From: an uncultured delta proteobacterium | GTDB taxonomy: Bacteria > Myxococcota_A > Polyangia > Polyangiales > B10-G4 | DNA length: 64,000 nt | Assembly (NCBI GenBank): GCA_963727445.1 | Contig: CAVSGI010000012.1 | Span: forward strand, 1-64,000 | Direction: 5' to 3' | Shown here: positions 1-64,000 of the stretch, one piece after another | Layout of the letters: each line of letters starts with the position of its first letter | Numbering within the stretch: the first letter of the stretch is position 1 | Translations under genes and position numbers: made by a program | Notes under the pieces: model-generated | Told to the model about the DNA's origin: nothing | What the model saw: only the letters and a program-made list of their open reading frames with translations | The model's database searches: none

Positions 1-134
1 CGGCTCGAATCGGGCGCGACCCCATCCGTTTCCCCGGAGGCATCCACGCCTCCGTCCTCGGACGGAGGCATCGGGAGTGGGGAGGCGAGCCCCCCGATGC
101 CTACCGCCGCCACGATGGCGACGACACGCATCGC

Positions 135-3100
135 TCAGTCCGTGCGGGTCCAGTAGATGTAGTTCAGGAGGACCTGGACGTCTTCAATCCAATCGAATCT
201 CACGCCCGGCTCATCCCAGACGCGAACGACGTACGTGCCATCCAGCGGTCGTCCTCGGAGCTCTCTATGAAGGTAGGGTTCTGCTAGGGAGCGGTCCGCT
301 GACGAGAGCGGGTTGGTCAGGTATCGCTCTGCCACCAAACCGCGGCCGTGCTCAATCCGACCGGTGAAGAGAGGTGCGTCGTAATCCTCGCCTCGATGAT
401 TACCCACGCGTGTCGGGTCCGATGTGCTCGATGGTTGCTTGGGATGAATCCGGCGGCGTAGCAGGATGATGGGTAGTCCGAACCGGAGCAGTCCCGAAGC
501 TGAGTCCCCACGAAGTTGAGCCCGATTGTGTCGGCCCAGTAATTGAAGTTCCCGCGAGCAAAACCTCCGTTTCGGATAGTTCGCCCGCGTTCGATATCGC
601 GCTGGGTAACGATCAGTTTGTCTCCCAGTAGCAGTGATTCGCTCCTTCTCGGCCATCACAACCGCGGCCAAAGCCCTCCCCGCAAAGGCGCATACATCGG
701 TACCTCCAGCGGCCTCTGAACACGTCGCCGGTCGTGTCCTCACAGACGGGCTGTGGGCGGGTGAGCGTGGTCCCGGTGTTGGCAAACACCTTGGGAGGCT
801 GCAAAGTGGGATCAGGAGCAATCTCGCCAACTACGTCGGTGACGTCCTCCAGCATCAGAGCCGCCACGTCGACCTCTTGAGGCATGATGTCTCCCGAGCC
901 TGGGGGTTGTGGCACGAATCCCACTCGAAGCTCTTCGTCGTCATTCAAGTCGAAGAGGGCCCACCGGCGTTCCCACGAACCCAAGGCCACCTCTGAACCT
1001 TGTGTGGCCCCGGAGATGACAAACCTCCCCATCACTAGTTCGCCAAACGTCGACCGCCTGGGCAGGAGTCGGACCACCTCCAACGGACGCCGCGTACCAT
1101 GAAATTCTGTAACGGCCGCTCGCCAGGCTCACAGTTTGAGCCAACGCCGAGTCGACGGTCAGTCCACAGTTCGTCGTACCCGCATTGCACCCTGTCCCGG
1201 CGACGATATCGCCAAATGAAATTCGTGCCCACAACGGATCGAGGAGCGGGTGATCCGTCGCGAATGGACTCGTCTCGGATCGCTGGCTATCCGTGAGGGG
1301 CATCGCCACGACGCAGTTCGGTCGGAGCACTCCTGCGTCATCCATGCATCCGCCGGGCTCGAGGTCCCAGCCTCCAACCTCGGAACCCGGCGATGCGGTG
1401 AACTGGCCCGCATTGAAAAGCAGGTTGCCCACTGGGGCATCGCATACCGCACGTGCGCCGACAACGTCATCCCTGAGAGAGATAACGGCCGTGTCCCGAG
1501 CGTTTTGGAATGGATAGTCCAGCCTGTACGACTCGACCACAAGCTCGAGTTTGGTCACGTAGTCGCCGATGTAGCCGTTGGCGAAGCTATCGATATTCAG
1601 ATCCGTCGCATCGCGGATCCGGGCGTAGTCGACGCCTTCCAGGGTGCACAACTCGGCCTCCCATGTCGACGGTGCAGAAACCAGCGCCATGTCGTCACGA
1701 AGTGTTCCGAGTCTCATGCCAAGTCGCTGCTCGACTGCGCGCTTGGCGAGGTAGGCCATCCTGATCGCGTTCTGCTTTGCTCGTTCGTACCGAACGCGAT
1801 CCGTGTCGTACCGACGGCGCATCACAGTGTTGACGTTGTAGTGCACTCCAGACATGGCGTCGGTGTCCAACACGGCTGCTCTTGCGAGGAGTCGCCTTCC
1901 CCGACGCCGCTGGGTTTCCAGCTCTGCGAGCTGGGCATCGATCTCCTCGAGCGCCGCGGATATTCGCGTTGCGAATCCCTCCAGCGCCGTCGTTCGACTC
2001 GTAAACCGATCCCTGAAGTTCACTACTTCGAGCTCGGAGGCCAGCTCCCCATCGTCAGCGGCCAACCCTCGGATCTGGTCCGCAAATGCGATCTGAGCGA
2101 TTGAGTTGGCGCAAGTCGCAGCCGCACCGAGGTCGAAGTTCTCGACTCGAGCCGAGCACGCGGCGAGTTGGGTCGACACGGTCGACATGAACTCGACATC
2201 ACGGATCTCAGCCTGGATCTCGTTTCTCAGCATCGCGATTCTGAGAGCGTCGATATCTGCGGCCAGGTGATGCACCTCAGCGCTCATCAACCCGGAGACT
2301 TCTGCAAGCTCCACGAGGTTGGCTCGGATGGAGGAGACGCTCGCACCGTAGCTCCCTCCAAGCGCAGGATAGGCCCCCCCCACGGCTTCGGTTCGCAGCG
2401 CATCGAGCGCGCGCAGAGGGAAATTGGCAAAGAGCGTCAACGCGGCACGCCCCTCGATGTCATTCGCGACACAGTCGAAGTAGTCTCGAATCCGTGGCAA
2501 GTCGTCCACGCCATTCAATCGTGGCGGTGTGGAGCTACATGCCTGACCGCGTGTCAGGGTTCCTGCTTCGCAGATCAACTCGACCGCATCCAAAGTGGCT
2601 TGGGTAGTCAAATCCCACTGGCACGAGAGTCGGCCACGGGTATCCAACTCGTAGGAGTCACAGGGTGTAGCGGCGATGTTCCAAAAGTTCCCGCCAACAA
2701 CGTTTGCACTGCGACCGGAAGTGAGTGGATCCTCGCCGGTCGCTGGCCCGTACATCAGGCTGTCGTACGGCGCCGAGAAACTGCCGGCTGCCGCATCCTG
2801 TATCACTGCGTCCGGGGAGAACCGGCGATTCGAGGATAGAAGGTCGCTAATCCATGGACCGACGTCCTCCCACGTTCGGCTGGGTGTTGGACCAAGGCCA
2901 CTCCAAACCGTCGACAAAAACCGAGTCCCATCGTCCGAGAACAGGTCGTGATAGCCGCTCGAGTCTGTCTTGTCGAAGATGACGAGAGCGCCGTCAGTAT
3001 CGCAGAGCGATGAATGCTCCACCGGGCCCGTCCCAAGAATCTGAGTCCAGAGAGTCGGAGATGCGCCGGGTGTGCAGTAGGACCGGTGATCGAAGTGAAT

Positions 3101-6039
3101 TGCGTCGTACTGGGTCGCGCTGCCAACCCTCAAGGCGCCGTGGATGCCGGGCAGGATCTCCGAGAAGCCCGTGACGTCGTCGGGAATGCCTTGGGCAGGA
3201 TCAGCTTTCCACGGAAATCGAATGCCGTCGTAGCCAGTCGCAGTCAAGTACCGGGCTGCCACGACTGCGCGCGCCAAACGGTCGTTGAAGTAGGCTCGAT
3301 TCTCCCGATCGGCACAATTCGTGGTGGCGTCCACCTCGGAGCAGAGCAATCCGGTCCGGCCGTTGCCTGCCGGATCGCATCCGAGCGCCATTGGGGGTGC
3401 GCCACAAGGCCAGTCCGAAAGCAGGCTAGGATCCGAGTACAGGTCGCCCGTCGTAATCCAAGGCGTGCCGCTCAGAGTCACAGTTGACGTGTCGAACGGA
3501 TGCGCCTCCCAACCGATGGACCTCGCAATCGTTTGGATCCGGTCCGGGTCGAAGTAGCCGCTGTTCAGAATCGTTTGATATGCGGCGTACCAGACCAGCG
3601 GATCAGCTTCGCTGGCCAGTCCACGAAGGGTTCGGATCGCGTCACAGGGAGCGGGGCCTCCAAAGCCGACAGAGGCTTCATTCGTGGCAAAATACCCTAG
3701 AGTTTCGTCAACCAGAACCCATTCTTGCGGGCCGGCACCATCTGGGTCGGCGGGGCAGGCGTCCGGGAGCGTGTCAGCGGAAGCCCGCGTCGGACACTCG
3801 ACGGACGCCGCCGGACAGAGTTCAACGCCCTCTCGGAGCACGCACAGTTGGGTGTCGCCGAGCGCAACGAAGTCTTGGATGGTATCGTCGCCTAGGCAGC
3901 TGAGGAGTCGTTGGAGATTTGGATCAGCGGACGTGTCGTCCTCGGCCACCGCCTCGGGATCTCGCACGCACGTTCCCAAGAAGCAAGTCTCGCCGGCGGC
4001 ACAACTCGTCGCAGGGCAGCCCGCGCTTCCAACCGCATCGCCGCCGTCTTCCGCGAATATCCCGTTGACGTCAATCGATGTCCCGCAGATCTGTTCGAGT
4101 TCTTCGAGCGCGGCTTCAGTACGTCGGTCTATCTCGAGCCCCTCCGCAATAACCCGTTCACCCAGCGCATCCGCTTCGTTCGCTGACTGCCGAGCCAGAT
4201 CGAGGTAGTAATGCCATGAATCCTCAACCGAGTCCCCGTCGTCGTTTAGCTCATTCTCCAGTGGGATTCGCTCGTCGAACGAAGTGCCGGCACAGGTCTC
4301 GCGGGCGTGCGTGCACCACTCCCTACTGGGCGTCAGGTACTGGGCGGCGAGCTCCGACAGCTCGGGCACAATGGGAAACATGTGAACGTAGTCGGAACCA
4401 GCCGGGATGTTCCAGCCGCCGGCGACGGACTCGTAGCTCGCAGGAGTATCCGCCGGATAGCCAGCCTTTCTGCGCAGCACGTAGTAACGCGTGATGCTGC
4501 TGTCGACTGCCCAGTACGTCCACTCGTCGAAGCCGGTGTCCGGTACCGTGGCCATTTGGGCGAGCGGATCAATTGCCCCCACATCACTCCACGTGCATGC
4601 CTCGCCTTCGATGGTTCCCTCAACCGCACATCTCAATCCGTCCGTGGAGGTAACGAGGGTTAGGTCATCGATATCCCATCCACTGATGTTCATGTGGAAG
4701 AGGGCGACGTAGCTTGGGTCGACCGTGTAGTACTGCAGGGCCAACCGCGCCGGGCGCTCTCGCGTCGCATCCGCTATGAAAGCACCCAGGGGGTCTCGGA
4801 CATCGATGGATGCCGTCGGCCAGGTTCCTGCGGTGAGCAAAGTGCCGGCCTCGGTAATGATGTAGTCCAACAGGTGTCCAAGGCCTCGCTGTGCGTAGGC
4901 TGCGTCTGGAAGTGCGTCCACATCGTCTACCGGCGCACCGTCGTACCTGCCAACTGTGGTGTAGTACTCTGCTGGAGGCGGCTCCGGATCGCTCACCATT
5001 GCCGCGTAACGGTCAAATGTGGTGAATCCACCTCCGGCAAGCTCCAAAGGCGGAGCGAGCTGGTCGAGGGAGCGATCGAACGCTTGGATCTCCTGGCGTA
5101 GATAGTCTCGTGCCTCCCTGAAATCATCGACAGCGAGACCAAAACGATCCGCGAACTGGCTAGCTGTGTCCGACGACCACTCGGTTTCGTTCCACAGTTC
5201 AGTGAGTCGCTTCCTCACACTGTCGAAGTTTGTATCGACGAGAATGGCCTCCGTGGATTGGAAGGTCTCCTCATTCGCGAGCGCGGATGGCTGGACGCCG
5301 GACTCTCGGTAGACATCGATGGCCGCGCGCGCGCGAGAAGAGAGCGGTGGTGCAGTGCAGAGCGCCGTCGACTGAGAAGACGCACCGAGCAAGGCGTCGT
5401 ACAGGCCATCCTCCCCCCCGACGAGCAGATGGACCGCACTCGCGCGGGACTGAAGGGGCGCTGAGAATGCCATCGTCGCGGCGGTCCGCGACGTCGCGTG
5501 CTCCGAGAAGTAGGCGTCAGCGAGGGCGAGTTCGTTGTTGGCCGCCGACGTACCAGCTTCCTTTGCGAGTTCAAATGCCTCGACGATGGCCATCGAAAGT
5601 GAACGACCAAGCGACTCATCGCTTGTGCCAGCTGGGTCGGTCAACTCTGCATCAGTACATGTCCCGGCACCACCCAGCCCGCCCGCCATGTGAAGCTCAG
5701 TCGTCGCGGTCTCCACGGCCATTCGTGCTTCGTCCATGGCCAAGCGTTGAAGCGCTGCATTGGTGGCGGTGCTTTGGGCTGGGACCTCCCATTGTATGGT
5801 CTCGAGCACCACAGGCTCGGAGACAATCCCGGCCATCTCCATCAACAGTTGTGCGGTACAGATGTGGCGATAGGCAAGGCAATGTGCGGCTGTACAGGCC
5901 GATGTTCCCGGACAATAGGGATTGAGGGGGTCGGCCAGGTAGGTTTCGCCTAGACGGCATTCCTTGTCGACGTCACTGATTATGTCCGCGGGGTCAACGT
6001 TGCGAACCTCTCCTGTTGTGAGTTCGATGTAGCGTACGG
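135..6039 (-). pseudogene. Giant (>1900 aa) Cys-rich myxobacterial protein with coiled-coil and Tc-toxin-A-like C-terminus; 5' end cut by IS21, several frameshifts near the 3' end
   Basis: ORFs 941..6046, 613..1083, 317..511 and 135..830 read as one protein across frame changes (…GGFARGNFNY…, …LRGRPLDGTYVVRVWDEPGVRFDWIEDVQVLLNY). The ATG at 6046 lies inside the IS21 end. The Tc similarity is recalled, not searched. Confidence 0.6.
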
Positions 6040-6252
6040 TGCGCATGTCGCCGAATATGAACGCCCATTTCGGGCCATCGTGATCACTCGTATCGCGGCA
6101 TCGTGATCACGGCTGTTGTGTCGTAGGGCGTCGTAGTTGTCGTTATCTCCTCGAAGTCGTCGATGATGCGGCAGCGGTGGCCGCTCGTCGAGCCGTCGCG
6201 GGCTCGGCACGCCGTCGCCGTGGCCGCGTCTGGGTCATCGGGCCCCTTGTGC

Positions 6253-6990
6253 TCAGCTCGCCGCTTCCTTTCGGCGGGACGGCCCCTTGAGTTCGACGCG
6301 GTGCGCGTTGTGCACGAGCCGGTCCAAGATGGCGTCGGCGAGCGTCGGGTCGCCGATCCACTCGTGCCATCGCTCGACCGGTAGCTGGCTCGTCACGACG
6401 GTCGAGTGAGCCCGGTAGCGGTCGTCGAGCACCTCGAGCAGGTCCTGCCGCTGCGCCTCCTTGAGGCCGCTGCCGAGGCCGAGGTCGTCGAGCAGCAGCA
6501 CGTCGTGCTTCGCGAGTTTCGCGAGCTGACGACGATACGTACCCTCGACACGCGCGAGCGCGAGCTCGTCGAGCAGCCGCGGCATGCGTCGATACAGCGT
6601 CTTGACGCCGCGTCGGCACGCCATCTGCCCGAGCGCGCAGCACAGGTAGCTCTTGCCCACGCCGGTCGCGCCCGTGATCAGCACGTTCAGGTGCCGCCCG
6701 ACCCAAGCGAGCGACCCGAGGTCGTGCACGAGTTGCCGTTCGAGACCGCGCTTCGACGACGTCTTCACGTCTTCCATGCACGCGTTCGAGATCCTCAGTT
6801 CTGCAGCTTTGAGCAGCCGCTTCAGCCGCCGGTTGTCGCGCGCGAGGTGCTCCGCGTCGACCAGCATCCCGAAGCGGTCGTCGAAGGACACCTTCGCGAG
6901 CTTCGCGTCGCCCCGCTGCTCCTCCCACGCCAGCGCCATCGCGCCCAAGCGCATCGCGTACAGCTTCTGCATCGTCGGTTCGTTCACCAT
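6253..6990 (-). CDS. istB: IS21 helper ATPase
   Basis: Walker A GATGVGKS, Walker B LLLDDLG, TSQLP…W…ADAILDRLVHNAH motif. Confidence 0.95.
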   Translation of the reverse strand: MVNEPTMQKLYAMRLGAMALAWEEQRGDAKLAKVSFDDRFGMLVDAEHLARDNRRLKRLLKAAELRISNACMEDVKTSSKRGLERQLVHDLGSLAWVGRHLNVLITGATGVGKSYLCCALGQMACRRGVKTLYRRMPRLLDELALARVEGTYRRQLAKLAKHDVLLLDDLGLGSGLKEAQRQDLLEVLDDRYRAHSTVVTSQLPVERWHEWIGDPTLADAILDRLVHNAHRVELKGPSRRKEAAS

Positions 6991-7003
6991 CTCGTCCTCC
7001 TTG

Positions 7004-8551
7004 TCAGTGGTAGTAGCCAGGACCACGCACGTTCGCGTGGTCCAGCGGCGCACGACTCTCGCCGCCGTCTTCGTCGTTCGCGCTCAGCGCCACGCCGAGC
7101 TTCAGGATCCGCGCGACCGTTCGGTACGACCGCCCGCCGTGCGTCAGCGCCCGCTCGCAAGCGCGCTCGATCTCCGCGGCGTCGTGCTTGTCCCCGAGCG
7201 ACCTCAGCCCCGACGCCGACCGAAAGGTCACCTCTCGATTGAAGTTCGAGTCGAAGATCGCGCGCATCATCGCCTCGGTGTGCGGCCCGATGCGCGCACC
7301 CCACGCGAGTAAGTGCGCCGGGTCCTTGTCCGCCCACCAGCGATGCTTCGCCGGCAAGTGTTCGCGATCCGTCGTGTGCCCACCGACCTCGTCGCTGCGC
7401 ACGTGACCGGCGACGCGCTTCATGCCGATGAAGGCCTCCACCGTTGCCGCCGTCACACGGATCTCGAGACGCTCGTGCGCGAGCGCCCAGGGCACCGAGT
7501 AGAAGTGCCCCTCGACCTTCACGTGGTAGTCCGCGCCTGCGCGCGCCTCCATCCACTCTGACGGCTCGAAGCGCTCCGCAGGCAGCGCGCCAAGCGCGGC
7601 GCGCTCGACCCGCTCGAAGAGCGCGCGGCGGCTCAGACCCCCGTATTTCTTCATCGGACGCGCGTTCAGCTCCTCGCGCAGCTCCGCGATTCGCGCGTTC
7701 AGCGCTTCGAGCGAGAAGAAGCGCTCGTTGCGAAGGCGCGCGAGGATCCACCGCTGCGCGACCTGCACCCCGACCTCCACCTTCGCCTTGTCCTTCGGCT
7801 TGCCCGGCCGCGCCGGCACGACGGCCATCCCGTAGTGACGACCAAGTTCGGCGAAGGTTCGCTGGATGCCGGGCTCGTACGCGCACGCCTTCGTCACCGC
7901 GCTCTTCAGTTGGTCCGGCACCGTCATCTCCGGCACGCCGCCGAAGTACTCGAGCGCGTTCGCGTTCGCGCCGACCCAGTCCGCCACGCGCTGCGTCGCC
8001 GTCGCCTCCACGTACGTCAGATTCGAGGCGCCGAGCACCGCGACGAAGAGCTCCACCTCGATGCGCTCGCCTGTCGCCGGGTCGATGATGTACGGCTTGT
8101 TCCCCGAGTAGTCCGTGAAGCACTTCTCGCCCGCCCGGTGGTTCTGGCGCATCACCGGCGCGCCGCGCTTCTTCCACTTCCGGTACACGTCGCAAAACGC
8201 CGTGTACCGGTAGCCGTCCGGGTGCTCCTGCAGGTACTCCAGGTGCAGCAGCTCCAGCGTCACGCCCTTGCGCTTCAGCTCGACGTGTAGCATCACCGGA
8301 TCTGGCTTCGGCCGCGCGTGCTTTCCCACTGACTTCGGCTCGCCGTACAGCCGCCGGTCGAGCTCCTCGTCCGCGAGCGCCTCCACCAAGGGCCACGTCA
8401 GCCCCAGGTGTCGCGCTCGTGCCTCCGTCTGCGACACCGCGCCCGTGCTCACGCCCAGGCTCCGCGCCGTTTCTCGCACCCTCAGACCGCGCTCCCAGCG
8501 CAGCCGCAGAATCTCCCGGATCTTTCTCACGGCCAGTCGCTCCCTCGCCAT
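7004..8551 (-). CDS. istA: IS21 transposase
   Basis: 515 aa; N-terminal HTH, FTDYSG / VPDQLKS / KDKAKVE DDE motifs. Confidence 0.95.
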   Translation of the reverse strand: MARERLAVRKIREILRLRWERGLRVRETARSLGVSTGAVSQTEARARHLGLTWPLVEALADEELDRRLYGEPKSVGKHARPKPDPVMLHVELKRKGVTLELLHLEYLQEHPDGYRYTAFCDVYRKWKKRGAPVMRQNHRAGEKCFTDYSGNKPYIIDPATGERIEVELFVAVLGASNLTYVEATATQRVADWVGANANALEYFGGVPEMTVPDQLKSAVTKACAYEPGIQRTFAELGRHYGMAVVPARPGKPKDKAKVEVGVQVAQRWILARLRNERFFSLEALNARIAELREELNARPMKKYGGLSRRALFERVERAALGALPAERFEPSEWMEARAGADYHVKVEGHFYSVPWALAHERLEIRVTAATVEAFIGMKRVAGHVRSDEVGGHTTDREHLPAKHRWWADKDPAHLLAWGARIGPHTEAMMRAIFDSNFNREVTFRSASGLRSLGDKHDAAEIERACERALTHGGRSYRTVARILKLGVALSANDEDGGESRAPLDHANVRGPGYYH

Positions 8552-8627
8552 CCGCCACCTCCTTCGAGGTCGCTGATGGGCTGAAACGACGCCCTACGTC
8601 ACGGTCTCAGCCGTGATCCCGTCCGCC

Positions 8628-8800
8628 GTGTTCACGATCCCGCGATATGGGCGTTCACGAACGCGATATGAGCGTTCACGAACGCGATCTCGCTGTTCAC
8701 GATGGCGATCTCGGCGTTCATGAACGCGATCTCAGCGTTCACGAACCGCCGATCTCGCTGTTCACGATGACGCGATTTGGGTGTTCACGATCGCGCGAGA
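8628..8800. repeat. Tandem ~21-bp subterminal repeats (GTTCACGA core) at the IS21 left end
   Basis: About 8 copies of GTTCA(C/T)GA…GCGAT; multiple transposase-binding repeats are typical of IS21 ends. Confidence 0.85.
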
Positions 8801-8879
8801 TCCGCAGATAGTCCGCACAAACGGCCTCCGCTCTCTCGGAGTGGGCGGCGAGTCACAGATCAAACCTTGAACTAAGCAC

Positions 8880-8966
8880 CTTTGGCACGCGATGTTCCCA
8901 CAGCTCTCCTCGTCTGGCTGCAGACCTGGCGTGTCTTCTTGTGAACATCGATGCCAATGTGCTCCA
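8880..8966 (-). pseudogene. Degenerate 5' fragment of an IS110 transposase
   Basis: Reads EHIGIDVHKKTRQVC, near-identical to the start of the transposase at 33523. Confidence 0.75.
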
Positions 8967-8994
8967 GAGGTCACGAAGCAGCTTGGTTCATGAT

Positions 8995-9053
8995 ACTACC
9001 TCGAAACTCGGGCATCCGGTCAGGGGGTTGGCTTCCGTAGAGCCGGAAACCGG
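8995..9053 (-). repeat. 123-bp repeat family, diverged left half (copy 1)
   Basis: Minus strand CCGGTTTCCGGCTCTACGGAAGCCAACCCCCTGACCGGATGCCCGAGTTTCG. Confidence 0.85.
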
Positions 9054-9167
9054 ACGGGGCATGGCCCCGAACGCAAATCAACCACTCGGGAGAGAAGCCC
9101 GTTGTCACCCCGAGAGGGTGACATGCGTTCGTCTCGCATCGCGCCAAGGTGGGCGCTCCTGACGTTC

Positions 9168-9935
9168 TCACGAACCTAAAGCTCCTGGAGGCATTGCTCC
9201 TCCCGAGCAGAACCAAAGGCGCATCGTGACCCGCTCAGGCGCCGCGACCATTAGGATCACAGGACCCGGTCCACCCGGTGCACCCGGCTGTGGGCGGGAC
9301 TCGTTCGTGACAAGATCGCGTCCTTCAGGTGGCGACGCGGTCGTCCAACCACCAAAACCCACCGCATCCTGACAGACGCACCGATTGGGGTGTTTCCAGA
9401 TCACCACAAAGCACTGACCATCGCACTCGCTCGCGGTCTCTGGCGCAATGCCTTGGATGTACGTCCGAAACGCATCGTCCCCGTCCGACGCTGGCAGGAC
9501 CGGGATGGAAGTTACGCGGTTGTGGCCAAACCCAAAGTCACACTCGAGTAGACCTTCGACGCCCGGCCTCACCACCCGCGACTCGCACCCCTCCAGTGGA
9601 AGATGCAGAATCTCCACACTCGGCGGGCACATCAATTCCGGCCATTCAGGATCGTGTTCCACTGAACCGTCCGTCTCGCCCCGAGCCGCATCCCCACCTA
9701 CCCAAGGCGTAGTGCTCGAGTAGCAGCCGCAGACCAACACGAACCCAAGCAGTTCGACGAATCCACAACGAGGTGCCGATCGTGAAGCCAGCTGCAAGCG
9801 TTCCGTTACTTCATGGGGATGAGCGGGCGTGACACACGCCAGAGGGGTGTACGTATGGAGCGAGGGACGACCATAGCGGTCGCTGTAGCAGTTGTCACTC
9901 TTGTCGTCTTGGGTGCGTCGGACGAACCGGTTCAT
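9168..9935 (-). CDS. Hypothetical Cys-containing secreted or lipoprotein; true start probably downstream of 9935
   Basis: Hydrophobic stretch FVELLGFVLVCGC followed by a Cys-rich domain. Confidence 0.45.
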   Translation of the reverse strand: MNRFVRRTQDDKSDNCYSDRYGRPSLHTYTPLACVTPAHPHEVTERLQLASRSAPRCGFVELLGFVLVCGCYSSTTPWVGGDAARGETDGSVEHDPEWPELMCPPSVEILHLPLEGCESRVVRPGVEGLLECDFGFGHNRVTSIPVLPASDGDDAFRTYIQGIAPETASECDGQCFVVIWKHPNRCVCQDAVGFGGWTTASPPEGRDLVTNESRPQPGAPGGPGPVILMVAAPERVTMRLWFCSGGAMPPGALGS

Positions 9936-10445
9936 GCGCAGCGACGGAGTATGTCAATTGAGTTCTGCTGGTTCCCGACCAGTGACAAAGAAGATTACAT
10001 TATCAACAATGTTTCACACGACAATTCCAGCGTCTCGAAGAATCTCGGCTGGGATGATGGCAATATCCGGTTGAAGATGAGCCAGTTTGGAGATCAATAC
10101 CTGTTCTGTCCCTTCATGAGTGATACCCTTTTCGATCATAGCAATAGCAATATCGCAGTGTTTGTCGAAGGGTGGAACGGACTGGGTGGAGGGACCATTG
10201 ACGTCAATGTCTGTGCCGATGAGCACTTCGGCATGAGCACCAGCTGCACTTCGACGACAACCCTCGTCAAGGCTGCGCAAGGACCTCTAGAGTTCGGGGT
10301 GTTTGCCTCCGATGCTGCGGGTGGTGGATGGATTGACACAACCGGAGTTGAGGACCGCAGTCAATGGTATCCATATACCGTTTATCACTTTCGTGACTTT
10401 GAGGCTCTATACCTGTCGGGCTACCGGGCGGAGGTATGCCAATGA
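9813..10445 (+). CDS. Secreted protein, paralogue 1 of 3
   Basis: Signal peptide; motifs FCW…EDY, LFCPFMSD, LSGY…C. Confidence 0.75.
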   Translation: MGMSGRDTRQRGVRMERGTTIAVAVAVVTLVVLGASDEPVHAQRRSMSIEFCWFPTSDKEDYIINNVSHDNSSVSKNLGWDDGNIRLKMSQFGDQYLFCPFMSDTLFDHSNSNIAVFVEGWNGLGGGTIDVNVCADEHFGMSTSCTSTTTLVKAAQGPLEFGVFASDAAGGGWIDTTGVEDRSQWYPYTVYHFRDFEALYLSGYRAEVCQ

Positions 10446-11125
10446 GATGCAGACTAGGGGTTGCCATTGCCACTCTGCTCGTATTCAGCGCTTCCTTCGT
10501 CTTCTCCAGCGTGCTGAAGGCCCAGTGCACGGGGGAAGCACTCCGGCCAAAGCCACGTCTCAACGACGTGTATCGACGCTACCACCCATCGGCGTGCTGG
10601 GTAGAAACTGACTACATGGAAGACTACGTCGTCACGGTGGATGGGATCGCGAATCAAAGTAATAACTTCTTCTCCCGCCGGCGAAACGTGTACTGCCCTA
10701 TCATTAATGATGATCTGATGAGCAATGAGCTTTGGAACCAATACACCCAGATTCTGCTTTCGGGATACGACTCGCGCGCTAACATCAATGATAAGGACAA
10801 CATTCTCATCGCAACACACTGCATTGCGGATCCCTATGGGCTGACAACCGAGTGCGACAAACAGACCTGGAGTGGTGGCAAGGGTGCTCCAAATGGGTGC
10901 TACGGCTCGAACGGCTACTACTGGGACATGGATCCTGAGTGCGCAATCAACTACCCATCTGGGAGTTACACCCTGAACTTAGATGTACAGCGAACATCTG
11001 GCCGCGGAGACTGGGAGAGCTTCATAGCTCTGTCGTTGGCTAAGGGCACTGACACAAGCATCACCGGATATGAGGTCTCTTTCTGCAGCCCCGGAGCAAC
11101 CTGCGATGCGTGGCCCGACTGCTAG
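10442..11125 (+). CDS. Secreted protein, paralogue 2 of 3
   Basis: ATGA overlap with the previous gene; ACW…EDY, VYCPIIND, ITGY…FC. Confidence 0.75.
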   Translation: MRCRLGVAIATLLVFSASFVFSSVLKAQCTGEALRPKPRLNDVYRRYHPSACWVETDYMEDYVVTVDGIANQSNNFFSRRRNVYCPIINDDLMSNELWNQYTQILLSGYDSRANINDKDNILIATHCIADPYGLTTECDKQTWSGGKGAPNGCYGSNGYYWDMDPECAINYPSGSYTLNLDVQRTSGRGDWESFIALSLAKGTDTSITGYEVSFCSPGATCDAWPDC

Positions 11126-11663
11126 GGAGCTTGTGTGGGTAGCTCTGGTGTTAGCAACTGGAGCGGCTGGCGCATTCGCTCTTTCTTCGAGCTCTTCACC
11201 AACCGAGAGAGATGACGCACCTCGGGACCCCACGGTATCAGCAGTTGCGCAGAACCAACAGAATGTCGCCTCAGCGCCTCGCCAGTTGTCTGACGGCGGG
11301 CTCAGCAGGGATACCTATGTGGAGCAGCTGCGTGAGCGCGTGTCGACTGACTTGGCCAACTTCCAATCAGAACCCTTGGATGAGGAGTGGGCGGTATCGT
11401 CATCCGATCTTCTTCGCAGGAACTTGGCGGACGCAACGGCTGACTCCGAAGTTGAGATAGTCGAGGTGGAGTGCCGTAGTACGACCTGTGTCGCCACGAT
11501 TAGGTGGCCGAGCTACCAAACCGCATTTGGTTCCTACCGCGGACTTTTGGTTCAACCCTACTCGGTGAACTGTCGGCGCAGCATGAGTGTGCCACCACCG
11601 GCCGATCCGACAATATCCTACGAAGCACACCTCTTCTTTCGCTGTGAGAGAACCCGGTCATGA
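11070..11663 (+). CDS. Membrane-anchored hypothetical protein (EPxDxxWA…VECRSTTC motif)
   Basis: N-terminal TM helix; EPLDEEWA and VEVECRSTTC. Confidence 0.7.
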   Translation: MRSLSAAPEQPAMRGPTARELVWVALVLATGAAGAFALSSSSSPTERDDAPRDPTVSAVAQNQQNVASAPRQLSDGGLSRDTYVEQLRERVSTDLANFQSEPLDEEWAVSSSDLLRRNLADATADSEVEIVEVECRSTTCVATIRWPSYQTAFGSYRGLLVQPYSVNCRRSMSVPPPADPTISYEAHLFFRCERTRS

Positions 11664-12313
11664 ATCAACGCAAGCACAGTCATTTTCCCGCCATCCTTTG
11701 TCTCGCTCTTGTTCTGGTCTTGCCTGCACTAGGCCAGGATTCCGTGCACCTGGCCGTTGCTCAACCTCCCTACCAAGTGAAGCGATTCCACGCGCAGTTC
11801 TGTATGCCGGACACCCAGTACACGAAAGACCTGCGCATCTATGGCTGGGAGGTTGCGGGAATTTCGGACGGTCGCGTGGAGAACGGCAGTGGCGGAATTT
11901 CCCCGCGGACCCAAAAGCTCTTCTGTCCCGTGCTCACGGACAGCAATTTTCCTCAACAGGACGTTTTGAGGGCTGCTGTTCATGGCATTGACGACAGCAA
12001 CGACGCAGAAGTTGAGACGATCGGCTGCGTTGCCAGCGCCTGGGGCTACACTGCAAAGTGCGGGGTTTCTACTTTTTCAAGTGGTAGCACGGGTGGGTCA
12101 GTCTCCGACCCGTCTTTCGTGGGCGTGTTTGCTGTTCCCGTTGACTCCTCCGCGTTTTTGGATACCAACTTCGAGTACGCCCATGGGTATCCGATGATCT
12201 TTGTCCGCCTTCCCACGGAGGGCAACACACGAATGACCGGCTACACGATCTGCGGCGAAGATCAGGAAACCTGCGATGGCGCTCTGTTTCCTTCCGGACC
12301 CCCAGACATTTGA
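11660..12313 (+). CDS. Secreted protein, paralogue 3 of 3
   Basis: ATGA overlap; FCM…KDL, LFCPVLTD, MTGYTIC. Confidence 0.75.
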   Translation: MNQRKHSHFPAILCLALVLVLPALGQDSVHLAVAQPPYQVKRFHAQFCMPDTQYTKDLRIYGWEVAGISDGRVENGSGGISPRTQKLFCPVLTDSNFPQQDVLRAAVHGIDDSNDAEVETIGCVASAWGYTAKCGVSTFSSGSTGGSVSDPSFVGVFAVPVDSSAFLDTNFEYAHGYPMIFVRLPTEGNTRMTGYTICGEDQETCDGALFPSGPPDI

Positions 12314-12338
12314 CCCCTGGGTCCCGAACCGGTTTGCA

Positions 12339-13727
12339 ATGACCTCCAAGCAGCGCCTGATCCTCCTGCTTCTCATCCCTGCGCTTGGCTGTGGAGAGAG
12401 AGTGATCCGCGACTCGGACGCGCTGGACGTTGCGCTCGAGGCAGCCGAATCTGGGGATGTCATACATGTTGGCGAGGGGACATTTTACGGCTCATTCGTC
12501 GTGCCTGCCGGTGTACAGGTGTGGGGGATTGGCGGATCGAGCCGGGTCATCGCGCCGCCTGATGGTGTCGCGTTCACGCTCTCTCCCGCCACAAACGGAG
12601 ACCTCACCGGCTTGTCGAATCTCCTCGTCGAGAGCCCCTCCGGTTGCGCAGGCGTGGCGTCATCCGGCCCGGGGTCCATCTTCCTCAGCGGAGTGGAAGT
12701 ACGGGCGGCGACCGGTGTCGCGATCGCCATCGAGGGAGCGCGTGACCTGAACCTCACGACCGTGCGCGTCCAAGGGCCCATCACCCCTGACGCGGCGGAC
12801 AGCTCGGCGCCTCCATCGCCGCCCTTCCGCTGCGGCAGCGGCGCTCCGGCGACGCACGGGATCGTCCTCGTCGACGTCACGAACAGCACTTTCCACGCAT
12901 TGACCGTCGAGGGCTTCACGCGATTCGGCTTGCTTTCCGTTCGCTCCAACGCGCAGGCGTACGACACGACGGCGCGCAACAACATGGGCGTCGGGATCGA
13001 AATCTGGGGCGGCTCCGCGAGCTTCAGCGGGGACACTTCCATCGAGGGGACGCACCACGGTGGGTCCGCGCTTGAGTCCTATGGCCTTCTCAGCGGCGGC
13101 GGCGCCACGGTCAGCACTGAGGGAGCCTCGGTCAGCGAGAACGAGGGCTATGGTATCTTCCACGAAGAGATCGGGGCGCGTCACGTAGACCTCACCGTCT
13201 CCGACAACGGCGGCGGGATCTGGGGACAGCACATGGGTAGCTTCACGATCCGAGGCACCTCGACCATCGAGCGCAACGCATTTTCCGGCGTGACCCTGAT
13301 CGACTCGATGAACGCGTCCATCAACGACGCCACGATTGCGGACACGGTCTCCGGCGCGACCCTCTCCGGGACGGTGAACGCGGCGGACGGTGTTCAGGTC
13401 TCAGCCTCCCAGTTCGCGCTCTCGAACGTCTCGCTCTCGAACAATGCGCGCGTGGGCGCCGTCTTCGATCTCGGTGGTGCGACCACTGCCGACATCGCGT
13501 TGACGAGCGTCACCGTCGACGCAGACGGGGCGTCCCTCGGCGCGATCGTGCAGGACGGAACCGCCCTGCCCAGTTGGGATGACGACGTCGTGCGGCTCGG
13601 CAGAACCGCCACCAACGATGCGGCTTTCACCGGCACCTTGGAGATCGCTTCAGCCGTTGACGCGCCGTGCCTTCCTCCGCTCGACACCGTCGAGCCGCGG
13701 GGGATCGCGAATCTGATCTCACCCTAG
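12339..13727 (+). CDS. Right-handed parallel beta-helix lipoprotein
   Basis: Lipobox LLLIPALGC; GDVIHVGEGTF start motif; repeated N-x-x-x-G-I rungs. Confidence 0.8.
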   Translation: MTSKQRLILLLLIPALGCGERVIRDSDALDVALEAAESGDVIHVGEGTFYGSFVVPAGVQVWGIGGSSRVIAPPDGVAFTLSPATNGDLTGLSNLLVESPSGCAGVASSGPGSIFLSGVEVRAATGVAIAIEGARDLNLTTVRVQGPITPDAADSSAPPSPPFRCGSGAPATHGIVLVDVTNSTFHALTVEGFTRFGLLSVRSNAQAYDTTARNNMGVGIEIWGGSASFSGDTSIEGTHHGGSALESYGLLSGGGATVSTEGASVSENEGYGIFHEEIGARHVDLTVSDNGGGIWGQHMGSFTIRGTSTIERNAFSGVTLIDSMNASINDATIADTVSGATLSGTVNAADGVQVSASQFALSNVSLSNNARVGAVFDLGGATTADIALTSVTVDADGASLGAIVQDGTALPSWDDDVVRLGRTATNDAAFTGTLEIASAVDAPCLPPLDTVEPRGIANLISP

Positions 13728-13993
13728 GATCGCTAGGCCGGAGGCGACGTTTGTAGTTGAGTCGCATTTCTGAGTCGCGGTTTATGCGGCGATTCGTCCG
13801 GTGGCCCATGCGCTGTCGATGGCCTCATCGACCTTCGTGATCGCGGCGCGAAGAGGAGTCGGGACGGGTGGAGGCGGCTGTTGAATGACGGCGAGGCCGG
13901 CTTGGAGGAGTCGGTGGTGTGCACGCGGGAGGAAGATCGCAGCTCGGATCCCGAGTTCCGTGACTCGATAGCGGTGAGTTCGCGGGATGCGTT

Positions 13994-14772
13994 GTATCCG
14001 TTCGACGGCCCCGTCCAGCAGCCTGGAAGAACTGGATGTTTCTCGGAAGCGACGACGGCGGGCGCGTGAACAGCATCTTCACGTCGCTGCTCGCGAGCGC
14101 GCGCATGGTCGGCGTCGAGCCGTGGTCCTACCTCCGCGACGTGCTGTGCCTGTTGCCCGACTGGCCCGTGCACGACCTCCTCGACCTCGCGCCCGTGAAC
14201 TGGCACGCGACCGTCGCGCGCGACGACGTCCAACGCATCCTCGACCTCAACCCGTACCGCGCGCTCACGCTCGGGGGCTGATCAGGCCGCCGACGAGCAG
14301 CCCGGCGCGGCGCAGGGACGGATGCGCTGAACGCTTACGACGGAATCATCGCCGATCCTCCGCGCCGTCGAGCGCGGTCATCACACGACGAAGCGTCTCC
14401 ACTTCGAAGCCGTCCGGGACGCGCACGACGAGTCGCGTTCCCACGACGAGCTCGATCGACGGCGCGGGCAACGCCGCCGTCACCTCCACGAACTTCGGCT
14501 TCGGGCGCGCGCGCCCCTTGGCTCGGTCACGACGCGGCCGAGCGAGCGATCTACCCGACGCCTCCTTCCCCAGCCGCCACTTCCAGTAGCTCAGTGTCCG
14601 CGCGTTGACCCCATCTCTGCGCTGAACTCCGCGGCCGTCAGCTGGCTGTCCTTCCACCGCTCCACTCGCTTCGCCCATTCCTGTCGTGACGTCTTCATCG
14701 GCGCCTCCTTTCGAGGGCCGATCGATCGCACAGGGCGGCTCAGGCTGCTGGACGGGGCCGTCGAACGGATAC
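13994..14772. mobile_element. IS66-family scar: two inverted left ends, a tnpC 3' fragment with right end, and a frameshifted tnpA
   Basis: Perfect 32-bp IR (13994..14025 / 14741..14772, GTATCCGTTCGACGG…). Right end …GAACGCTTAC at 14338. tnpC tail KNWMFLGSDDGG…EPWSYLRDVL at 14026..14281. tnpA MKTSRQEWAKRVERW…TLSYWKWRL at 14346..14698 (-). Confidence 0.85.
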
Positions 14773-14920
14773 CTCAACAACATGGCTGACAAGACGCCAG
14801 CTAAGATCACGTTGCGGGACTGGGTCGACCCGGTAGAGGGGATAAACGGTCGCGACATCCTTACCTTCGAGAAAAGGGAGGGATCTTGGGGGGTGTTCTT
14901 CTACCAGATCGACGAGGGCT

Positions 14921-15033
14921 CCGGTTTCCAGCCTCCACGGAAGCCAACCCCTTCACCGGACGCCCGAGTTTCCGAGAAGGAGCGATTACGTCGACTGCCA
15001 CCGCTGGCCCCACGGCAGGAGGCCGTTCATCCT
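14921..15033 (+). repeat. 123-bp repeat family, variant B (copy 2); tail cut by IS4
   Basis: Conserved left half, different central hairpin, ends GGAGGCCGTTCATCCT directly before the IS4 end. Confidence 0.9.
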
Positions 15034-16392
15034 CAATGCCGATCAGATAGCCGGCAAGTGATCGGAATAATTGGGCTGGTGGAGGTCGCTATCTGCTGTG
15101 CAGGAAACGGATCAGACTGCGGTTCATCTCGAGGAGGTGACCGTGCTGCAAGGAATCGTCGAGAGGTGCGCCGAGCTGGGGGCGCCGACAGGCCTGGACA
15201 CTTTGCGGCGCGGGTTGCCGGCAACGTGGATCGAAGAGGCGCTTGTAGCCACGGGTACGGCAACGGTACGACGGCGGCGTCTTCCGGCTGAGCAGGTCGT
15301 GTGGCTGGTGCTGGGGATGGCGCTGTTCAAGGACCGCTCGATCACGGAGCTGGTGAACAAGCTGGACCTAGCGCTCGCTGGGCGGAAGGTCACGGTGGCG
15401 CCGAGTGCAGTCACTCAGGCGCGCGCTCGTGTGGGAAGCGAGCCACTGCGCTGGCTATTCGACAAGTGCGGCACGCGTTGGGCGGACGAAAGCGCGAACA
15501 GTGATCGCTGGCATGGCCTGGCCTTGTACGGGGTCGACGGGACGTGTCTACGAGTTCCAGATTCGCAGGCCAATCGCGCGCACTTCGGTCTGCCGCCAGG
15601 CCCACGCGCGGTACTTGGCGGGGGATATCCCGTGGTGCGCGCGGTCGCGCTGACAGCACTCCGTTCACACATGATTCGGAGCGTGCGATTCGGCCCCTTC
15701 ACCGCGGGTGAGCACACCTATGCGCGTGAGCTTTGGGGCGACATCCCCGACGATTCCCTGACCATTCTCGATCGCGGATTCCAGGCGTCCAACGTCTTGT
15801 TCCCGCTGCACGCCGCAGGCCGCAACCGCCACTGGCTGGTGCGAGCGCGCTCTGACACCAACGGCAAGGTCATCAAGCGCTTCGGTCCCAACGACACGTT
15901 GGTGCAGTTCACGATCACCGCACCGACACGGCGCAAGGATCCTTCGTTGCCGATGCATTGGCAGGTGAGATGTGTTCGCTACAAGCATCGCGGAGGCAAA
16001 CCACAGATGCTGCTCACGTCGCTTCTGAACCCCGTCGAGCATCCGGCAAGAGAGCTCGTCGCGCTCTATCACGAGCGTTGGGAAATCGAGATGAGCTTCG
16101 ACGAGCTCAAGGCCGACATGCTCGAACGTCACGTCCCCATCCGCAGCCAGACGCCAGAAGGCGTACGACAAGAGCTGTGGGGCATTCTTCTCGCCTACAA
16201 TCTCGTGCGGCGTGAGATGGAGCGGGTCGCTGAGGATGCTGGCGTCAGCCCGCTGCGCATCAGCTTCATCGCCTCCTATCGCTACATCCGAGACGAGTTT
16301 CTCTGGTGCGCAATCGCAGCTCCGGGCGCCATCCCGAAGCACCTTCGACGGCTGCGCGAGCACCTTGCTCTGTATGTGCTTCCGCCCCGTCG
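15034..16392 (+). mobile_element. IS4-family element, right end lost
   Basis: Begins CAATGCCGATCAG, like the IS4 terminal repeat TAATGCCGATCAG; the transposase breaks after LPPRR. Confidence 0.8.
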
Positions 16393-16414
16393 TGTTAACG
16401 AGCGACGTATCTGA
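15071..16414 (+). CDS. IS4-family transposase, C-terminally truncated
   Basis: [33 protein letters not shown] (YREK motif). Confidence 0.9.
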
Positions 16415-16677
16415 GGTCGCTGCCCTCGATTTCGCGCACGAAGCGTGAGGGGAACGGGTTCGGCGAGGGGCCGATGGTCATCGCCGATTTCTTCGGTCGG
16501 CGGGGTCGTCCGGGCTCTGATGCGCGCCGGAGGCGGAGCATCGGTGCGGAGCCGGTCGCGTTAAATAGATGACGGGGGTGGGTTTGGCCGCCACTCCCCC
16601 GTCGTGCTCCGACGCAGCTGAATACGAAGCGGAGCACTACACGAGTCGTCTACTTCGACGTCGACGTCAAGTCTTGG

Positions 16678-17220
16678 ATGAGCGCGCCGCCGTCGGTATC
16701 GGCGGTCCGGCCGGCGCGCTGTCCGTGCTGCGGTGCGCCCGGCGCGGCCGCCGGGAGGCCGAAAGCGCTGGTCGGGCATGGGCTCAGGAGCCGGATCCTG
16801 CTCGGTCCGGCCAGCCCCGATGACCGTCCCGAGGTCGCGGCGCTCGAGGCCCGACGCTACCGATGCCGGCGGTGCGGGGCGATCGTCGTCAGCTTGCCGC
16901 GCGGCGTGCTGCGCCGACTTCGCTACACCGCCGTGGCCATCGCCCTCGCGCTCGCGATGTGGGTCGACGGGACGTCGAGCGCCGCAGTCCGCACCCGCGT
17001 CAGCCCCTTCGCCATCGTCGGCGACGACGCCATCCGCGGCTGGCGCTCGCTTCGCCGATGGGCACGTGCAGCCCGTCGGCTCTGGCCGCCAATCCGTCCT
17101 GCGCCCCACGCCTCGCCGCGACTGCTCGCGGCCGACGTCGTCCGCCAGCTCGCCGCGCTCGCGCCGCTGACGACCGGCGCCCTCGTCCGCGACGCGTGCG
17201 CCGGAGCGCTTCGATGCTGA
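16678..17220 (+). CDS. Zinc-finger accessory protein of the element
   Basis: CPCC and YRCRRCG motifs plus an HTH-like C-terminus, upstream of the transposase. Confidence 0.7.
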   Translation: MSAPPSVSAVRPARCPCCGAPGAAAGRPKALVGHGLRSRILLGPASPDDRPEVAALEARRYRCRRCGAIVVSLPRGVLRRLRYTAVAIALALAMWVDGTSSAAVRTRVSPFAIVGDDAIRGWRSLRRWARAARRLWPPIRPAPHASPRLLAADVVRQLAALAPLTTGALVRDACAGALRC

Positions 17221-17327
17221 GGGACATCGGGTGCGATCTCGCACGGATGCAGGGCCCACCACTCAGGGTCGTCGCGGTCGCCACGACCGCCGGTGCCTCC
17301 TCGGCCCTCGACCGAAAGGAGACACCA

Positions 17328-18656
17328 ATGACCGACAAGCTCAGTGCCAAAGACCACGCCGAGGCCGTCGCGCTCTTCCGCGCGCAGGTGATCGGGTCGC
17401 TCGTGTGCCGCGACGACCTGACGCACGGCGAGCTCGCCGAGGCGCTGCGCGAGCTCAGCGCGCAGCCCTTCCGTCCGCCCGGCGCCGACGTGAGCCGCAC
17501 GTACGCCATCTCGACGCTCGAGCGCTGGCTCTACCGATACCGAAAAGGGGGGCTCGGTGCGCTCGTCCCTCAGCGCCGCAGCGATCGCGGCCACGCGCAG
17601 GCGCTCGACGACGCGCAGAAGAAGCTGCTCGTCGCCATCCGCAAGGCGCACCCGCGCGTGAGCGCCGCGCTGATCTTGAGGACGCTCGTCTCGGACGGCC
17701 GTCTCGAGGCGGGAGTCGTCACCGAATCGACGCTCCGGCGTTTCTACGCCGAGCGCGGTCTCGACCGCCAGACGCTGAAGCACGCGGAGCACGGGCCGCG
17801 CCGCCGCTGGCAGTCGCCCCGGCCGAACGCGGTCTGGCACGCCGATGTCGTGCACGGCCCGGCGCTCCGCATCGCGGGCAAGAGCGTGCCGCTGCGCATC
17901 CACGGCATCCTCGATGACCACAGCCGCTACGTCGTGGCGATCGAGGCGTGCGCGACAGAGCGCGAGAGCGAGATGCTCCGGCTGATCGTCAAGGCGATGC
18001 GCCTGCACGGTCCGCCGGACGTGCTCTACCTCGATAACGGCGCGACGTACGTCGGCGACACGCTCAAGACGGCGTGCTTTCGCCTCGGTGTCGCGCTCGT
18101 GCACGCGCGTCCACGCGACCCGCAGGCGCGGGGCAAGATGGAGCGCCTGTGGCGGACGCTTCGCGAGCAGTGTCTGTCGCACCTGCACGAGCCCGCGTCG
18201 CTTCACGACGTGCAGCTGCGCCTGCTCGCCTGGCGCGACAAGCACTACCTCGTCACCCCGCACGGCTCGCTGATGGGCAAGACGCCCGCCGAGGTCTACG
18301 AGGCCTACGAGCCCGAGCACGTGACCGAGCCGATGCTGCGCGAAGCCCTCATCGTCCGCGGACGTCGCCGCGTCCGTCGCGACTGCACCGTCTCGGTCGC
18401 CGGCCGCGACTTCGAGGTCGCCCAGGGCTACCTCGCGGGGCGCCTCGTCACGATCGGCCGGTGCCTGCTCGACCCGACCGAGCCGCCGTGGGTCGAGCAC
18501 GAGGAGCAGCGCCTCGTGCTCAGCCCCGTCGACCCGACGAGCAACGCCCGACGTCGACGGACGGCCGAGCGACGACGCCGCGGCCTCGACGCCGTCGACT
18601 TCGACCCGCCGGGCGCGCTCCTCGCCGAGCTCACGAAGAAGGGCGGTCGCTCGTGA
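17328..18656 (+). CDS. DDE (rve) transposase, IS481/Mu-like
   Basis: RBS AAAGGAG; WHADVVHG, ILDDHSR, LYLDNG, GKMERLW. Confidence 0.9.
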   Translation: MTDKLSAKDHAEAVALFRAQVIGSLVCRDDLTHGELAEALRELSAQPFRPPGADVSRTYAISTLERWLYRYRKGGLGALVPQRRSDRGHAQALDDAQKKLLVAIRKAHPRVSAALILRTLVSDGRLEAGVVTESTLRRFYAERGLDRQTLKHAEHGPRRRWQSPRPNAVWHADVVHGPALRIAGKSVPLRIHGILDDHSRYVVAIEACATERESEMLRLIVKAMRLHGPPDVLYLDNGATYVGDTLKTACFRLGVALVHARPRDPQARGKMERLWRTLREQCLSHLHEPASLHDVQLRLLAWRDKHYLVTPHGSLMGKTPAEVYEAYEPEHVTEPMLREALIVRGRRRVRRDCTVSVAGRDFEVAQGYLAGRLVTIGRCLLDPTEPPWVEHEEQRLVLSPVDPTSNARRRRTAERRRRGLDAVDFDPPGALLAELTKKGGRS

Positions 18657-19468
18657 GCGCCCCGCGATGGCTCGGCGCCTTCGGTCTTTCGCGTGCGCCC
18701 TTCAGCAAGGAGCTCGGTGACGCCGAGCTGTGGGTCCCCGCCTCGCGCAAGCGCATCGTCGACCGCGTCGTCGAGGCGTGCCACGAGCGCGGACACGTCC
18801 TGCTCACCGGCGAGCCCGGCGTCGGCAAGACCTGCGTCCTACGCGCCGTGCGCCGCCGCCTCCCCAGCGACGGCTTTCGCCTCACCTACTGTCACAACGC
18901 CACCCTCGGGCGCCGCGATTTCTACCGTCAGCTCTGCCTCGCGCTCGGCCTGAGCCCGAGCGCCACCGCCGCCGCCGTCTTCTACGCCATCAACACGCAC
19001 GTCACCGAGCTCGGCACCGAGCGCATCCACCCCGTCTTCCTCCTCGACGAGGCGCACCTGCTTCACCAGGACGTCCTCGACCACCTCCACATCCTCACCA
19101 ACTACGAGTGGGACTCCGCCGCGCTCCTCTCGCTCGTCCTCGTGGGCCTGCCCGACCTCGACGACCGCCTCGCCCTGCGCAAGAACCGCTCGCTGCAGAG
19201 CCGCGTCCACACGCGCCTCCACCTCGGCGAAGCGCTCCCCGACGACACCGCCGAGTACGTCGGTCATCGCATGAAGCTCGCCGGCTGCTCCCGCGACGTC
19301 TTCACCACCGACGCCATCGCCCTGCTCCACGAGGTCTGCGCCGGGCGCCTGCGCGACATCGACCGCCTTGCGACCGACGCCCTCAAGCGCGCCGCCCGCC
19401 GCAAGGCCCGCAAGGTCGACCACCAAATCGTCGAGCTCGTCTTCAAGGGCGACGACATCGACGACTGA
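18653..19468 (+). CDS. ExeA-like AAA ATPase (transposition helper)
   Basis: GTGA overlap; GEPGVGKT, LLDEAH, LVLVGLP. Confidence 0.9.
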   Translation: MSAPRWLGAFGLSRAPFSKELGDAELWVPASRKRIVDRVVEACHERGHVLLTGEPGVGKTCVLRAVRRRLPSDGFRLTYCHNATLGRRDFYRQLCLALGLSPSATAAAVFYAINTHVTELGTERIHPVFLLDEAHLLHQDVLDHLHILTNYEWDSAALLSLVLVGLPDLDDRLALRKNRSLQSRVHTRLHLGEALPDDTAEYVGHRMKLAGCSRDVFTTDAIALLHEVCAGRLRDIDRLATDALKRAARRKARKVDHQIVELVFKGDDIDD

Positions 19469-19584
19469 CAGCGCCGCGCCACGCACCATGATGGCCTTCG
19501 CGTCTCGGCAGCGCATCGCCGGACGCGAGGGCCATCGCCTGCGTCAGCTGCTCGTCATGCCGCGAGGGGCATCAAGCAGGCTGC

Positions 19585-19923
19585 GTGAAAATCCCTCGGA
19601 TAGCGTGCGCGGTAACACTGATGGTGCGCGCACATTCCGGAACGCTTGGGACTGGAACCAGCATCACCGTGGTCGCCTATCCCGACGGGCACACGATGGA
19701 GGATCCGGCAAGCGAGTTCCAAGGCGGGACGAGCTTGGGATCCTGTGAGTTCAACGATCAAACTACGACCAACGGCACGCTCGACGGTGTCTACCTCACG
19801 GATGAGCTGACTGCGGGCTCGATGGGGCAGATGATCAACGTCGTCCTCAGAGCCACGCAGGCGAGTCCCGCTGTATCCAGCCTGGACGCCCGGATCAGCG
19901 TCGACCTTTCGCTCAAGTGGTGA
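19585..19923 (+). pseudogene. 5'-truncated paralogue of the next gene
   Basis: Shares (V/I)RxHS, DGxTxEDP and SxDLxLK with 19963..20388. Confidence 0.6.
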
Positions 19924-19962
19924 CACCGGTCCACTGACCCGAGTCCATCGAAGGAGAATCCC

Positions 19963-20388
19963 ATGTCAGGACAAACGATTCGTTTGGTCGAGTTGACCAA
20001 GTATGATTTCTCGAACGTGGCCGCCGGCAGCGAAGACGGCTTCTACATCGCGCAGCATGTGGACGTGTCGCAGTGGAAGGCGGCCACGTTGATGATCCGC
20101 CTCCACTCCGCCTCGGTCGGGCAGTCCGGGGCGAACTTCAAGATCAAGGCATTCGCCGACGGATACACGACCGAAGATCCAGCCCTCGCCTTCACCAGCG
20201 CCCCGCAGCTCGCGAGCGTCACGATCTCCCAGACGAACGCGAGCAACGCTCCCTACTACGTCACCTCCGAGCTGACGGGCGGTGACATGGCAGCGCTGAT
20301 CACCGTTCTCATCTCAGGTGAACAGGACACGAACCAGGACGACCTCTATGGCTATTTTTCCATCGACCTCGCCTTGAAGGACGAGTGA
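19963..20388 (+). CDS. Hypothetical beta-rich protein
   Basis: RBS AAGGAG, 141 aa, GC3-rich codons. Confidence 0.8.
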   Translation: MSGQTIRLVELTKYDFSNVAAGSEDGFYIAQHVDVSQWKAATLMIRLHSASVGQSGANFKIKAFADGYTTEDPALAFTSAPQLASVTISQTNASNAPYYVTSELTGGDMAALITVLISGEQDTNQDDLYGYFSIDLALKDE

Positions 20389-21101
20389 TGCTGAAGCGCT
20401 ATCCAATCGTACGGCCGCCTGTTGCACCGAACGCTGCGACGCGCGTGCTTGCTACGCCCGCAAAGCGGCTCCAAGCACATCCTGCGGCCGCGTCGACTGC
20501 TCAGGCAGCTCTGAGATCAGGCTTGAGCGCCACCAACAAGTATCCAGTCGTTCCAAGCCCTAAGAACTCCTTCCCAGTCGCTACCCCGCCTCTCAGTGGG
20601 TGCGGGTGCGGAGGCGGGTCTGGCGGAGCCAGAGTTCCATATGATCTACCATTTCCCGTCGACTATCCCCTCAACCTATGGGGGTTGCGAGTCTGGCTTC
20701 GAAAATACTGCAAGAACTGGATTCCAGTTCAGAAGGTTCTGGACACAACAACGGCGGATTGCATCAACCAGGCCCTCGCTGCCGCCTACGACTACTGCTA
20801 CGATCCGACAATTCCGGATATTGAATGGGATACGATGTGGGGGGGACGTCTCGGTTGCTTCTTCAATTGGTTCCTCATCAACCTCGAGATCTACTGCGAG
20901 GATCCCAACATCTTCGAGAGATTCTCGGATGATCGCACTGTGCTCGGGATCCTGAGCGACTACATCTTTCGTCGTGGGATGGGCCTAGGAGGGTTCATGG
21001 CGGGTGATCACTACACGGAGTGGAGGTGTGGCGGTTCCCTCCTGAACGCTCCGATCTACCGATCAAGCGGCGAGCGCATACCTCTCCCGGATCTCCCATA
21101 G
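20385..21101 (+). CDS. Hypothetical protein
   Basis: GTGA overlap; CGCGGG linker followed by a Cys/Trp-rich domain. Confidence 0.6.
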   Translation: MMLKRYPIVRPPVAPNAATRVLATPAKRLQAHPAAASTAQAALRSGLSATNKYPVVPSPKNSFPVATPPLSGCGCGGGSGGARVPYDLPFPVDYPLNLWGLRVWLRKYCKNWIPVQKVLDTTTADCINQALAAAYDYCYDPTIPDIEWDTMWGGRLGCFFNWFLINLEIYCEDPNIFERFSDDRTVLGILSDYIFRRGMGLGGFMAGDHYTEWRCGGSLLNAPIYRSSGERIPLPDLP

Positions 21102-21109
21102 GGATCGGG

Positions 21110-22319
21110 GTGCGCTTTTCCCAGAGGAACCAACCACTCGTCCCTTGGCTTGCTCTTGGGCTGATGCTGGCCTGTGGTTCAGGGTCGACTGCCCATGCAC
21201 CACCGGCTGAGCGCCCGACGACGCTGGAGGAGACTGCGAGTCGTGTCGCTACGTGCCCGAAGACGGTGCGGATGGATTGGGCGAGCGACGGGATGGCTCT
21301 CACGTCGAGACCCAGAGTTGCGGTGCTTCCCGGGCGCAATCTCCCCCTCCCGGGTCAGGAGCTGTCTGCTCTTCTACACGAGGTACGGCAGAAGATTGCG
21401 GCCGACCTTGGGTTCCCCATCGTGAGGGATGGAGGACCAAGCGAATCCATCGCGTCTTGTGCCTGGCCCCAGAGTCCCGAGGAGAGGCTGCTCTCAGAAC
21501 ATGGTTCGACCCTAATTATTGCCCGCACATACGCCACTCTGGACTTGGAGCAACCCGCCAATCTGTACCTCGCCGTGCGGTGGGAATACCCAGGCGGGGA
21601 TTTGGCGGGCGGTCTCGAATCCCCTGGCAGCCGCGGTCACGGACGCACGTTCCTACTCCGATTGGATCACGGCCGTGGCGAACTTGGCGCCGCTGCCGAC
21701 CATGAACACAATCGGCCTTCCACCACCGAAGGTGTGGAGCGTCGCGACGCCCATCGAGTACTCCTCAGGGTTGAGCTACTCCTCCGGTGGCGCCGCGTAC
21801 CTGCACGAGGATTCTGAGCTAACCCATGCGTTGGAGGGCTGCCGAGATGCTGGAATCGCTGAGTGGGTCGAGATCGTAGTTCGGAACGGCTCGGTCGTTC
21901 GATTGACGACCTCTCCACACGACGAGCAAACCGAATTCTGCGTGCGGCAGCGTGCTGGTGGCCGTCTTCCGGCGGAAATGCAGGTTCTGCTCTATCACTA
22001 TGGCCCATCCACGGCAGTCTCCTACGTGCGGCCTCTTGAGAGTCTGCCCGCGCTGGCTTCAGCGGTGGCTCATCGACAGGTACGAGAAGAGCTGTCGCGA
22101 TGTTTCGAACGCCACCCGGAGCTTCGCGGCTATCTGTTCCGCATTCGCCTCGCAATCGATTCCCAGGGGCACGCGCACGGCCCCACAGGTCTCAATCAGA
22201 CACCGTTCTCCCAGTGCGTGATAGGCGTTCTGACGGACGCGCCATACCCATGCAGGGAGGACTCGCGCACTTGGGACGTCACCATCCAACTCTGTGGCGA
22301 GCCCCTCTCAGGACCATAG
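21110..22319 (+). pseudogene. Frameshifted lipoprotein
   Basis: Lipobox GLMLAC in ORF 21020..21817 continues in the frame of 21519..22319. Confidence 0.5.
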
Positions 22320-22429
22320 CGTGCGGACACCTCCGCGGCAGGTAGCCCGTCGGCCGCGTGGCTTGAGGCCGCGTGGCTTGAGAGGAAGTTCTTGTCGAGA
22401 ACGTGCGCCCTAGAACTCGCCGAGCAGCT

Positions 22430-22552
22430 CCGGTTTCCAGCCTCCACGGAAGCCAACCCCTTCACCGGACGCCCGAGTTTCCGAGAAGGTATGATCTGTC
22501 GACTCCCTGCCCGGCCGGAGGGGAGCGGAGGCCGTTCATGGTTACTACCCGC
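22430..22552 (+). repeat. 123-bp repeat family, variant A (copy 3)
   Basis: Full CCGG…CTACCCGC copy. Confidence 0.95.
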
Positions 22553-23067
22553 ACGCGGACGTCGAACGCCGTCGCCCCCTCTTCGTGGATCACGGCCTGG
22601 TTGCCGATCGTGAGGACGCGCGCGCCCGCGGCCCCCGTCGTCTCCACGCCTTGCGCCTCCGACGACGCGAGCGTCACGATCCGGTCGAAGAGGCCATCGA
22701 GCGCTCCCTCGAACGAGGCGGAGAAGCGCGCTGGCCCGTGGCCGATGACCAGCGTCTCGGTCTTCGAAAGAACCTCGCGGCTGATGTCGCCCTGGCTCCC
22801 GTACGTGGGAAACGGAAACTGAGCCATCGCCGCGTCCTCGAAGGGCGTTCCCCGGAGCACGGAAGGATGCACGACGAAGACCACCTCCACGTCCGAGGGG
22901 AGCCTCGAGACTGCGGGATCGTCGAGGCTCAGCCCCCGCGCAACCACCGGTCGCTCTTCGACGTGCGCCGTCTCGACCGGCGCCTCCACCGGCTGCGGCC
23001 TCGTCTCGGGAGCGCCGCCACAGCCGATGAGGAGGGACACCGCGACGACGACTGGACGGGTTCTCAT
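22553..23067 (-). pseudogene. Lipoprotein whose 3' end runs into repeat copy 3
   Basis: MRTRPVVVAVSLLIGC…AFDVRV, then repeat sequence. Confidence 0.7.
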
Positions 23068-23105
23068 CCGCGCGAGTCTAACTGAGGTTCGATCGCCGCG
23101 ACGCG

Positions 23106-23849
23106 TCACTCCAAGTCGATCACGACCCGGCGCAGAGCGTAGGCCTTCGCGGTGGGGACGAGGAACCGGCGGGCGGCTTTGCGGAACCAGCGGTGGAGGG
23201 CGTTGCTGTTGTACATCGTGCCCGGGCCGCGACCGCCCGACTGCGAGGTCGCGAGCTCGCGGCTGGTGACGATCAGGTCGTCGCCGGCCCACTTCGCGGT
23301 GGTGCGCCGGCACGCGCGCGACGCAGCGTGCGCGAGCATGGCGCGGGTCTCGTCGTCGAGCTCGACGGCCGGCGAGATGATCAGCCTGACCCGGCCCGTG
23401 AACTGGCGGTCGGCGGCGAGCGCGTGCAGGTAGGCGTCGCGGTCGAACGGGAACGGCAGGGCTGCGAGCCAGCGCCGCTGGCGCGTGGCGAGCAGCTTGG
23501 GGAGCAGGCGGAGCAGGACGTAGATGCTGCCGACGCAGACGGCCCCCGCCGTCGCGAACATGGAGAGCACGGTCAGGACGTTGATCGTGTCGACGATCCG
23601 AATCCAGACCAGGATGGTGCCGATCATCGAGGCGAAGCACAGGGCGATGCCGCCGACGCTGACCACCATGCCGGGCATCGTCAGGGCCAGGTCGATCGCG
23701 GCCTCGTCGTCATCGGAGTCGGACGACCGCCGCTTCGCCTTGGGCGGCTTCCAACCGCGGGCCAGCTTCTTCAGGTCGGCGCGGGCGGCGGCCCGCTCGG
23801 CGTTGTCGTCGGCGTCGTCGCTGTCACTGCCGGCGTGCCCCGCGCTCAT
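23106..23849 (-). CDS. Membrane protein with two TM helices
   Basis: 247 aa, strong GC3 bias, two hydrophobic segments. Confidence 0.8.
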   Translation of the reverse strand: MSAGHAGSDSDDADDNAERAAARADLKKLARGWKPPKAKRRSSDSDDDEAAIDLALTMPGMVVSVGGIALCFASMIGTILVWIRIVDTINVLTVLSMFATAGAVCVGSIYVLLRLLPKLLATRQRRWLAALPFPFDRDAYLHALAADRQFTGRVRLIISPAVELDDETRAMLAHAASRACRRTTAKWAGDDLIVTSRELATSQSGGRGPGTMYNSNALHRWFRKAARRFLVPTAKAYALRRVVIDLE

Positions 23850-24124
23850 CGCGCCATCGTATCAGCTCCCTCAGCACGTCGGGGAGGCACCCGCACTTCG
23901 CGGAGCGAATGACGAAATGACGAAGAGCGTCCCCAACACCCCCCAACATCGTCTCTTCAGGTCGGCGCGGGCGGCGGCCCGCTCGGCGTTGTCGTCGGCG
24001 TCGTCGCTGTCACTGCCGGCGTGCCCCGCGCTCATCGCGCCATCGTATCAGCTCCCTCAGCACGTCGGGGAGGCACCCGCACTTCGCGGAGCGAATGACG
24101 AAATGACGAAGAGCGTCCCCAACA
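23768..24124. repeat. 171-bp tandem duplication (period 186 bp)
   Basis: 23768..23938 is identical to 23954..24124. Confidence 0.95.
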
Positions 24125-24129
24125 TCGTC

Positions 24130-24363
24130 GCAGGCTGGACCACCGACGGCGCGATGTTCGACTCGTCGGTCGCGCGCGGTGAGCCGGCCGTCTTCCCCCT
24201 CAACGCGGTGATCGCGGGGTGGACGGAGGGCGTGCAGCTCATGGTGGTCGGAGAGACGCGCCGCCTGTGGATCCCCGAAGACCTCGCCTACGGCGGCGCC
24301 GCCGGCGCCCCCGCCGGCATGCTCGTCTTCGACGTCCAGCTGCTTCAGATCGTCGGTCGCTAG
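24130..24363 (+). pseudogene. C-terminal fragment of an FKBP-type peptidyl-prolyl isomerase
   Basis: GWTTDGAMFDSS…VIAGWTEGVQLMVVGETRRLWIPEDLAYG…LVFDVQLL. Confidence 0.85.
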
Positions 24364-24411
24364 GGAGCTTGCCAATCTCAGCGCGCGTACAATCAGGGCC
24401 CCAACAGCGGG

Positions 24412-24520
24412 GGGGACAAACTCGGGGACGGGGGGAAGCCAGGGGGACGCTGCCGAACTTTCCGAACTTTTCGAAGCCAACAAGTTCGGAAAGTTCGGCA
24501 GCGTCCCCGTTGTGTCCCCC
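24412..24520. repeat. REPIN-like palindrome
   Basis: Perfect 27-bp arms 24443..24469 / 24482..24508 (GGGGACGCTGCCGAACTTTCCGAACTT), with an outer GGGGACA/TGTCCCC pair. Confidence 0.85.
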
Positions 24521-24532
24521 GAAAGTTCGGCT

Positions 24533-24646
24533 CCGGTTTCCAGCCTCTACGGAAGCCAACCCCTTCACCGGACGCCCGAGTTTCGCAGTAGGAGCGATTA
24601 CGTCGACCGCCGCCCCTGACTCCACTGCGGGAGGCCGTTCATCCTC
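24533..24646 (+). repeat. 123-bp repeat family, variant B (copy 4); right end approximate
   Basis: Conserved left half, then AGGAGCGATTACGTCGAC…GAGGCCGTTCATCCTC as in copy 2. Confidence 0.9.
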
Positions 24647-25121
24647 GTTCACCCTTCCTATCAGCTAGCCAACCCGGACTGCAATGGAACGCACGGCGTC
24701 TGGGTGAACACGGGACAGGCGCCCTCGGGTTGTTCGACCAACCTGGACGGCACGGCCATCCGCGACACCGAGCTGCAACCGGTGCATCTTCCATCCCGAA
24801 GTGTGGTGGACTCCGGCTCACCCACCCTCCACCAACGCACCCTCGAAACCCGAACACTCGCCGCAGTCCTCGATCTCCGCGACCGCGACCGGCGATCACG
24901 AGTCCGATATCCCCATAGCCCCCGCCGACGCTGGACTGCCGCGAACCGGCTCGACTCAAACACGTTTCGACTGACCGCGGGCGAAACAGCCGCTCGTCGA
25001 GCAGCAGTGCCTTCACGCCCGCGCTCCGCCGAAACCTCCCCAATCTGTCGACTGGCGTCCTGGCCCGAAAGGAGCGAAGGCCGCTCATCGTGACTATCCC
25101 CCGATGGGCCTCACCTGCGCG

Positions 25122-25736
25122 TCACTGGGGTACGCCGAGCTGCTCGGCGAGATCGAGGAGCTTCTGGACCTGATCGCTCAGTGCTTGGGGATTCTTGGGA
25201 AACGTCGTGCTGCCTCGCACGAGATTCCCCATCTCGAGCCGACCACCGTCTTGCATGAACGCGAGGAACGCGGAGAGGACCTCGGGACGTTTGAGACGCT
25301 TCTTCATGCCTTTGTGTACGTCCGAAACGACATACCGCCCGTCGATCTCGGCGATGCCCGTCCCCTTGCGCCCCTTGGATCCGTAGTCGCGGTGTTGGGG
25401 CGCGAGGGGATTGGCCGGCGCGATCGTCATCGAGCCCGGACGACCGCGCGGCGCGACCCGGATCTCGTAGTAGCGATAGATGCTATTGCCCTGCCCCGGG
25501 CGCTGCAGCGTGGTCCAATGAATCCTGACGTCGTGGCCGTCCGAGGTGTAGCCATTGACCTCGCTCGCTTGAGGGGTCCGACTGATGTCCGCCGACAATC
25601 CGAAGTGTCGGGCGACGGCGTCCAAGTTCGCGTTCCATCGTTGGCCCGTGCGCCATGAGCTATAGAGGCCCGCGATGACCAGAGCCACGGCGAGCGCAAT
25701 CCCGATCCCCACGTACATGGTGGTGGCGAAATCCAT
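25122..25736 (-). CDS. Hypothetical protein with N-terminal TM helix
   Basis: 204-aa ORF with hydrophobic N-terminus. Confidence 0.7.
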   Translation of the reverse strand: MDFATTMYVGIGIALAVALVIAGLYSSWRTGQRWNANLDAVARHFGLSADISRTPQASEVNGYTSDGHDVRIHWTTLQRPGQGNSIYRYYEIRVAPRGRPGSMTIAPANPLAPQHRDYGSKGRKGTGIAEIDGRYVVSDVHKGMKKRLKRPEVLSAFLAFMQDGGRLEMGNLVRGSTTFPKNPQALSDQVQKLLDLAEQLGVPQ

Positions 25737-25881
25737 GGAAGACCCCGGGCACTATATCAGCCGCTGAGCGGCCTGGGCCGACATGAAGCGCCTGACACTT
25801 CGAGGTCGGCTACAATCGAGGCCTCGATGCGCGACGGCGCCGAAAGCACGGTCACCACGTCCTCTCTTACCCACGTCGGCT

Positions 25882-26004
25882 CCGGTTTCCAGCCTCCACG
25901 GAAGCCAACCCCTTCACCGGACGCCCGAGTTTCGCAGTAGGTATGATGTATCGACTCCCTGCCCGGCCGGAGGGGAGCGGAGGCCGTTCATGGTTACTAC
26001 CCGC
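25882..26004 (+). repeat. 123-bp repeat family, variant A (copy 5)
   Basis: Full copy. Confidence 0.95.
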
Positions 26005-26095
26005 AACGAGATGATCACGCTTTCACGACACGTGAACGGTTACGCACGGCTCGTGTCGACGGCCTGCTCAAGATCTTCACCTTGTACTGCGTGCC

Positions 26096-26392
26096 TCACT
26101 CACGAGGCACCGCCCCATACGGCTCGTAACAACAATTCGGGTGAACACAATACGGATGGTTGTCGAAGGCCGGGCCGCAGATGATGTCCGTATTGGGACA
26201 GCACACGAAGCCGTCCTCGCACGCGACTATCCCGCCACACAGGCATGGTAAGTCTGCGCCTGCATCCTGACATACGCCGGCATCGACGCTGCCGTCCAAA
26301 GGAGGGTCGTGGTGCTCGCCGCACGCGGCGAGGAGCGACACCACGGCGATCACAGCCGCACCAAGTACGGTCAAGGTGTGGGACTGATCCAT
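26096..26392 (-). CDS. Small Cys-rich lipoprotein
   Basis: MDQSHTLTVLGAAVIAVVSLLAAC plus DAG repeats and a Cys cluster. Confidence 0.7.
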   Translation of the reverse strand: MDQSHTLTVLGAAVIAVVSLLAACGEHHDPPLDGSVDAGVCQDAGADLPCLCGGIVACEDGFVCCPNTDIICGPAFDNHPYCVHPNCCYEPYGAVPRE

Positions 26393-26709
26393 GCTGCATG
26401 CAGTTGAGGTGTGGTTGGGCCTTCCATCCAAGCAAAAAGGTACTGGGGTCCCCCTCCGGGCCCATTGGTCCCAAATGGCGCGCCCTCGATATAGTCTCCG
26501 AAGTAGCCGAACCTTCCTTCGAATGGCGGATTGCCCAACCTCGGCGCTGTCCCAAGCCAGATCGTTGTATTGCGAGGACACGGTGTACACGTTCCATAGC
26601 TTGCCCTCGGGATCGTCCCGCGTATCGTACCATGTGAGCACCAGGTGATCGTCGGGAAGGCCACCAACGCCGGCGCGATTGCGCGCGAGTGCAGGTAGAA
26701 AGGCGTCGC
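26371..26709 (-). pseudogene. C-terminal part of a sialidase/BNR-like beta-propeller protein
   Basis: GDAFLPALA…LVLTWYDTRDDP, then after a frameshift GYFGDY…LFAW. Confidence 0.6.
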
Positions 26710-26832
26710 CCGGTTTCCAGCCTCCACGGAAGCCAACCCCTTCGCCGGACGCCCGAGTTTCGCAGTAGGTATGATGTATCGACTCCCTGCCCGGCCGGAG
26801 GGGAGCGGAGGCCGTTCATGGTTACTACCCGC
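26710..26832 (+). repeat. 123-bp repeat family, variant A (copy 6)
   Basis: Full copy. Confidence 0.95.
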
Positions 26833-27197
26833 AGCGGGTCGAGGGCTTTTCGCCTGCGTGGGACTGGACCCGCGCCTACTCGGAGATCAACGACTTCGAG
26901 GAGACGCTCGTCGAAAACGGCGTCGTCGTGGTGAAGTTCTGGCTGCACATCGACTCCGAGGAGCAGCTGCGCCGTTTCGAAGAACGAAAGCGCGTGGCCT
27001 TCAAGCGCCACAAGATCACCGACGAGGACTGGCGCAACCGCGAGAAGTGGCAGCCCTACGAGCTCGCGGTGCACGACATGGTCGAGCGGACGAGCACGGA
27101 GATCGCGCCGTGGACGATCATCGCCGCGAACGACAAGCGCCACGCGCGCGTGGCGGTCGTCGAAGCGCTCGACGACCAGATGGAAGCGGCCTTTTAG
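26833..27197 (+). pseudogene. ppk2: 3' fragment of a polyphosphate kinase 2 family gene
   Basis: RVEGF…AYSEINDFE…VKFWLHIDSEEQLRRF…KITDEDWRNREKW…APWTIIAANDKRHAR; starts at the repeat edge. Confidence 0.9.
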
Positions 27198-27198
27198 A

Positions 27199-27921
27199 TC
27201 ACTGCGCGAAGATCTCGACGTTCCCCTCGCTGTAATGAAGGCCATCGTCTCGAAACTGGATGATCGCTCGCATCGATCCGCTGGGGTGGCCCGAGGGGTC
27301 GGCGTGCTCGATGTTCAGCATCAGCTCGCTGGCAGGATGTAGCCCCGCTTCGAAGGCGGCCTTCGCGTCGGCGCACGTCGCGCTGCTGTTCATTCCCGTC
27401 GCGTACGGAAGGTCGCAGTCCGACTCCACGATCGCGCGGCGCACGCGCTCCATGGCCGCCACCACGGCAGGGGCATGCGCAGCGGCCGCCTCGCTGATCG
27501 GCGGATAGTAGGCCCCGGGACCAAACGACGTCGTAACCCCTTCGTAGCGCAGCGTCCCGTCCGGAGACACCATCGCCTGAACGCTCACGTGCTTCGTATC
27601 CGATCCCTGCTCGTTCGGACTGAACTGCAACAGCAGCGAGCGCTTCGAAACCGGGATCAACATGATCGGCGTCGAGTTGCTGTTCTCCGACAGCCCCGGA
27701 AGCGGGTGCTCCCCGGCGAATGCAGCGCGAAGCGCGGCGTGCTGCTCTACGATGAAGTCTCGTAGCGCCACGTCTTCGGGAGCCAGCGCAGGCTCGGGAG
27801 GCGCGGGGGGGGCGACGGGCGCGGGAGGCGGCGGGGCGACGGGCGGCGTGGCTACCTGCTCGTCGTCGCCACATCCGGCGGTCGTGATCAGCAGTCCGAG
27901 GACCAAGAGGGGACGGTACAT
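27199..27921 (-). CDS. Lipoprotein with Pro-rich linker
   Basis: MYRPLLVLGLLITTAGC, PPVAPPPP. Confidence 0.75.
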   Translation of the reverse strand: MYRPLLVLGLLITTAGCGDDEQVATPPVAPPPPAPVAPPAPPEPALAPEDVALRDFIVEQHAALRAAFAGEHPLPGLSENSNSTPIMLIPVSKRSLLLQFSPNEQGSDTKHVSVQAMVSPDGTLRYEGVTTSFGPGAYYPPISEAAAAHAPAVVAAMERVRRAIVESDCDLPYATGMNSSATCADAKAAFEAGLHPASELMLNIEHADPSGHPSGSMRAIIQFRDDGLHYSEGNVEIFAQ

Positions 27922-27983
27922 GGAGGCCGACATAGCGGATCTCGATGCCATCCGACAATGGGACCCCAGATGGGGAGGGTGCT

Positions 27984-28446
27984 CTACTGTCCGAGCGCGC
28001 ACTGTGCTGCTTCGCGCACGCGCGGTTCGGGATCGTGGGCGGCCGCGCGCGAGAGCGCGGCACGCGACGCACCACCGCCGAGCGTTCCGAGCGCTCGCGC
28101 CGCCGCCTGGCGCACGAAGGCGTAGTCGTCTCCGACGAGTGCTTCCTCGAGGGCGCCCCGCCCTTCGTCGCCCCCGACCCGTCCGAGTGTTTCGGCAGCG
28201 AGGGTGCGCAGCGCCCAATCGCCGTGGGTGCGGAGGATCGCGGCAACCCGGGGAACCGCCGCGGTGTTGCCAGCGGTCAACGTGGAGAGCGCAGCGCGGA
28301 GCACCAATGACTCGTCGTCGTCGAGCGCCGTCGCGACGACCTGATACGCGTCGGGATCGTCGAAGCGGGCGAGGAGCTGCACGGCCAGAGCGCGGACCTG
28401 CGCCCCGGGATGACGGGCGACGGTCAGGAGCTCGGGGAGGAGGGCT
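27984..28446 (-). pseudogene. 3' fragment of a HEAT-repeat protein
   Basis: VRALAVQLL, LRTLAAETLG, VRQAAARALG and VREAA repeats; the frame is open up to the repeat edge with no start. Confidence 0.85.
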
Positions 28447-28569
28447 CCGGTTTCCAGCCTCCACGGAAGCCAACCCCTTCACCGGACGCCCGAGTTTCGC
28501 AGTAGGTATGATGTATCGACTCCCTGCCCGGCCGGAGGGGAGCGGAGGCCGTTCATGGTTGCTACCCGC
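28447..28569 (+). repeat. 123-bp repeat family, variant A (copy 7)
   Basis: Full copy. Confidence 0.95.
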
Positions 28570-29000
28570 CTGGGGTATTGCCAGTCGAGCTTGTGGGGTC
28601 GAACGCCATGGCCTGCATGTCCTGATCCCCGGCCGAGCATCCCTTGTCATCGTTCACTTGGACGCTCCTCACGAAGGTTCGGCCGCCATCAAACGACAGG
28701 GCAGCGACGATCATGTCGGGGTGCTCGGTGACAGGCCGATTGATCGAGTGGGCGAGGTTCGTTGCCACCACAATGCCGGGCTGGGAAGGATCTGCATCGA
28801 TGTCCGGATCTCCGCGCCACGTCTGTTGAACGAGGCTACCTGCTACACTTCGCACCCGGATGTCGCGAATCCCACCATTGCACACCGCTCCCGATTGCGA
28901 TGTGGTGGTTGCCAACGAAAACGGCTCTGAAGTCAGCCGGGCTGTGAAGCTCAGAGTCGGTGCGGTAGGTTGCGGATGCCGAGGCTCGCCGAAGGGTAGG
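28570..29000 (-). pseudogene. Upstream part of the BNR-like protein
   Basis: GDPDIDADP…Asp-box SFDGGRTF…VND…GDQD. Confidence 0.65.
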
Positions 29001-29002
29001 CG

Positions 29003-29311
29003 ATGGGCTACCAGTACAAGCTCGACGTGACACCAGGAGTCCTGGACCTGGGCGCCATCTGCGATTCGGTGGTGGCGTCGACAGCCTGGATCCGTATCCC
29101 AACGTCGTTCTCCGATGGCGTCGGCATCGGGGTCGGCGACTCGACAATCGATCCGAATTCGTCGTGGCCGCACATTGCAGACCTGCGCTTGGAAGCCCCG
29201 ACCTCTATCCACGTCCTCTGCCACACTCAGACAGGGGGCCTCTTCATGCACGCTCTTGTCCAAGCGCTTCGGGACAAAGGGCACGTCGTCGTCATCGACG
29301 ACGACGTGTAG
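29003..29311 (+). CDS. Small hypothetical protein
   Basis: 102-aa ORF with plausible RBS and composition. Confidence 0.5.
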   Translation: MGYQYKLDVTPGVLDLGAICDSVVASTAWIRIPTSFSDGVGIGVGDSTIDPNSSWPHIADLRLEAPTSIHVLCHTQTGGLFMHALVQALRDKGHVVVIDDDV

Positions 29312-29981
29312 TGGCGTGTTGTACCGCCTCGTGCTGCGCCAGCCCGAGGTGGTGGCCACGCTGGGCTACGTCAAGTGCGGGCGCCGCAGGCCGGAGGTGC
29401 TGACGCGCACCGAGGTGGCCGCGCTGCTGGCCGCCTTCACGTCGGTCGTGCACGAGACGCTCGCGATGCTCTGCTACGGAGCGGGCCTTCGCGTCAGCGA
29501 GGCGGTCAAGCTGCGCATCGCCGACGTGCACAGCCATCGCGGGGTGCTCTTCATCGCCTTCGGCAAAGGCGGCAAGCAGCGGGAGGTCCCTCTGAGTGAG
29601 AGGCTGCTCGGCCAGCTTCGTCACTACTACCGGCAGCGCCGGCCGCATGGCCCGTACTTGTTTCCCGGTCGCTCGGGACGGCCCCATCTGACCCGCAGCG
29701 CCCACTGGATCGCCGTGCGCAAGGCGCGGGCGCGCGCCGGGTTGTCCAAGCGCGTCAGCCCGCACTGTCTGCGTCACAGCTACGCGACGCATCTGCTCGA
29801 GGATGGCGTCGACATCCGAACGGTGCAGGCACTGCTCGGTCACGCCACGATCGAGACGACGGCCTGGTACCTCAGCGTCAGCCGCGAGCGGATGCGGCGC
29901 GTGCCCAGTCCGCCGCGGACACAATACGGGGTGCGTGGAGGGCTCCGGGTCCGACTAAACAACGGGCTCGGGGCACCATAG
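29312..29981 (+). pseudogene. Tyrosine recombinase (XerC/D-like) catalytic domain, N-terminal domain missing
   Basis: YGAGLRVSE, GKGGKQR, HCLRHSYATHLLE, LLGH…TTAWY: full R-K-H-R-H-Y set; no IntI-type insertion. Confidence 0.85.
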
Positions 29982-30185
29982 CGGATACGACCTCTACGCC
30001 GACCTCACCAGGGTACCCGTTTCCGAAATCCGGGGTCGCCCGGAGGGCGGTGGACGACTAAACATAACCAGAGGTTCATGTTACCTCGCCGCCCGGCCGG
30101 AGCTCCGTGCGAGACAGCCGGCCGGTCATGCCGCTTGCATCACGCGGAGCGTGAAGTGCGTGGGCAAGCGGCCCGCCCAGCCGGC

Positions 30186-30647
30186 TCAATCAGCCGAACG
30201 AAGCGCGATCCGCTCCCAGCGAGCGCGGATTCCCTCGCAGTCGCTGTAGTCAGCCTCTCGGTACAACCAGATCAGTGTGTCCACAAAGGCGCGCGGGTTC
30301 TTCACGACTCGAAGTCCCTCGATGCGGCACACGACGCGACCTCGATCTGCTTTCGCGGAGCTTCTGAGGTAGACGTTGACGTGCTGCGACTCACGGACCT
30401 CCACGACTACATAGGGCGAAGATGGCTTGCTGAAGCTCAGGCTGAGGAAGTCCCCATCGGCTTCGTCCTCCTCCTTCGTCGCCGACAAGTCGCCGATGAA
30501 TCGGATCTTCTTTCGCTTAGTCGAGAGGAGCGACCATACGTCCTCCACGAACGCGTCCGAGAATCTGATATCCAAGTCCGTCTCAAGGCATTCACTGGTT
30601 AGCGTCTCATGCCACCCGTGTGGGGATTGTGAGCGGGTAGTAACCAT
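30186..30647 (-). CDS. Hypothetical protein; in-frame ATG lies in the tail of repeat copy 8
   Basis: MVTTR-SQSPHGW…DIRFSDAFVEDVW…; an internal TTG start is also possible. Confidence 0.55.
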   Translation of the reverse strand: MVTTRSQSPHGWHETLTSECLETDLDIRFSDAFVEDVWSLLSTKRKKIRFIGDLSATKEEDEADGDFLSLSFSKPSSPYVVVEVRESQHVNVYLRSSAKADRGRVVCRIEGLRVVKNPRAFVDTLIWLYREADYSDCEGIRARWERIALRSAD

Positions 30648-30765
30648 GAACGGCCTCCGCTCCCCTCCGGCCGGGCAGGGAGTCGATACATCATACCTAA
30701 TCATACCTACTGCGAAACTCGGGCGTCCGGTGAAGGGGTTGGCGTCCGTAGAGGCTGGAAACCGG
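30633..30765 (-). repeat. 123-bp repeat family, variant A (copy 8) with internal 10-bp duplication
   Basis: ATCATACCTA occurs twice in tandem. Confidence 0.95.
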
Positions 30766-30781
30766 AGAGCGAACTGCCCTT

Positions 30782-31075
30782 CTAAGGGTCGATTGACATG
30801 CCGCAGATACCCACTCTGTCCGAGCAAGCGAGGGAGCAACAGTCTTCATTGACGGTGCATGGCTCGTCCATGCCCCGACACGCCGTGTCGGCAGTGGTGC
30901 TGTCGGCAAAGACGTCGTCCGCGCCTCCGTCGAGATTGGCATCCTCCGAGCCGCTGTCGGTGTCGGCTGTCGCATCGATGCCCCCATCGACGGGCGTCCG
31001 ACTGCTAGAACAGCTCCACAACAACAGGGCGAGCACGACAATCCATGTGTATGCGCTACAGCGGGTGGTAACCAT
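30782..31075 (-). CDS. Small Cys-rich lipoprotein; start codon supplied by repeat copy 9
   Basis: MVTTR-CSAYTWIVVLALLLWSC…CTVNEDCCSLAC. Confidence 0.65.
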   Translation of the reverse strand: MVTTRCSAYTWIVVLALLLWSCSSSRTPVDGGIDATADTDSGSEDANLDGGADDVFADSTTADTACRGMDEPCTVNEDCCSLACSDRVGICGMSIDP

Positions 31076-31127
31076 GAACGGCCTCCGCTCCCCTCCGGCC
31101 GGGCAGGGAGTCGATACATCATACCTA
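31061..31127 (-). repeat. 123-bp repeat family, right half (copy 9), abutting an IS4 end
   Basis: TAGGTATGAT…ACCCGC on the minus strand. Confidence 0.95.
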
Positions 31128-32143
31128 CATTCGTGTTCGGATAAGCGGCTGCGACTGTCGAGAAGGTTAAGCAATTCCAATTGGTTGAGCCCTGCGCGCG
31201 CTCCGTGATCGAAAAGAGCCACCGCTTCTGATCTCCTACGGGTGTCTAAGTCCAAAGGAGGGAAGCGATGGCTCGCCGCAAGCCTAGCCACATTCATCGA
31301 GCGCTGACCAGCGTGTTGCCGCGTCGTCGGATCCGGGAGCTGTCTCGCCGGCTGGGAGTCGTTCGACGCCGGCGCAAGGTTGATATCGTGTCGCTGGTGT
31401 ACGGGTTGCACAACGCGCTCGAGCACTCGTATCCATCGGTGTTCACCCACTACATGAAGGCGTCCGCGAAGCTCGGCGTGGTGATGAATGTCGTCGGCCG
31501 CGGCGCGAAGACGATTGCCATCACGCACGGAAGCCGCCACGACAAGCACCTGCTTCAGGCTGGCGCGTGGATGCGAGGGCGCCTCTTGCTCTTCGACCTC
31601 GGCTTCTACCGCGCCTCGCTCTTCGAGCAGATCGACGCCCACGGCGGTTACTTCCTCACCCGGATGAAGAAGCAAGGCAACCCGGTGCTCGTGCGCAGTC
31701 ATCTGCGAGCGCATCGCCATCTCGTCGGAATGAAGCTCCGCGATGTCCAGCAGATCGTCGACACCGACGTCATCGATGTCGACGCCAAGATGGTGTAGCA
31801 GCGCCGTCATCGACACAGGCCGCTCGTCACGAACCACTACGCCTGTTTCCGCTGCGTCGCCCTGTACAACCACGAGCTCGACCAGTGGCATCGATACGTG
31901 ACGAATCTGCCGGCGGACCTCCTCGAGGCCCATTACTTCGCGGCCGTCTACGCCGCACGCTGGGAGGTGGAGTCGCCGACGATCTCCTCGCGCTCGTCCT
32001 GTCGCGCCGAGACCGCTCGGCGCGCGCACGACGCATCGAACACTTCCTGCGCGCCGAGGCCCAAGACCCCAACGCCGCGAGAATCCCTTTGCCCTACAGG
32101 ACTCAGACGGGCACCCATCCGTGGCCTTAGGCGATCACGAATG
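31128..32143 (+). mobile_element. Internally deleted IS4-family element
   Basis: TIRs CATTCGTGTTCGGATAAG and (reverse) CATTCGTGATCGCCTAAG; transposase remnants LFDLGFY and YAARWEVE with an internal stop at 31796..31798. Confidence 0.85.
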
Positions 32144-32198
32144 TAGGTATGATCTGTCGACTCGCGCTTCCGGCGGGAGTGGCGGGAGGCCGTTTGTG
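32144..32198 (+). repeat. 123-bp repeat family, right half, variant C; tail continues at 33610..33621
   Basis: TAGGTATGATCTGTCGAC…GGAGGCCGTTTGTG, then after IS110 CCATCTATCCAC. Confidence 0.85.
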
Positions 32199-32214
32199 AT
32201 GGCTTCTGTGAAGC

Positions 32215-32480
32215 GGCCACCCCGGTCAACAGGTTTGTCTGATTTTCGTTCTACGTCGTTGCACGTCTCCTTCGCCTCGGCTCGGGTTCGTCGTTTCGCT
32301 CATACGTGACGGGTTGTTCAGCCTTCTGTTCGCGCTCGACTGGGGCGGCATCGAGGCCGCGGCGCAGGGTGGGATTCGGTGGTGGTCGGCGCCATCTATC
32401 CATCGGCGTTCGACAGCAGCCAGCCAGCACATCGCGCTCGACCACCATAATCGGTTCCCTTCACGAAGAGCGGGTCATCG
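32215..32480 (-). ncRNA. Candidate bridge/seek RNA of the IS110 element; boundaries unknown
   Basis: Contains GCCATCTATCCA (32391..32402), equal to the reconstructed target, and CTTCTGT (32323..32329), equal to the element end. Confidence 0.6.
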
Positions 32481-32491
32481 TCGGTTGCGGG

Positions 32492-33523
32492 TCAGGCTGC
32501 AGCAGCCTCCTCACGGCTCGCTGTCGCCTCGAAGCGCGTCCCGTCTCGCCACATCGCGTACAAGATCCCCGCGAGCTTGCGCGCCAGCGCCACCGCCGCG
32601 ATCCGCTTGCCGCGGCGTGCGGCGATGCGCTCCGTCCAGTCGCGTAGCGCCTTCGTCTCCGGTCGTTTGTGACGCAAGATCCCCCAGGCCGCTTCGACGA
32701 GCAGCGACCTGAGACGGCGATTGCCGGTCTTCGTGATGTGGCCCCGCATCCGTTTTTCGCCAGAGCTCAGCTCGCGGGGCACCAGGCCGAGGTAGGCGCG
32801 CACTTGTGAGGCGTTGTGGAAGCGACCGATCTGGTCGACCACGGCGACGAAGGTCACCGCCGTCACCGGCCCGATGCTCGGCACGGTGCACAGGCGTTCG
32901 ACGGTCTCGTCGCCCTTGGCGAGCTCGGCGAGGCGCTTGTCGGCGTCGCGGATCTGCATGGTGAGCTGCTCGAGCATCGTGAGCAGCGGCGCGACCTCGA
33001 GCGCCAGGTGGGCGGGCAGTGACAGCTCCTCGATGCGCGCCGCGAAGGTCGCCGCTCCGCCGCTTCGTGGCGACAAGCCCTCGCGCCGCACAAGCGCTCG
33101 GGTGAGCGAGATGTACTTCGTTCGCGTGCGCACCAGCGCATCACGCACCGCGACCTGCGCTCGCCGATGACGGGCCGCGTCCGAGGCGCGGTGCGCTGGG
33201 CGGTACGCGCCGAGCCGGCAGGCGTCGCAGAGCGCCCGCGCATCGCGCCGGTCCGTCTTCACCTTGCGGCTTCGCGTGGCATACATCGGCGCGAAGTTCG
33301 GGTCCGCCACGATCACCTCATGGCCCAGCTCCTCGAGCCACCGCGCCACCCACTCGCTGTCCGTCGACGCCTCCATCAGGATCTTCGCCCGGGCGCGGTC
33401 CGCGAACACCTTCGCCAGCGCATCGCGCGTCGTCGCCACGCGCCGCTCCCGCAGCTCTCCCTCGCTCGTCTGGATGCAGACCTGACTTGTCTTCTTGTGA
33501 ACATCGATGCCAATGTGTTCCAC
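32492..33523 (-). CDS. IS110-family DEDD recombinase/transposase
   Basis: IGIDVHK, MEAS, KTDRRDA; C-terminal YLGLVP…SSGE…ALARKLA. Confidence 0.95.
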   Translation of the reverse strand: MEHIGIDVHKKTSQVCIQTSEGELRERRVATTRDALAKVFADRARAKILMEASTDSEWVARWLEELGHEVIVADPNFAPMYATRSRKVKTDRRDARALCDACRLGAYRPAHRASDAARHRRAQVAVRDALVRTRTKYISLTRALVRREGLSPRSGGAATFAARIEELSLPAHLALEVAPLLTMLEQLTMQIRDADKRLAELAKGDETVERLCTVPSIGPVTAVTFVAVVDQIGRFHNASQVRAYLGLVPRELSSGEKRMRGHITKTGNRRLRSLLVEAAWGILRHKRPETKALRDWTERIAARRGKRIAAVALARKLAGILYAMWRDGTRFEATASREEAAAA

Positions 33524-33629
33524 GGCTGGCCTCCACTCTGCGGCTCTTGACCGCGTTTACGGTTGTGGGGCTACGGCTACCACGTCAGTGGCGGCCAGCC
33601 GCTTACATCCCATCTATCCACCCTTTGGG

Positions 33630-35618
33630 ATGTACGATGAGCTCATGGGGGTTCGAAGCTCTGCCACTTGGGCAGCGATGATCGTGTTCTGCTGCCACGC
33701 GTGCGGCAGCGATACACCTCGGCCCGTCGACAGCTCCGCCCCACGTCCGGACACCAGCCCTGTGGATTCTGGTTCCATCGCATCGCCGTGTCAGGGGACG
33801 GTGGCTCCCTGCACGGGCTCTACCGTCGCGGAGTGTGAAGCGACCCTCGGTTGTCACTTCGGCTACTGTGAGGATCCAGATGGCCTCCGGCGATGCTCGC
33901 TTCGCGACTTGCTGGAGTGCAACATCCTCGGCTGCTACGTCGAAGGCGCAGTGTGCACCGGGTCCGCGGCGTCCTGCGACACCTTCGAGTCCCCGGACGA
34001 ATGCAGCGCGCAGGACTGCAGCTGGCGAACAGCCAGCGCGACAGGGACAGAGGAAATGTGTCTGGGAAGCGCCACTCCCTGCGCCGACCTCGACGCAGCC
34101 CGCTGCATGTCGCAGCCAGGGTGCGTTCCAACCGGTGATGCCGGTGCAGACGCCGCGATGGACGCGGGACCGGACTACACGATCATCGGCTTCGTCACGC
34201 CTGGCCTGGGTGCCTACGTAGAAGGCGTCGTGCGGGTGGAGCTCGCGGTGCGTGGGCCGGCCCCCGACCGCATTCAGCTCTTCATCGACCGAATCGCGGG
34301 CGCTATCGCCTCGCTGACCGAACCGTACACCTACGATCTGGACACCAGTCGTGACCCGGAAGGGCCCCTGGTGCTGTTGGCCCAAGCGATTCGTGCCGGC
34401 GAAGTCGTGGCCGAGGCCCGCCGAACGCTCACCGTCGACCGAACGTCCCCCACGGTCGTGACGTGGCCGAGTGAAGGCAACGTCTTCGACGGCATGAGGG
34501 TCGTGTTCTCCGAGGCGATGGCGAGCTCGACCCTGAATGCGTCGACGGTGGAGCTTCTCGTGGACGGCTCACCACATCCGATTGACGTCTCGCCCTCGGA
34601 CACCTTCGTCGACCTCCTGCCCACGGCCGACATCGAGGTCCTACCCACGACAGCGACGATCCAGCTCTCGGACGCGGTCACGGATCTCGCCGGTCATTCG
34701 CTGGGACTTCAGTCATCGGACATCGACTTCCCTCGGTGGGTCTCCATCTCCGATCTCACCTTCGCGGCCGGGGGTACAATCCTCGACATCGTAGAGGGCA
34801 GCGGCGGTCGCCTCCTCGTTCTCTATGAAGTTTCGGACGCGACCTACGTGGCGAGATGGTCCGGACGGACCTGGGCCGCCCGGGTCGCCGGGCCCATCGG
34901 TTACACCGCCGGCACCATCCAAGGTCGCGTTCGGGAGCTCCCGAGCGGGGAGTTCGTGGTCGCGCTGCGAGACTCGTCCAACGTGGACGTCTATCGCATC
35001 TTGGGGTTCCCCGCTTCTCGCATGGGGAGCTTCACCAGCTACGGCTCCATCGACTTGGAGGTCGATGGAACCGACGTCTATCTGGCTCGGAACACGGGCG
35101 TGGCCGTTTTCGTCGACCGGTACCGGGGCGGGACGTTCGGCATGGTGGACACCATCCGTCCCGCCGGCTCAGTCAGCTCCTTCGACTTGGTTGCGTCGTC
35201 GGGCCGGGCCTTCGTTCTCTACCGCGACAGTGACGGCGTCTGTGGTCAGGCGCGGGTGGACTTCACGCCGACCCTCGGACCACCCCTCGCAACCGGTTGC
35301 ACGCTCCTCGCCGCCACGGTGGGAGGCGACGCAAACATCTACGCCGCAACCACCATCGGGTCCACGTCCACGATCCACCGGATCGCCGGCGGGGACTTCC
35401 TCGAGGCGGCCACGGATTCTTTCGACCCGCCCATCGCGGTTCTGAGACCAGCAACGACTGGCTGGATAGCGAAGTCAGGCGGCACGCTTCCCGGCGTCTA
35501 TCGGGGCGATTCGACGCTTCTCTACGAAGGTCCGAGCATGAGTGGAAGGTTCCTCACACCAGGTGACACGCCACATCTGCTCAGTGGCGACGTGCTCTAC
35601 CGAATCAACGCGCTGTAA
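33630..35618 (+). CDS. Lipoprotein with Cys-rich repeats, Ig-like domains and beta-rich C-terminus
   Basis: CCHACGS lipobox-like motif; TVDRTSPTV, VVFSEAM, VTDLAGHSL Ig motifs. Confidence 0.75.
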   Translation: MYDELMGVRSSATWAAMIVFCCHACGSDTPRPVDSSAPRPDTSPVDSGSIASPCQGTVAPCTGSTVAECEATLGCHFGYCEDPDGLRRCSLRDLLECNILGCYVEGAVCTGSAASCDTFESPDECSAQDCSWRTASATGTEEMCLGSATPCADLDAARCMSQPGCVPTGDAGADAAMDAGPDYTIIGFVTPGLGAYVEGVVRVELAVRGPAPDRIQLFIDRIAGAIASLTEPYTYDLDTSRDPEGPLVLLAQAIRAGEVVAEARRTLTVDRTSPTVVTWPSEGNVFDGMRVVFSEAMASSTLNASTVELLVDGSPHPIDVSPSDTFVDLLPTADIEVLPTTATIQLSDAVTDLAGHSLGLQSSDIDFPRWVSISDLTFAAGGTILDIVEGSGGRLLVLYEVSDATYVARWSGRTWAARVAGPIGYTAGTIQGRVRELPSGEFVVALRDSSNVDVYRILGFPASRMGSFTSYGSIDLEVDGTDVYLARNTGVAVFVDRYRGGTFGMVDTIRPAGSVSSFDLVASSGRAFVLYRDSDGVCGQARVDFTPTLGPPLATGCTLLAATVGGDANIYAATTIGSTSTIHRIAGGDFLEAATDSFDPPIAVLRPATTGWIAKSGGTLPGVYRGDSTLLYEGPSMSGRFLTPGDTPHLLSGDVLYRINAL

Positions 35619-35732
35619 CGCCGCCTAAACCCTTCTGGCACTCCTTCTTCGCGCTCGCTGCCCTGGCGGTGGGGACTACGCGACGTCCTCTGAGTAGAGG
35701 GCGTCTTGAACGAGGCGCTGAGCCATCCGCGG

Positions 35733-36131
35733 TCAATCGATCGAGAGGAGCACGCCGTGCTCCCAGTGCTCGCGGCGGGCGTGTCCATGGGTACGGCGGG
35801 TGTCGTCGTAGACGTGCAGCGTGTGGAGGGCGTGCTTCTTGCCGTCTCGGTAGGGGCCGCGGTCGGTGATGCGACCATCTGGGGAGGCTTGTTGGAGCTC
35901 GATGGCGCCCACCACATACCAGAGGAAGAGCTCGAGGTGGCAACCGCACGTCTTGCACCGATAGAGGAGGAGGACGCCTTCGTGCACCACGTAGTTCCGG
36001 ACGACCGCGTCGCGGAGGCCTTCCGCTTGCCCGAGCGGCTCCAGGGCGCCGTGCCGCTTCACGAAGTCGCCGACGGGATAGTCGTTGGAAGGGTAGTGAT
36101 CGTGTGCCCACTGGCCGACGTCTTCGAACAT
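35733..36131 (-). CDS. Hypothetical protein with CxxC
   Basis: MFEDVGQWAH…LYRCKTCG. Confidence 0.5.
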   Translation of the reverse strand: MFEDVGQWAHDHYPSNDYPVGDFVKRHGALEPLGQAEGLRDAVVRNYVVHEGVLLLYRCKTCGCHLELFLWYVVGAIELQQASPDGRITDRGPYRDGKKHALHTLHVYDDTRRTHGHARREHWEHGVLLSID

Positions 36132-36238
36132 CCGTCCGACAGGCGGCGCAGGGCTCGGGAAGGAGCGATTGGAGCGGCTCCGACACGAAGAGAGGGTGAC
36201 GCGAGTGCGCACGGAGGTCGAGGGTGTAGGCGGGAGCC

Positions 36239-36298
36239 CCGGTTTCCAGCCTCCGCGGAAGCCAACCGCCTCCCCGCATGCCCGAGTTTCCGAGAAGG
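36239..36298 (+). repeat. 123-bp repeat family, diverged left half (copy 10)
   Basis: CCGGTTTCCAGCCTCCGCGGAAGCCAAC…CCCGAGTTTCCGAGAAGG. Confidence 0.85.
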
Positions 36299-36345
36299 CA
36301 CTCGAACCGCGAAGGTAGACTTCGCCCATCCGCTCTCCTCACCGA

Positions 36346-36759
36346 GTGGTCCTCACCGCTCTCGCCCTGCTCGTCCTGATCGCTTGCGGAGACGACGACG
36401 ACGCGCCGCCCTCCAGTCCCACGCCACCGTCCGCCGCGCAGGAGCCGACCTCCGCGGCGGCCGATCCCGGCCAGGCCGCGCCGCTCCCGGTCGTGGAGCT
36501 CCTGCACGCGGTCCCTTCCGCGGTCTCGGTTTCGTCGGCGTACCACGACGACGTCGCGCAAGCCCGGAAGCTCGTCGACGGCGACATGTCGACGGCGTGG
36601 AACTCGCGTACCGGAGACCTCGTTGGCGCATACATCGACGTACGGATACCGGAGAGTGCGACGGTCTCGTCGTTCGAGATCACCGCAGGCTTCACCCGAG
36701 AGGGAGGCGCCACCGATCTCTTCACCGGCAATCACCGCGTGAAGATGCAGCCGGCGTAG
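36346..36759 (+). CDS. Lipoprotein with truncated discoidin-like domain
   Basis: LVLIACGDDD; LVDGDMSTAWNS. Confidence 0.6.
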   Translation: MVLTALALLVLIACGDDDDAPPSSPTPPSAAQEPTSAAADPGQAAPLPVVELLHAVPSAVSVSSAYHDDVAQARKLVDGDMSTAWNSRTGDLVGAYIDVRIPESATVSSFEITAGFTREGGATDLFTGNHRVKMQPA

Positions 36760-36778
36760 TCGAGCTCTGCGGCACAGG

Positions 36779-37633
36779 TCACGGCACCCCATCCGTGTCC
36801 GCCGTCGGCGCAGGCGGGCGCTGCTCGACGATGAACGTATCGCCCCAGAACGCGAGCGGAAGGCCGACGGCGAGGGACAACACGTGTAGGGCGATCCCGA
36901 CGCCGATGACGGACTGCCAGACGGTGTCATCCGTGTCGATGAGCTCAGCGGCTCCGACTGGAACGAGAGCGGCGCCCCCGATCCCTCCGATGAGCGAGAC
37001 GAGGGCACCTACCCATCGGGTCGTCGAGCGGTCGGTCCATCGAACCATGACGTCGGTCTGCCCGCTCACGTGGAGCGACGCCTGCTCGGGTTGCCAGATG
37101 TTGCCGCCCGTCGAAACCCCCAGCTCATAGCTCCCGGCCTGCATGGGCACGTTGCAAGGCACTGTGCACAGGCGGTCGTAGATCGGGATGTGCTCTTCCC
37201 AGACCTCGGCATGCCCACCCGACGCACGAACGTTGAGAAGGCGTCCTGTCGCCACGACGTGATGGATGTCGAGCCCATCGCGCTCGCTTTCGAAGTGGAC
37301 AGGATGGGATGGAGCAGTGGCAGGAACGGGTGGTGACACCGCTACCGGCCCCGGTGGGGCAGATGGTTCAGACGCTGCCGTCGGCGACCTGCTCGGCGCG
37401 CTTTCGGCGGGTCCGGCATAGGCGACATCCGCGGCATCGACCCGTCGCTCCTCGCCCGACGGCAACACGATGAGCACGTGACTCTCAGGAACGTACTCGG
37501 AGATCGTGCCGCGCAGCATGCCGCCGTTCGTCAGCTGCACGATGTCTGGTGGCCCCTGGGCATGCGCCGAGGCGCTCATCGCGAAGAACGCGCTTGCGAG
37601 AATCAGGGGGCTCGCAAAGGACGTCGACGTCAC
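36779..37633 (-). CDS. Secreted/membrane protein
   Basis: Signal peptide AHA; DIVQLTNGGMLRGTI; CTVPC; two C-terminal TM helices. Confidence 0.8.
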   Translation of the reverse strand: MTSTSFASPLILASAFFAMSASAHAQGPPDIVQLTNGGMLRGTISEYVPESHVLIVLPSGEERRVDAADVAYAGPAESAPSRSPTAASEPSAPPGPVAVSPPVPATAPSHPVHFESERDGLDIHHVVATGRLLNVRASGGHAEVWEEHIPIYDRLCTVPCNVPMQAGSYELGVSTGGNIWQPEQASLHVSGQTDVMVRWTDRSTTRWVGALVSLIGGIGGAALVPVGAAELIDTDDTVWQSVIGVGIALHVLSLAVGLPLAFWGDTFIVEQRPPAPTADTDGVP

Positions 37634-38430
37634 GCCTCATTCCTCATCCGCCATCCACCACCTGCTGAGAGACTATAACCGCGCATCCCCCTCCCTTGGC
37701 CTGCCGACCGCGACGCCCCGAAGATTGAGCCAGGCGGCCCAATCTCGCGTACACGCGGAGAATTATCTTGACGCTGCGAAGACTCGGCCCCGTGCCAGTG
37801 AGGAACTGAACCGCCCCACTCGCACGAATCAGCCCTACGTTGAAGGCAACCGTGGATACGCGCGTCACTTTTCGGCGACTCCTGCCCTTCCGCCGCCTCA
37901 GCCTGCATACCTCCCTCACTCCGAGGAAGGTTCGGGAAGTGCTGGCGGACTCCACCGGATGGGGGGATCCGTTCGACGGTGGGGCGGCCCGGCGTGGAAA
38001 GGAGACGTTGAGGACGAGGGCTTCGTGCTGCAGCGCCGCTTCGGCCAGGGAGTCGTCCTGCGGGGAGCGATTCGAGGCGCGCGCGGCAGCTCCGCCGTGG
38101 ATGTCCTGTTCAGGCCACAACTCTTCGAGCTCTTGTTCATGACGCGCGGTTGCTCGGTGCTTCCATCGGGCGTGATTCGTTCGCGCCGAACGGGCGAAAG
38201 CTCCTCGAACTGGGCGCGGCCACGTACCCGCAGAACCGTAACCGTTCAGGCCCCCTGTTGAGCGCGCGGCCTTCGCGTGCGACTCGTCGCGCATGACGAC
38301 GACACACGACGAACTGGGCAACTGTGGGAGAGTAGAGGGCTCGCGTCCCTCGTGTCACCTCCACGCGCGTGGACAGGCCGGGCCCACCCGGGGTTGAGCG
38401 GCGACTCGGGCCGGCGTACGTTCGATCACG

Positions 38431-39003
38431 ATGCTCTGTAAGCGTCTTTCCCTCGCCCTTGTCCTCTCGTGCGCGGCGTCCTGCTCACGCTTGGATCTGC
38501 CGAATCCGTCGGTGGTGCGGGACAGCACGGGAGTGGAGTTCGGCTGGAGCTGCGAAGACAGCACGCTCTGCGACATCACCTCCGGGCCTGCTGCGGACGA
38601 CGCTACGACGTGCAGCACCGGAGCTTTCTGGGGGCGGTTTTGGGGAAGGTTCTACTCCGTTTGCGCGGCCTGCCCGACGGGCGTCGGCTCGAGCTGGGGG
38701 GCGGGGGCCGGCGCCTGCCGGCCGCTCGCCTGCGCGGCCGATGCGGACTGTCCCGAGATCATCAGTGACGAGGCCACGAACATCTACGAGTGTTTCGAAG
38801 GTCTCTGTCAGAACGAGGACATCGAACGATTCCCTCGTGACGCGCTGACACGGTCCGACGCCGAGCTGCTGTGTTTTGCGGACGTGCCTCGAAGCGAGAC
38901 GACCTCCATCAGCTCGCCTGCTGTCCGAACGCGCGAAGACGCGCTCGCCAGCCAGTGCCCCGACATCGACGCGAGCTGCGACCTTCCGCCCGAGTGCATG
39001 TGA
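38431..39003 (+). CDS. Cys-rich lipoprotein
   Basis: LALVLSCAASC; many Cys. Confidence 0.75.
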   Translation: MLCKRLSLALVLSCAASCSRLDLPNPSVVRDSTGVEFGWSCEDSTLCDITSGPAADDATTCSTGAFWGRFWGRFYSVCAACPTGVGSSWGAGAGACRPLACAADADCPEIISDEATNIYECFEGLCQNEDIERFPRDALTRSDAELLCFADVPRSETTSISSPAVRTREDALASQCPDIDASCDLPPECM

Positions 39004-39024
39004 CGAGAGAACAGGCAGTCCGCG

Positions 39025-39464
39025 TGCCGATTTCACACTCGATATCTTCACTCTCGGCTGCGCTGACGATGGTGGGGCTGCTGTCCGCGTGTGGTCAGAC
39101 GAACGAAGCCGAACCGCCGAGCGAGCCGCCGGCGGCGGTGGTCGCGCCCATCCCTCCGCCTACCACGGAAGCCGCGCCGGAGGCGCCCGAGCCACCCGAG
39201 CCCGAGCTTTCCGAGCCAGCGCTCCCCGAGCCCGAGCCCGAGCCCGAGCCGGAGCCCGAGCCCGAGCCACCACCCGCGGCCGAAAACGACGGCACCATGG
39301 CCACCTCAGCCGCCATGCGACCTCGCCGGCGCCGCGCGATCATGGCTGCGGCCCAGCCAGCGCCAGAGCACGCGCACGAGTACGATCCCTGGACCGATCC
39401 CGATTATTGCGGAACGCCAGGGTGTACGCCGCCTGGCCACGGTGAGCAGAGCATCGACCCGTGA
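39025..39464 (+). CDS. Lipoprotein with Pro-Glu repeat; start uncertain
   Basis: GLLSAC, (PE)n tract. Confidence 0.65.
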
Positions 39465-39491
39465 GCCTCTACTTCGGGCGTATCCCCAACC

Positions 39492-39899
39492 TCATTCGGG
39501 CGCCCCGCACACGAGCCACGACAGCAGCGCGGCGCGCTCGTCGCTCGCGAGCGGCGCCGCTTCGGCGGGCGGCATGCGGCAGGAGTAGACCTGGGTCAGC
39601 ATCGAGCCACGCTGCGCGTAGACGCTGTCGTAGGTGCTGAAGTCGTGGCGCGCCTGTTCGGCGCCGCCCGGCCCGTGACACTCCCAGCACCGCGCCTCGA
39701 TGATCGCGGCGACGTCGTCCGTGTACGTCGGTGCCGGCGAGGGGCAGTCGGCGGGCAGATCGTTGGGGCACGCGCCCCCATCCACCATGCCGTCGTCATC
39801 TCCGCAGCCGAGGGCGAACGCGAGGACGACGGCGCTCAGGGCACGTCGACGAAGAACGCGGCGTGCCCGTGGGGGGAGTCTTCGGGGATGTCGGAGCAT
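39492..39899 (-). CDS. Small c-type cytochrome lipoprotein; start probably near 39840
   Basis: LAFALGC, CWECH, distal RMPP. Confidence 0.75.
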   Translation of the reverse strand: MLRHPRRLPPRARRVLRRRALSAVVLAFALGCGDDDGMVDGGACPNDLPADCPSPAPTYTDDVAAIIEARCWECHGPGGAEQARHDFSTYDSVYAQRGSMLTQVYSCRMPPAEAAPLASDERAALLSWLVCGAPE

Positions 39900-40464
39900 T
39901 CGTCGTTGAAGTGGAAGCGTACCGTCCAGCGCCCCGACGCGTCGAACTGAACGGGCCCGACCGTATAGCTCCCAGGCGAGGTCTCCGTCGCCACCACGTC
40001 GGTGTTCGGTGCCGGATGCGTCTCGTCGAGGAAGATCTCGAGCTCGGGATGGGAGTTCATGAGCGGACCGCCGCCGTCCTTGTGGGTCGCGGTCACCATG
40101 AAGGTGACGTCGGTACCCTGGCAGATCGGGGATGACGACCAGCTGACGTGGTACTTGCAGTCGTCGTCATCGCCTTCGGTGCCGTACATGGTCGGCCCGT
40201 ATTCGTCCTCTTCGGCGCCCGCATCCCCGGCGCCCGCATCACCCGCGTCCGCGCCCGCATCGGCGCTGGCGTCGGGCGGGGTGTAGTCGCAGGACATGGC
40301 GCTTGTCGGCTGCACCATGCTTCCGCAGTGCATGTCGGCTGCGCCCATCACCGGCCCCCCGGCGACCTCGCACATCATCGAGCCGCCGTCGTCGCCGCAG
40401 GCGCTCGCGAAGGGCAACAATGTGGCAACGAAGGCGAGTGAGCAAAGCGAGGAGGCGTTCATGA
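39836..40464 (-). CDS. YtkA-like lipoprotein
   Basis: FASAC; DDCKYHV…GRWTVRFH…PHGHAAFFVDVP. Confidence 0.7.
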
Positions 40465-40558
40465 TGGGCAGAACGTACCACCCAGCCCGCCTCGAATCGA
40501 TGCGGCGAATCGTCGCAGCAGGCATGCGAATTTCCGCAGCTGCGTTACACTCATCGTC

Positions 40559-41050
40559 GTGGTGCATCATCTTGACTTTCGGGGCGTGGCAATCGTCGCG
40601 TCGCTTCTGACCCTCGCCACCGCGTGTGGGAGCGACGACACCGCTCCACCAGTCATGAACGACGCGGCGATGGAGTGCACGGGGGATCCGCGCGCTGACA
40701 TGTACGCGGCCAACATGGAAAAGGTCGGCGAATCCGGCCTGTTCACGTTTCGGCTCGTCTCGAGCGACCCCGCCCCTCCAGTCAAGGGGACCAATGGTTG
40801 GACGCTCGAGATCCTCGACGACGGCGGCATGCCCGTCGACGGAATGACGATCGACGTCACGCCCTACATGCCCGATCACGGCCACGGCACCTCGATCGTT
40901 CCGCAGATCACCGACATGGGAGATGGCGAATACTCGGTGACGCCTCTCTACCTCTTCATGGGCGGGATCTGGGAGGTCACGATCGACGCCACGAGTAGCG
41001 ACGGCGCATCGACCGATTCTGCAGTCTTCACGTTCTGTATTCGTTCATGA
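40559..41050 (+). CDS. YtkA/FixH-like lipoprotein
   Basis: LATAC; PYMPDHGHG, GEYSV, FMGGIWEVTI. Confidence 0.8.
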   Translation: MVHHLDFRGVAIVASLLTLATACGSDDTAPPVMNDAAMECTGDPRADMYAANMEKVGESGLFTFRLVSSDPAPPVKGTNGWTLEILDDGGMPVDGMTIDVTPYMPDHGHGTSIVPQITDMGDGEYSVTPLYLFMGGIWEVTIDATSSDGASTDSAVFTFCIRS

Positions 41051-41075
41051 CGCGCACGGCGCTGCCGGCCTGCTC

Positions 41076-41504
41076 ATGTCCCGTGGACTGATGATGGTGG
41101 TGCTCCTGGCTGCGCTCGGCGCGACCCCTGGCTGCGGCCCCGACGGCGAATGCCTCCCCGAGCTACCGCGCGACTGCAGCCCGCTCTACGATCCGACCTA
41201 CGACGAGCTCTTCAGCCGGCGGCTGGTGATGACCTGCGGTGCGTCGAGCACGGGGCGGAGCTGTCATGCGAGCACCGGCGCCCAGGCAGGCCTGGTCTTC
41301 GAGGATCCCGACGTCAGCTACGACCTGCTTCTCGGCACGGGAGGCGGCCGCGCGCGTGTGATGGCCGGAAATCCGGAGTGCAGCCTCCTGATGCAGCGCC
41401 TCGAGTCCACCGACCCGGCCTATGGGATGCCTCCGGGGAGTCGACTGAGCGACGCCGAGCTGTGTAGCTTCACCTTGTGGATTGCGAACGGAGCCGAGCG
41501 ATGA
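41076..41504 (+). CDS. Cytochrome-c-like lipoprotein with extended heme motif
   Basis: CGASSTGRSCH, GNPECSLL, MPPG, WIANGA. Confidence 0.7.
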   Translation: MSRGLMMVVLLAALGATPGCGPDGECLPELPRDCSPLYDPTYDELFSRRLVMTCGASSTGRSCHASTGAQAGLVFEDPDVSYDLLLGTGGGRARVMAGNPECSLLMQRLESTDPAYGMPPGSRLSDAELCSFTLWIANGAER

Positions 41505-42907
41505 GATTCGAATCGTGGTTTGCCGCGGCGGGGCTGCTCATCCTCGCGACCAGCTGCGGCGGCGACGAAAAGCCGAGCCTCACCCGAGATCAGCTCCTCG
41601 ATCCCGAGACCTGCATGGACTGTCACCCGAACCACTACCGCGAGTGGCAGAGCAGCATGCACGCGTACGCCAGTGAGGATCCGGTCTTCATCGCGATGAA
41701 CGCGCGCGGGCAACGCGAAACCGGTGGTGATCTCGGTGACTTCTGCGTGAAGTGTCACGCGCCCATGGCGGTCCGCGAAGGGTTCACCACCGATGGCCTC
41801 AATCTCGCCGACGCGCCGGCGCCGCTCCGCGGCGTCACCTGCTTCTTCTGCCACAGCGTCGAGTCGGTGGAGGGCACGCACGACAACCCCCTCACCCTCG
41901 CGACGGACAACGTCTTGCGCGGTGGGATCGAAAATCCCGTGGACAACGGAGGCCACCTCGCGGCGTACTCCGCGCTCCACGACGGCGACACGCTCGAGTC
42001 GGCATCGCTCTGCGGCAGCTGCCACGACATCGTCAACTCAGCGGGCGTCCATCTCGAGCGCACCTACGCCGAGTGGCAGGAGAGCCTCTTCGCCACCGAC
42101 GACCCGGTCCGGCGGCAGACGTGCAACCAGTGCCACATGCACGGCCGCGACGCGCCGGCCGCCGACGATCCCGACGCCCGGGTTCCGGTTCGGCGCGTGC
42201 ACGAGCACCTCATGCCGGGCATCGACGTCGCGACCACCCCGCACCCGAATGTCGAGGCGCAGTCGCTCGCCATCCAGTGCGAGCTGCAGCCGACCATCCT
42301 CGCGACTCTCTGCGTGACGCCCCGCTACGAGTTCGAGCTCACCCTCGAGACGATCAACGTCGGCCATTCCTGGCCCAGCGGCGCCGCGCAGGACCGCCGC
42401 GCATGGGTCGAGTTCGTCGCCTACGAGGGGGAGACGGTGCTGTGGACCAGCGGACAGGTCGCCGACGACGAGGCGGTCGCCGAGAGCACCGACGTCAATC
42501 TCTGGCTCTTCCGCGACACCCTCTTGAACGGCGCCGGGGACGAGGTGCACATGTTCTGGGAAGCCGAGGACGTGGAGAGCAATCTGCTCCCCGTCGCTTC
42601 CTCTCCGACCTCTGCCCACACGGTGAACCGCACCTACTCCTTCGGCGGAGGCATTCCGGACCGCGCGACCGTGCAGGTGCATATCCGGCCCCTGGGCCGC
42701 GAGGTTCTCGATTCGCTCGTCGACAGCGGTGACCTCGACCCCGCGATCCGCGATGCGATGCCGACCTTCACGCTGGAGGGCGCCTCCCTCGAATGGACGA
42801 CGGACGACGGCTTCGATTGCGTCACGCGATCGACGGGCGAATTCCTCACCTGCCCCCGCGACTATCAGTGCTCGCTCGATCCGAGCGGCCCGGACTGCGG
42901 CGGCTGA
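41501..42907 (+). CDS. Multiheme c-type cytochrome lipoprotein (5 CxxCH)
   Basis: CMDCH, CVKCH, CFFCH, CGSCH, CNQCH; lipobox LATSC. Confidence 0.9.
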   Translation: MRFESWFAAAGLLILATSCGGDEKPSLTRDQLLDPETCMDCHPNHYREWQSSMHAYASEDPVFIAMNARGQRETGGDLGDFCVKCHAPMAVREGFTTDGLNLADAPAPLRGVTCFFCHSVESVEGTHDNPLTLATDNVLRGGIENPVDNGGHLAAYSALHDGDTLESASLCGSCHDIVNSAGVHLERTYAEWQESLFATDDPVRRQTCNQCHMHGRDAPAADDPDARVPVRRVHEHLMPGIDVATTPHPNVEAQSLAIQCELQPTILATLCVTPRYEFELTLETINVGHSWPSGAAQDRRAWVEFVAYEGETVLWTSGQVADDEAVAESTDVNLWLFRDTLLNGAGDEVHMFWEAEDVESNLLPVASSPTSAHTVNRTYSFGGGIPDRATVQVHIRPLGREVLDSLVDSGDLDPAIRDAMPTFTLEGASLEWTTDDGFDCVTRSTGEFLTCPRDYQCSLDPSGPDCGG

Positions 42908-43131
42908 CAGAGTGCTGCCGACCTCGCGCGCCGCGAGCGGCTGGGGCTCGGGCGCGCGAGTCCCAGAGTCATCGCCGCGTTGGCGTAGTTCTCGTGGCGC
43001 TGCTCGTCGGATGCAGCAGCTCCCACGGCCGCGGTGGCGGCAGCGGCGATGCCGACGCGGATAGCGTGAGCAAACGACTCGAGGCCGTGGGCGCGACTTC
43101 CCGAGGCCCGAAACCGGACATCTCTACTTGT

Positions 43132-43950
43132 TCAATCCCCAGCAGGCGCGAGGAAACGCGCCAGAATCGTTCGCTTTCCGTCCTCGAACTCCACGGTGAG
43201 CTTGGCGGTGTCGCCCGACCCCTCACGCGCCACCACGACACCCACCCCGAACTTCGCATGCCGGACGCGGAGCGGCGCGTCGGGATCGAGGCGTCCCTCG
43301 AGCGGGGCGGTCATGGCGGGAGTCTCGTCCTCCCAGCAGAGCGTGAAAGGCGGTCGGTCGGCGGGGCCCAGGAGCTCGACCTCGTCCGGTCGATCCCCCT
43401 CGAGCATCGTGTGGATCTGGGTCTGCAAGAATTCGGAGACGTCCGCGCGAACCACGCGGCGCGCCGGGTCCTTCGCCGTCTGCAAGTAGGTGATCAAATC
43501 GGCGCCTTCGCTCTTCGGGTCGAACCCGTAGACGAAGCTGGACATGTCGCCCCTCCGATACTCCTCGCCGCGGTCCGTGTACACGTTGGAACCTGGAAAG
43601 AGCGTCGACGCCCCGGCAAAGAAGATCACGTCGGCGGGAGCGCCGCCAGCGTGGGCGGCGGCATCGACCCCGCATATGTATTCGCCCAAGGCCGCGGCTT
43701 CCATGTTGGACAACAACCCGATATGGACCCGGCAGGCCCAGAGCCCCGCCACCCAATCGGGGATCGGCTGACCGAGCCGCTCGCTCGCCGAGGCAAACTG
43801 ACGGCGCGGAACAGGACGCGGCGGCACGGGAACCGCCACGATCTTGCGGGTGCTGCCCTTCGCGTACGCCGTCCGGGAGAATGGAAAGAGCCAGTAGAGC
43901 TTCTCCAACGTCGCGGCGGCTTCGGCGGGCAGTGTCAGTGAGTCGGCCAC
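43132..43950 (-). CDS. Hypothetical protein with C-terminal UvrD/PcrA-type Tudor-like domain; start uncertain
   Basis: VRHAKFGVGVV…KLTVEFEDGKRTILARFL. Confidence 0.65.
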   Translation of the reverse strand: MADSLTLPAEAAATLEKLYWLFPFSRTAYAKGSTRKIVAVPVPPRPVPRRQFASASERLGQPIPDWVAGLWACRVHIGLLSNMEAAALGEYICGVDAAAHAGGAPADVIFFAGASTLFPGSNVYTDRGEEYRRGDMSSFVYGFDPKSEGADLITYLQTAKDPARRVVRADVSEFLQTQIHTMLEGDRPDEVELLGPADRPPFTLCWEDETPAMTAPLEGRLDPDAPLRVRHAKFGVGVVVAREGSGDTAKLTVEFEDGKRTILARFLAPAGD

Positions 43951-44417
43951 GGCAGCTCTCCTACGCCCGGCGCCGCGCAAGCCTTCCTGGCGCGTTTGGA
44001 ATCGAGTGAGCTTCATACCAGCACGCAACCGGCTCCGAGACCTTCGAGGACGCGACCAAGACGCCGAGCGCCTTCGTCCTCGGCATCACCGTGGGCCTGG
44101 CGATCGCGAGCCTCGTGATCCTGGCGGCGGTGCTCGTCTGGTGGATCTCGGGCTGAGCGGATCGGCGTGGCGTCCGCGCCGGCGGGAAAAAGAAGGGTCC
44201 GATGTCACACCTTCGCCCGAGCGAGCGTGACCCGGGTGAGCCCCACGACACAGGAGCCCACCATGTCTCTACCGCCGAGCCTCACCACCCTCATGGAACG
44301 AATCGCCCGCTGGCACACGCTCCGCCGCCGAATGCTGCGCCGCCTTCGGGCGATCCCGCCCCGGGCGGTTGACAGCCGCGAGATCGGACTGACTGTGCCG
44401 GCCATCGGCTTCGAGAG

Positions 44418-44951
44418 ATGAGCTCGAGACTGTCCAACTTCGCGATCGTCGGCGCGATCGCTGCGTCGGCGTTGGTCGGAGCGGCGCCGGCGAGCGCCGA
44501 CGTGACGCACGGCGACCTGCTCGTTGCCGCGGCCGAGCGCGCGCGGAAGAGCGCAGGCCACGAATGCATGGGGGACGAGGCCGATGCGATCTCCGAGCTC
44601 GCCGTGCGCTGGCTCTCCTCGCGCGACGACGAGCGCATCTGGGATCGCCCGGCGCACGCCGGCACCGTCAGCAGGGCCTTGCGGAACGAGCGCCGCACCT
44701 CGTATCGGCGTGAGCAGCGTCAGATTCGCAACCGCGACGCCCTCCCCTTCCCGACGGTGGCGGAGCCTGCACAAGACGCGCGCGTCGCGCTAGGCGACAT
44801 CGCCGAGCGCTCGAGCCACGCCGATGCCGAGCTCCTCGCCCGCGCGGCGAAGGGCGAAACCGCGACCGAGCTCGCCGACCGCATGGGCTCGTCCCCGGTC
44901 GCGATTCGCCAGCGCCTCTCACGCCTGAGGAGGTCGCTCCGCGAAGGCTAG
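44418..44951 (+). CDS. ECF-sigma-like HTH protein with signal-peptide-like N-terminus
   Basis: C-terminal GETATELADRMGSSPVAIRQRLSRLRRSL resembles sigma region 4. Confidence 0.6.
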   Translation: MSSRLSNFAIVGAIAASALVGAAPASADVTHGDLLVAAAERARKSAGHECMGDEADAISELAVRWLSSRDDERIWDRPAHAGTVSRALRNERRTSYRREQRQIRNRDALPFPTVAEPAQDARVALGDIAERSSHADAELLARAAKGETATELADRMGSSPVAIRQRLSRLRRSLREG

Positions 44952-45019
44952 TGGCAGAGGGCCGGTTCTCGCTCTGTCGACCGTGAGGGTTTGATATCGT
45001 TGGGACACGGGGAGGGACG

Positions 45020-45703
45020 ATGGAACGCAATTTGGTGACGATACTCGGCACTGGGCTCGTGTGGGCTGCTCTTTCCAATGTCGGCCATGCACAGTCATGC
45101 CCGGCGGGGACCGTGTGGGATCCGCAGTACCACTCCTGTACGCAGACCACCCAACAGCAACCGGTGCAGCAGCAACCGGCACAACCGCAGCCATACCAGC
45201 AACAGCAACCGGCGCAGCAGCAGCCATACCAGCAACAGCAGGCGGTGCAGCCGCAGCCTTATCAGCAGCAGCAGCCGTACCAGCAGCAGGGTGTCATGCC
45301 CGTCGGATCACAGCAGACGAGAACACGACGCAGGATCGGTCTTCTGATCGGCGGTGTCATCATGTTCGCCGTGTTCTACGGCCTGACGGTCAGCCTCGAG
45401 GCGGCCCTCGACTCCGACAACAACGACACCTATCTCTACATCCCGCTCGTCGGCCCGTGGGTCGAGCTCGGCGCCGGCGGGGACGCGGGAGACTGGCTGC
45501 CGCTGATCATCCCGAGCGGCGTGATCCAGCTCGCCGGAGTGGTGTTGATGATCCTGGGCATCACGCTGAAGAAACAAGTCATCGTGTACGGCAACAACGG
45601 GCCCGCCGGCGTCCGCCTCGCCGATGGCTGGACGCTTTCCCCCACCGTCGCCCCCTCTCAGAACGGCGGCGTCATCGGCGCGCTGCTCAGCTCGGAGTTC
45701 TGA
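45020..45703 (+). CDS. Gln/Pro-rich secreted membrane protein
   Basis: Signal peptide, QQPYQQ repeats, LYIPLVGPW, TM helices. Confidence 0.8.
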   Translation: MERNLVTILGTGLVWAALSNVGHAQSCPAGTVWDPQYHSCTQTTQQQPVQQQPAQPQPYQQQQPAQQQPYQQQQAVQPQPYQQQQPYQQQGVMPVGSQQTRTRRRIGLLIGGVIMFAVFYGLTVSLEAALDSDNNDTYLYIPLVGPWVELGAGGDAGDWLPLIIPSGVIQLAGVVLMILGITLKKQVIVYGNNGPAGVRLADGWTLSPTVAPSQNGGVIGALLSSEF

Positions 45704-46040
45704 GACCTTCCGATCTCCGCCTCCGGCGAATCGCGATGAGCACCAGGAGCGCCGGGAGGAGTTTGCCACCGGTCCCCCTCCGGGCCACCTCACACTCGCA
45801 GCCGCCGCCACCCCTGAAGCTGGTCGTGGGGCTGCCGCCACCACCGGCGCTACCGTCGTCGCCCCAGTCTGAGCAAGTTCGGCAAGTTCGGTCCGTCACC
45901 TCAGCGGCCGAGCGGACGGAGCGCCTCGAGGAGGCGCTCGCCAGTCTGCGTTCGGCCTGATTCCGGGCCGATGCGCGCTGCGGATCTCGAGGAGCACGGT
46001 GCCCTGGTCGCGGATCGCGTTGGATGTTATGGCCGGCTCC

Positions 46041-46538
46041 ATGAATACGACGAAGTACGTGCTGTCCACGCTCTCCTTTGCCGCCATGCTCGGCGCATGC
46101 AGCGATGACGGGGGCTCCGATGATGGAGGCGGATCCGATGCGGTCGCGGATGCCACCGGGTGCTCCTCGTGCATCAGTGGCGGCTGTGATTGTTCGGCAG
46201 CGGGCCGCTGCTGTCGCCAATGCTCGGACATCGGCTGCGTGATGCGGTGTACCGAAGCCGCCGAATGCGAATACCTCTGCGAAGCCGCGGGGTGCGCCAT
46301 CTTCTGCTCCAGCTCGGAACGATGTGTCGTCGATGTTCAGGACGGCAGCTCGGTCGCCTGTGATGGCCCTGGCGGCTGCGACGTGACCTGCCACGGCAAC
46401 TGCGCCGTACGCTGCATCGACGACGTTCCATGCATCATCCGATGCGATCCCGCAGCAACGACGTGTGACGTGGATCCCTGCGCTGCTCCCTCGACCTGCG
46501 CCGATGGAACGCGCGTCTGCAACACGTCGTGCCCGTGA
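46041..46538 (+). CDS. Cys-rich lipoprotein
   Basis: AMLGAC; more than 25 Cys in CxxxC repeats. Confidence 0.8.
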   Translation: MNTTKYVLSTLSFAAMLGACSDDGGSDDGGGSDAVADATGCSSCISGGCDCSAAGRCCRQCSDIGCVMRCTEAAECEYLCEAAGCAIFCSSSERCVVDVQDGSSVACDGPGGCDVTCHGNCAVRCIDDVPCIIRCDPAATTCDVDPCAAPSTCADGTRVCNTSCP

Positions 46539-47454
46539 CGCGTCACCCATAGCTGACGGCCGATCGACCGCTGATTCGGTCCCGAGCGAGCGGGACCTTC
46601 GGGGAGGCTCGCGAGCACGGACCAGCAGATCGTCGAAACGAACCACGCGTTCGAGGTCGTTCCGATCGACCCCGCGTCGGCGTCTTGCGCCGCGCGGAAC
46701 TGAGTCATCGATCCAGTTCGCCAGCCGTGGCCGGAAGGGGCGCTTCGAGCCACGTGCCGATGGCGGCCGCGCACTCCTGGCGGATCGTCGCCACGTCGAC
46801 GCTCCACGAGCGCGAGCAGCGAAAGCCTGACGGGCCGCTCCGCGTCGACGCCCTCGGACGCCTCGAGGTCCAACTGCCGGTGGTCTTTCGCCCACTCGTG
46901 CTCCCTCGTGACGAGCCCGTCGGTGAAGAGCGCGAACGCGTCCTCGAGCGTGCGCCCCTCGACGGCACCGCGCGCCCCTCGACGGCACCGCGCGCCGCTC
47001 GGACCTCCTCGGCAAGCTCGTCCGCAATCTCGACCACGTGGACCTCCGCACTCGGTGGTCAGAAGGCTCACAGGGGGGCACATGACGCACGAACGGCGCT
47101 CGGAAGCTCCCTTTGAGCTCGCGACCGGCTGGTACCGGAGGCCCGGCCGGGCTCCCGATTCCCCATCGCTCGAACTATTGCGGAGCGCGACGCGCGTGAT
47201 GGGCGTGAACGAGGCGGCGGTGAGCGGACTGGAGGAGTCGGAGCTGGTGTGCCAGGCGAGCTATCCAGATTGTGGCTGCCCGGTGGGGCCCAGCGTCGCT
47301 GATGACGGCACCTCCAGCGACGCAGGCACCCCCGCCTCGGTGAGCTGCTCTGGCGGTGTCTGCACGACGACTTTCGCAACGGAATGAAGCCGATCGAGCG
47401 CGGAACGTGTACCCGATCTCTGCGTACAGAACGGCGTCACCTCCGGCACGGGGA

Positions 47455-47505
47455 GTGGATAGATGGGATGTAAGCGGCTGGCCGCCACTGACGTGGTAGC
47501 CGTAG
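47455..47505 (+). mobile_element. Orphan IS110 left end plus repeat tail
   Basis: 51 bp equal to the reverse complement of 33571..33621. Confidence 0.9.
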
Positions 47506-47628
47506 TTGATAGATGGCGTGAACGGCCTTCCGCCATCCTCCCGCGAGCCAGGGGCTACATCATCGCTCCTACCGCGAAACTCGGACGTCCGGTGAAGGGG
47601 GTTGGCTTCCGTGGAGGCTGGAAACCTG
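47505..47628 (-). repeat. 123-bp repeat family, variant C (copy 11)
   Basis: Conserved left half; tail GGCCGTTCACGCCATCTATCAAC. Confidence 0.9.
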
Positions 47629-47657
47629 AGCCTCCGGTGCGCGTCCGTCAGCTGGGC

Positions 47658-48686
47658 CTACTCTTCCGCCACGGGCAGGCGAAGCTCGGAGACCTCGCCA
47701 GCGTCGTGGTCCTCGCAGATGACCACGACGCCTTCGGACCAGGCGCACGTCGTCCCGTTGTTGAGGTCCACGGCGATGCCCCTGGCGGGGGCCAGAGCGG
47801 AGATCTCGCGTAGCTCCAGCGACTCGTCGAGGCACCGAACTCCTCCCGCCTCTTCCAGTCCACAGGCACGAACCTCACCTCCCACGAAGACACTCCCCTC
47901 GCCGAAACCATCAACGACACGTGGCTCGATTGGGTCGTACGCGATGTCCCCCTGCCAACAAACGAGCTCGCTACCCGCACGAGTCACGCAGCCGAAGCTC
48001 AGCCCGAGCGCCACGAGATCGACTACATCCGTGAAGTAGCGCGTGACGGCCGAATCTTCTCGACCGTCCCAGATCCCACCGCAATGAACTTCCAGGTCGC
48101 GGGTGTGCGCGCAGTAAGTCTCCTCACTCACGAAATGCGACCTGGTGCCGGTGAGCCTGACGTCGATGACGTCGAGGTCGCGAAAAGCCTCCGGCTGTTC
48201 CGGCGTGGTGACCTCGAGAGTGTCCCAGCAGCGCAGCGTGCCATCGCGTTGCCACGCGCAGATCCCGGCTCCTACCGCCCTCATTCCCACCACGTCTCCA
48301 AGACCTGGAATCGGTTCTGGGGAGAAGACCGTTCGCCCCAGGCTCCCGAGATTGCCCAGACACTGCACCTCACCGTGCGCGTCCAACGCGCACGTGCGGG
48401 TCCCGGTTGCGACCATTTCCACCACACCTTCGAGCCCGGACACCGGCACGGGCTCGGGCCTACGGGTCAGTGTCCCGTCTCCGAGCTGCCCGCTCGTGTT
48501 GTCGCCCCAGCAGTACGCACGGCCATCTTCGGTCCACGCGCAGCGGTGCCGCGGCCCGATCGTCACTCCGGCGATTTGGGTCGACTCGGAGGACGCGTCG
48601 GACCTCGGATGACTCTCGCTGCACGCGCACGAGAACGCGAGTGCGAAGATGACGACGACTCGGCCCGAAGCAACCACGAAAACCAT
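47658..48686 (-). CDS. RCC1-repeat lipoprotein
   Basis: HRCAWTEDGRAYCWGDNTSGQLGDG repeats; FSCAC. Confidence 0.85.
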   Translation of the reverse strand: MVFVVASGRVVVIFALAFSCACSESHPRSDASSESTQIAGVTIGPRHRCAWTEDGRAYCWGDNTSGQLGDGTLTRRPEPVPVSGLEGVVEMVATGTRTCALDAHGEVQCLGNLGSLGRTVFSPEPIPGLGDVVGMRAVGAGICAWQRDGTLRCWDTLEVTTPEQPEAFRDLDVIDVRLTGTRSHFVSEETYCAHTRDLEVHCGGIWDGREDSAVTRYFTDVVDLVALGLSFGCVTRAGSELVCWQGDIAYDPIEPRVVDGFGEGSVFVGGEVRACGLEEAGGVRCLDESLELREISALAPARGIAVDLNNGTTCAWSEGVVVICEDHDAGEVSELRLPVAEE

Positions 48687-48704
48687 GCTACCACTGGCGA
48701 AACC

Positions 48705-50393
48705 ATGCGCTCGTTCACCTCTCTCCTCTGCCTGTTGCTCATCGCTGCCTGTGGAGATGACAGCTCGCCAGCGGATACGTCCGCCGATGACGGCGGCGTC
48801 GATGCACCTGACGACGGCGCCGCGGACGGCAGCCCCGACGCCTACGTCGGCTGCGCTCCGGACGCCGCAGCGGATGCAGGGCCGCCGCCCGAGATCGAGG
48901 TGACCTACGCGGACGGCACGATCGTCGGTCGGACAATCGAGCGGCGGGTGCACACCTTCCTCGGGCTCCCCTACGCCGCCCCGCCGGTCGGCGACCTGCG
49001 GTGGCAGTCGCCGCAGCCCGTGACGCCGTGGACGAGCCCGCGGGACGCGAGCGAGCTGAGCGCCGAGTGCTCGCAGTCCAACCCGCTCACGGGCTCCGTC
49101 CTGGAAGGAGAGGAGGACTGCCTCTACCTGAACGTCTTCACGCCGGACGTCGCGCCGGCTGAACCCATGCCGGTGATGGTCTGGTTCCACGGCGGCGCGT
49201 TCATCTTCGGCCAGGGTGGGAAGCGCGCGGGTAGGCTCGCCGCCGTGGCCGACCTCGTCGTGGTCAGCGTCAACTACCGCCTCAACAACCTCGGGTTCCT
49301 GGCACATCCGGCGCTGACCGCGGAAGGCGGCGGAACGAGCGGCAACTACGGCCTCCTCGACCAGCGCGCGGCACTCGAGTGGGTGCGCGACAACATCGAC
49401 GCTTTCGGTTGCGATCCGGAGAGCGTGACCATCGAGGGCGAGAGCGCGGGCGCCGTCTCCATCACGTTCCACGCCGTCTCGCCGGGGAGCGCGGGGCTCT
49501 TCCAGCGGGCGATCGTCGAGAGCGGCCCGCCGGAGGTGTTCTCCTTCCCGACGCTCGCCGAGGCCGAGGCGAAGGGGGACGCCGTCGCCACGCGCCTCGG
49601 CTGCACCGACGACTCCACGGTCCTCGCGTGCATGCGCGCCGCCAGCATCGAGGATCTCGTCGCTCCGGCAGACATCTTCAGTGACCCTGGGGGGCTCTTC
49701 TACCAAACGGAGCTGGGCTTCCCCGTACCCAATATCGATGGGGTCGTGTTGCCCGACGACCCGATGAGCCTCTATCGAGCAGGTTCCTTCGAGGCGGTCC
49801 CGTTCCTCGTCGGGAGCAACGGCGACGAGGGGACACTCTTCCACACGGACCTCTTGTCGACGCCCGTCGCGGACGAAGCCGAGTATCGAGCGGCGTTGGG
49901 CCGCTACTGGCCGGACGCCGTCGACGCTATCGTCGCAGAGTACCCCGTCGCCTCGTTCGCGAACGCGAACGCGGCCCTCACGGCCGTCACCGGCGCCCTC
50001 TTCAACTGCGCGACCCGTCGCTTCGCGCGTGCCGTCAGCGACGCGGGCGCGCCGACCTGGCTCTACGCCTTCGAGGCGGTGCCCGAAGGCGGCGTCGTCG
50101 GCATCTACGACCTCGGCGCCTTCCACTCGGCAGAGCTCCCCTACGTCTTCGACTACGACGGACGCACTCTGGGAAAGCCGTCCTGCGACCAGCGCGACCT
50201 CGTCGAAGCGATGCAGGGCTACTGGTCGAGCTTCATCTCGCGCGGCGATCCGAATGGCGGCGCGCTCCCCACCTGGCCGGCCTATGATACGGCGGGCGAC
50301 CAGCACATGCTCCTCGCGTCGCCGCCGATGGCGGGTAGCGGCTATCTCGAGGCCGAGTGCGACTTCTGGGACACGGTGCTCGACGGCGCCTGA
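48705..50393 (+). CDS. Type-B carboxylesterase lipoprotein
   Basis: FLGLPYAAPPVGDLRW, EDCLYLNV, HGGAF, GESAG, AFHSAEL. Confidence 0.95.
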   Translation: MRSFTSLLCLLLIAACGDDSSPADTSADDGGVDAPDDGAADGSPDAYVGCAPDAAADAGPPPEIEVTYADGTIVGRTIERRVHTFLGLPYAAPPVGDLRWQSPQPVTPWTSPRDASELSAECSQSNPLTGSVLEGEEDCLYLNVFTPDVAPAEPMPVMVWFHGGAFIFGQGGKRAGRLAAVADLVVVSVNYRLNNLGFLAHPALTAEGGGTSGNYGLLDQRAALEWVRDNIDAFGCDPESVTIEGESAGAVSITFHAVSPGSAGLFQRAIVESGPPEVFSFPTLAEAEAKGDAVATRLGCTDDSTVLACMRAASIEDLVAPADIFSDPGGLFYQTELGFPVPNIDGVVLPDDPMSLYRAGSFEAVPFLVGSNGDEGTLFHTDLLSTPVADEAEYRAALGRYWPDAVDAIVAEYPVASFANANAALTAVTGALFNCATRRFARAVSDAGAPTWLYAFEAVPEGGVVGIYDLGAFHSAELPYVFDYDGRTLGKPSCDQRDLVEAMQGYWSSFISRGDPNGGALPTWPAYDTAGDQHMLLASPPMAGSGYLEAECDFWDTVLDGA

Positions 50394-50604
50394 TGCGCGC
50401 TGCGTTCAGACGCAACTACCGACCATGGTCGAGCTGGCGCCGACGCAGGTCTGCCCACTGCGGCAGTCGGCGGTGGTGAGACAGCCGGGGAAACACACCC
50501 TCGTGCCGCTGGTGTCGATACCGGCCGTGCTTGGATCCCAACAGCCGTCGCCCGACCGGCACTGGCTCGCATCGGTGGAGGTCTTGACGCAGAAGGTGGT
50601 GTCA

Positions 50605-50760
50605 GCCCGATGTACCCGAAAATCCGCCCAGGGAGAACAGCCCGACGTACCCGAAAATCCGCCCAGCCGGCGCGCCCAGCCCAGGGAGAACAGCCCGACG
50701 TACCCGAAAATCCGCCCAGCCGGCGCGCTCGGCGGCCGCCGCTGTCGCGCCTCTGAAAGC
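50605..50760. repeat. Tandem REP-like repeats upstream of the RAYT (AGGGAGAACAGCCCGACGTACCCGAAAATCCGCCCAG)
   Basis: Three partial or full copies here and one more at 51692..51798. Confidence 0.85.
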
Positions 50761-51562
50761 CGTCATTTCACGATCGACCGCGGCATCACGTCCGGCGTGT
50801 ACTGGCGCGTCAGAGAGGAGACGCCGGGGGCTGGGGACGGTCACGTCCACTGGCATGCACTGGTCGTCATGCCGTACGTCCATCATGCGATCCTGAGAAT
50901 GCTATGGGCCCGAGCGCTGCCGGCCGAGTATCAGAGTCGCCTGCCGAGGCGTCGCGTCGTGCGTACCGATGGCTACAACGGCGAGGTACGCGCGATCGAG
51001 CGGCTCAGCCACGAGCCCAGCGAGTTCGGCGACCACGAGGATGAGCCAATCGCACTGTATCGCGAGGACATCGAGTCGCCGGTCGTGCGTGAGCATCTAC
51101 ACCGTGCTCTGCGCACGCGCCGGGGTCCGCACGGCCGGCCGCTGACCGACGTGCCCTGGCCCGTCGTCGACATCCGCGGCGCCGCCGACCACCACGGCGG
51201 ACGGCGATCGCGGAGCGACGAGCAGGCGGCCCGAGCTAGGACTGGTGGATCCAGATCTCGCAGCGCGACTTTACGAGGCTGTCGACGGTCAGCGACGCAC
51301 CGCGTGTAGCGCAACGCGACGCGACCACCACCGCATCGTACGCGCCGGATGGTGGGTGGTAGAGCACCTGCGACCCTACGTCCGCGAGTGCCCGGACTGC
51401 GGTCATCGTGGTCCACTGGACGTCGAGATCGAGCGGGCCGAGGTTGCGACGGAGCGTGGGGCCCGAGCGTCGCCGACCATCGGCCACGCCTCCGACGCGT
51501 ATGGTGTCACCGGCCGCCGCATGCCGGCTCACACCTCCGAGGGCCGTCCGGGGTGTCGCTGA
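50761..51562 (+). pseudogene. Fragment of a rolling-circle replication initiator (HUH Rep)-like gene
   Basis: VREET…GHVHWHALV, LW, VVDIR; after a frame change LYEAVDGQRR. Confidence 0.55.
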
Positions 51563-51691
51563 CGCACAGGTATCCGCCCGGACAGACGAGGGTGCGAGTG
51601 CACTGGCAAGGGGGTGGAGGAGCACCGCCGGACCCAGGGTCCGGACAGTAATCGCCCATGTCACAGGCGGCATTGACGCCGCCATGGTCGA

Positions 51692-51798
51692 AGGGAGAAC
51701 AGCCCGACGTACCCGAAAATCCGCCCAGCCGGCGCGCTCGGCGGGTGGCGGCCGGCGGCGGTTCGCCGGCGGCCGCCGCTGTCGCGGCGCTGAAAGCG
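51692..51798. repeat. Second copy of the RAYT-upstream repeat
   Basis: Same motif and the same …GGCCGCCGCTGTCGCG…CTGAAAGC end as at 50760. Confidence 0.85.
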
Positions 51799-51819
51799 CC
51801 CTGATCCCGGACGCGACTC

Positions 51820-53136
51820 GTGGGCACGAAAGCTGCCTCGGCCACGGCCGTGACCGACCCTCGCATCGTGGTCGCGGGCGCGACGACCGCGCTCGTGCGC
51901 CGGACGACGCTGCGCAAGGCGTTCCTCGCGCCCTGGGACCCGATGGTCGAACAGATCTGGCTCTACGCGCTCGCCGACGCGCAGCGCGAGACCGATGTCG
52001 ACGTCCACTTCTCGGGCCTGTTCGTCACACACCACCACACGGACGTGACGCCCACCACGAACAATCTGCCCGAGTTCACGCGGCGTTTTCACCGCGACCT
52101 GAGCTGCGGTCTTCACACGCTCCTCTGCGAGCACAAGTATGACGCGCCCCACGAGCTGCTCGACGACCGGTCGACCCATTGGACCCGCCTCGTCGACGCG
52201 CCCGCCCAGGCGAGCCGCCTGGTGTACGACGCGGTCAATGCCGTCGCTGCGGGCCTCGTCGCGCGCCCCGAGGACATGCCCCTGCGCTTCCTCGACTTCG
52301 GGCTTTGGAAGGGCGGATACATCGAGGTCGAGCGGCCACCACTGTACTTCGCCAAGAGCCGCCCGAGATCCCTGAGGCTCCGCCTGACGCCGACGCCGCT
52401 CCTTTACCGAGCCTTCGGCGGCGACGTCGACGCGCTCATCTTCCACATGCGGCGGCTCACCCGCGACGCCGTCAAGGCCCTCCGCGCCGCCCGCGCCGGG
52501 CCCGTGCTCGGCGCCAAAGGCGTGCGGCGCCTTCACCCCTGGGATGAGCCGCGCACCCTGCGCGAGTCGGGACCGACCCCGCACCGCACGTTCCGCATCG
52601 GCGCCAGCGACATCCTCGGCCGACGGCGCCGCATCGCCGCCGCCGTCGAGGTGCGTGACTTTCGACGCGGTCACCACGCCACCCGCGTCGCCCGCCGCGA
52701 TGGAGACCTCGAGGCGCGTTATCCCTTCGGCACCTACGCCGCACACGTCCACCGCGGCGAGCCTGTCGACGACGTCGACGAGGCCGCCCTCATCGCCGCC
52801 CCCGGCCCGCTCCTGAGCGACGTCGAGGCCGAGCTCGCCGACGCGCGTGTTTCGGCGGACAACGTGCGCGATGAGACGCGCCACCTCGCTCGCGCTGTCC
52901 GTGAGACCTTCGAGGACGAGGCTGGCGCCATCGCCGAAGACGCGCACCTCGACCTCGCCACCACCGTCCGCGTCCCCTTGGACCGGGCGGTGGGCGACGA
53001 CGTGACCGACCCGCGCGCGCCGGCCGTCGTCCGACGCCGCTTCGACAAGAAGCACCGCGAGGCGGCACGCCGGATCATCACCCTGCGCGACCGACGTCGT
53101 GGCAGGCCGCGGGGCTCCGACCCACCTGGCGACTGA
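51820..53136 (+). CDS. REP-associated tyrosine transposase (RAYT/TnpA-REP)-like Y1 HUH protein
   Basis: RRTT…FL, THHH (HUH), LPEF…F, Y…NAVAAGLV…P, C-terminal YPFGTY; flanked by REP-like repeats. Confidence 0.75.
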   Translation: MGTKAASATAVTDPRIVVAGATTALVRRTTLRKAFLAPWDPMVEQIWLYALADAQRETDVDVHFSGLFVTHHHTDVTPTTNNLPEFTRRFHRDLSCGLHTLLCEHKYDAPHELLDDRSTHWTRLVDAPAQASRLVYDAVNAVAAGLVARPEDMPLRFLDFGLWKGGYIEVERPPLYFAKSRPRSLRLRLTPTPLLYRAFGGDVDALIFHMRRLTRDAVKALRAARAGPVLGAKGVRRLHPWDEPRTLRESGPTPHRTFRIGASDILGRRRRIAAAVEVRDFRRGHHATRVARRDGDLEARYPFGTYAAHVHRGEPVDDVDEAALIAAPGPLLSDVEAELADARVSADNVRDETRHLARAVRETFEDEAGAIAEDAHLDLATTVRVPLDRAVGDDVTDPRAPAVVRRRFDKKHREAARRIITLRDRRRGRPRGSDPPGD

Positions 53137-53438
53137 CAGCGCGCCGCGCGAGGGCGCTCGTCGTTCGGAAGTCACGCCGGGCGGCGCACGCGTGCGTTCC
53201 GGGGGCGCTGCTTGCGCGAAATTCGGGCGACCAGGCCTGAACGGCGCCGCGTTCGCGGTGTCAACCGATGACGCAAACGCGTGGCGCGCCAGATGGGAGG
53301 TTTAGACTCGGGACGTCACGAGGGTCGTCGGGCGCGTACGTCGGGCCGTTCCACGGCACGAGGGTCGTCGGGCGCGTACGTCGGGCCGTTCCAGCTAGGC
53401 TTCGAACCTCATGCGCTGGAGATGCGCTGATAGTCGCC

Positions 53439-53987
53439 GGGGACGGTCCGAACTTCCGTGGGGGGGAACGGGGACGGTCCGAACTTCCGTAACGCGCGCG
53501 TCGGGCGGGGACGGGGGAACGGGGACGGTCCGAACTTCCGTAACGCGCGCGTCGGGCGGGCGCGTTTGACTCCATTCCACAGATTCACGAATCCCGAATG
53601 CCGGTTCGGATCAGCCGCAACCGATGCGCTGCCGGCTCGACGAGGGGCTGTGCTAGGGACGGGGGAACGGGGACGGTCCGAACTTCCGTAACGCGCGCGT
53701 CGGGCGGGCGCGTTTGACTCCATTCCACAGATTCACGAATCCCGAATGCCGGTTCGGATCAGCCGCAACCGATGCGCTGCCGGCTCGACGAGGGGCTGTG
53801 CTATGCGCGCCCGCATCTCGGCGGATCGGTGACGTGGATGGCGTGCGAAGGAGAGCTCCACACGAGGACTCGGTCGTGGCGGGGCCACTCTCAGAGGATC
53901 TGGCTCGGAGCGCCGCGTGACGGAAGTTCGAACCGTCCCCGATCGCCTGGCTCGGGGCGCCGCGTGACGGAAGTTCGGACCGTCCCC
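53439..53987. repeat. REP-like cluster GGGGACGGTCCGAACTTCCG (4 direct, 2 inverted) including a 148-bp tandem duplication
   Basis: Direct copies at 53439, 53470, 53521 and 53669; inverted copies ending 53940 and 53987. Confidence 0.9.
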
Positions 53988-54126
53988 GATCGCCCGATCC
54001 TCGCGGATCTCCTCACTCACGGCCGTGCTCCCACAGTCAACCTGGTTCGGATCTCCTCACGGATCTCCTCACGGATCTCCTGATCTCCTCATTCAACCTG
54101 GAGCCGTGAGGCCGGTTGGTCGTGCC

Positions 54127-54441
54127 TCATCTCGTTTCGTCGCGTCCGCCAGAAGACACGAGAGTCCAGCTCCGATCCGAGTATCGGTAAACGCCTTGCC
54201 ACTCGCACCCAGAAACACCGACGACGACGGGCTGCCTTCGATGAACTTGCAGAAGCGTGTACTCCAAGACGTAAAAGTTGCACTCGCTTTCATACGCCGC
54301 TTGCCTGCCGACATCTTCGCGCGCGTGGTTCCATCCTCGCGCGCTGACCGACAGGCCGTTCACCCGCACCGTGCGGTCGGTACCCCCGCATCCGATCACA
54401 CCGATTCCCATCGTGAGTACGAGGACCAGCGCCAATCGCAT
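54127..54441 (-). CDS. Small lipoprotein
   Basis: MRLALVLVLTMGIGVIGC; GVSGC…VY. Confidence 0.7.
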   Translation of the reverse strand: MRLALVLVLTMGIGVIGCGGTDRTVRVNGLSVSARGWNHAREDVGRQAAYESECNFYVLEYTLLQVHRRQPVVVGVSGCEWQGVYRYSDRSWTLVSSGGRDETR

Positions 54442-54691
54442 GGGAGATGCCCCGCACTCTTCATACCCCAGGTTGTAATTAGGGACCGGCATCTCGGATC
54501 GACGACTGAAACTCAACGTACTCGCAAAGCGTGGAAGAAGTCGACTTGCGGTTGAAAGTCCGAGGAGATCGTGACCGGGTCGGCGCGGAGCGACTGCCTC
54601 CAAGGCCAGCACGGGTAAGAAACCGCGACAAAACCGCAGGTGGCGGACCGCCGGCGGGTGGCGGACGGTTCGCCGTCTTTTCGGCGCAAGT

Positions 54692-54817
54692 GTTGATAGC
54701 CGCCATGAACGGCCTTCCGCCACTCCCGCCATCGGGCGCGCGCGACAAAACACTCCTACTTCTCGGAAACTCGGACGTCCGGTGAAGGGGTTGGCTTTCG
54801 TGGAGCCTGGAAACCGG
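54692..54817 (-). repeat. 123-bp repeat family, variant C (copy 12)
   Basis: Conserved left half; tail GGCCGTTCATGGCGGCTATCAAC. Confidence 0.9.
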
Positions 54818-55132
54818 AGTTTCAGGAACTGACGGTTCCTGCGCCCTTTCGCGCCCGGCGCCTACCCGGCGACGGACAGGACGCGTAGGGTGGAGGGTGA
54901 CCTCGGAGGTTCTGTCCGCCATTCGGACACAACCCGAGCGCGAGTGGCGAACGCCAGGAGTTCTGTCCGTCTTGGGGACAGGACTCGTGACGTCGAGGTC
55001 GACGTCGGCACTTCCGTTCGTCGACTCAGGTCACGTCGACGAATGCGTCTGCGCGGCCGGGAGATCGAATCGTCGCCCCGAGTGGTCAGTCGAGTGGACC
55101 CGCGCGCGTCCACGAAACAACGGAGGCATTTC

Positions 55133-55549
55133 ATGCAGACGATCGAAGAGCACGATTGCGAAGAAGAGAAGCTGAGGCGGAACGTGAACGGAGCAGTCAA
55201 CCGGCTGATCCTCGAGACCGTTCAGCTGGAGGACGATGTGCGGCGCGCGGTGCGGGAGACGCTCGAACGCTCCCTGGCCGTGGGCTGGCTCGACCACCAT
55301 TCCGCGGCGGAGGTGGAGCGTACCTATGCGATCCGCGTGTCCGAGAAGGGTGCAGAGGGGTTGTCGGAGGTCGAAGGGAGGCGCATCGCCGCGGTTCGCG
55401 TTTCGGAGCTCTTGATGGACTCGCTGCGGGAGGCGGCAGGTGCGCTCGCTCACGTCGACGGCTACGAGCTCCCGGACTCGCTGGTCCTGACCCTTCTCGT
55501 CCGACACCTTCTGGCCGTTCGGCGGTTGGAAGTCGAGCTCGAACGCTGA
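55133..55549 (+). CDS. Hypothetical helical protein
   Basis: GGAGG upstream of MQTIEEH. Confidence 0.5.
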   Translation: MQTIEEHDCEEEKLRRNVNGAVNRLILETVQLEDDVRRAVRETLERSLAVGWLDHHSAAEVERTYAIRVSEKGAEGLSEVEGRRIAAVRVSELLMDSLREAAGALAHVDGYELPDSLVLTLLVRHLLAVRRLEVELER

Positions 55550-55550
55550 G

Positions 55551-56069
55551 TCACTCCGCGCGCAGCATCGCGACCATGTCCGTGACGCCCGGATCGCAGC
55601 CCGCTTGGCTGAGGAGCGTCGTGATCTGGCCGCGATGGTGCGTCTGGTGGTTGAAGACGTGGGCGACGGACCACCAGAGGGGTGACTCCTGTTTCTGGCC
55701 GCGGCGCACGAAGACGAGGGGGCCGGCGAGGCGCTCTGCCGTGAGCTCGGACACCCACGCGGAGAGTGCGTCGTCGGTGCGCGCTCTCTCCTGGCGGAGC
55801 TCTTCGAAATCCGCGTAGAGCTCCTGATCGAGGGAGCGGATGCCGTCGGGGCCCATGTCACCCTCGGGGATCGTCACCCCGGTGAATCGCGCGAGCCAGA
55901 TCCGGTCGGCGAGGAGGATGTGGTTGAAGGTGGCGTGAATCGACCCGAAGAACGCGCCGGCGTCGCGCTTGCGCGCTTCGTCGCTCAGCGTCGCCGCCAC
56001 CCCGTAGAGCTTGTCGTTCATCCAGCGGTTGTAGCGAGCGAGGGCGCTCACCCATTCGGGACTCGTCAT
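55551..56069 (-). CDS. DinB/YfiT-family putative metalloenzyme
   Basis: YNRWMN, FFGSIHATFNHILLAD, HVFNHQTHHRGQ. Confidence 0.9.
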   Translation of the reverse strand: MTSPEWVSALARYNRWMNDKLYGVAATLSDEARKRDAGAFFGSIHATFNHILLADRIWLARFTGVTIPEGDMGPDGIRSLDQELYADFEELRQERARTDDALSAWVSELTAERLAGPLVFVRRGQKQESPLWWSVAHVFNHQTHHRGQITTLLSQAGCDPGVTDMVAMLRAE

Positions 56070-56265
56070 GGGAGCGACGATAGCCCGATCAGCCGATGGC
56101 GAGGAAGTGATGGTGGACCGCGCAGCTGACGACCCGACCATGGGCCGGCGTGTTTTGGAAGAATCCGGGTCGACTGGCGGCATCGGAAACCAGCGTGAGG
56201 CGGCTCGAGTCCGCGCTTTCCCCGGGGAAAGTGATCGCGGGAAGACTCAGCGCTCGTTCGCCCGC

Positions 56266-56603
56266 TCAATACCCGGCGAGCCGATACAGCCGCGCGCAGA
56301 TCGAATCGAGTCGTGGATTGAATCGGGTGACGATCTCGTCGGGGATGTACCCGAGGGCCGCCGCCGTCTCGAGGGCGACCCTCACTTCCTGGGTCGAGCC
56401 CAGCGCGATGTCGAAGTGCTTGCGGCGATTGCCGCCCCGCATCGCATTCCCTTCGCCCTGATTCAACGCGCTGCTCGTCGCGGCCCGCTCCAGCTGGTCC
56501 GCCAGCTTCGCGTTCCGCTTCTTCAGCCGCGCAATGACCGGCCGAAGCTCACGAATGATTTGGATCGTATCCCGAAGGACCTGAGGTGCGTGGTGTTGCT
56601 CAT
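56266..56603 (-). pseudogene. Four-helix-bundle (23S-IVS/bAvd-like) protein, frameshifted just after the ATG
   Basis: LADQLERAATSSALNQGEG…FDIALGSTQEV…GY. Confidence 0.8.
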
Positions 56604-56644
56604 ACCCCCCATGAGCAACACCACGCACCTCAGGGTCCGATCAC

Positions 56645-56731
56645 GAATCCGAACTCCGACACCGAATCCGAACTCCGACACCGAATCCGACACCGAATCC
56701 GAATCCGAACTCCGAATCCGAACTCCGAATC
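56645..56731. repeat. Short tandem repeats (CCGAAT/CCGAACT/CCGACA)
   Basis: Direct reading of the sequence. Confidence 0.9.
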
Positions 56732-56999
56732 AGTGCGTCTCCCCCAAGGACGTTGGAAGGGGACGCAGTGCACTCTTGACCAGCGCGGGTCGCGCGATCT
56801 GGCGACGTCCTGCGTTCGATCGCGCTCGCTGGGTTGCGTCAAAAGTGAACGACGTCCCCGCCGGGTCGGAGAGGGGCGCGTCAGCTCCGCGTCACAGGAG
56901 ATCGTGATACATCCAAAGAAACGGCCGCCTCGGCAAGATGCCTCGGCGGCCACGGATCAGATGTGCCCTCGCGGGCGTCGAGCTCTCGCTAGTGAGCGT

Positions 57000-58295
57000 T
57001 CACTCCTCTTCAGTCGCGACTTCGGTGAAGTCGGGGAGCGACTTCGTACCGAAGCTGGCCGCGAGCCCGCCGAGCATCCCGGGGATGTCCACCCCGAGAC
57101 CCTTCTCGAGCTCCTTGGAGGTGACAGCCGCGCGCGCAGCGAGGCTGCCTTTTTCTCCCGCCGAGAGGCTGCCGTCGATGACGGTCACCTCGTCGATGGG
57201 CGCGTTCGCCGCAGTGTCGAGCATCTGCCCGATGAGAGTGCCGAGCTTCTGGCTCACGAAGATGCGACGCGCATCCTCACCGGCCATCTGCCAGCTGTTG
57301 TTGACCATCCGGAGCGAGCGCGCGGTGGCGCGACCGTCCTCGACGATCTTGGACGCCTCGCCGCGCGCCTCCGCGACCATCCTGTCGCGGACCGCCTCGG
57401 CGCCGCGGATCCGGTCGGCCTCGAGCTGAAGCCGGACCTGCTCCATGCGCGCCTTCTGCACTTCGAGCTCGGCCTCTGCCCTGGCGACGAGCGCCGTGAC
57501 GTCGGCCTTCTGCTCCGCGACGAGCGCGGACTTCTTGGTGCGTGCGTCGAGGACGCGCCTCTGAGCGTCGGCGTGGGCGACGGCCATCTCCGCATCGATG
57601 CGAGCGATGGTGCGGGTCTCGTAGTTCTCCGCATCACGCTCCGCCGAAAGCGCCTGGTTCTCCGCCTCGGCGATGCGCGAGCGCATCTGGAGGTCGGCGG
57701 TCTGCTTGCGGCCGATGCTGTCGAGGTAGCCCTTGTCGTCGGAGACGTGCTGAATCTTCAGCGTGTCGAGGACGAGGCCGAGCTTCTTGAGGTCCGTGTC
57801 CGCCTCGTGGAGGAGGGACTGCGCGAACTTCACGCGGTCCTGGTTGACCTCCTCCGGCGTGAGCGTCGCGAGGACGCCGCGGAGATTGCCCTCGAGGGTC
57901 TCCTTGGCGACGCGCTCCACCTCGTGGCGGGGCTTGCCGAGGAAACGCTCGATGGCGTTGGCGATGGTGGGCTCGGTCGACGCGATCTTGACGTTGGCGA
58001 CGGCGTTCACGTTGAGCGGGATGCCGCCCTTCGAGTACGCGCCGGTGACGCGGACGTCGATGATCATGTTGGTGAGGTCGAGGCGGTCGACACTCTCGAA
58101 GAGAGGGATCTGAACGCCGCGTCCGCCCTGCACCAGCCGATAGCCGACCGTCTTGTTGTTGGCCTTGCGGGTGCTACCCGAGAAGACCAGTACCTCGTTG
58201 GGCTGACAGATGTGGATCAGCTTCTGGATGATCACCACGCCGACCACAGCCGCGAGGCCGAGGACAGCCAGGCTGAGAATGACGGTGAAGAACAT
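57000..58295 (-). CDS. Flotillin / SPFH (band 7) protein
   Basis: TM helix, PNEVLVFSG, KETLEGNLRGVLATLTPEE, Ala/Glu coiled coil. Confidence 0.92.
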   Translation of the reverse strand: MFFTVILSLAVLGLAAVVGVVIIQKLIHICQPNEVLVFSGSTRKANNKTVGYRLVQGGRGVQIPLFESVDRLDLTNMIIDVRVTGAYSKGGIPLNVNAVANVKIASTEPTIANAIERFLGKPRHEVERVAKETLEGNLRGVLATLTPEEVNQDRVKFAQSLLHEADTDLKKLGLVLDTLKIQHVSDDKGYLDSIGRKQTADLQMRSRIAEAENQALSAERDAENYETRTIARIDAEMAVAHADAQRRVLDARTKKSALVAEQKADVTALVARAEAELEVQKARMEQVRLQLEADRIRGAEAVRDRMVAEARGEASKIVEDGRATARSLRMVNNSWQMAGEDARRIFVSQKLGTLIGQMLDTAANAPIDEVTVIDGSLSAGEKGSLAARAAVTSKELEKGLGVDIPGMLGGLAASFGTKSLPDFTEVATEEE

Positions 58296-58350
58296 GGTCG
58301 TTACTTTCTTTCGCTAGTTGTTGTCGTGATGGGTTCGGTGGTGTGCGCGC

Positions 58351-59691
58351 TCACGCGGCTTCGACTTCGTCCTCACCCGAGGGCGCCGGGGGGAGGGTGT
58401 CCCGCTCGGTCTTCCGCATCGGCCTGACGGGCGCGTCACCCTTGAGGACGCCGCGCACGTCGACCCCGAAGGTGTCGTTGATGCGGTCGAGGAGCGCAGA
58501 GACGGTGGCCGGGTAGGCGTCGACATATCCGCTGATGGTGGAGCCGTCACCGGAGTCGAGGAGCGCGACCTTCCGGGCGTGCACCGCCGACGCGGCCTCG
58601 GTCACCCGCGTGAAGATGTCGTCGATCTGCTGTACGAGGACCATCTCCATCGCTTCGTCACCACACTCGCGCCACGCCTTCTGAACGTGGCTGAGGGCGG
58701 CGGCGACGGCCTCACCCTTGGCCGCGATGGTGGCGGACTCGCCTTCGGCGACGAGCTCGGCCACGCGGCGCTCGATGTCGGCAGGGATGGTGACGTCAGC
58801 GGCGAGACGAAGCTGCTCGAGCTCGGCGCGGATGGTCTGCAGCTGCTTCTCCGCTTCGGCGCGGGCGGCGTAGGCAGCCTGCTCGGCACGCTCCTCTTCG
58901 CTCCTCGCCTTGGCGTCGAGCTCGGCCTTCATCTGGCGGAGCTCGTTCTGCTTCTGCTGAACGTTTGCGTGAGCGCGGGTCTTGGCGACCTCGCCGCGGG
59001 CGGTGGCCTCGGCCTCCGACTCCTCGGCGGTACGAATCGCGTCGGACTCCGCGACCTCGGCGGTACGAATGATCTCGGCGATCCGCGTACGGCCGATGCT
59101 CTCGAGGTAGTTGCGGTCGTCGGCGACCTGCTGAATCTTCAGCGTGTCCAGCTGCAGGCCCAGCTTGGCGAGGTCGGGCCCCGCTTCGGTGGTGAGCTGG
59201 TCGGCGAACTTCAGCCGGTCCTCGTTGACCTCTTCCGGGGTCATGGTGGCGAGGACGCCGCGCAGGTGACCCTCGAGGGTCTCCTTGGCGACGCGAGCGA
59301 TCTCGTCCCGGCTCTTGCCGAGAAAGCGCTCGATGGCGTTGTTCATCACGATGGGGTTGCTCGAGACCTTCACGTTCGCGATCGCGCTCATGGCGAGCGG
59401 GATGCCGCCCTCCGAGTAGGCGCCGCTGATGGTCATGGGGACGCTGATGAGCGTCATGTCCATGCTGTCCACCTTCTCGACGATGGGCCAACGAAAGGCC
59501 CGACCGGCGGTGACGACCCGAAAGCCGATGTCCTTGCCCCCCGGGCTCTTGTTGGCGCGACCCGAGAAGATCAGGACCTCGTTCGGCTCGCAGATGTGCA
59601 GCAGCTGCCTGACGACGGCGATGACGCCGAATACGAGCGCCAGGACGCCGCCCGCAACCGCGAGCACTACGATCCAATCGATGCCGTTCAT
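58351..59691 (-). CDS. Flotillin / SPFH protein, paralogue
   Basis: Same motifs as the adjacent gene. Confidence 0.92.
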   Translation of the reverse strand: MNGIDWIVVLAVAGGVLALVFGVIAVVRQLLHICEPNEVLIFSGRANKSPGGKDIGFRVVTAGRAFRWPIVEKVDSMDMTLISVPMTISGAYSEGGIPLAMSAIANVKVSSNPIVMNNAIERFLGKSRDEIARVAKETLEGHLRGVLATMTPEEVNEDRLKFADQLTTEAGPDLAKLGLQLDTLKIQQVADDRNYLESIGRTRIAEIIRTAEVAESDAIRTAEESEAEATARGEVAKTRAHANVQQKQNELRQMKAELDAKARSEEERAEQAAYAARAEAEKQLQTIRAELEQLRLAADVTIPADIERRVAELVAEGESATIAAKGEAVAAALSHVQKAWRECGDEAMEMVLVQQIDDIFTRVTEAASAVHARKVALLDSGDGSTISGYVDAYPATVSALLDRINDTFGVDVRGVLKGDAPVRPMRKTERDTLPPAPSGEDEVEAA

Positions 59692-59737
59692 GTTCTTCTT
59701 CCTCTCTTTCTTTCTCTAATTCAGGAGTCTGTTGCGC

Positions 59738-60394
59738 TCAGAGATCGGTGGAGCGCGACACCAGCGCGACGCCGTCGTCGCGCACGTCGTAGACGAGGAC
59801 CTCGTCGTCGATGGAGAGCTCGCCCTCGTCCTCCGTCACCGCGACGAAGTCGACGATGCGACCCTTGAGCTCGACGCGGACCTGCCCCGCGCCCTGGCCC
59901 GAGATGGGAAGTAGGACACGTCCTGAGCTGCCGATGCAGTCGGTGCTCTCGACGGTGCTCGAGACCTTCTCCTTCTTGAGCCGCCGAACGACGGCGGTGA
60001 TGCCGAAGCCCGCGAGGTAGCCCACGAGGGCGGAGGCGATGGCGACTGGGATGGGTCCGATGTGCCCGATCAGCGTCAAGAGCGTTCCGAGCAGCCCGCC
60101 GAAGGCGAGGGAGAACGTCCAGAAGCGGAGCGAGGCGATGGGGAGCAGCTCGGCGATGCCGAAGCCGCCAAAGCCGGTGTCGTGATCGCCGTCGGCGTCA
60201 CCGTCCGCGTCTGCGTCCGCATCCGCGTCGGCATCGACATCCGCGTCGACGTCCGCGTCGACGTCGATGTCCGCGTCAGCCTCGAAATCGAAGTCGGCGT
60301 CGTGGTCGTGGTCGCCTCCCGAGAAGGCCGACAGGCCCACCAGGACACCACCGATCAGGAGACAGATGAGGTAGAGGGCCAGCATGGTGAGCAT
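59738..60394 (-). CDS. NfeD-like membrane protein
   Basis: TM helices, Asp/Ala tract, C-terminal OB-fold-like GQVRV; precedes the flotillins. Confidence 0.85.
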
Positions 60395-60529
60395 TCCTCA
60401 TTGCGAGCCCCATGCCGGTGGTCGAGACGCCAAAATGTATGGAATTGTCAGTGCTTTGAAGGAGGCCGGCGGCCTGGGTGGAGAATGGTGCCCGGGCACG
60501 ACGCACGGCTCGTGTATTGTTCTCGGGCC

Positions 60530-61833
<1,304 letters not shown>

Positions 61834-61837
<4 letters not shown>

Positions 61838-61894
61838 CACTACTTGGTTGGGGTCCGTGCGGGGGTCGGGCGGACCCCAACCAAGTAGTGCTAG
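61834..61894. repeat. Perfect 24-bp inverted repeat bounded by CTAG (MITE-like or terminator)
   Basis: CTAGCACTACTTGGTTGGGGTCCG-13 nt-CGGACCCCAACCAAGTAGTGCTAG. Confidence 0.8.
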
Positions 61895-61903
61895 ATTCCC
61901 GCC

Positions 61904-62872
61904 ATGCCGGGGCTCGTCTCAGGGGATCACGATCAGCGCGGCTTTCGGCGCATCGTCCTCAGCTTGATCTGGCTGGTGGTCGTCCCCACCGGGGTGCTGC
62001 TGACGCTCGCGATTCTGATGCTCGTCTTCTACGAGGCGAATCTGAATCTGCTCTTCGGCATCCTCATGGTCACCCTGGGCGGTTGCCTGGTCACGGGGAC
62101 GGTGCTGACGCTGGTCTTCCTCCGCAAGGAGGCCAACCTCTCCCGCCTTCAGACCGACTTCGTCTCCAAGGTGAGCCACGAGCTCCGCACGCCGCTCACC
62201 TCGATCCGCATGTTCGCCGAGATGCTCGAGAAGGAGGAGGACCCCGAGCGCATCTCGGTGTGCCTCGACGTGCTGCAGCGCGAGACGGTGCGGCTCTCGG
62301 ATCGCATCGAACGGCTGCTCGACTGGGGCCGGATGGAGTCCGGTCGGCGCGTCTACGAGCACAAGCCGGATACGATTCGCGGCATCGTGGAGGAGGCGGT
62401 TCAGGCGCACGTGACGGCGACGCTCGGTCGCGGCGCCGAGGTGGAGGTGGACGTGCCGGAGGGGCTGCCCCAGGTGATGGCGGACCGAGGCGCCATGGTC
62501 GACGCGATCAGCAATCTGCTCAGCAACGCCTGGAAATACACCGGCGAAGACAAGCGGATTCGTGTCAGCGCACGCGAGGATGGCAAGTGGGTGCGCATCG
62601 CGGTGAAGGACAACGGTCACGGCATCCCCAAGCACGAGCAGCGCCAGGTCTTCGACAAGTTCTACCGCTCGGACGACCGGCTGGCGCGCGCGGTGGAGGG
62701 CTCGGGGCTGGGGCTGGCCATCGTGCGGCACGTGGTCCGTGGGCACGGCGGAAAGATCGAGGTGGAGAGCGAAGTGGGTGTGGGCAGCACCTTCACCATC
62801 CTGTTGCCGAAGGCGCGTCCTGCCGACCTCGCCGCCTTCAGCGAGACGGCCGAGCCGGCGGTGGCCCAGTGA
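61904..62872 (+). CDS. Sensor histidine kinase
   Basis: Two TM helices, SHELRTPLT, NLLSNAWKY, DNGHGI, GSGLGL. Confidence 0.95.
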   Translation: MPGLVSGDHDQRGFRRIVLSLIWLVVVPTGVLLTLAILMLVFYEANLNLLFGILMVTLGGCLVTGTVLTLVFLRKEANLSRLQTDFVSKVSHELRTPLTSIRMFAEMLEKEEDPERISVCLDVLQRETVRLSDRIERLLDWGRMESGRRVYEHKPDTIRGIVEEAVQAHVTATLGRGAEVEVDVPEGLPQVMADRGAMVDAISNLLSNAWKYTGEDKRIRVSAREDGKWVRIAVKDNGHGIPKHEQRQVFDKFYRSDDRLARAVEGSGLGLAIVRHVVRGHGGKIEVESEVGVGSTFTILLPKARPADLAAFSETAEPAVAQ

Positions 62873-63558
62873 GAACCAGCGGGAAGATCCTGATCGTCGA
62901 GGACGACGCCTCCATCCTCTTGGGGCTGCGGATGAACCTCGAGGGCGCGGGTTACGAGGTGGCGACGGCGGAGGACGGTCAGGCGGGGCTCGAGCTGGCG
63001 CGGACCCACAACTTCGACCTGGTGCTTCTGGACGTGATGCTGCCGAAGATGAACGGCTACGAGCTGGTGTCGGCGCTCCGCGGGGAAGGCGACGAGACGC
63101 CGGTGGTGCTGCTCACGGCGAAGAACACCGAGGTCGACAAGATCATGGGGCTCGACCTGGGCGCCGACGACTACGTGACGAAGCCGTTCTCCCTCGGGGA
63201 GCTGCTAGCGCGCGTGCGCGCGAATATCCGCCGCGGTGGCGGTGTGCCAGCGGAGCGCACGGCGTTCAACTTCGGCGACGTCGCGGTGGACGAGGGCACG
63301 CGCGAGGTGCGCAAGGCCGGCGCCTTGGTGGAGCTCACGGCTACGGAGTTCGACGTCCTCGCGACGCTCAAGCGCGCCAAGGGCCGCATCCTCAGCCGCC
63401 GTCAGATCCTCGATGCGGTCTGGGGTGAGAACCACCACGGCACCGAGCGCACCGTCGACAACTTCGTGGCGCAGCTCCGCGCGAAGCTGGAGGACGACCC
63501 GTCCGACCCGAAGCACCTGTTGACCGTGCGCGGAGTGGGGTATCGCCTGGTGGAGTGA
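62869..63558 (+). CDS. OmpR-family response regulator
   Basis: LIVEDD, LLDVMLP, GADDYVTKPF, TVRGVGY. Confidence 0.95.
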   Translation: MRTSGKILIVEDDASILLGLRMNLEGAGYEVATAEDGQAGLELARTHNFDLVLLDVMLPKMNGYELVSALRGEGDETPVVLLTAKNTEVDKIMGLDLGADDYVTKPFSLGELLARVRANIRRGGGVPAERTAFNFGDVAVDEGTREVRKAGALVELTATEFDVLATLKRAKGRILSRRQILDAVWGENHHGTERTVDNFVAQLRAKLEDDPSDPKHLLTVRGVGYRLVE

Positions 63559-63642
63559 AGCGGCTCGGGGGCGTGGAGCCGGCGTGCAGACCACCCTCAG
63601 AAAGGCCCTTGGCCCGGTCCGCTGCCTGGTATCCTCCGCCTC

Positions 63643-64000
63643 ATGAGTCGAGAGGCCCCCCTCACCGCAGCGACACGGTATCTGGCGCGTCATCCTGGCG
63701 AGGTTGCGCGCGTGCTTCGCAGCCTGATCGGTTTGCGACTCGGCGTCCCCCTGGATGCCTTTCGATGGATGGCCGAGCAGGCCGAGGCGTCGGGCAAAGC
63801 TCAGGACGTCACCATCGACGCGGTGCCTCCTGGTGTTCGCGTCGGCGCCACCGTCGATCTGATGGGGACGATCGTTCGTGCGTCGGCCATCGTGTTCGTC
63901 GATCGGATGGTGCTCAACGGCGAGCGCCTTCAGATCGACGTCCGCCTCGAAGGTGTGAACCTCTCGTTGGTCGAGGATTCGGATTCGCCGGTCGCGATGC
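63643..64000 (+). CDS. Hypothetical protein, runs off the window
   Basis: Open frame from the ATG at 63643 with GC3 bias. Confidence 0.65.
   Translation, partial: MSREAPLTAATRYLARHPGEVARVLRSLIGLRLGVPLDAFRWMAEQAEASGKAQDVTIDAVPPGVRVGATVDLMGTIVRASAIVFVDRMVLNGERLQIDVRLEGVNLSLVEDSDSPVAM

Follow-up and report, generated by a model that had tools for sequence, protein, structure and literature searches.

Repeat copies and neighbouring genes

The window, which is the whole analysed stretch of 64,000 nucleotides, contains five co-oriented plus-strand copies of a repeat of ~127 nt within 22427-28569. Repeat detection and alignment placed the successive plus-strand copies from 22426 to 28443 at spacings of 2103, 1349, 828 and 1737 nt, and inverted or half copies of the repeat are present at 30633-32204. 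The repeat copies, genes and insertion sequences (IS) are given below; numbers with a prefixed C denote other contigs of the assembly.

8989..9056, minus: module A, then TATCAT, then a second IS110-type element (N-terminus HIGIDVHKKT)
14917..15033, plus: truncated copy, B2 module without the terminal motif
22427..22552, plus: copy 1, left module A, TAGGTATGAT-like junction, right module B ending CTACCCGC
22553..23130, minus: lipoprotein-like ORF (MRTRPVVVAVSLLIGC...), its 3' end entering copy 1
24530..24665, plus: copy 2, variant right module B2 with the terminus CCTTCCTATCAGC
25879..26004, plus: copy 3, the reference copy
26708..26832, plus: copy 4, the next base being the start of the ppk2 fragment
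26833..27193, plus: ppk2 fragment, 94 % identity to C20:608449-608809, first in-frame start codon not before 26928
27977..28442, minus: HEAT-repeat gene fragment without 5' end, 81 % identity to C20:607926-608392
28444..28569, plus: copy 5, its left edge being the end of the HEAT fragment
28586..28828, minus: partial Asp-box (BNR-like) protein, matching residues 119-196 of the 470-aa homologue P0001
29031..29978, plus: XerC/D-like tyrosine recombinase gene, score below the integron-integrase cut-off
30633..30768, minus: inverted copy 6, its A/B junction bearing the tandem 10-bp duplication TAGGTATGAT
31061..31127, minus: right module B alone, its ATG sharing the frame of a lipoprotein-type signal peptide that begins at 31060
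31128..32143, no strand assigned: IS4-family element X with the ends CATTCGTG.../...CACGAATG, transposase fragment 31250-31795 (plus), flanked by two inverted B modules
32144..32204, plus: right module B' without module A, broken 6 nt before its end, the final 6 nt (ATCCAC) at 33616-33621
32205..33615, minus: IS110-family IS of 1411 bp, transposase 32495-33556, inserted at CT in ...GATGGCT^ATCCAC of the repeat
36236-36298, plus: further whole, truncated or diverged copy
47455..47632, minus: copy 47519-47632, then a 51-nt IS110-end remnant 47455-47505
54692..54819, minus: diverged but complete copy with the terminus CTATCAAC
56269..56640, minus: 23S-rRNA-intervening-sequence (four-helix-bundle) gene, unoccupied counterpart of the full-length element's site at C9:924649

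Three window copies shared a mutual identity of 98-100 % in the alignment; for the copies at 24529 and 14917 the close likeness was limited to the left 64 nt, the right module being a variant. A blastn search with the repeat against the whole 9.47-Mb assembly revealed 45 clustered matches at E<=1e-3. Thirteen of these were located on the contig of the window, every one inside the window, and the remaining matches were grouped on C21, C20, C11, C9, C24 and C5. Seven of the 16 complete repeat ends of the genome are in the window. The array of near-identical copies seen in the earlier note was thus confirmed by repeat detection, alignment and genome-wide blastn. The repeat was not found in 40 relatives, one of the same genus among them.

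The full-length element

Four repeat copies elsewhere in the genome (C10:589950-, C24:9421-, C9:926386+ and C5:177562-) shared, on their left side, at least 1.74 kb of additional sequence with 90-97 % identity. This extension contains an ORF of 487 aa matching Pfam Y2_Tnp (4e-24), Zn_Tnp_IS91 (1.4e-17) and NCBIfam ISCR_clade_Ia (2e-99), with transposase identities of 42 % to ISVsa3/ISCR2, 40 % to ISCR1 and 46 % to a Sandaracinus plasmid transposase. Only four transposase loci and one 34-aa scrap were detected by tblastn in the genome, and at all four loci the repeat comes after the gene. Full-length copies of ~1.77-1.86 kb consist of a GC-rich ter end, the Y2/HUH transposase gene, 88 nt, module A, the TAGGTATGAT junction and module B with the terminus GGCCGTTYRT...CTAYCMRC. 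The repeat extends from 88 nt to ~211-215 nt past the transposase stop codon; the termini of ISCR1 and ISCR2 are located 233 nt past theirs. The terminus of the C10 copy (GGCCGTTCATCCTTCCTAC) was aligned with those of ISCR2 (GGCGTTTATTCTTCCTATAC) and ISCR1 (GGTGGTTTATACTTCCTATACC), and the common motif GTTYATNCTTCCTAY had a single occurrence on both strands of the 9.47 Mb, at the terminus of the repeat. The nearest variant to the ISCR1/2 oriIS motif was the right module B2 of copy 2. The closest relative found, in a Myxococcales MAG (L025), has a transposase of 51 % identity and the same 3' architecture (...CGCAGAAGGAATGAT...GGCGGTTTGTGTGGCCTAT), and the final ~80 nt were repeated at 13 more places in that genome.

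Three full copies had one right end and different left ends. The left end on C24 is a GC-rich palindrome, the one on C9 adjoins a 23S_rRNA_IVP gene at its stop codon, and the C10 copy carries, at a different locus, 74 extra nt from the 3' end of the 23S_rRNA_IVP gene. Varied left ends together with 74 nt of a neighbour gene are the signature of one-ended (read-through) transposition.

Identity of the repeat

Because it is joined to an ISCR-family transposase, has an oriIS-like position and terminus, and occurs as solo copies in the relative, the repeat is in all likelihood the 3' end region, oriIS included, of an ISCR-like rolling-circle IS (IS91 family) of this myxobacterium, most copies being miniatures of 123-137 nt without the transposase. 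It belongs to an ordinary mobile element of the IS91/ISCR type, which is already known, and does not represent a new system for capturing DNA. The earlier note had proposed an undescribed capture system similar to CRISPR or IS26 units, and had named beforehand the end of a known IS as the result that would speak against it; the oriIS end of an ISCR-like element, with the transposase attached at all four of its loci, is what was found. From that proposal an active mobile-element end at the seams of unrelated, truncated DNA persists, but cargo import by the repeat is not evidenced. The bases GCT ahead of several copies, regarded there as preceding the repeat, exist, but belong to the element's own left end (GCTCCGG...). 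Inspection of the repeat copies revealed neither terminal inverted repeats nor a target duplication, as already stated in that note, and both are described as absent from IS91 elements (PMC13181058). The oriIS is by definition the 3' boundary (PMC9376610), and the variable region of ISCR1 is reported on the oriIS side (PMC6218425).

Several observations count against the oriIS reading. Right of the repeat end no conserved target tetranucleotide was found; A is the first flanking base in roughly half of the copies, the others being mixed. IS91, IS801 and IS1294 require GTTC/CTTG beside that end. The left end GCTCCGG of the solo copies is two bases off the matching sequence within full-length copies (CCGTCCGG), thus the solo copies are a separate lineage rather than recent truncations. 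In folding energy, neither the repeat nor its variable middle part did better than shuffled sequences (z 0.46 and 1.57, in a second run mostly -1.3 to +1), hence the 'two subterminal palindromes' known from IS91 ends are only weakly seen in the repeat; the left stem in full-length copies had a z of about -3.

With ISCR1 and ISCR2/ISVsa3 the element shares a Y2/HUH transposase with IS91 zinc-binding domain (40-42 % identical), an oriIS ~210-230 nt downstream of the gene with a homologous terminal motif, the lack of inverted repeats or target duplication, unrelated variable DNA on the oriIS side and neighbour DNA carried on the ter side. It differs by its host, a myxobacterium instead of a clinical gammaproteobacterium, by a GC-richer terminus with a hypervariable middle segment of 25-30 nt, and by mostly transposase-less copies with gene fragments, not resistance genes, as cargo. 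Right-end miniatures of 229, 360 and 679 nt are described for IS801 of Pseudomonas syringae pv. phaseolicola, with documented one-ended transposition; they are likewise non-autonomous, retain the right end with the origin, vary or stop prematurely on the left, are mobilised in trans and often lie beside truncated genes (PMC3189936). The miniatures of the myxobacterium are shorter (123-137 nt), have the one fixed left end GCTCCGG, belong to a family apart and are piled co-oriented in one island, with no flanking tetranucleotide consensus.

Truncated genes at the repeat edges

The Pfam match to PPK2 begins at the repeat edge and spans positions 105-223 of the 229 in the profile. A diverged paralogous ppk2-HEAT locus (C20:607926-608809) is homologous from exactly 26833 to 28442-28445, so that Pfam and the paralogue boundaries confirm the earlier claim that both genes are cut exactly at repeat edges. 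The claimed cuts in lipoproteins at 22553 and 31060 were confirmed by eye: the ORF entering the repeat at 22553 has the lipobox LLIGC, and a signal peptide with LLWSC starts at 31060. Of the cut proposed for a BNR gene at 26709/28570, one side was recovered, 28586-28828 matching the homologue P0001, whereas 26005-26709 had no significant match to this protein. If both BNR pieces are homologous at all, ~190 residues are absent between them, so they do not represent a single gene cleanly split by an insertion. Excision of each of nine solo copies, or of ten repeat pairs with the DNA between them, restored no GC3-rich ORF across the junction; in the controls, random genomic points gave a restored ORF in 99 of 300 cases and random chimeric joins in 25 of 300. 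This test agrees with repeats as seams, not as simple insertions.

Origin of the array

On balance we favour, with some reserve, an origin of the seams mainly from homologous recombination and deletion between copies, plus the activity of other IS. IS91/ISCR is the textbook bacterial family for mobilising adjacent DNA, and a tentative, rather doubtful alternative is an array built by the element itself: miniatures with weak terminators would be read leftwards, and units of cargo and origin end, or repeat-cargo-repeat sandwiches, would be inserted serially. Insertion may have favoured existing origin ends. The outcome would be a head-to-tail capture array, an ISCR/Helitron-style version of the first idea. 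The 74 nt of a neighbour gene moved to C10, co-oriented origin-end arrays also right of the full-length copies on C9 and C24, and the share of complete ends in the window speak for it, as does the ISCR28 'sandwich', reported as two oriIS in direct orientation capturing a gene (Yuan et al. 2024, cited in 10.1101/2025.01.22.634252). The cargo of ISCR28 is described as an intact resistance gene by an ISCR remnant, whereas here five serial ends have broken genes between them. Helitrons, the rolling-circle transposons of eukaryotes (PMC4778049), share the HUH/rolling-circle logic, terminator read-through and gene-fragment capture, the latter a candidate process here, but have a Rep-helicase transposase architecture and eukaryotic hosts. 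However, recombination and deletion between co-oriented copies account for the seams equally well. Rolling-circle transposition is replicative and would be expected to leave donors, but the assembly (85.6 % complete) contained none for any cargo segment together with its repeat. By eye, no right-hand flank listed begins with the element's left-end bases GCTC or TGGCG; fragments mobilised by IS801 are reported to begin with the left-end tetranucleotide of IS801, and the authors of that study attribute most genomic fragments to reorganisation rather than transposition (PMC3189936). The position of element X, flanked by inverted B modules on both sides, and the scattered BNR pieces also point to recombination.

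It is improbable that the segment order is an assembly artefact of a contig threaded through common 127-nt copies from different loci. Several contigs start or end in repeat clusters or the 1.4-kb IS110, with C24 beginning inside an IS110-family IS and C21 106 nt from a copy, thus the assembler had trouble there. However, the copies at 22427, 24530, 26708 and 28444 each have private differences, so that reads can link the flanks, and the repeat-flank junctions, hence the edge-cut genes, stand even if the order is wrong.

Insertion sequences within the repeat

IS110/IS1111-family elements target repeated sequences, e.g., REP, attC and Tn21 ends. In accordance with this, the 1411-bp IS occupies a single site (CT) of a repeated element in a single orientation, 6 nt from the repeat end and without inverted repeats or duplication. 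Seven of eight examined copies were at the same B-module position, the eighth in a site sharing only TGTGATGGCT/ATCCAC; the uninterrupted target site is present at C9:926386. The target differs in being the oriIS end of an ISCR-like element, for which we know of no description as IS110 target. The second IS110-type and the IS4-family elements are inserted at the internal TAGGTATGAT junction of the repeat, and the 10-bp duplication in copy 6 is probably a footprint or target duplication from the IS4-type element. At C20:65351-65631 a 281-bp piece of element X, 99 % identical, joins a repeat.

Insertion of at least three other IS types at fixed positions, and solo copies far more numerous than transposase-linked ones, would suit a REP- or MITE-like repeat of the chromosome, independent of the several IS, the ISCR-like one included, that only target it. 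This explanation is very improbable and already largely refuted: the ISCR1/2 oriIS motif is found in the terminus, as far from the transposase stop as expected, the repeat is present at all four transposase loci, the 51 %-identical transposase of another genome has a homologous 3' end, and the repeat, not found in the 40 relatives, the same genus included, is not a conserved host repeat. A function as recombination sites for the tyrosine recombinase (29031-29978), integron-like or as for the GIsul2 Int on CR2 units, is hardly credible: a distance of 462 nt separates its gene from a repeat end, C11 has a paralogue fragment ~300 nt away from a half copy and one integrase is known to mobilise an ISCR-related unit (PMC9376610), but it reached 149 bits against a cut-off of 265 in the integron-integrase model, with XerD/XerC as best models, no such gene was present at the repeat clusters on C9, C24, C21, C20 and C5, its conserved neighbour at both loci is a BNR-like gene and not the repeat, and the repeat has no attC-like fold. 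The recombinase is probably an array neighbour outside the repeat system. Integron attC arrays also have co-oriented ~60-140-bp repeats between kb-sized segments and a tyrosine recombinase gene nearby; here an IntI-grade integrase and attC-like fold or boxes are absent, the genes are truncated instead of whole and promoterless, and physically the repeat forms the end of an IS91-family element.

Rolling-circle transposition is described as lacking experimental demonstration for any ISCR (PMC6218425, PMC9376610). If the ISCR-like element follows the established mechanism of its family, the transposase of the intact copy on C10 would nick the right end, and replication would displace the strand leftwards until it halts at ter or a look-alike. 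An early stop would give a miniature, and read-through would carry neighbouring DNA along. The window is an IS-rich, gene-poor island that has collected co-oriented miniatures, each now a seam between unrelated, truncated sequences, and the origin end is a preferred target for other elements.

Modular structure and distribution of the repeat

The array described in the earlier note is real. A repeat search of the window returned a family of 127 nt with five plus-strand copies at 22426, 24529, 25878, 26706 and 28443 (spacings of 2103, 1349, 828 and 1737 nt), a further plus-strand copy at 14917, inverted matches at 30633-30767 and 31061-31128, and weaker ones at 8996, 36231, 47569 and 54759. The alignment of 13 copies revealed two modules. 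Module A of about 59 nt reads GCTCCGGTTTCCAGCC...GAGTTTCGCAG; module B of about 68 nt starts with TAGGTATGAT, contains a variable segment and ends with GGAGGCCGTTCATGGTTACTACCCGC. Module B stands alone at 31061 and 32144. All copies of module B have a stretch of 25-30 nt, enclosed by GTCGAC and GGAGGCCGTT (e.g., at 25950-25975), that is wholly different among otherwise similar copies. At least eight variants were counted by eye, and the four full-length elements, of about 95% identity, each carry a different one.

The whole assembly (9.47 Mb in 27 contigs, 66-70% G+C, with the window as C12:1-64000) was searched with the reference copy by blastn (E ≤ 1e-3), which yielded 45 matches. Thirteen were on the window's contig C12, every one inside the window; the others were clustered on the contigs C21 (7), C20 (6), C11 (5), C9 (4), C24 (3) and C5 (3), with singles on four more. 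A looser pattern for the terminus recognised 16 complete ends in the genome, seven of them in the window. The repeat was not found in the 40 searched relatives of this genome, one of them of the same genus.

The repeat as origin end of an ISCR-like element

The left 1.5 kb of 36 repeat copies were compared with each other. Four of the copies (C10:589950, C24:9421 and C5:177562 on the minus strand, C9:926386 on the plus strand) share a left extension of at least 1.74 kb with 90-97% identity, which encodes a protein of 487 aa with the Pfam domains Y2_Tnp and Zn_Tnp_IS91. The best NCBIfam match of this protein was ISCR_clade_Ia (2e-99), and its identity was 42% to ISVsa3 (ISCR2), 40% to ISCR1 and 46% to a transposase of a Sandaracinus plasmid. 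With tblastn, only four loci were detected in the genome, in addition to a scrap of 34 residues on C20. The gene is intact on C10 (487-aa ORF) and nearly so on C24; the C9 gene has a frameshift, and the one on C5 is fragmentary. At all four loci the repeat comes next: 88 nt separate the stop codon from module A, and module B follows.

On C10 the element ends 211 nt past the transposase stop with GGCCGTTCATCCTTCCTACCAGC. The termini of ISCR2 and ISCR1, read from two plasmid records, are located 233 nt past their stop codons (GGCGTTTATTCTTCCTATAC and GGTGGTTTATACTTCCTATACC); in the alignment of the termini, GTTCATCCTTCCTAC pairs with GTTTATTCTTCCTAT and GTTTATACTTCCTAT. The 3' boundary of ISCRs is described as oriIS (PMC9376610), with a region of 232 bp given for ISCR1 (PMC6218425) and, for ISCR2, a position some 240 bp past the gene (PMC2725981). 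A motif shared by all three termini, GTTYATNCTTCCTAY, is present at a single place on the two strands of the 9.47 Mb, the C10 terminus, against a chance expectation of roughly 0.02 occurrences at this base composition (a back-of-envelope value). In the window copies the terminal motif is more diverged (…GTTCATGGTTACTACCCGC). The exact 17-mer of ISCR2 had no match with up to three mismatches in the window or in the locus L011, and the likeness is visible with the degenerate motif only. The full-length copies thus link the repeat to a Y2/HUH transposase with the zinc-binding domain of IS91, and they carry the family terminal motif at the 3' boundary, within the approximate 200-240 nt past the stop codon where an oriIS lies. 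The repeat is best read as the origin end of an ISCR-like element of the IS91 family, present mostly as miniatures. The unknown capture system proposed in the earlier note was not supported. New is one more ISCR-like element; its kind, the IS91/ISCR origin end, is already known.

Element ends and transposition

The long copies on C24, C9 and C10 have the same right end and different left ends. On C24 the left start is a GC-rich palindrome. The C9 copy starts directly after the stop codon of a gene for a 23S-rRNA-intervening-sequence (four-helix-bundle) protein, and the C10 copy, at an unrelated locus, includes 74 extra nt that are the 3' end of the 23S_rRNA_IVP gene adjoining the C9 copy. Genes of this type without the element are present at 56269-56640 of the window and at C9:917 kb. 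A fixed origin end, variable left ends and the carriage of neighbouring DNA characterise the one-ended transposition of IS91, IS1294 and IS801 (PMC13181058, PMC3189936). Fixed right end and variable left ends were both found here, and the element appears to transpose in the same one-ended manner. Right-end miniatures of IS801 with 229, 360 and 679 nt have been described as mobilised in P. syringae (PMC3189936); the solo unit of 123-137 nt is the same kind of thing.

The solo copy at C21:15722-15851 has as right flank (…ATTCGCGCGCGATCAGTTTCCCCGGG) the sequence normally present after the four-helix-bundle gene, and the left flank of the full-length copy at C9:924649 is the stop codon of that gene. 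Each flank is one half of this kind of target site, and the halves are now on separate contigs.

Most solo copies have a constant left end, GCTCCGG, which differs in two bases from CCGTCCGG of the full-length copies; by this difference the solo copies form a lineage of their own. The terminal CMRC belongs to the element, because a paralogous locus on C20 reads GTGG at that place. As had been noted from the sequence, terminal inverted repeats and target-site duplications were absent, both in the flanks of 36 copies and at the junctions compared with the C20 paralogue. The flanks compared presented mixed bases after the terminus and no conserved tetranucleotide of the GTTC/CTTG type, in which the element departs from its family. 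To our knowledge, a need of ISCRs for such a tetranucleotide has not been established.

Folding was also compared with the subterminal palindromes of IS91-type origin ends. The left stem, (C)GTCCGG...CCGGAC(G), had a z of about -3 in the full-length copies. The variable middle segment can pair in several variants, but no better than shuffled sequences. For ISCRs, rolling-circle movement is presented as inferred and yet to be demonstrated (PMC6218425, PMC9376610). At the junction, TATGAT is similar to TAAGAT, the -10 element of the outward promoter of ISCR1 (PMC6218425), but a promoter function is unsupported here: a sigma-70 promoter scan of 25700-28700 gave 0 sites.

Other assignments of the repeat were rejected. 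An integron with an attC array was one of these. The recombinase at 29031-29978 scored 149 bits with TIGR02249 against a cut-off of 265, and its best models were XerD/XerC. The whole repeat, folded as single-stranded DNA, was not better than shuffles (z of 0.46 on the plus and 1.57 on the minus strand) and lacked the imperfect-palindrome hairpin of an attC site. A tyrosine recombinase of this kind was absent from most repeat clusters, and at the two loci with a paralogue near a half copy the conserved neighbour was a BNR-like gene, not the repeat. A MITE of a DDE transposon was rejected, as the repeat has neither terminal inverted repeats nor a target-site duplication. A known RNA family or a CRISPR array was dismissed, as the Rfam scan of the whole window, including the repeat, gave no family at gathering score and the segments of 0.3-2.1 kb between the repeats are unlike short uniform CRISPR spacers; a tRNA scan found none.

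The same 3' end in other genomes

Among 78 compared loci with relatives of the transposase, the closest was L025 in a Myxococcales MAG (51% identity). Its 3' end has the same build, …CTTCGCAGAAGGAATGATATGTAACC…GGCGGTTTGTGTGGCCTAT, and the last ~80 nt of this element recur at 13 further places in that genome with a common left border. One of these solo copies breaks off after GATGAT, at an end similar to that of the IS4-type element of the window. Gammaproteobacterial relatives end with …TTCTTMCTAACC(G/A/C)C, followed by differing flanks. The shared build and the solo recurrence in the second genome mark the module as the native origin end of this ISCR-like lineage, and solo origin ends as one of its habits. 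The closest relatives of the transposase agree with a myxobacterial host for the window.

On the complete chromosome of a Pseudomonadales MAG (OZ254080.1, 363-392 kb, loci L045-L048), four co-oriented ISCR-like transposase genes recur with start-to-start distances of 7998, 7268 and 7268 bp, suggestive of a tandem array of ISCR plus cargo.

Other elements inserted in the repeat

A stretch of 1479 bp at 32143-33621 recurs with 90-99.9% identity on C9 (twice), C11, C21 and C24. The uninterrupted copy at C9:926386 reads …GATGGCTATCCAC, and the comparison sets the true IS at 32205-33615 (1411 bp), with a protein named IS110-family RNA-guided transposase by NCBIfam. The IS interrupts module B between CT and ATCCAC (…GATGGCT^ATCCAC), 6 nt before the module ends, and seven of eight examined copies occupy this position. 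The eighth (C11:5160-6585) has a site common only in TGTGATGGCT and ATCCAC (10+6 nt). Both this copy and the uninterrupted one place the repeat in the flank and not in the IS, hence the repeat is not the end of the IS110 element. Judged by its insertion sites, the IS specifically targets the final bases of the ISCR-like origin end. Its transposase gene is followed by ~290 non-coding nt without an Rfam match, which could be the source of a guide RNA. Two other elements were found at the A|B junction, after TAGGTATGAT.

Elements inserted in the repeat and further copies
31128-32143, IS4-family element, ends CATTCGTG…CACGAATG
8995 and C20:105267, second IS110-type element at the A|B junction
C9:929212-930622 and others, further copies of the 1411-bp IS

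A 281-bp piece of the IS4-family element is present at C20:65351-65631. Ten-base duplications of the junction remain in the copies at 30633 (30633-30768), C5:177562 and C20:108786, and the element probably uses the 10-bp junction TAGGTATGAT as target. In another myxobacterial genome, this junction also leads into a similar end, CATCCGTGATCGG (L111, G041:C21:11706-11751). An IS21-type pair at 6256-8593, an IstA-like protein with rve and Mu-transposase C domains and IstB, was probably inserted in the second IS110-type element that follows the repeat copy 8989-9056. Fragments of IS66 and rve type are located at 13964-14278 and 16824-18653.

Cargo and truncated genes

A Pfam search (E ≤ 1e-3) covered the 108 stop-to-stop frames with 75 or more codons in the region 20.3-35.6 kb, and just seven matched a family.

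Pfam matches of frames within 20.3-35.6 kb
FKBP_C
PPK2, profile positions 105-223 of 229 only
HEAT repeats
29031-29978, phage-integrase-type recombinase
31250-31795, fragment of a DDE transposase
32495-33556, IS110-family transposase
Big_5, weak match

The ppk2 and HEAT pieces have counterparts (94% and 81% identity) in a diverged paralogous locus at C20:607926-608809, where the two genes are adjacent. The homology to this locus starts exactly at 26833, one base past a repeat, and stops at 28442-28445, the start of the next one. Thus the borders of homology are those of the repeats, and both genes are cut at repeat edges as the earlier note claimed. The same applies to its lipoproteins, with an ORF running into the repeat at 22553 and a signal peptide from 31060. 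The proposed split of a BNR gene at 26709/28570 was substantiated on one side: 28586-28828 on the minus strand corresponds to residues 119-196 of P0001, a 470-aa homologue of the Asp-box (BNR-like) protein, and 26005-26709 had no significant match to P0001. A single clean insertion of 26710-28569, whose length is a multiple of 3, in the BNR gene was rejected, as by comparison with P0001 the two pieces are non-adjacent and the left piece is not significantly similar. Other pieces of the BNR-like gene are on C11 and C5; the 693-aa ORF of a relative (L021) is too distant to inform the comparison. A contribution of the repeat's GGAGG-N5-ATG as start codon for downstream genes was also rejected, as two to three of about 26 motif matches enter a long ORF, which fits chance. 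The ATG of the copy at 31061 is in frame with the lipoprotein signal peptide.

As donor copies of cargo, the assembly contained only the diverged ppk2-HEAT paralogue without repeats and an unrelated 208-bp repeat (24805-25012). The latter, inside a cargo segment, matches C20:101359-101566 at 97.6% identity and in part also C20:106832-106912, and represents another short dispersed repeat of unassigned nature. The window also has a perfect 171-bp direct duplication (23768-23938 and 23954-24124, 15 bp apart) in the ORF ending with the FKBP_C domain, a perfect 148-bp tandem duplication in two copies (53508-53803) and two adjacent paralogous Band_7/SPFH genes (57003-59715) with a 267-nt stretch at 78% identity.

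Origin of the array

At least for the ppk2 and HEAT junctions, an origin by simple independent insertions is excluded. In silico excision of nine solo copies or ten repeat-to-repeat blocks restored a GC3-rich ORF across the junction 0 times. Random points gave such an ORF in 99 of 300 cases and random chimeric joins in 25 of 300; the test is weak, P being ~0.03 for the nine solo copies. The repeat copies mark rearrangement seams within an island rich in IS. The segment order is that of the assembly, in which several contigs break within repeat clusters; the repeat-flank junctions would survive misassembly.

We lean towards many co-oriented insertions in an island that is dispensable and rich in IS, with later deletions, exchanges and inversions by homologous recombination among the copies. 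The IS4-type element in the window is flanked by two inverted B modules, an arrangement impossible by a single insertion and therefore indicative of recombination. The scattered BNR pieces point in the same direction, and for most of the genomic IS801 fragments Bardaji et al. concluded reorganisation rather than transposition (PMC3189936). Read-through capture with serial insertion of units of cargo plus origin end is a less probable route. Read-through itself is seen in the full-length copies, with 74 nt of a neighbour gene on C10, and arrays are also present to the right of the full-length copies on C9 and C24. However, no cargo segment with its repeat has a donor copy in the assembly (85.6% complete), and by eye none of the compared flanks adjoining origin ends starts with the left-end bases of the element. 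Recombination between inserted copies and read-through capture may coexist. A wider proposal, in our view doubtful, sees the solo oriIS as a general bacterial device for the shuffling of gene fragments, nicked in trans, with read-through of a weak terminator, existing origin ends as preferred landing sites and head-to-tail arrays as product.

Implications

The repeat array is now annotatable as an oriIS end with defined borders, autonomous partner and parasites of the IS110 and IS4 types, and ORFs bordering these repeats have to be annotated as fragments. ISCR-type elements are documented beyond the field of clinical resistance, and their read-through transposition can be seen in the genome of a myxobacterium. 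Origin-end miniatures can be the commonest form of an element and mark rearrangement seams. If the wider proposal is true, solo-oriIS arrays would be a prokaryotic counterpart of the gene-fragment capture by Helitrons, and the matching architecture in the second myxobacterial genome, that of L025, would reflect one recurrent mechanism. The capture reading, if true, would make the shuffling of gene fragments in the manner of Helitrons accessible in a tractable bacterial model.

Follow-up and report, generated by a model that had tools for sequence, protein, structure and literature searches.

Fixed-length ISCR-type origin repeats and the chromosomal slices between them in an uncultured member of the Polyangiales

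A repeat-cargo-repeat unit and its setting

The window analysed here is a stretch of 64,000 nucleotides (C12:1-64000) from genome G000, an assembly of 9.47 Mb with 69% GC that is 85.6% complete in 27 contigs. Two direct repeats in this window, 26710-26832 and 28446-28569, are identical at 121/124 positions and enclose a cargo of protein-coding genes, and the unit is bordered on both sides by pieces of propeller-like coding sequence:

26371..26709, - strand: propeller-like protein, C-terminal piece (left half), with a frameshift near 26551 and without a significant homologue
26710..26832, + strand: mini element, from a fixed left end (the usual first T is missing here) to the oriIS end ...CTACCCGC of an IS91/ISCR-family element
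26833..27197, + strand: 3' fragment of a two-domain PPK2 / polyphosphate:AMP phosphotransferase gene (last 120 codons), 93.6% to the resident copy on contig C20; its start is exactly the oriIS end
27199..27921, - strand: intact lipoprotein gene of 240 aa, without a family and missing from the resident ppk2-HEAT locus
27984..28445, - strand: 3' fragment of a HEAT-repeat gene (last 153 codons), 80.8% to the resident C20 copy and truncated after GC, where the left end of the following repeat lies
28446..28569, + strand: mini element (T-CCGG... to the oriIS end), the probable origin from which the cargo was copied
28570..28828, - strand: propeller/BNR-like protein, internal piece (right half), 56-68% to P0001-P0003 over ~80 aa

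The unit had been described in an earlier note on this DNA as a ppk2 3' part, an intact lipoprotein gene and a HEAT 3' part between two repeats, with the outer genes cut within their reading frames, and this description is confirmed by domain matches (PF03976 in the ppk2 fragment, E 3e-41) and by the resident homologues of 490 aa (ppk2) and ~1400 aa (HEAT). The outer genes end exactly at the repeat ends, with cut points at aa 370 of ppk2 and ~aa 1253 of HEAT. The further claim that capture ignores gene boundaries, unlike that of integron cassettes, also stands, as both outer genes are severed mid-gene.

The repeat recurs throughout G000, with 44 hits by blastn and 51 with a profile made from 12 copies, and the other copies listed in the window are:

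14920..15035, + strand: mini element that belongs to the subfamily of the C10 parent and is interrupted by an IS4 at 15036
22429..22552, + strand: mini element
24532..24665, + strand: mini element of another subfamily; a 10-bp duplication lies close to its origin end
25881..26004, + strand: mini element of the same subfamily as the two copies that bound the unit (122/124 and 123/124)
30633..30766, - strand: inverted mini element carrying a 10-bp duplication at the target site of the IS4 family
31061..31128, - strand: origin half of a mini element, abutting an IS4-family element (31129-32142)
32143..33621, + strand: origin half of a mini element, with IS110 (32205-33615) inserted 6 nt inside the oriIS end
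47505..47627, - strand: mini element
54692..54818, - strand: mini element

Two IS4-family elements lie at fixed positions of the repeat (15036-16392, 31129-32142, C11:19287-20646, and C20:65351-65630), and 10-bp duplications at these positions remain in the copies at 24533, 30765, and C11:32787. The segment 30633-31128, which adjoins one of these elements, is inverted relative to the array, probably through the action of the IS. A rve/Mu-type transposase gene (7004-8551) with 21-bp tandem repeats upstream (8640-8810) lies beside a truncated repeat copy (8992-9053).

Identity of the repeat

The earlier note had left the repeat without a name, and the ISCR-type rolling-circle origin identity proposed here supplies it with a mechanism. 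At four sites (on contigs C10, C24, C9, and C5), the repeat lies ~90-120 bp behind the stop codon of a Y2 transposase gene (Y2_Tnp and Zn_Tnp_IS91), and these parent transposases, of which that on C9 is frameshifted and that on C5 decayed, match PF04986 and PF14319 above cut-off. The best NCBIfam match of the parent transposase is ISCR clade Ia (E 5e-99), with NF052416 and NF033538 both below their cut-offs, and its match to ISVsa3 is ~41%. The last 22 nt of the repeat agree with the ISCR1 oriIS at 12-14/22 positions and end on the same base (PMC13023784); at homologous loci, the ISCR1 22-mer scores 19 (L082), 15 (L141), and 7 (L113, where it is apparently one base out of register). Full elements have a different, conserved left end, which is common to 6/6 aligned elements, does not resemble the origin end in sequence and would be the terminator (ter). 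With an oriIS end behind the Y2 gene and a separate left end in the full elements, the repeat is an origin-only mini element, and its 124 bp are the oriIS end of an IS91/ISCR-family element. No Y2 transposase gene is present in contig C12, so the unit itself is non-autonomous. In the C9 and C10 parents, an upstream gene extends to unequal lengths beyond the conserved left end, which is a sign of read-through.

The ends TCCGGTTT... and ...CTACCCGC are not complementary, so the repeat lacks the terminal inverted repeats of a MITE. No empty site was found, the only overlap at the ends being 2-3 bp of GC(T), and the tetranucleotide target that adjoins oriIS in IS91, IS801, and IS1294 is absent, the bases after 28 origin ends being variable. 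A structured RNA (no Rfam match in the window) and an outward sigma-70 promoter like that of ISCR1 (0 consensus sites in the repeat) were also considered and rejected. The repeat profile gave no match in the transposase loci L022-L167.

An IS110-family element with subterminal inverted repeats, at 32205-33615 in the window and also on C9, C11, C21, and C24, lies 6 nt within the oriIS end of the ISCR in 9/9 copies (eight placed by the right flank and one, at a contig end, by the left). From these positions, it appears to target the ISCR origin, which its insertion would inactivate. In the genomes of a second family, f9 (described below), interruptions of the repeat also fall at one fixed position in its middle.

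Integron cassette arrays consist of a recombinase gene and, behind it, cargos with same-strand repeats between them, and a comparable site-specific array, in which the repeat would be the recombination site of a nearby tyrosine recombinase or of the IS110 recombinase, would match the same-strand repeats between cargos, the phage-integrase ORF at 29115-29981 and the location of every IS110 copy within the repeat. This reading is considered very improbable. As attC sites, four of five repeats fold no better than shuffled sequences (z +1.2 to +1.9; the C9 parent gives z -2.65), the cargos are cut mid-gene, and the repeat forms the 3' end of Y2 transposase elements both here and in another family; IS110 interrupts the repeat and does not end in it, by which the repeat is ruled out as an IS110 end. 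The arrays thus differ from integrons in having no palindromic attC fold, in cargos that are cut mid-gene and mostly antisense and in an enzyme that is a Y2 HUH transposase. The tyrosine-recombinase ORF itself (PF00589, E 4e-40) lies in the segment after the unit, seems to lack its N-terminus and has 68% DNA matches on C11 and C22.

Junction rules

The left end is identical in 42/51 copies and is preceded by GC in 24/37 non-parent copies (22 with GC then T and two, including 26710, with GC without T), an enrichment with p 1e-13 against the genome GC-dinucleotide frequency of 0.123 in which two copies share one flank. Comparison with resident homologues assigns the T and the terminal GC/AC to the element. 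The CGCC that the earlier note had seen at both junctions is indeed common to them, and it consists mostly of the repeat's own ends, since the origin ends in ...CCCGC and GC precedes most left ends. After the origin end, A/T is enriched at +1 in G000 (20/28) and not in the other family (9/24). The donor base on the origin side, as judged in five cases from resident homologues rather than from donors, is C in 2/5 vs 53/58 at left ends (Fisher p 0.012); the C is missing in 3/5, among them both fully mapped cargos, as expected of points at which copying stopped. The GC rule is not seen at the left flanks of full elements, and of the copies for which a junction could be compared with a resident homologue, 0/8 were solo minis with contiguous flanks. 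Two repeat markers occur in all four combinations, from which it follows that repeat copies recombine.

Origin of the cargo

The resident chromosome carries ppk2 and HEAT 57 bp apart on C20, without a lipoprotein gene between them, which bears out the suggestion that the unit holds a chromosomal slice. The cargo aligns to this locus from its first base (93.6%) up to its last base but one (80.8%), and the coding differences comprise 18 synonymous and 5 amino-acid-changing codons in ppk2 and 43 synonymous and 29 amino-acid-changing codons in HEAT. Because these differences are mostly synonymous, the slice must have evolved under selection in another genome, and the alignments identify 26833-28445 as a foreign chromosomal slice from a sister lineage. 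The earlier note had proposed ppk2-lipoprotein-HEAT synteny as a way to tell self from foreign origin: synonymous divergence from the C20 locus rules out a self origin and points to a sister lineage, while no donor locus or empty site is present in 40 relative genomes, where the best ppk2 match outside G000 is 80%. The cargo lipoprotein was not found in the single congener genome (86% complete), and Atlas hits to it are at most 0.80 and serve only as leads.

A second cargo, C11:17491-19270, is built in the same way. From an origin end it enters the 3' portion of a core gene that is 82% to C4, has a middle of ~1.2 kb that is missing from the resident locus and ends in the 3' portion of a convergent gene, presumably DNA-methylase-like (dam-like) by its motifs, which is 89.6% to its resident counterpart (31 synonymous and 10 other codons) and whose cut lies at GC then T. 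In both fully mapped cargos, the cuts are therefore mid-gene at both ends, and both contain a whole gene without a counterpart at the resident locus; with only two mapped cargos, a random slice and a slice kept for its new gene fit alike. Among 21 inter-repeat segments, two map with both ends to one resident locus, and for most, the ends lack a close match in the resident genome. Core-like slices in the arrays are 80-98% to resident genes and never 100%.

The previous cargo (26005-26709) contains an intact ORF of 98 aa (26096-26392, - strand) for a small Cys-rich lipoprotein-like protein, with no Pfam hit and a lipoprotein signal judged by eye, and lipoprotein-like small ORFs, whole or cut, were recognized by eye in several cargos (26096-26392, 30782-31060, and 22553-23080). 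The arrays may be enriched in envelope genes. Perfect tandem duplications are present in or near cargos at 23768-24124 (171 bp, 186-bp spacing) and 53508-53803 (148 bp).

Arrays and their spread among relatives

A neighbour within 10 kb is present for 44/51 repeat copies, and adjacent copies resemble each other more than distant ones do, with at least 93% identity in 6/17 adjacent pairs vs 12/378 distant pairs (permutation 1 in 10000). On C9, C24, and C5, the copies lie downstream of the transposase, at the origin side and on the same strand; no array accompanies the C10 parent, and minis of the C10 and C9 subfamilies occur in the window, distant from their parents. The first uninterrupted copy equals the parent in 4/4 arrays (118/118, 119/119, 103/103 in three copies, and 82/82 in two copies), and distal copies diverge, the second copy on C9 matching at 80/118. 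In two other genomes (G099 and G009), interrupted and differing copies lie between the parent and the first complete copy.

The transposase family occurs in 136/251 genomes of the order, a tally that includes one unpublished genome (G126). In family f9, with transposases at 59-60% identity, G099 and G009 have the same layout with minis of 82-103 bp, and G094 has runs of same-strand minis (assemblies of 6, 20, and 10 contigs for G099, G009, and G094, respectively). These three genomes have a different left-end sequence, yet 16/21 of their non-parent left ends follow GC and four follow AC, in a sample that was chosen by sequence pattern and misses a few copies, one with GG. A variant of ISCR gene capture is shared by at least two families of the order. 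Its generality is limited by other genomes: in G042 and G044, fixed short minis were not seen and transposase-bearing partial copies predominate, and in G043 and G216, left ends vary, both of which count against it. In G041, 10/13 non-self hits start at most 6 bases from one site, without the GC rule. A narrow pattern scan of the 251 genomes recovered only 5 of G000's own copies.

A relaxase ORF (PF03432, PF22863) lies inside the G099 array (L225:5315-6658) and might make it mobilisable. A metagenome contig (L022:1-3426), 86% to G000 C11, has an ISCR of 85% identity between core genes; the contig ends inside the same repeat sequence, and no exact empty site could be aligned at this locus.

Since G000 is incomplete and several arrays lie at contig ends, the junctions might be thought to come from sister-strain reads joined through a short repeat in assembly. 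Such a chimera can be discounted almost entirely, as the junctions fall at exact element ends with a sequence rule and the same architecture is present in the independent, well-assembled genomes G099, G009, and G094.

The layout of the arrays also suggests a concerted event, in which the transposase would nick a resident origin, the 124 bp would be recopied and joined to a foreign single strand nicked at GC and the free end would close on the old origin, so that one event yields repeat-cargo-repeat in the manner of spacer acquisition but by HUH chemistry. It would explain at once the mid-gene cuts, the motif on one cargo side only, the identical neighbours, the asymmetry and the polarity, and it agrees with the proximal copies that equal the parent, the clustering of the copies, the resemblance of core-like slices to resident genes at less than 100% and the lack of a solo insertion with contiguous flanks. 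To our knowledge, repeat-duplicating capture of this kind has no precedent, and the reading is judged improbable: 11/17 adjacent pairs differ, the second C9 copy matches at 80/118, interrupted and differing copies lie ahead of the first complete one in G099 and G009, minis of the C10 and C9 subfamilies lie in the window far from their parents, the C10 parent is without an array, and the variable-length partial copies in relatives fit ordinary one-ended transposition. It is equally improbable that the lineage uses its ISCR elements for an acquisition array, in which the Y2 transposase would duplicate its own 80-125-bp origin while joining GC-cut foreign DNA and would place new cargo beside its gene between identical repeats. 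If this were true, the acquisition array would be a third repeat-array capture system beside integrons and CRISPR, with single-strand HUH chemistry and blind to gene boundaries, and the origin-targeting IS110 would freeze array units. The arrays differ from CRISPR, with its short repeats and constant-length spacers, in a 124-bp repeat and in inter-repeat segments that measure 0.7-7 kb in the 21 cases listed.

The propeller pieces at the flanks

Deletion of 26710..28569 joins the flanking pieces in frame on the same strand (...GNTP-G-DAFLPALA), as the earlier note had observed; its conclusion that the unit had inserted precisely into a single BNR-like gene is unsupported, since the halves are non-adjacent in 10/10 homologues of the right half, an outcome that the note itself had named as a refutation. 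This was established with a 10-member profile of the propeller family to which P0001-P0013 belong. This profile matches the right half only, at positions 103-182 of 466 (E 4e-33), and gave no significant match to the left-half frames (154 stop-to-stop pieces). In all 10 members, FDPTT is followed by a conserved W-x-x-W-R strand that is missing from the window, and the part of the family tail that resembles the left half, by eye only, lies ~175 aa beyond FDPTT. A word search found no homologue of the left half, pairwise comparison with P0001-P0003 was unconvincing (25-502 of 1000 shuffles, nine comparisons), and two HMMER hits were judged spurious, being repeat proteins that match 30-40 aa. Both pieces have low GC (60-62%) and GC3 (0.56-0.73, against 0.80-0.92 in the cargo genes), which speaks for one source gene. 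There is an even chance that the pieces come from different genes; one gene that has lost ~0.5 kb is somewhat less probable, and a true empty site is unlikely. The pieces would be parts of neighbouring cargos, or a gene minus ~0.5 kb, rather than the two sides of a clean empty site.

These results bear on a composite transposon, in which two minis inserted, independently of each other or through local hopping, at sites 1.6 kb from one another in a donor chromosome, and 26710-28569 then moved whole, from the right origin to the left end, into a GC target, which would include a precise insertion into the propeller gene. The known chemistry of IS91, which acts in trans and makes no target duplication, would suffice for this (PMC13181058), the join keeps both frame and strand and lies at GC, the two propeller pieces share their low GC and GC3, and local hopping would account for the identical neighbours. 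The composite is nevertheless doubtful: the propeller halves are not adjacent in their homologues, the insertion rule is expected at both junctions and is broken on the origin side in both fully mapped cargos, and outward snowballing predicts that the newest copies are distal, whereas it is the proximal copies that match the parent.

A proposed mechanism: read-through rolling-circle capture

The reading preferred here is read-through rolling-circle capture, after which the product would integrate into a resident repeat in the way suggested for ISCR1; its probability is put at about 0.5. The repeat is a non-autonomous derivative of the ISCR-type origin end with a fixed length of 124 bp, and the HUH/Y2 transposase would be supplied in trans from full elements elsewhere in the genome. 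Minis would form when rolling-circle copying from oriIS halts at an internal site ~90 bp behind the transposase stop codon, and the junction counts suggest that they insert after GC. A mini in the HEAT gene of sister-lineage DNA would then have been recopied, past its own left end and through 1.6 kb of chromosome, until copying halted inside ppk2, and would have yielded a circle of cargo and mini. By analogy with the ISCR1 model, this circle would have integrated into a repeat already resident, either through homologous recombination or through transposase action on its origin end, to give repeat-cargo-repeat, and repeated rounds would build the arrays on the origin side of the transposase.

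Read-through capture accounts for the mid-gene cuts and for the motif on one side of the cargo. Against it count the lack of a solo mini with contiguous flanks, which is its predicted intermediate, and the left flanks of full elements, which do not show the GC rule. The statement, as of 2018, that no ISCR had been shown to transpose also counts against it (PMC6218425). The identity of the first copy with the parent fits read-through only on condition that the cell in which the array was built contained mainly the subfamily of the parent.

Relation to known systems and significance

For IS91, the account in PMC13181058 describes terminator read-through and insertion of a bottom-strand circle. 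In complex class 1 integrons with ISCR1, the model of Toleman et al. has an aberrant rolling-circle product that integrates as a circle into a duplicated segment by recombination and can reiterate (PMC13023784, PMC7707992). These integrons resemble the present arrays in an oriIS behind the transposase with a matching 22-mer and in variable DNA on the origin side; in the accounts cited, their duplicated segment measures kilobases (3'-CS, ISCR1) and their cargo is resistance genes, whereas here housekeeping slices of sister lineages are separated by a repeat that consists of the origin alone, is fixed at 80-125 bp and follows a GC rule at its junction.

Miniature derivatives of IS801, of 229, 360, and 679 nt, are origin-end fragments from one-ended transposition at a few fixed internal sites, mobilise adjacent DNA and have been proposed as recombination regions (PMC3189936). 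They share with the minis described here their nature as origin-end fragments with fixed internal ends; they end at target-like tetranucleotides and are rare in genomes according to that source, whereas here there is one mini class in dozens of copies, in polar arrays and with no tetranucleotide rule. The ISCR28 "sandwich" (Yuan et al. 2024, via PMC12772301), in which a gene lies between two successive oriIS ends, is like the units described here in that respect, and it differs in its variable-length remnant and single gene, and the citing text mentions no array of several units built on a minimal repeat. Helitrons capture flanking gene pieces by terminator bypass and have non-autonomous families, and no local hopping is observed according to the passage cited (PMC4778049). 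They share with the present system a HUH transposase, a dinucleotide target that spans the nick and the capture of gene fragments, and they are unlike it in being eukaryotic and helicase-fused, with the origin at the other end and, in that account, no repeat-separated arrays.

A literature search (titles and the start of abstracts, with most subscription papers outside its scope) returned no paper describing arrays of fixed origin-only ISCR minis and none on IS110 targeting oriIS. The fixed minimal repeat, the polar arrays and the GC rule are new relative to known ISCR capture.

ISCR elements are blamed for the capture of resistance genes, and the model for this capture was built from a small number of large structures of clinical origin. 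The dozens of natural junctions described here, which come from two families within a single order, define a minimal substrate of ~100-125 bp, its polarity and a rule by which cuts fall at GC then T, and with these defined, capture becomes testable with one protein and a short DNA. For the bacteria of this order that carry them, the arrays would be a route to stockpile accessory genes from sister lineages.
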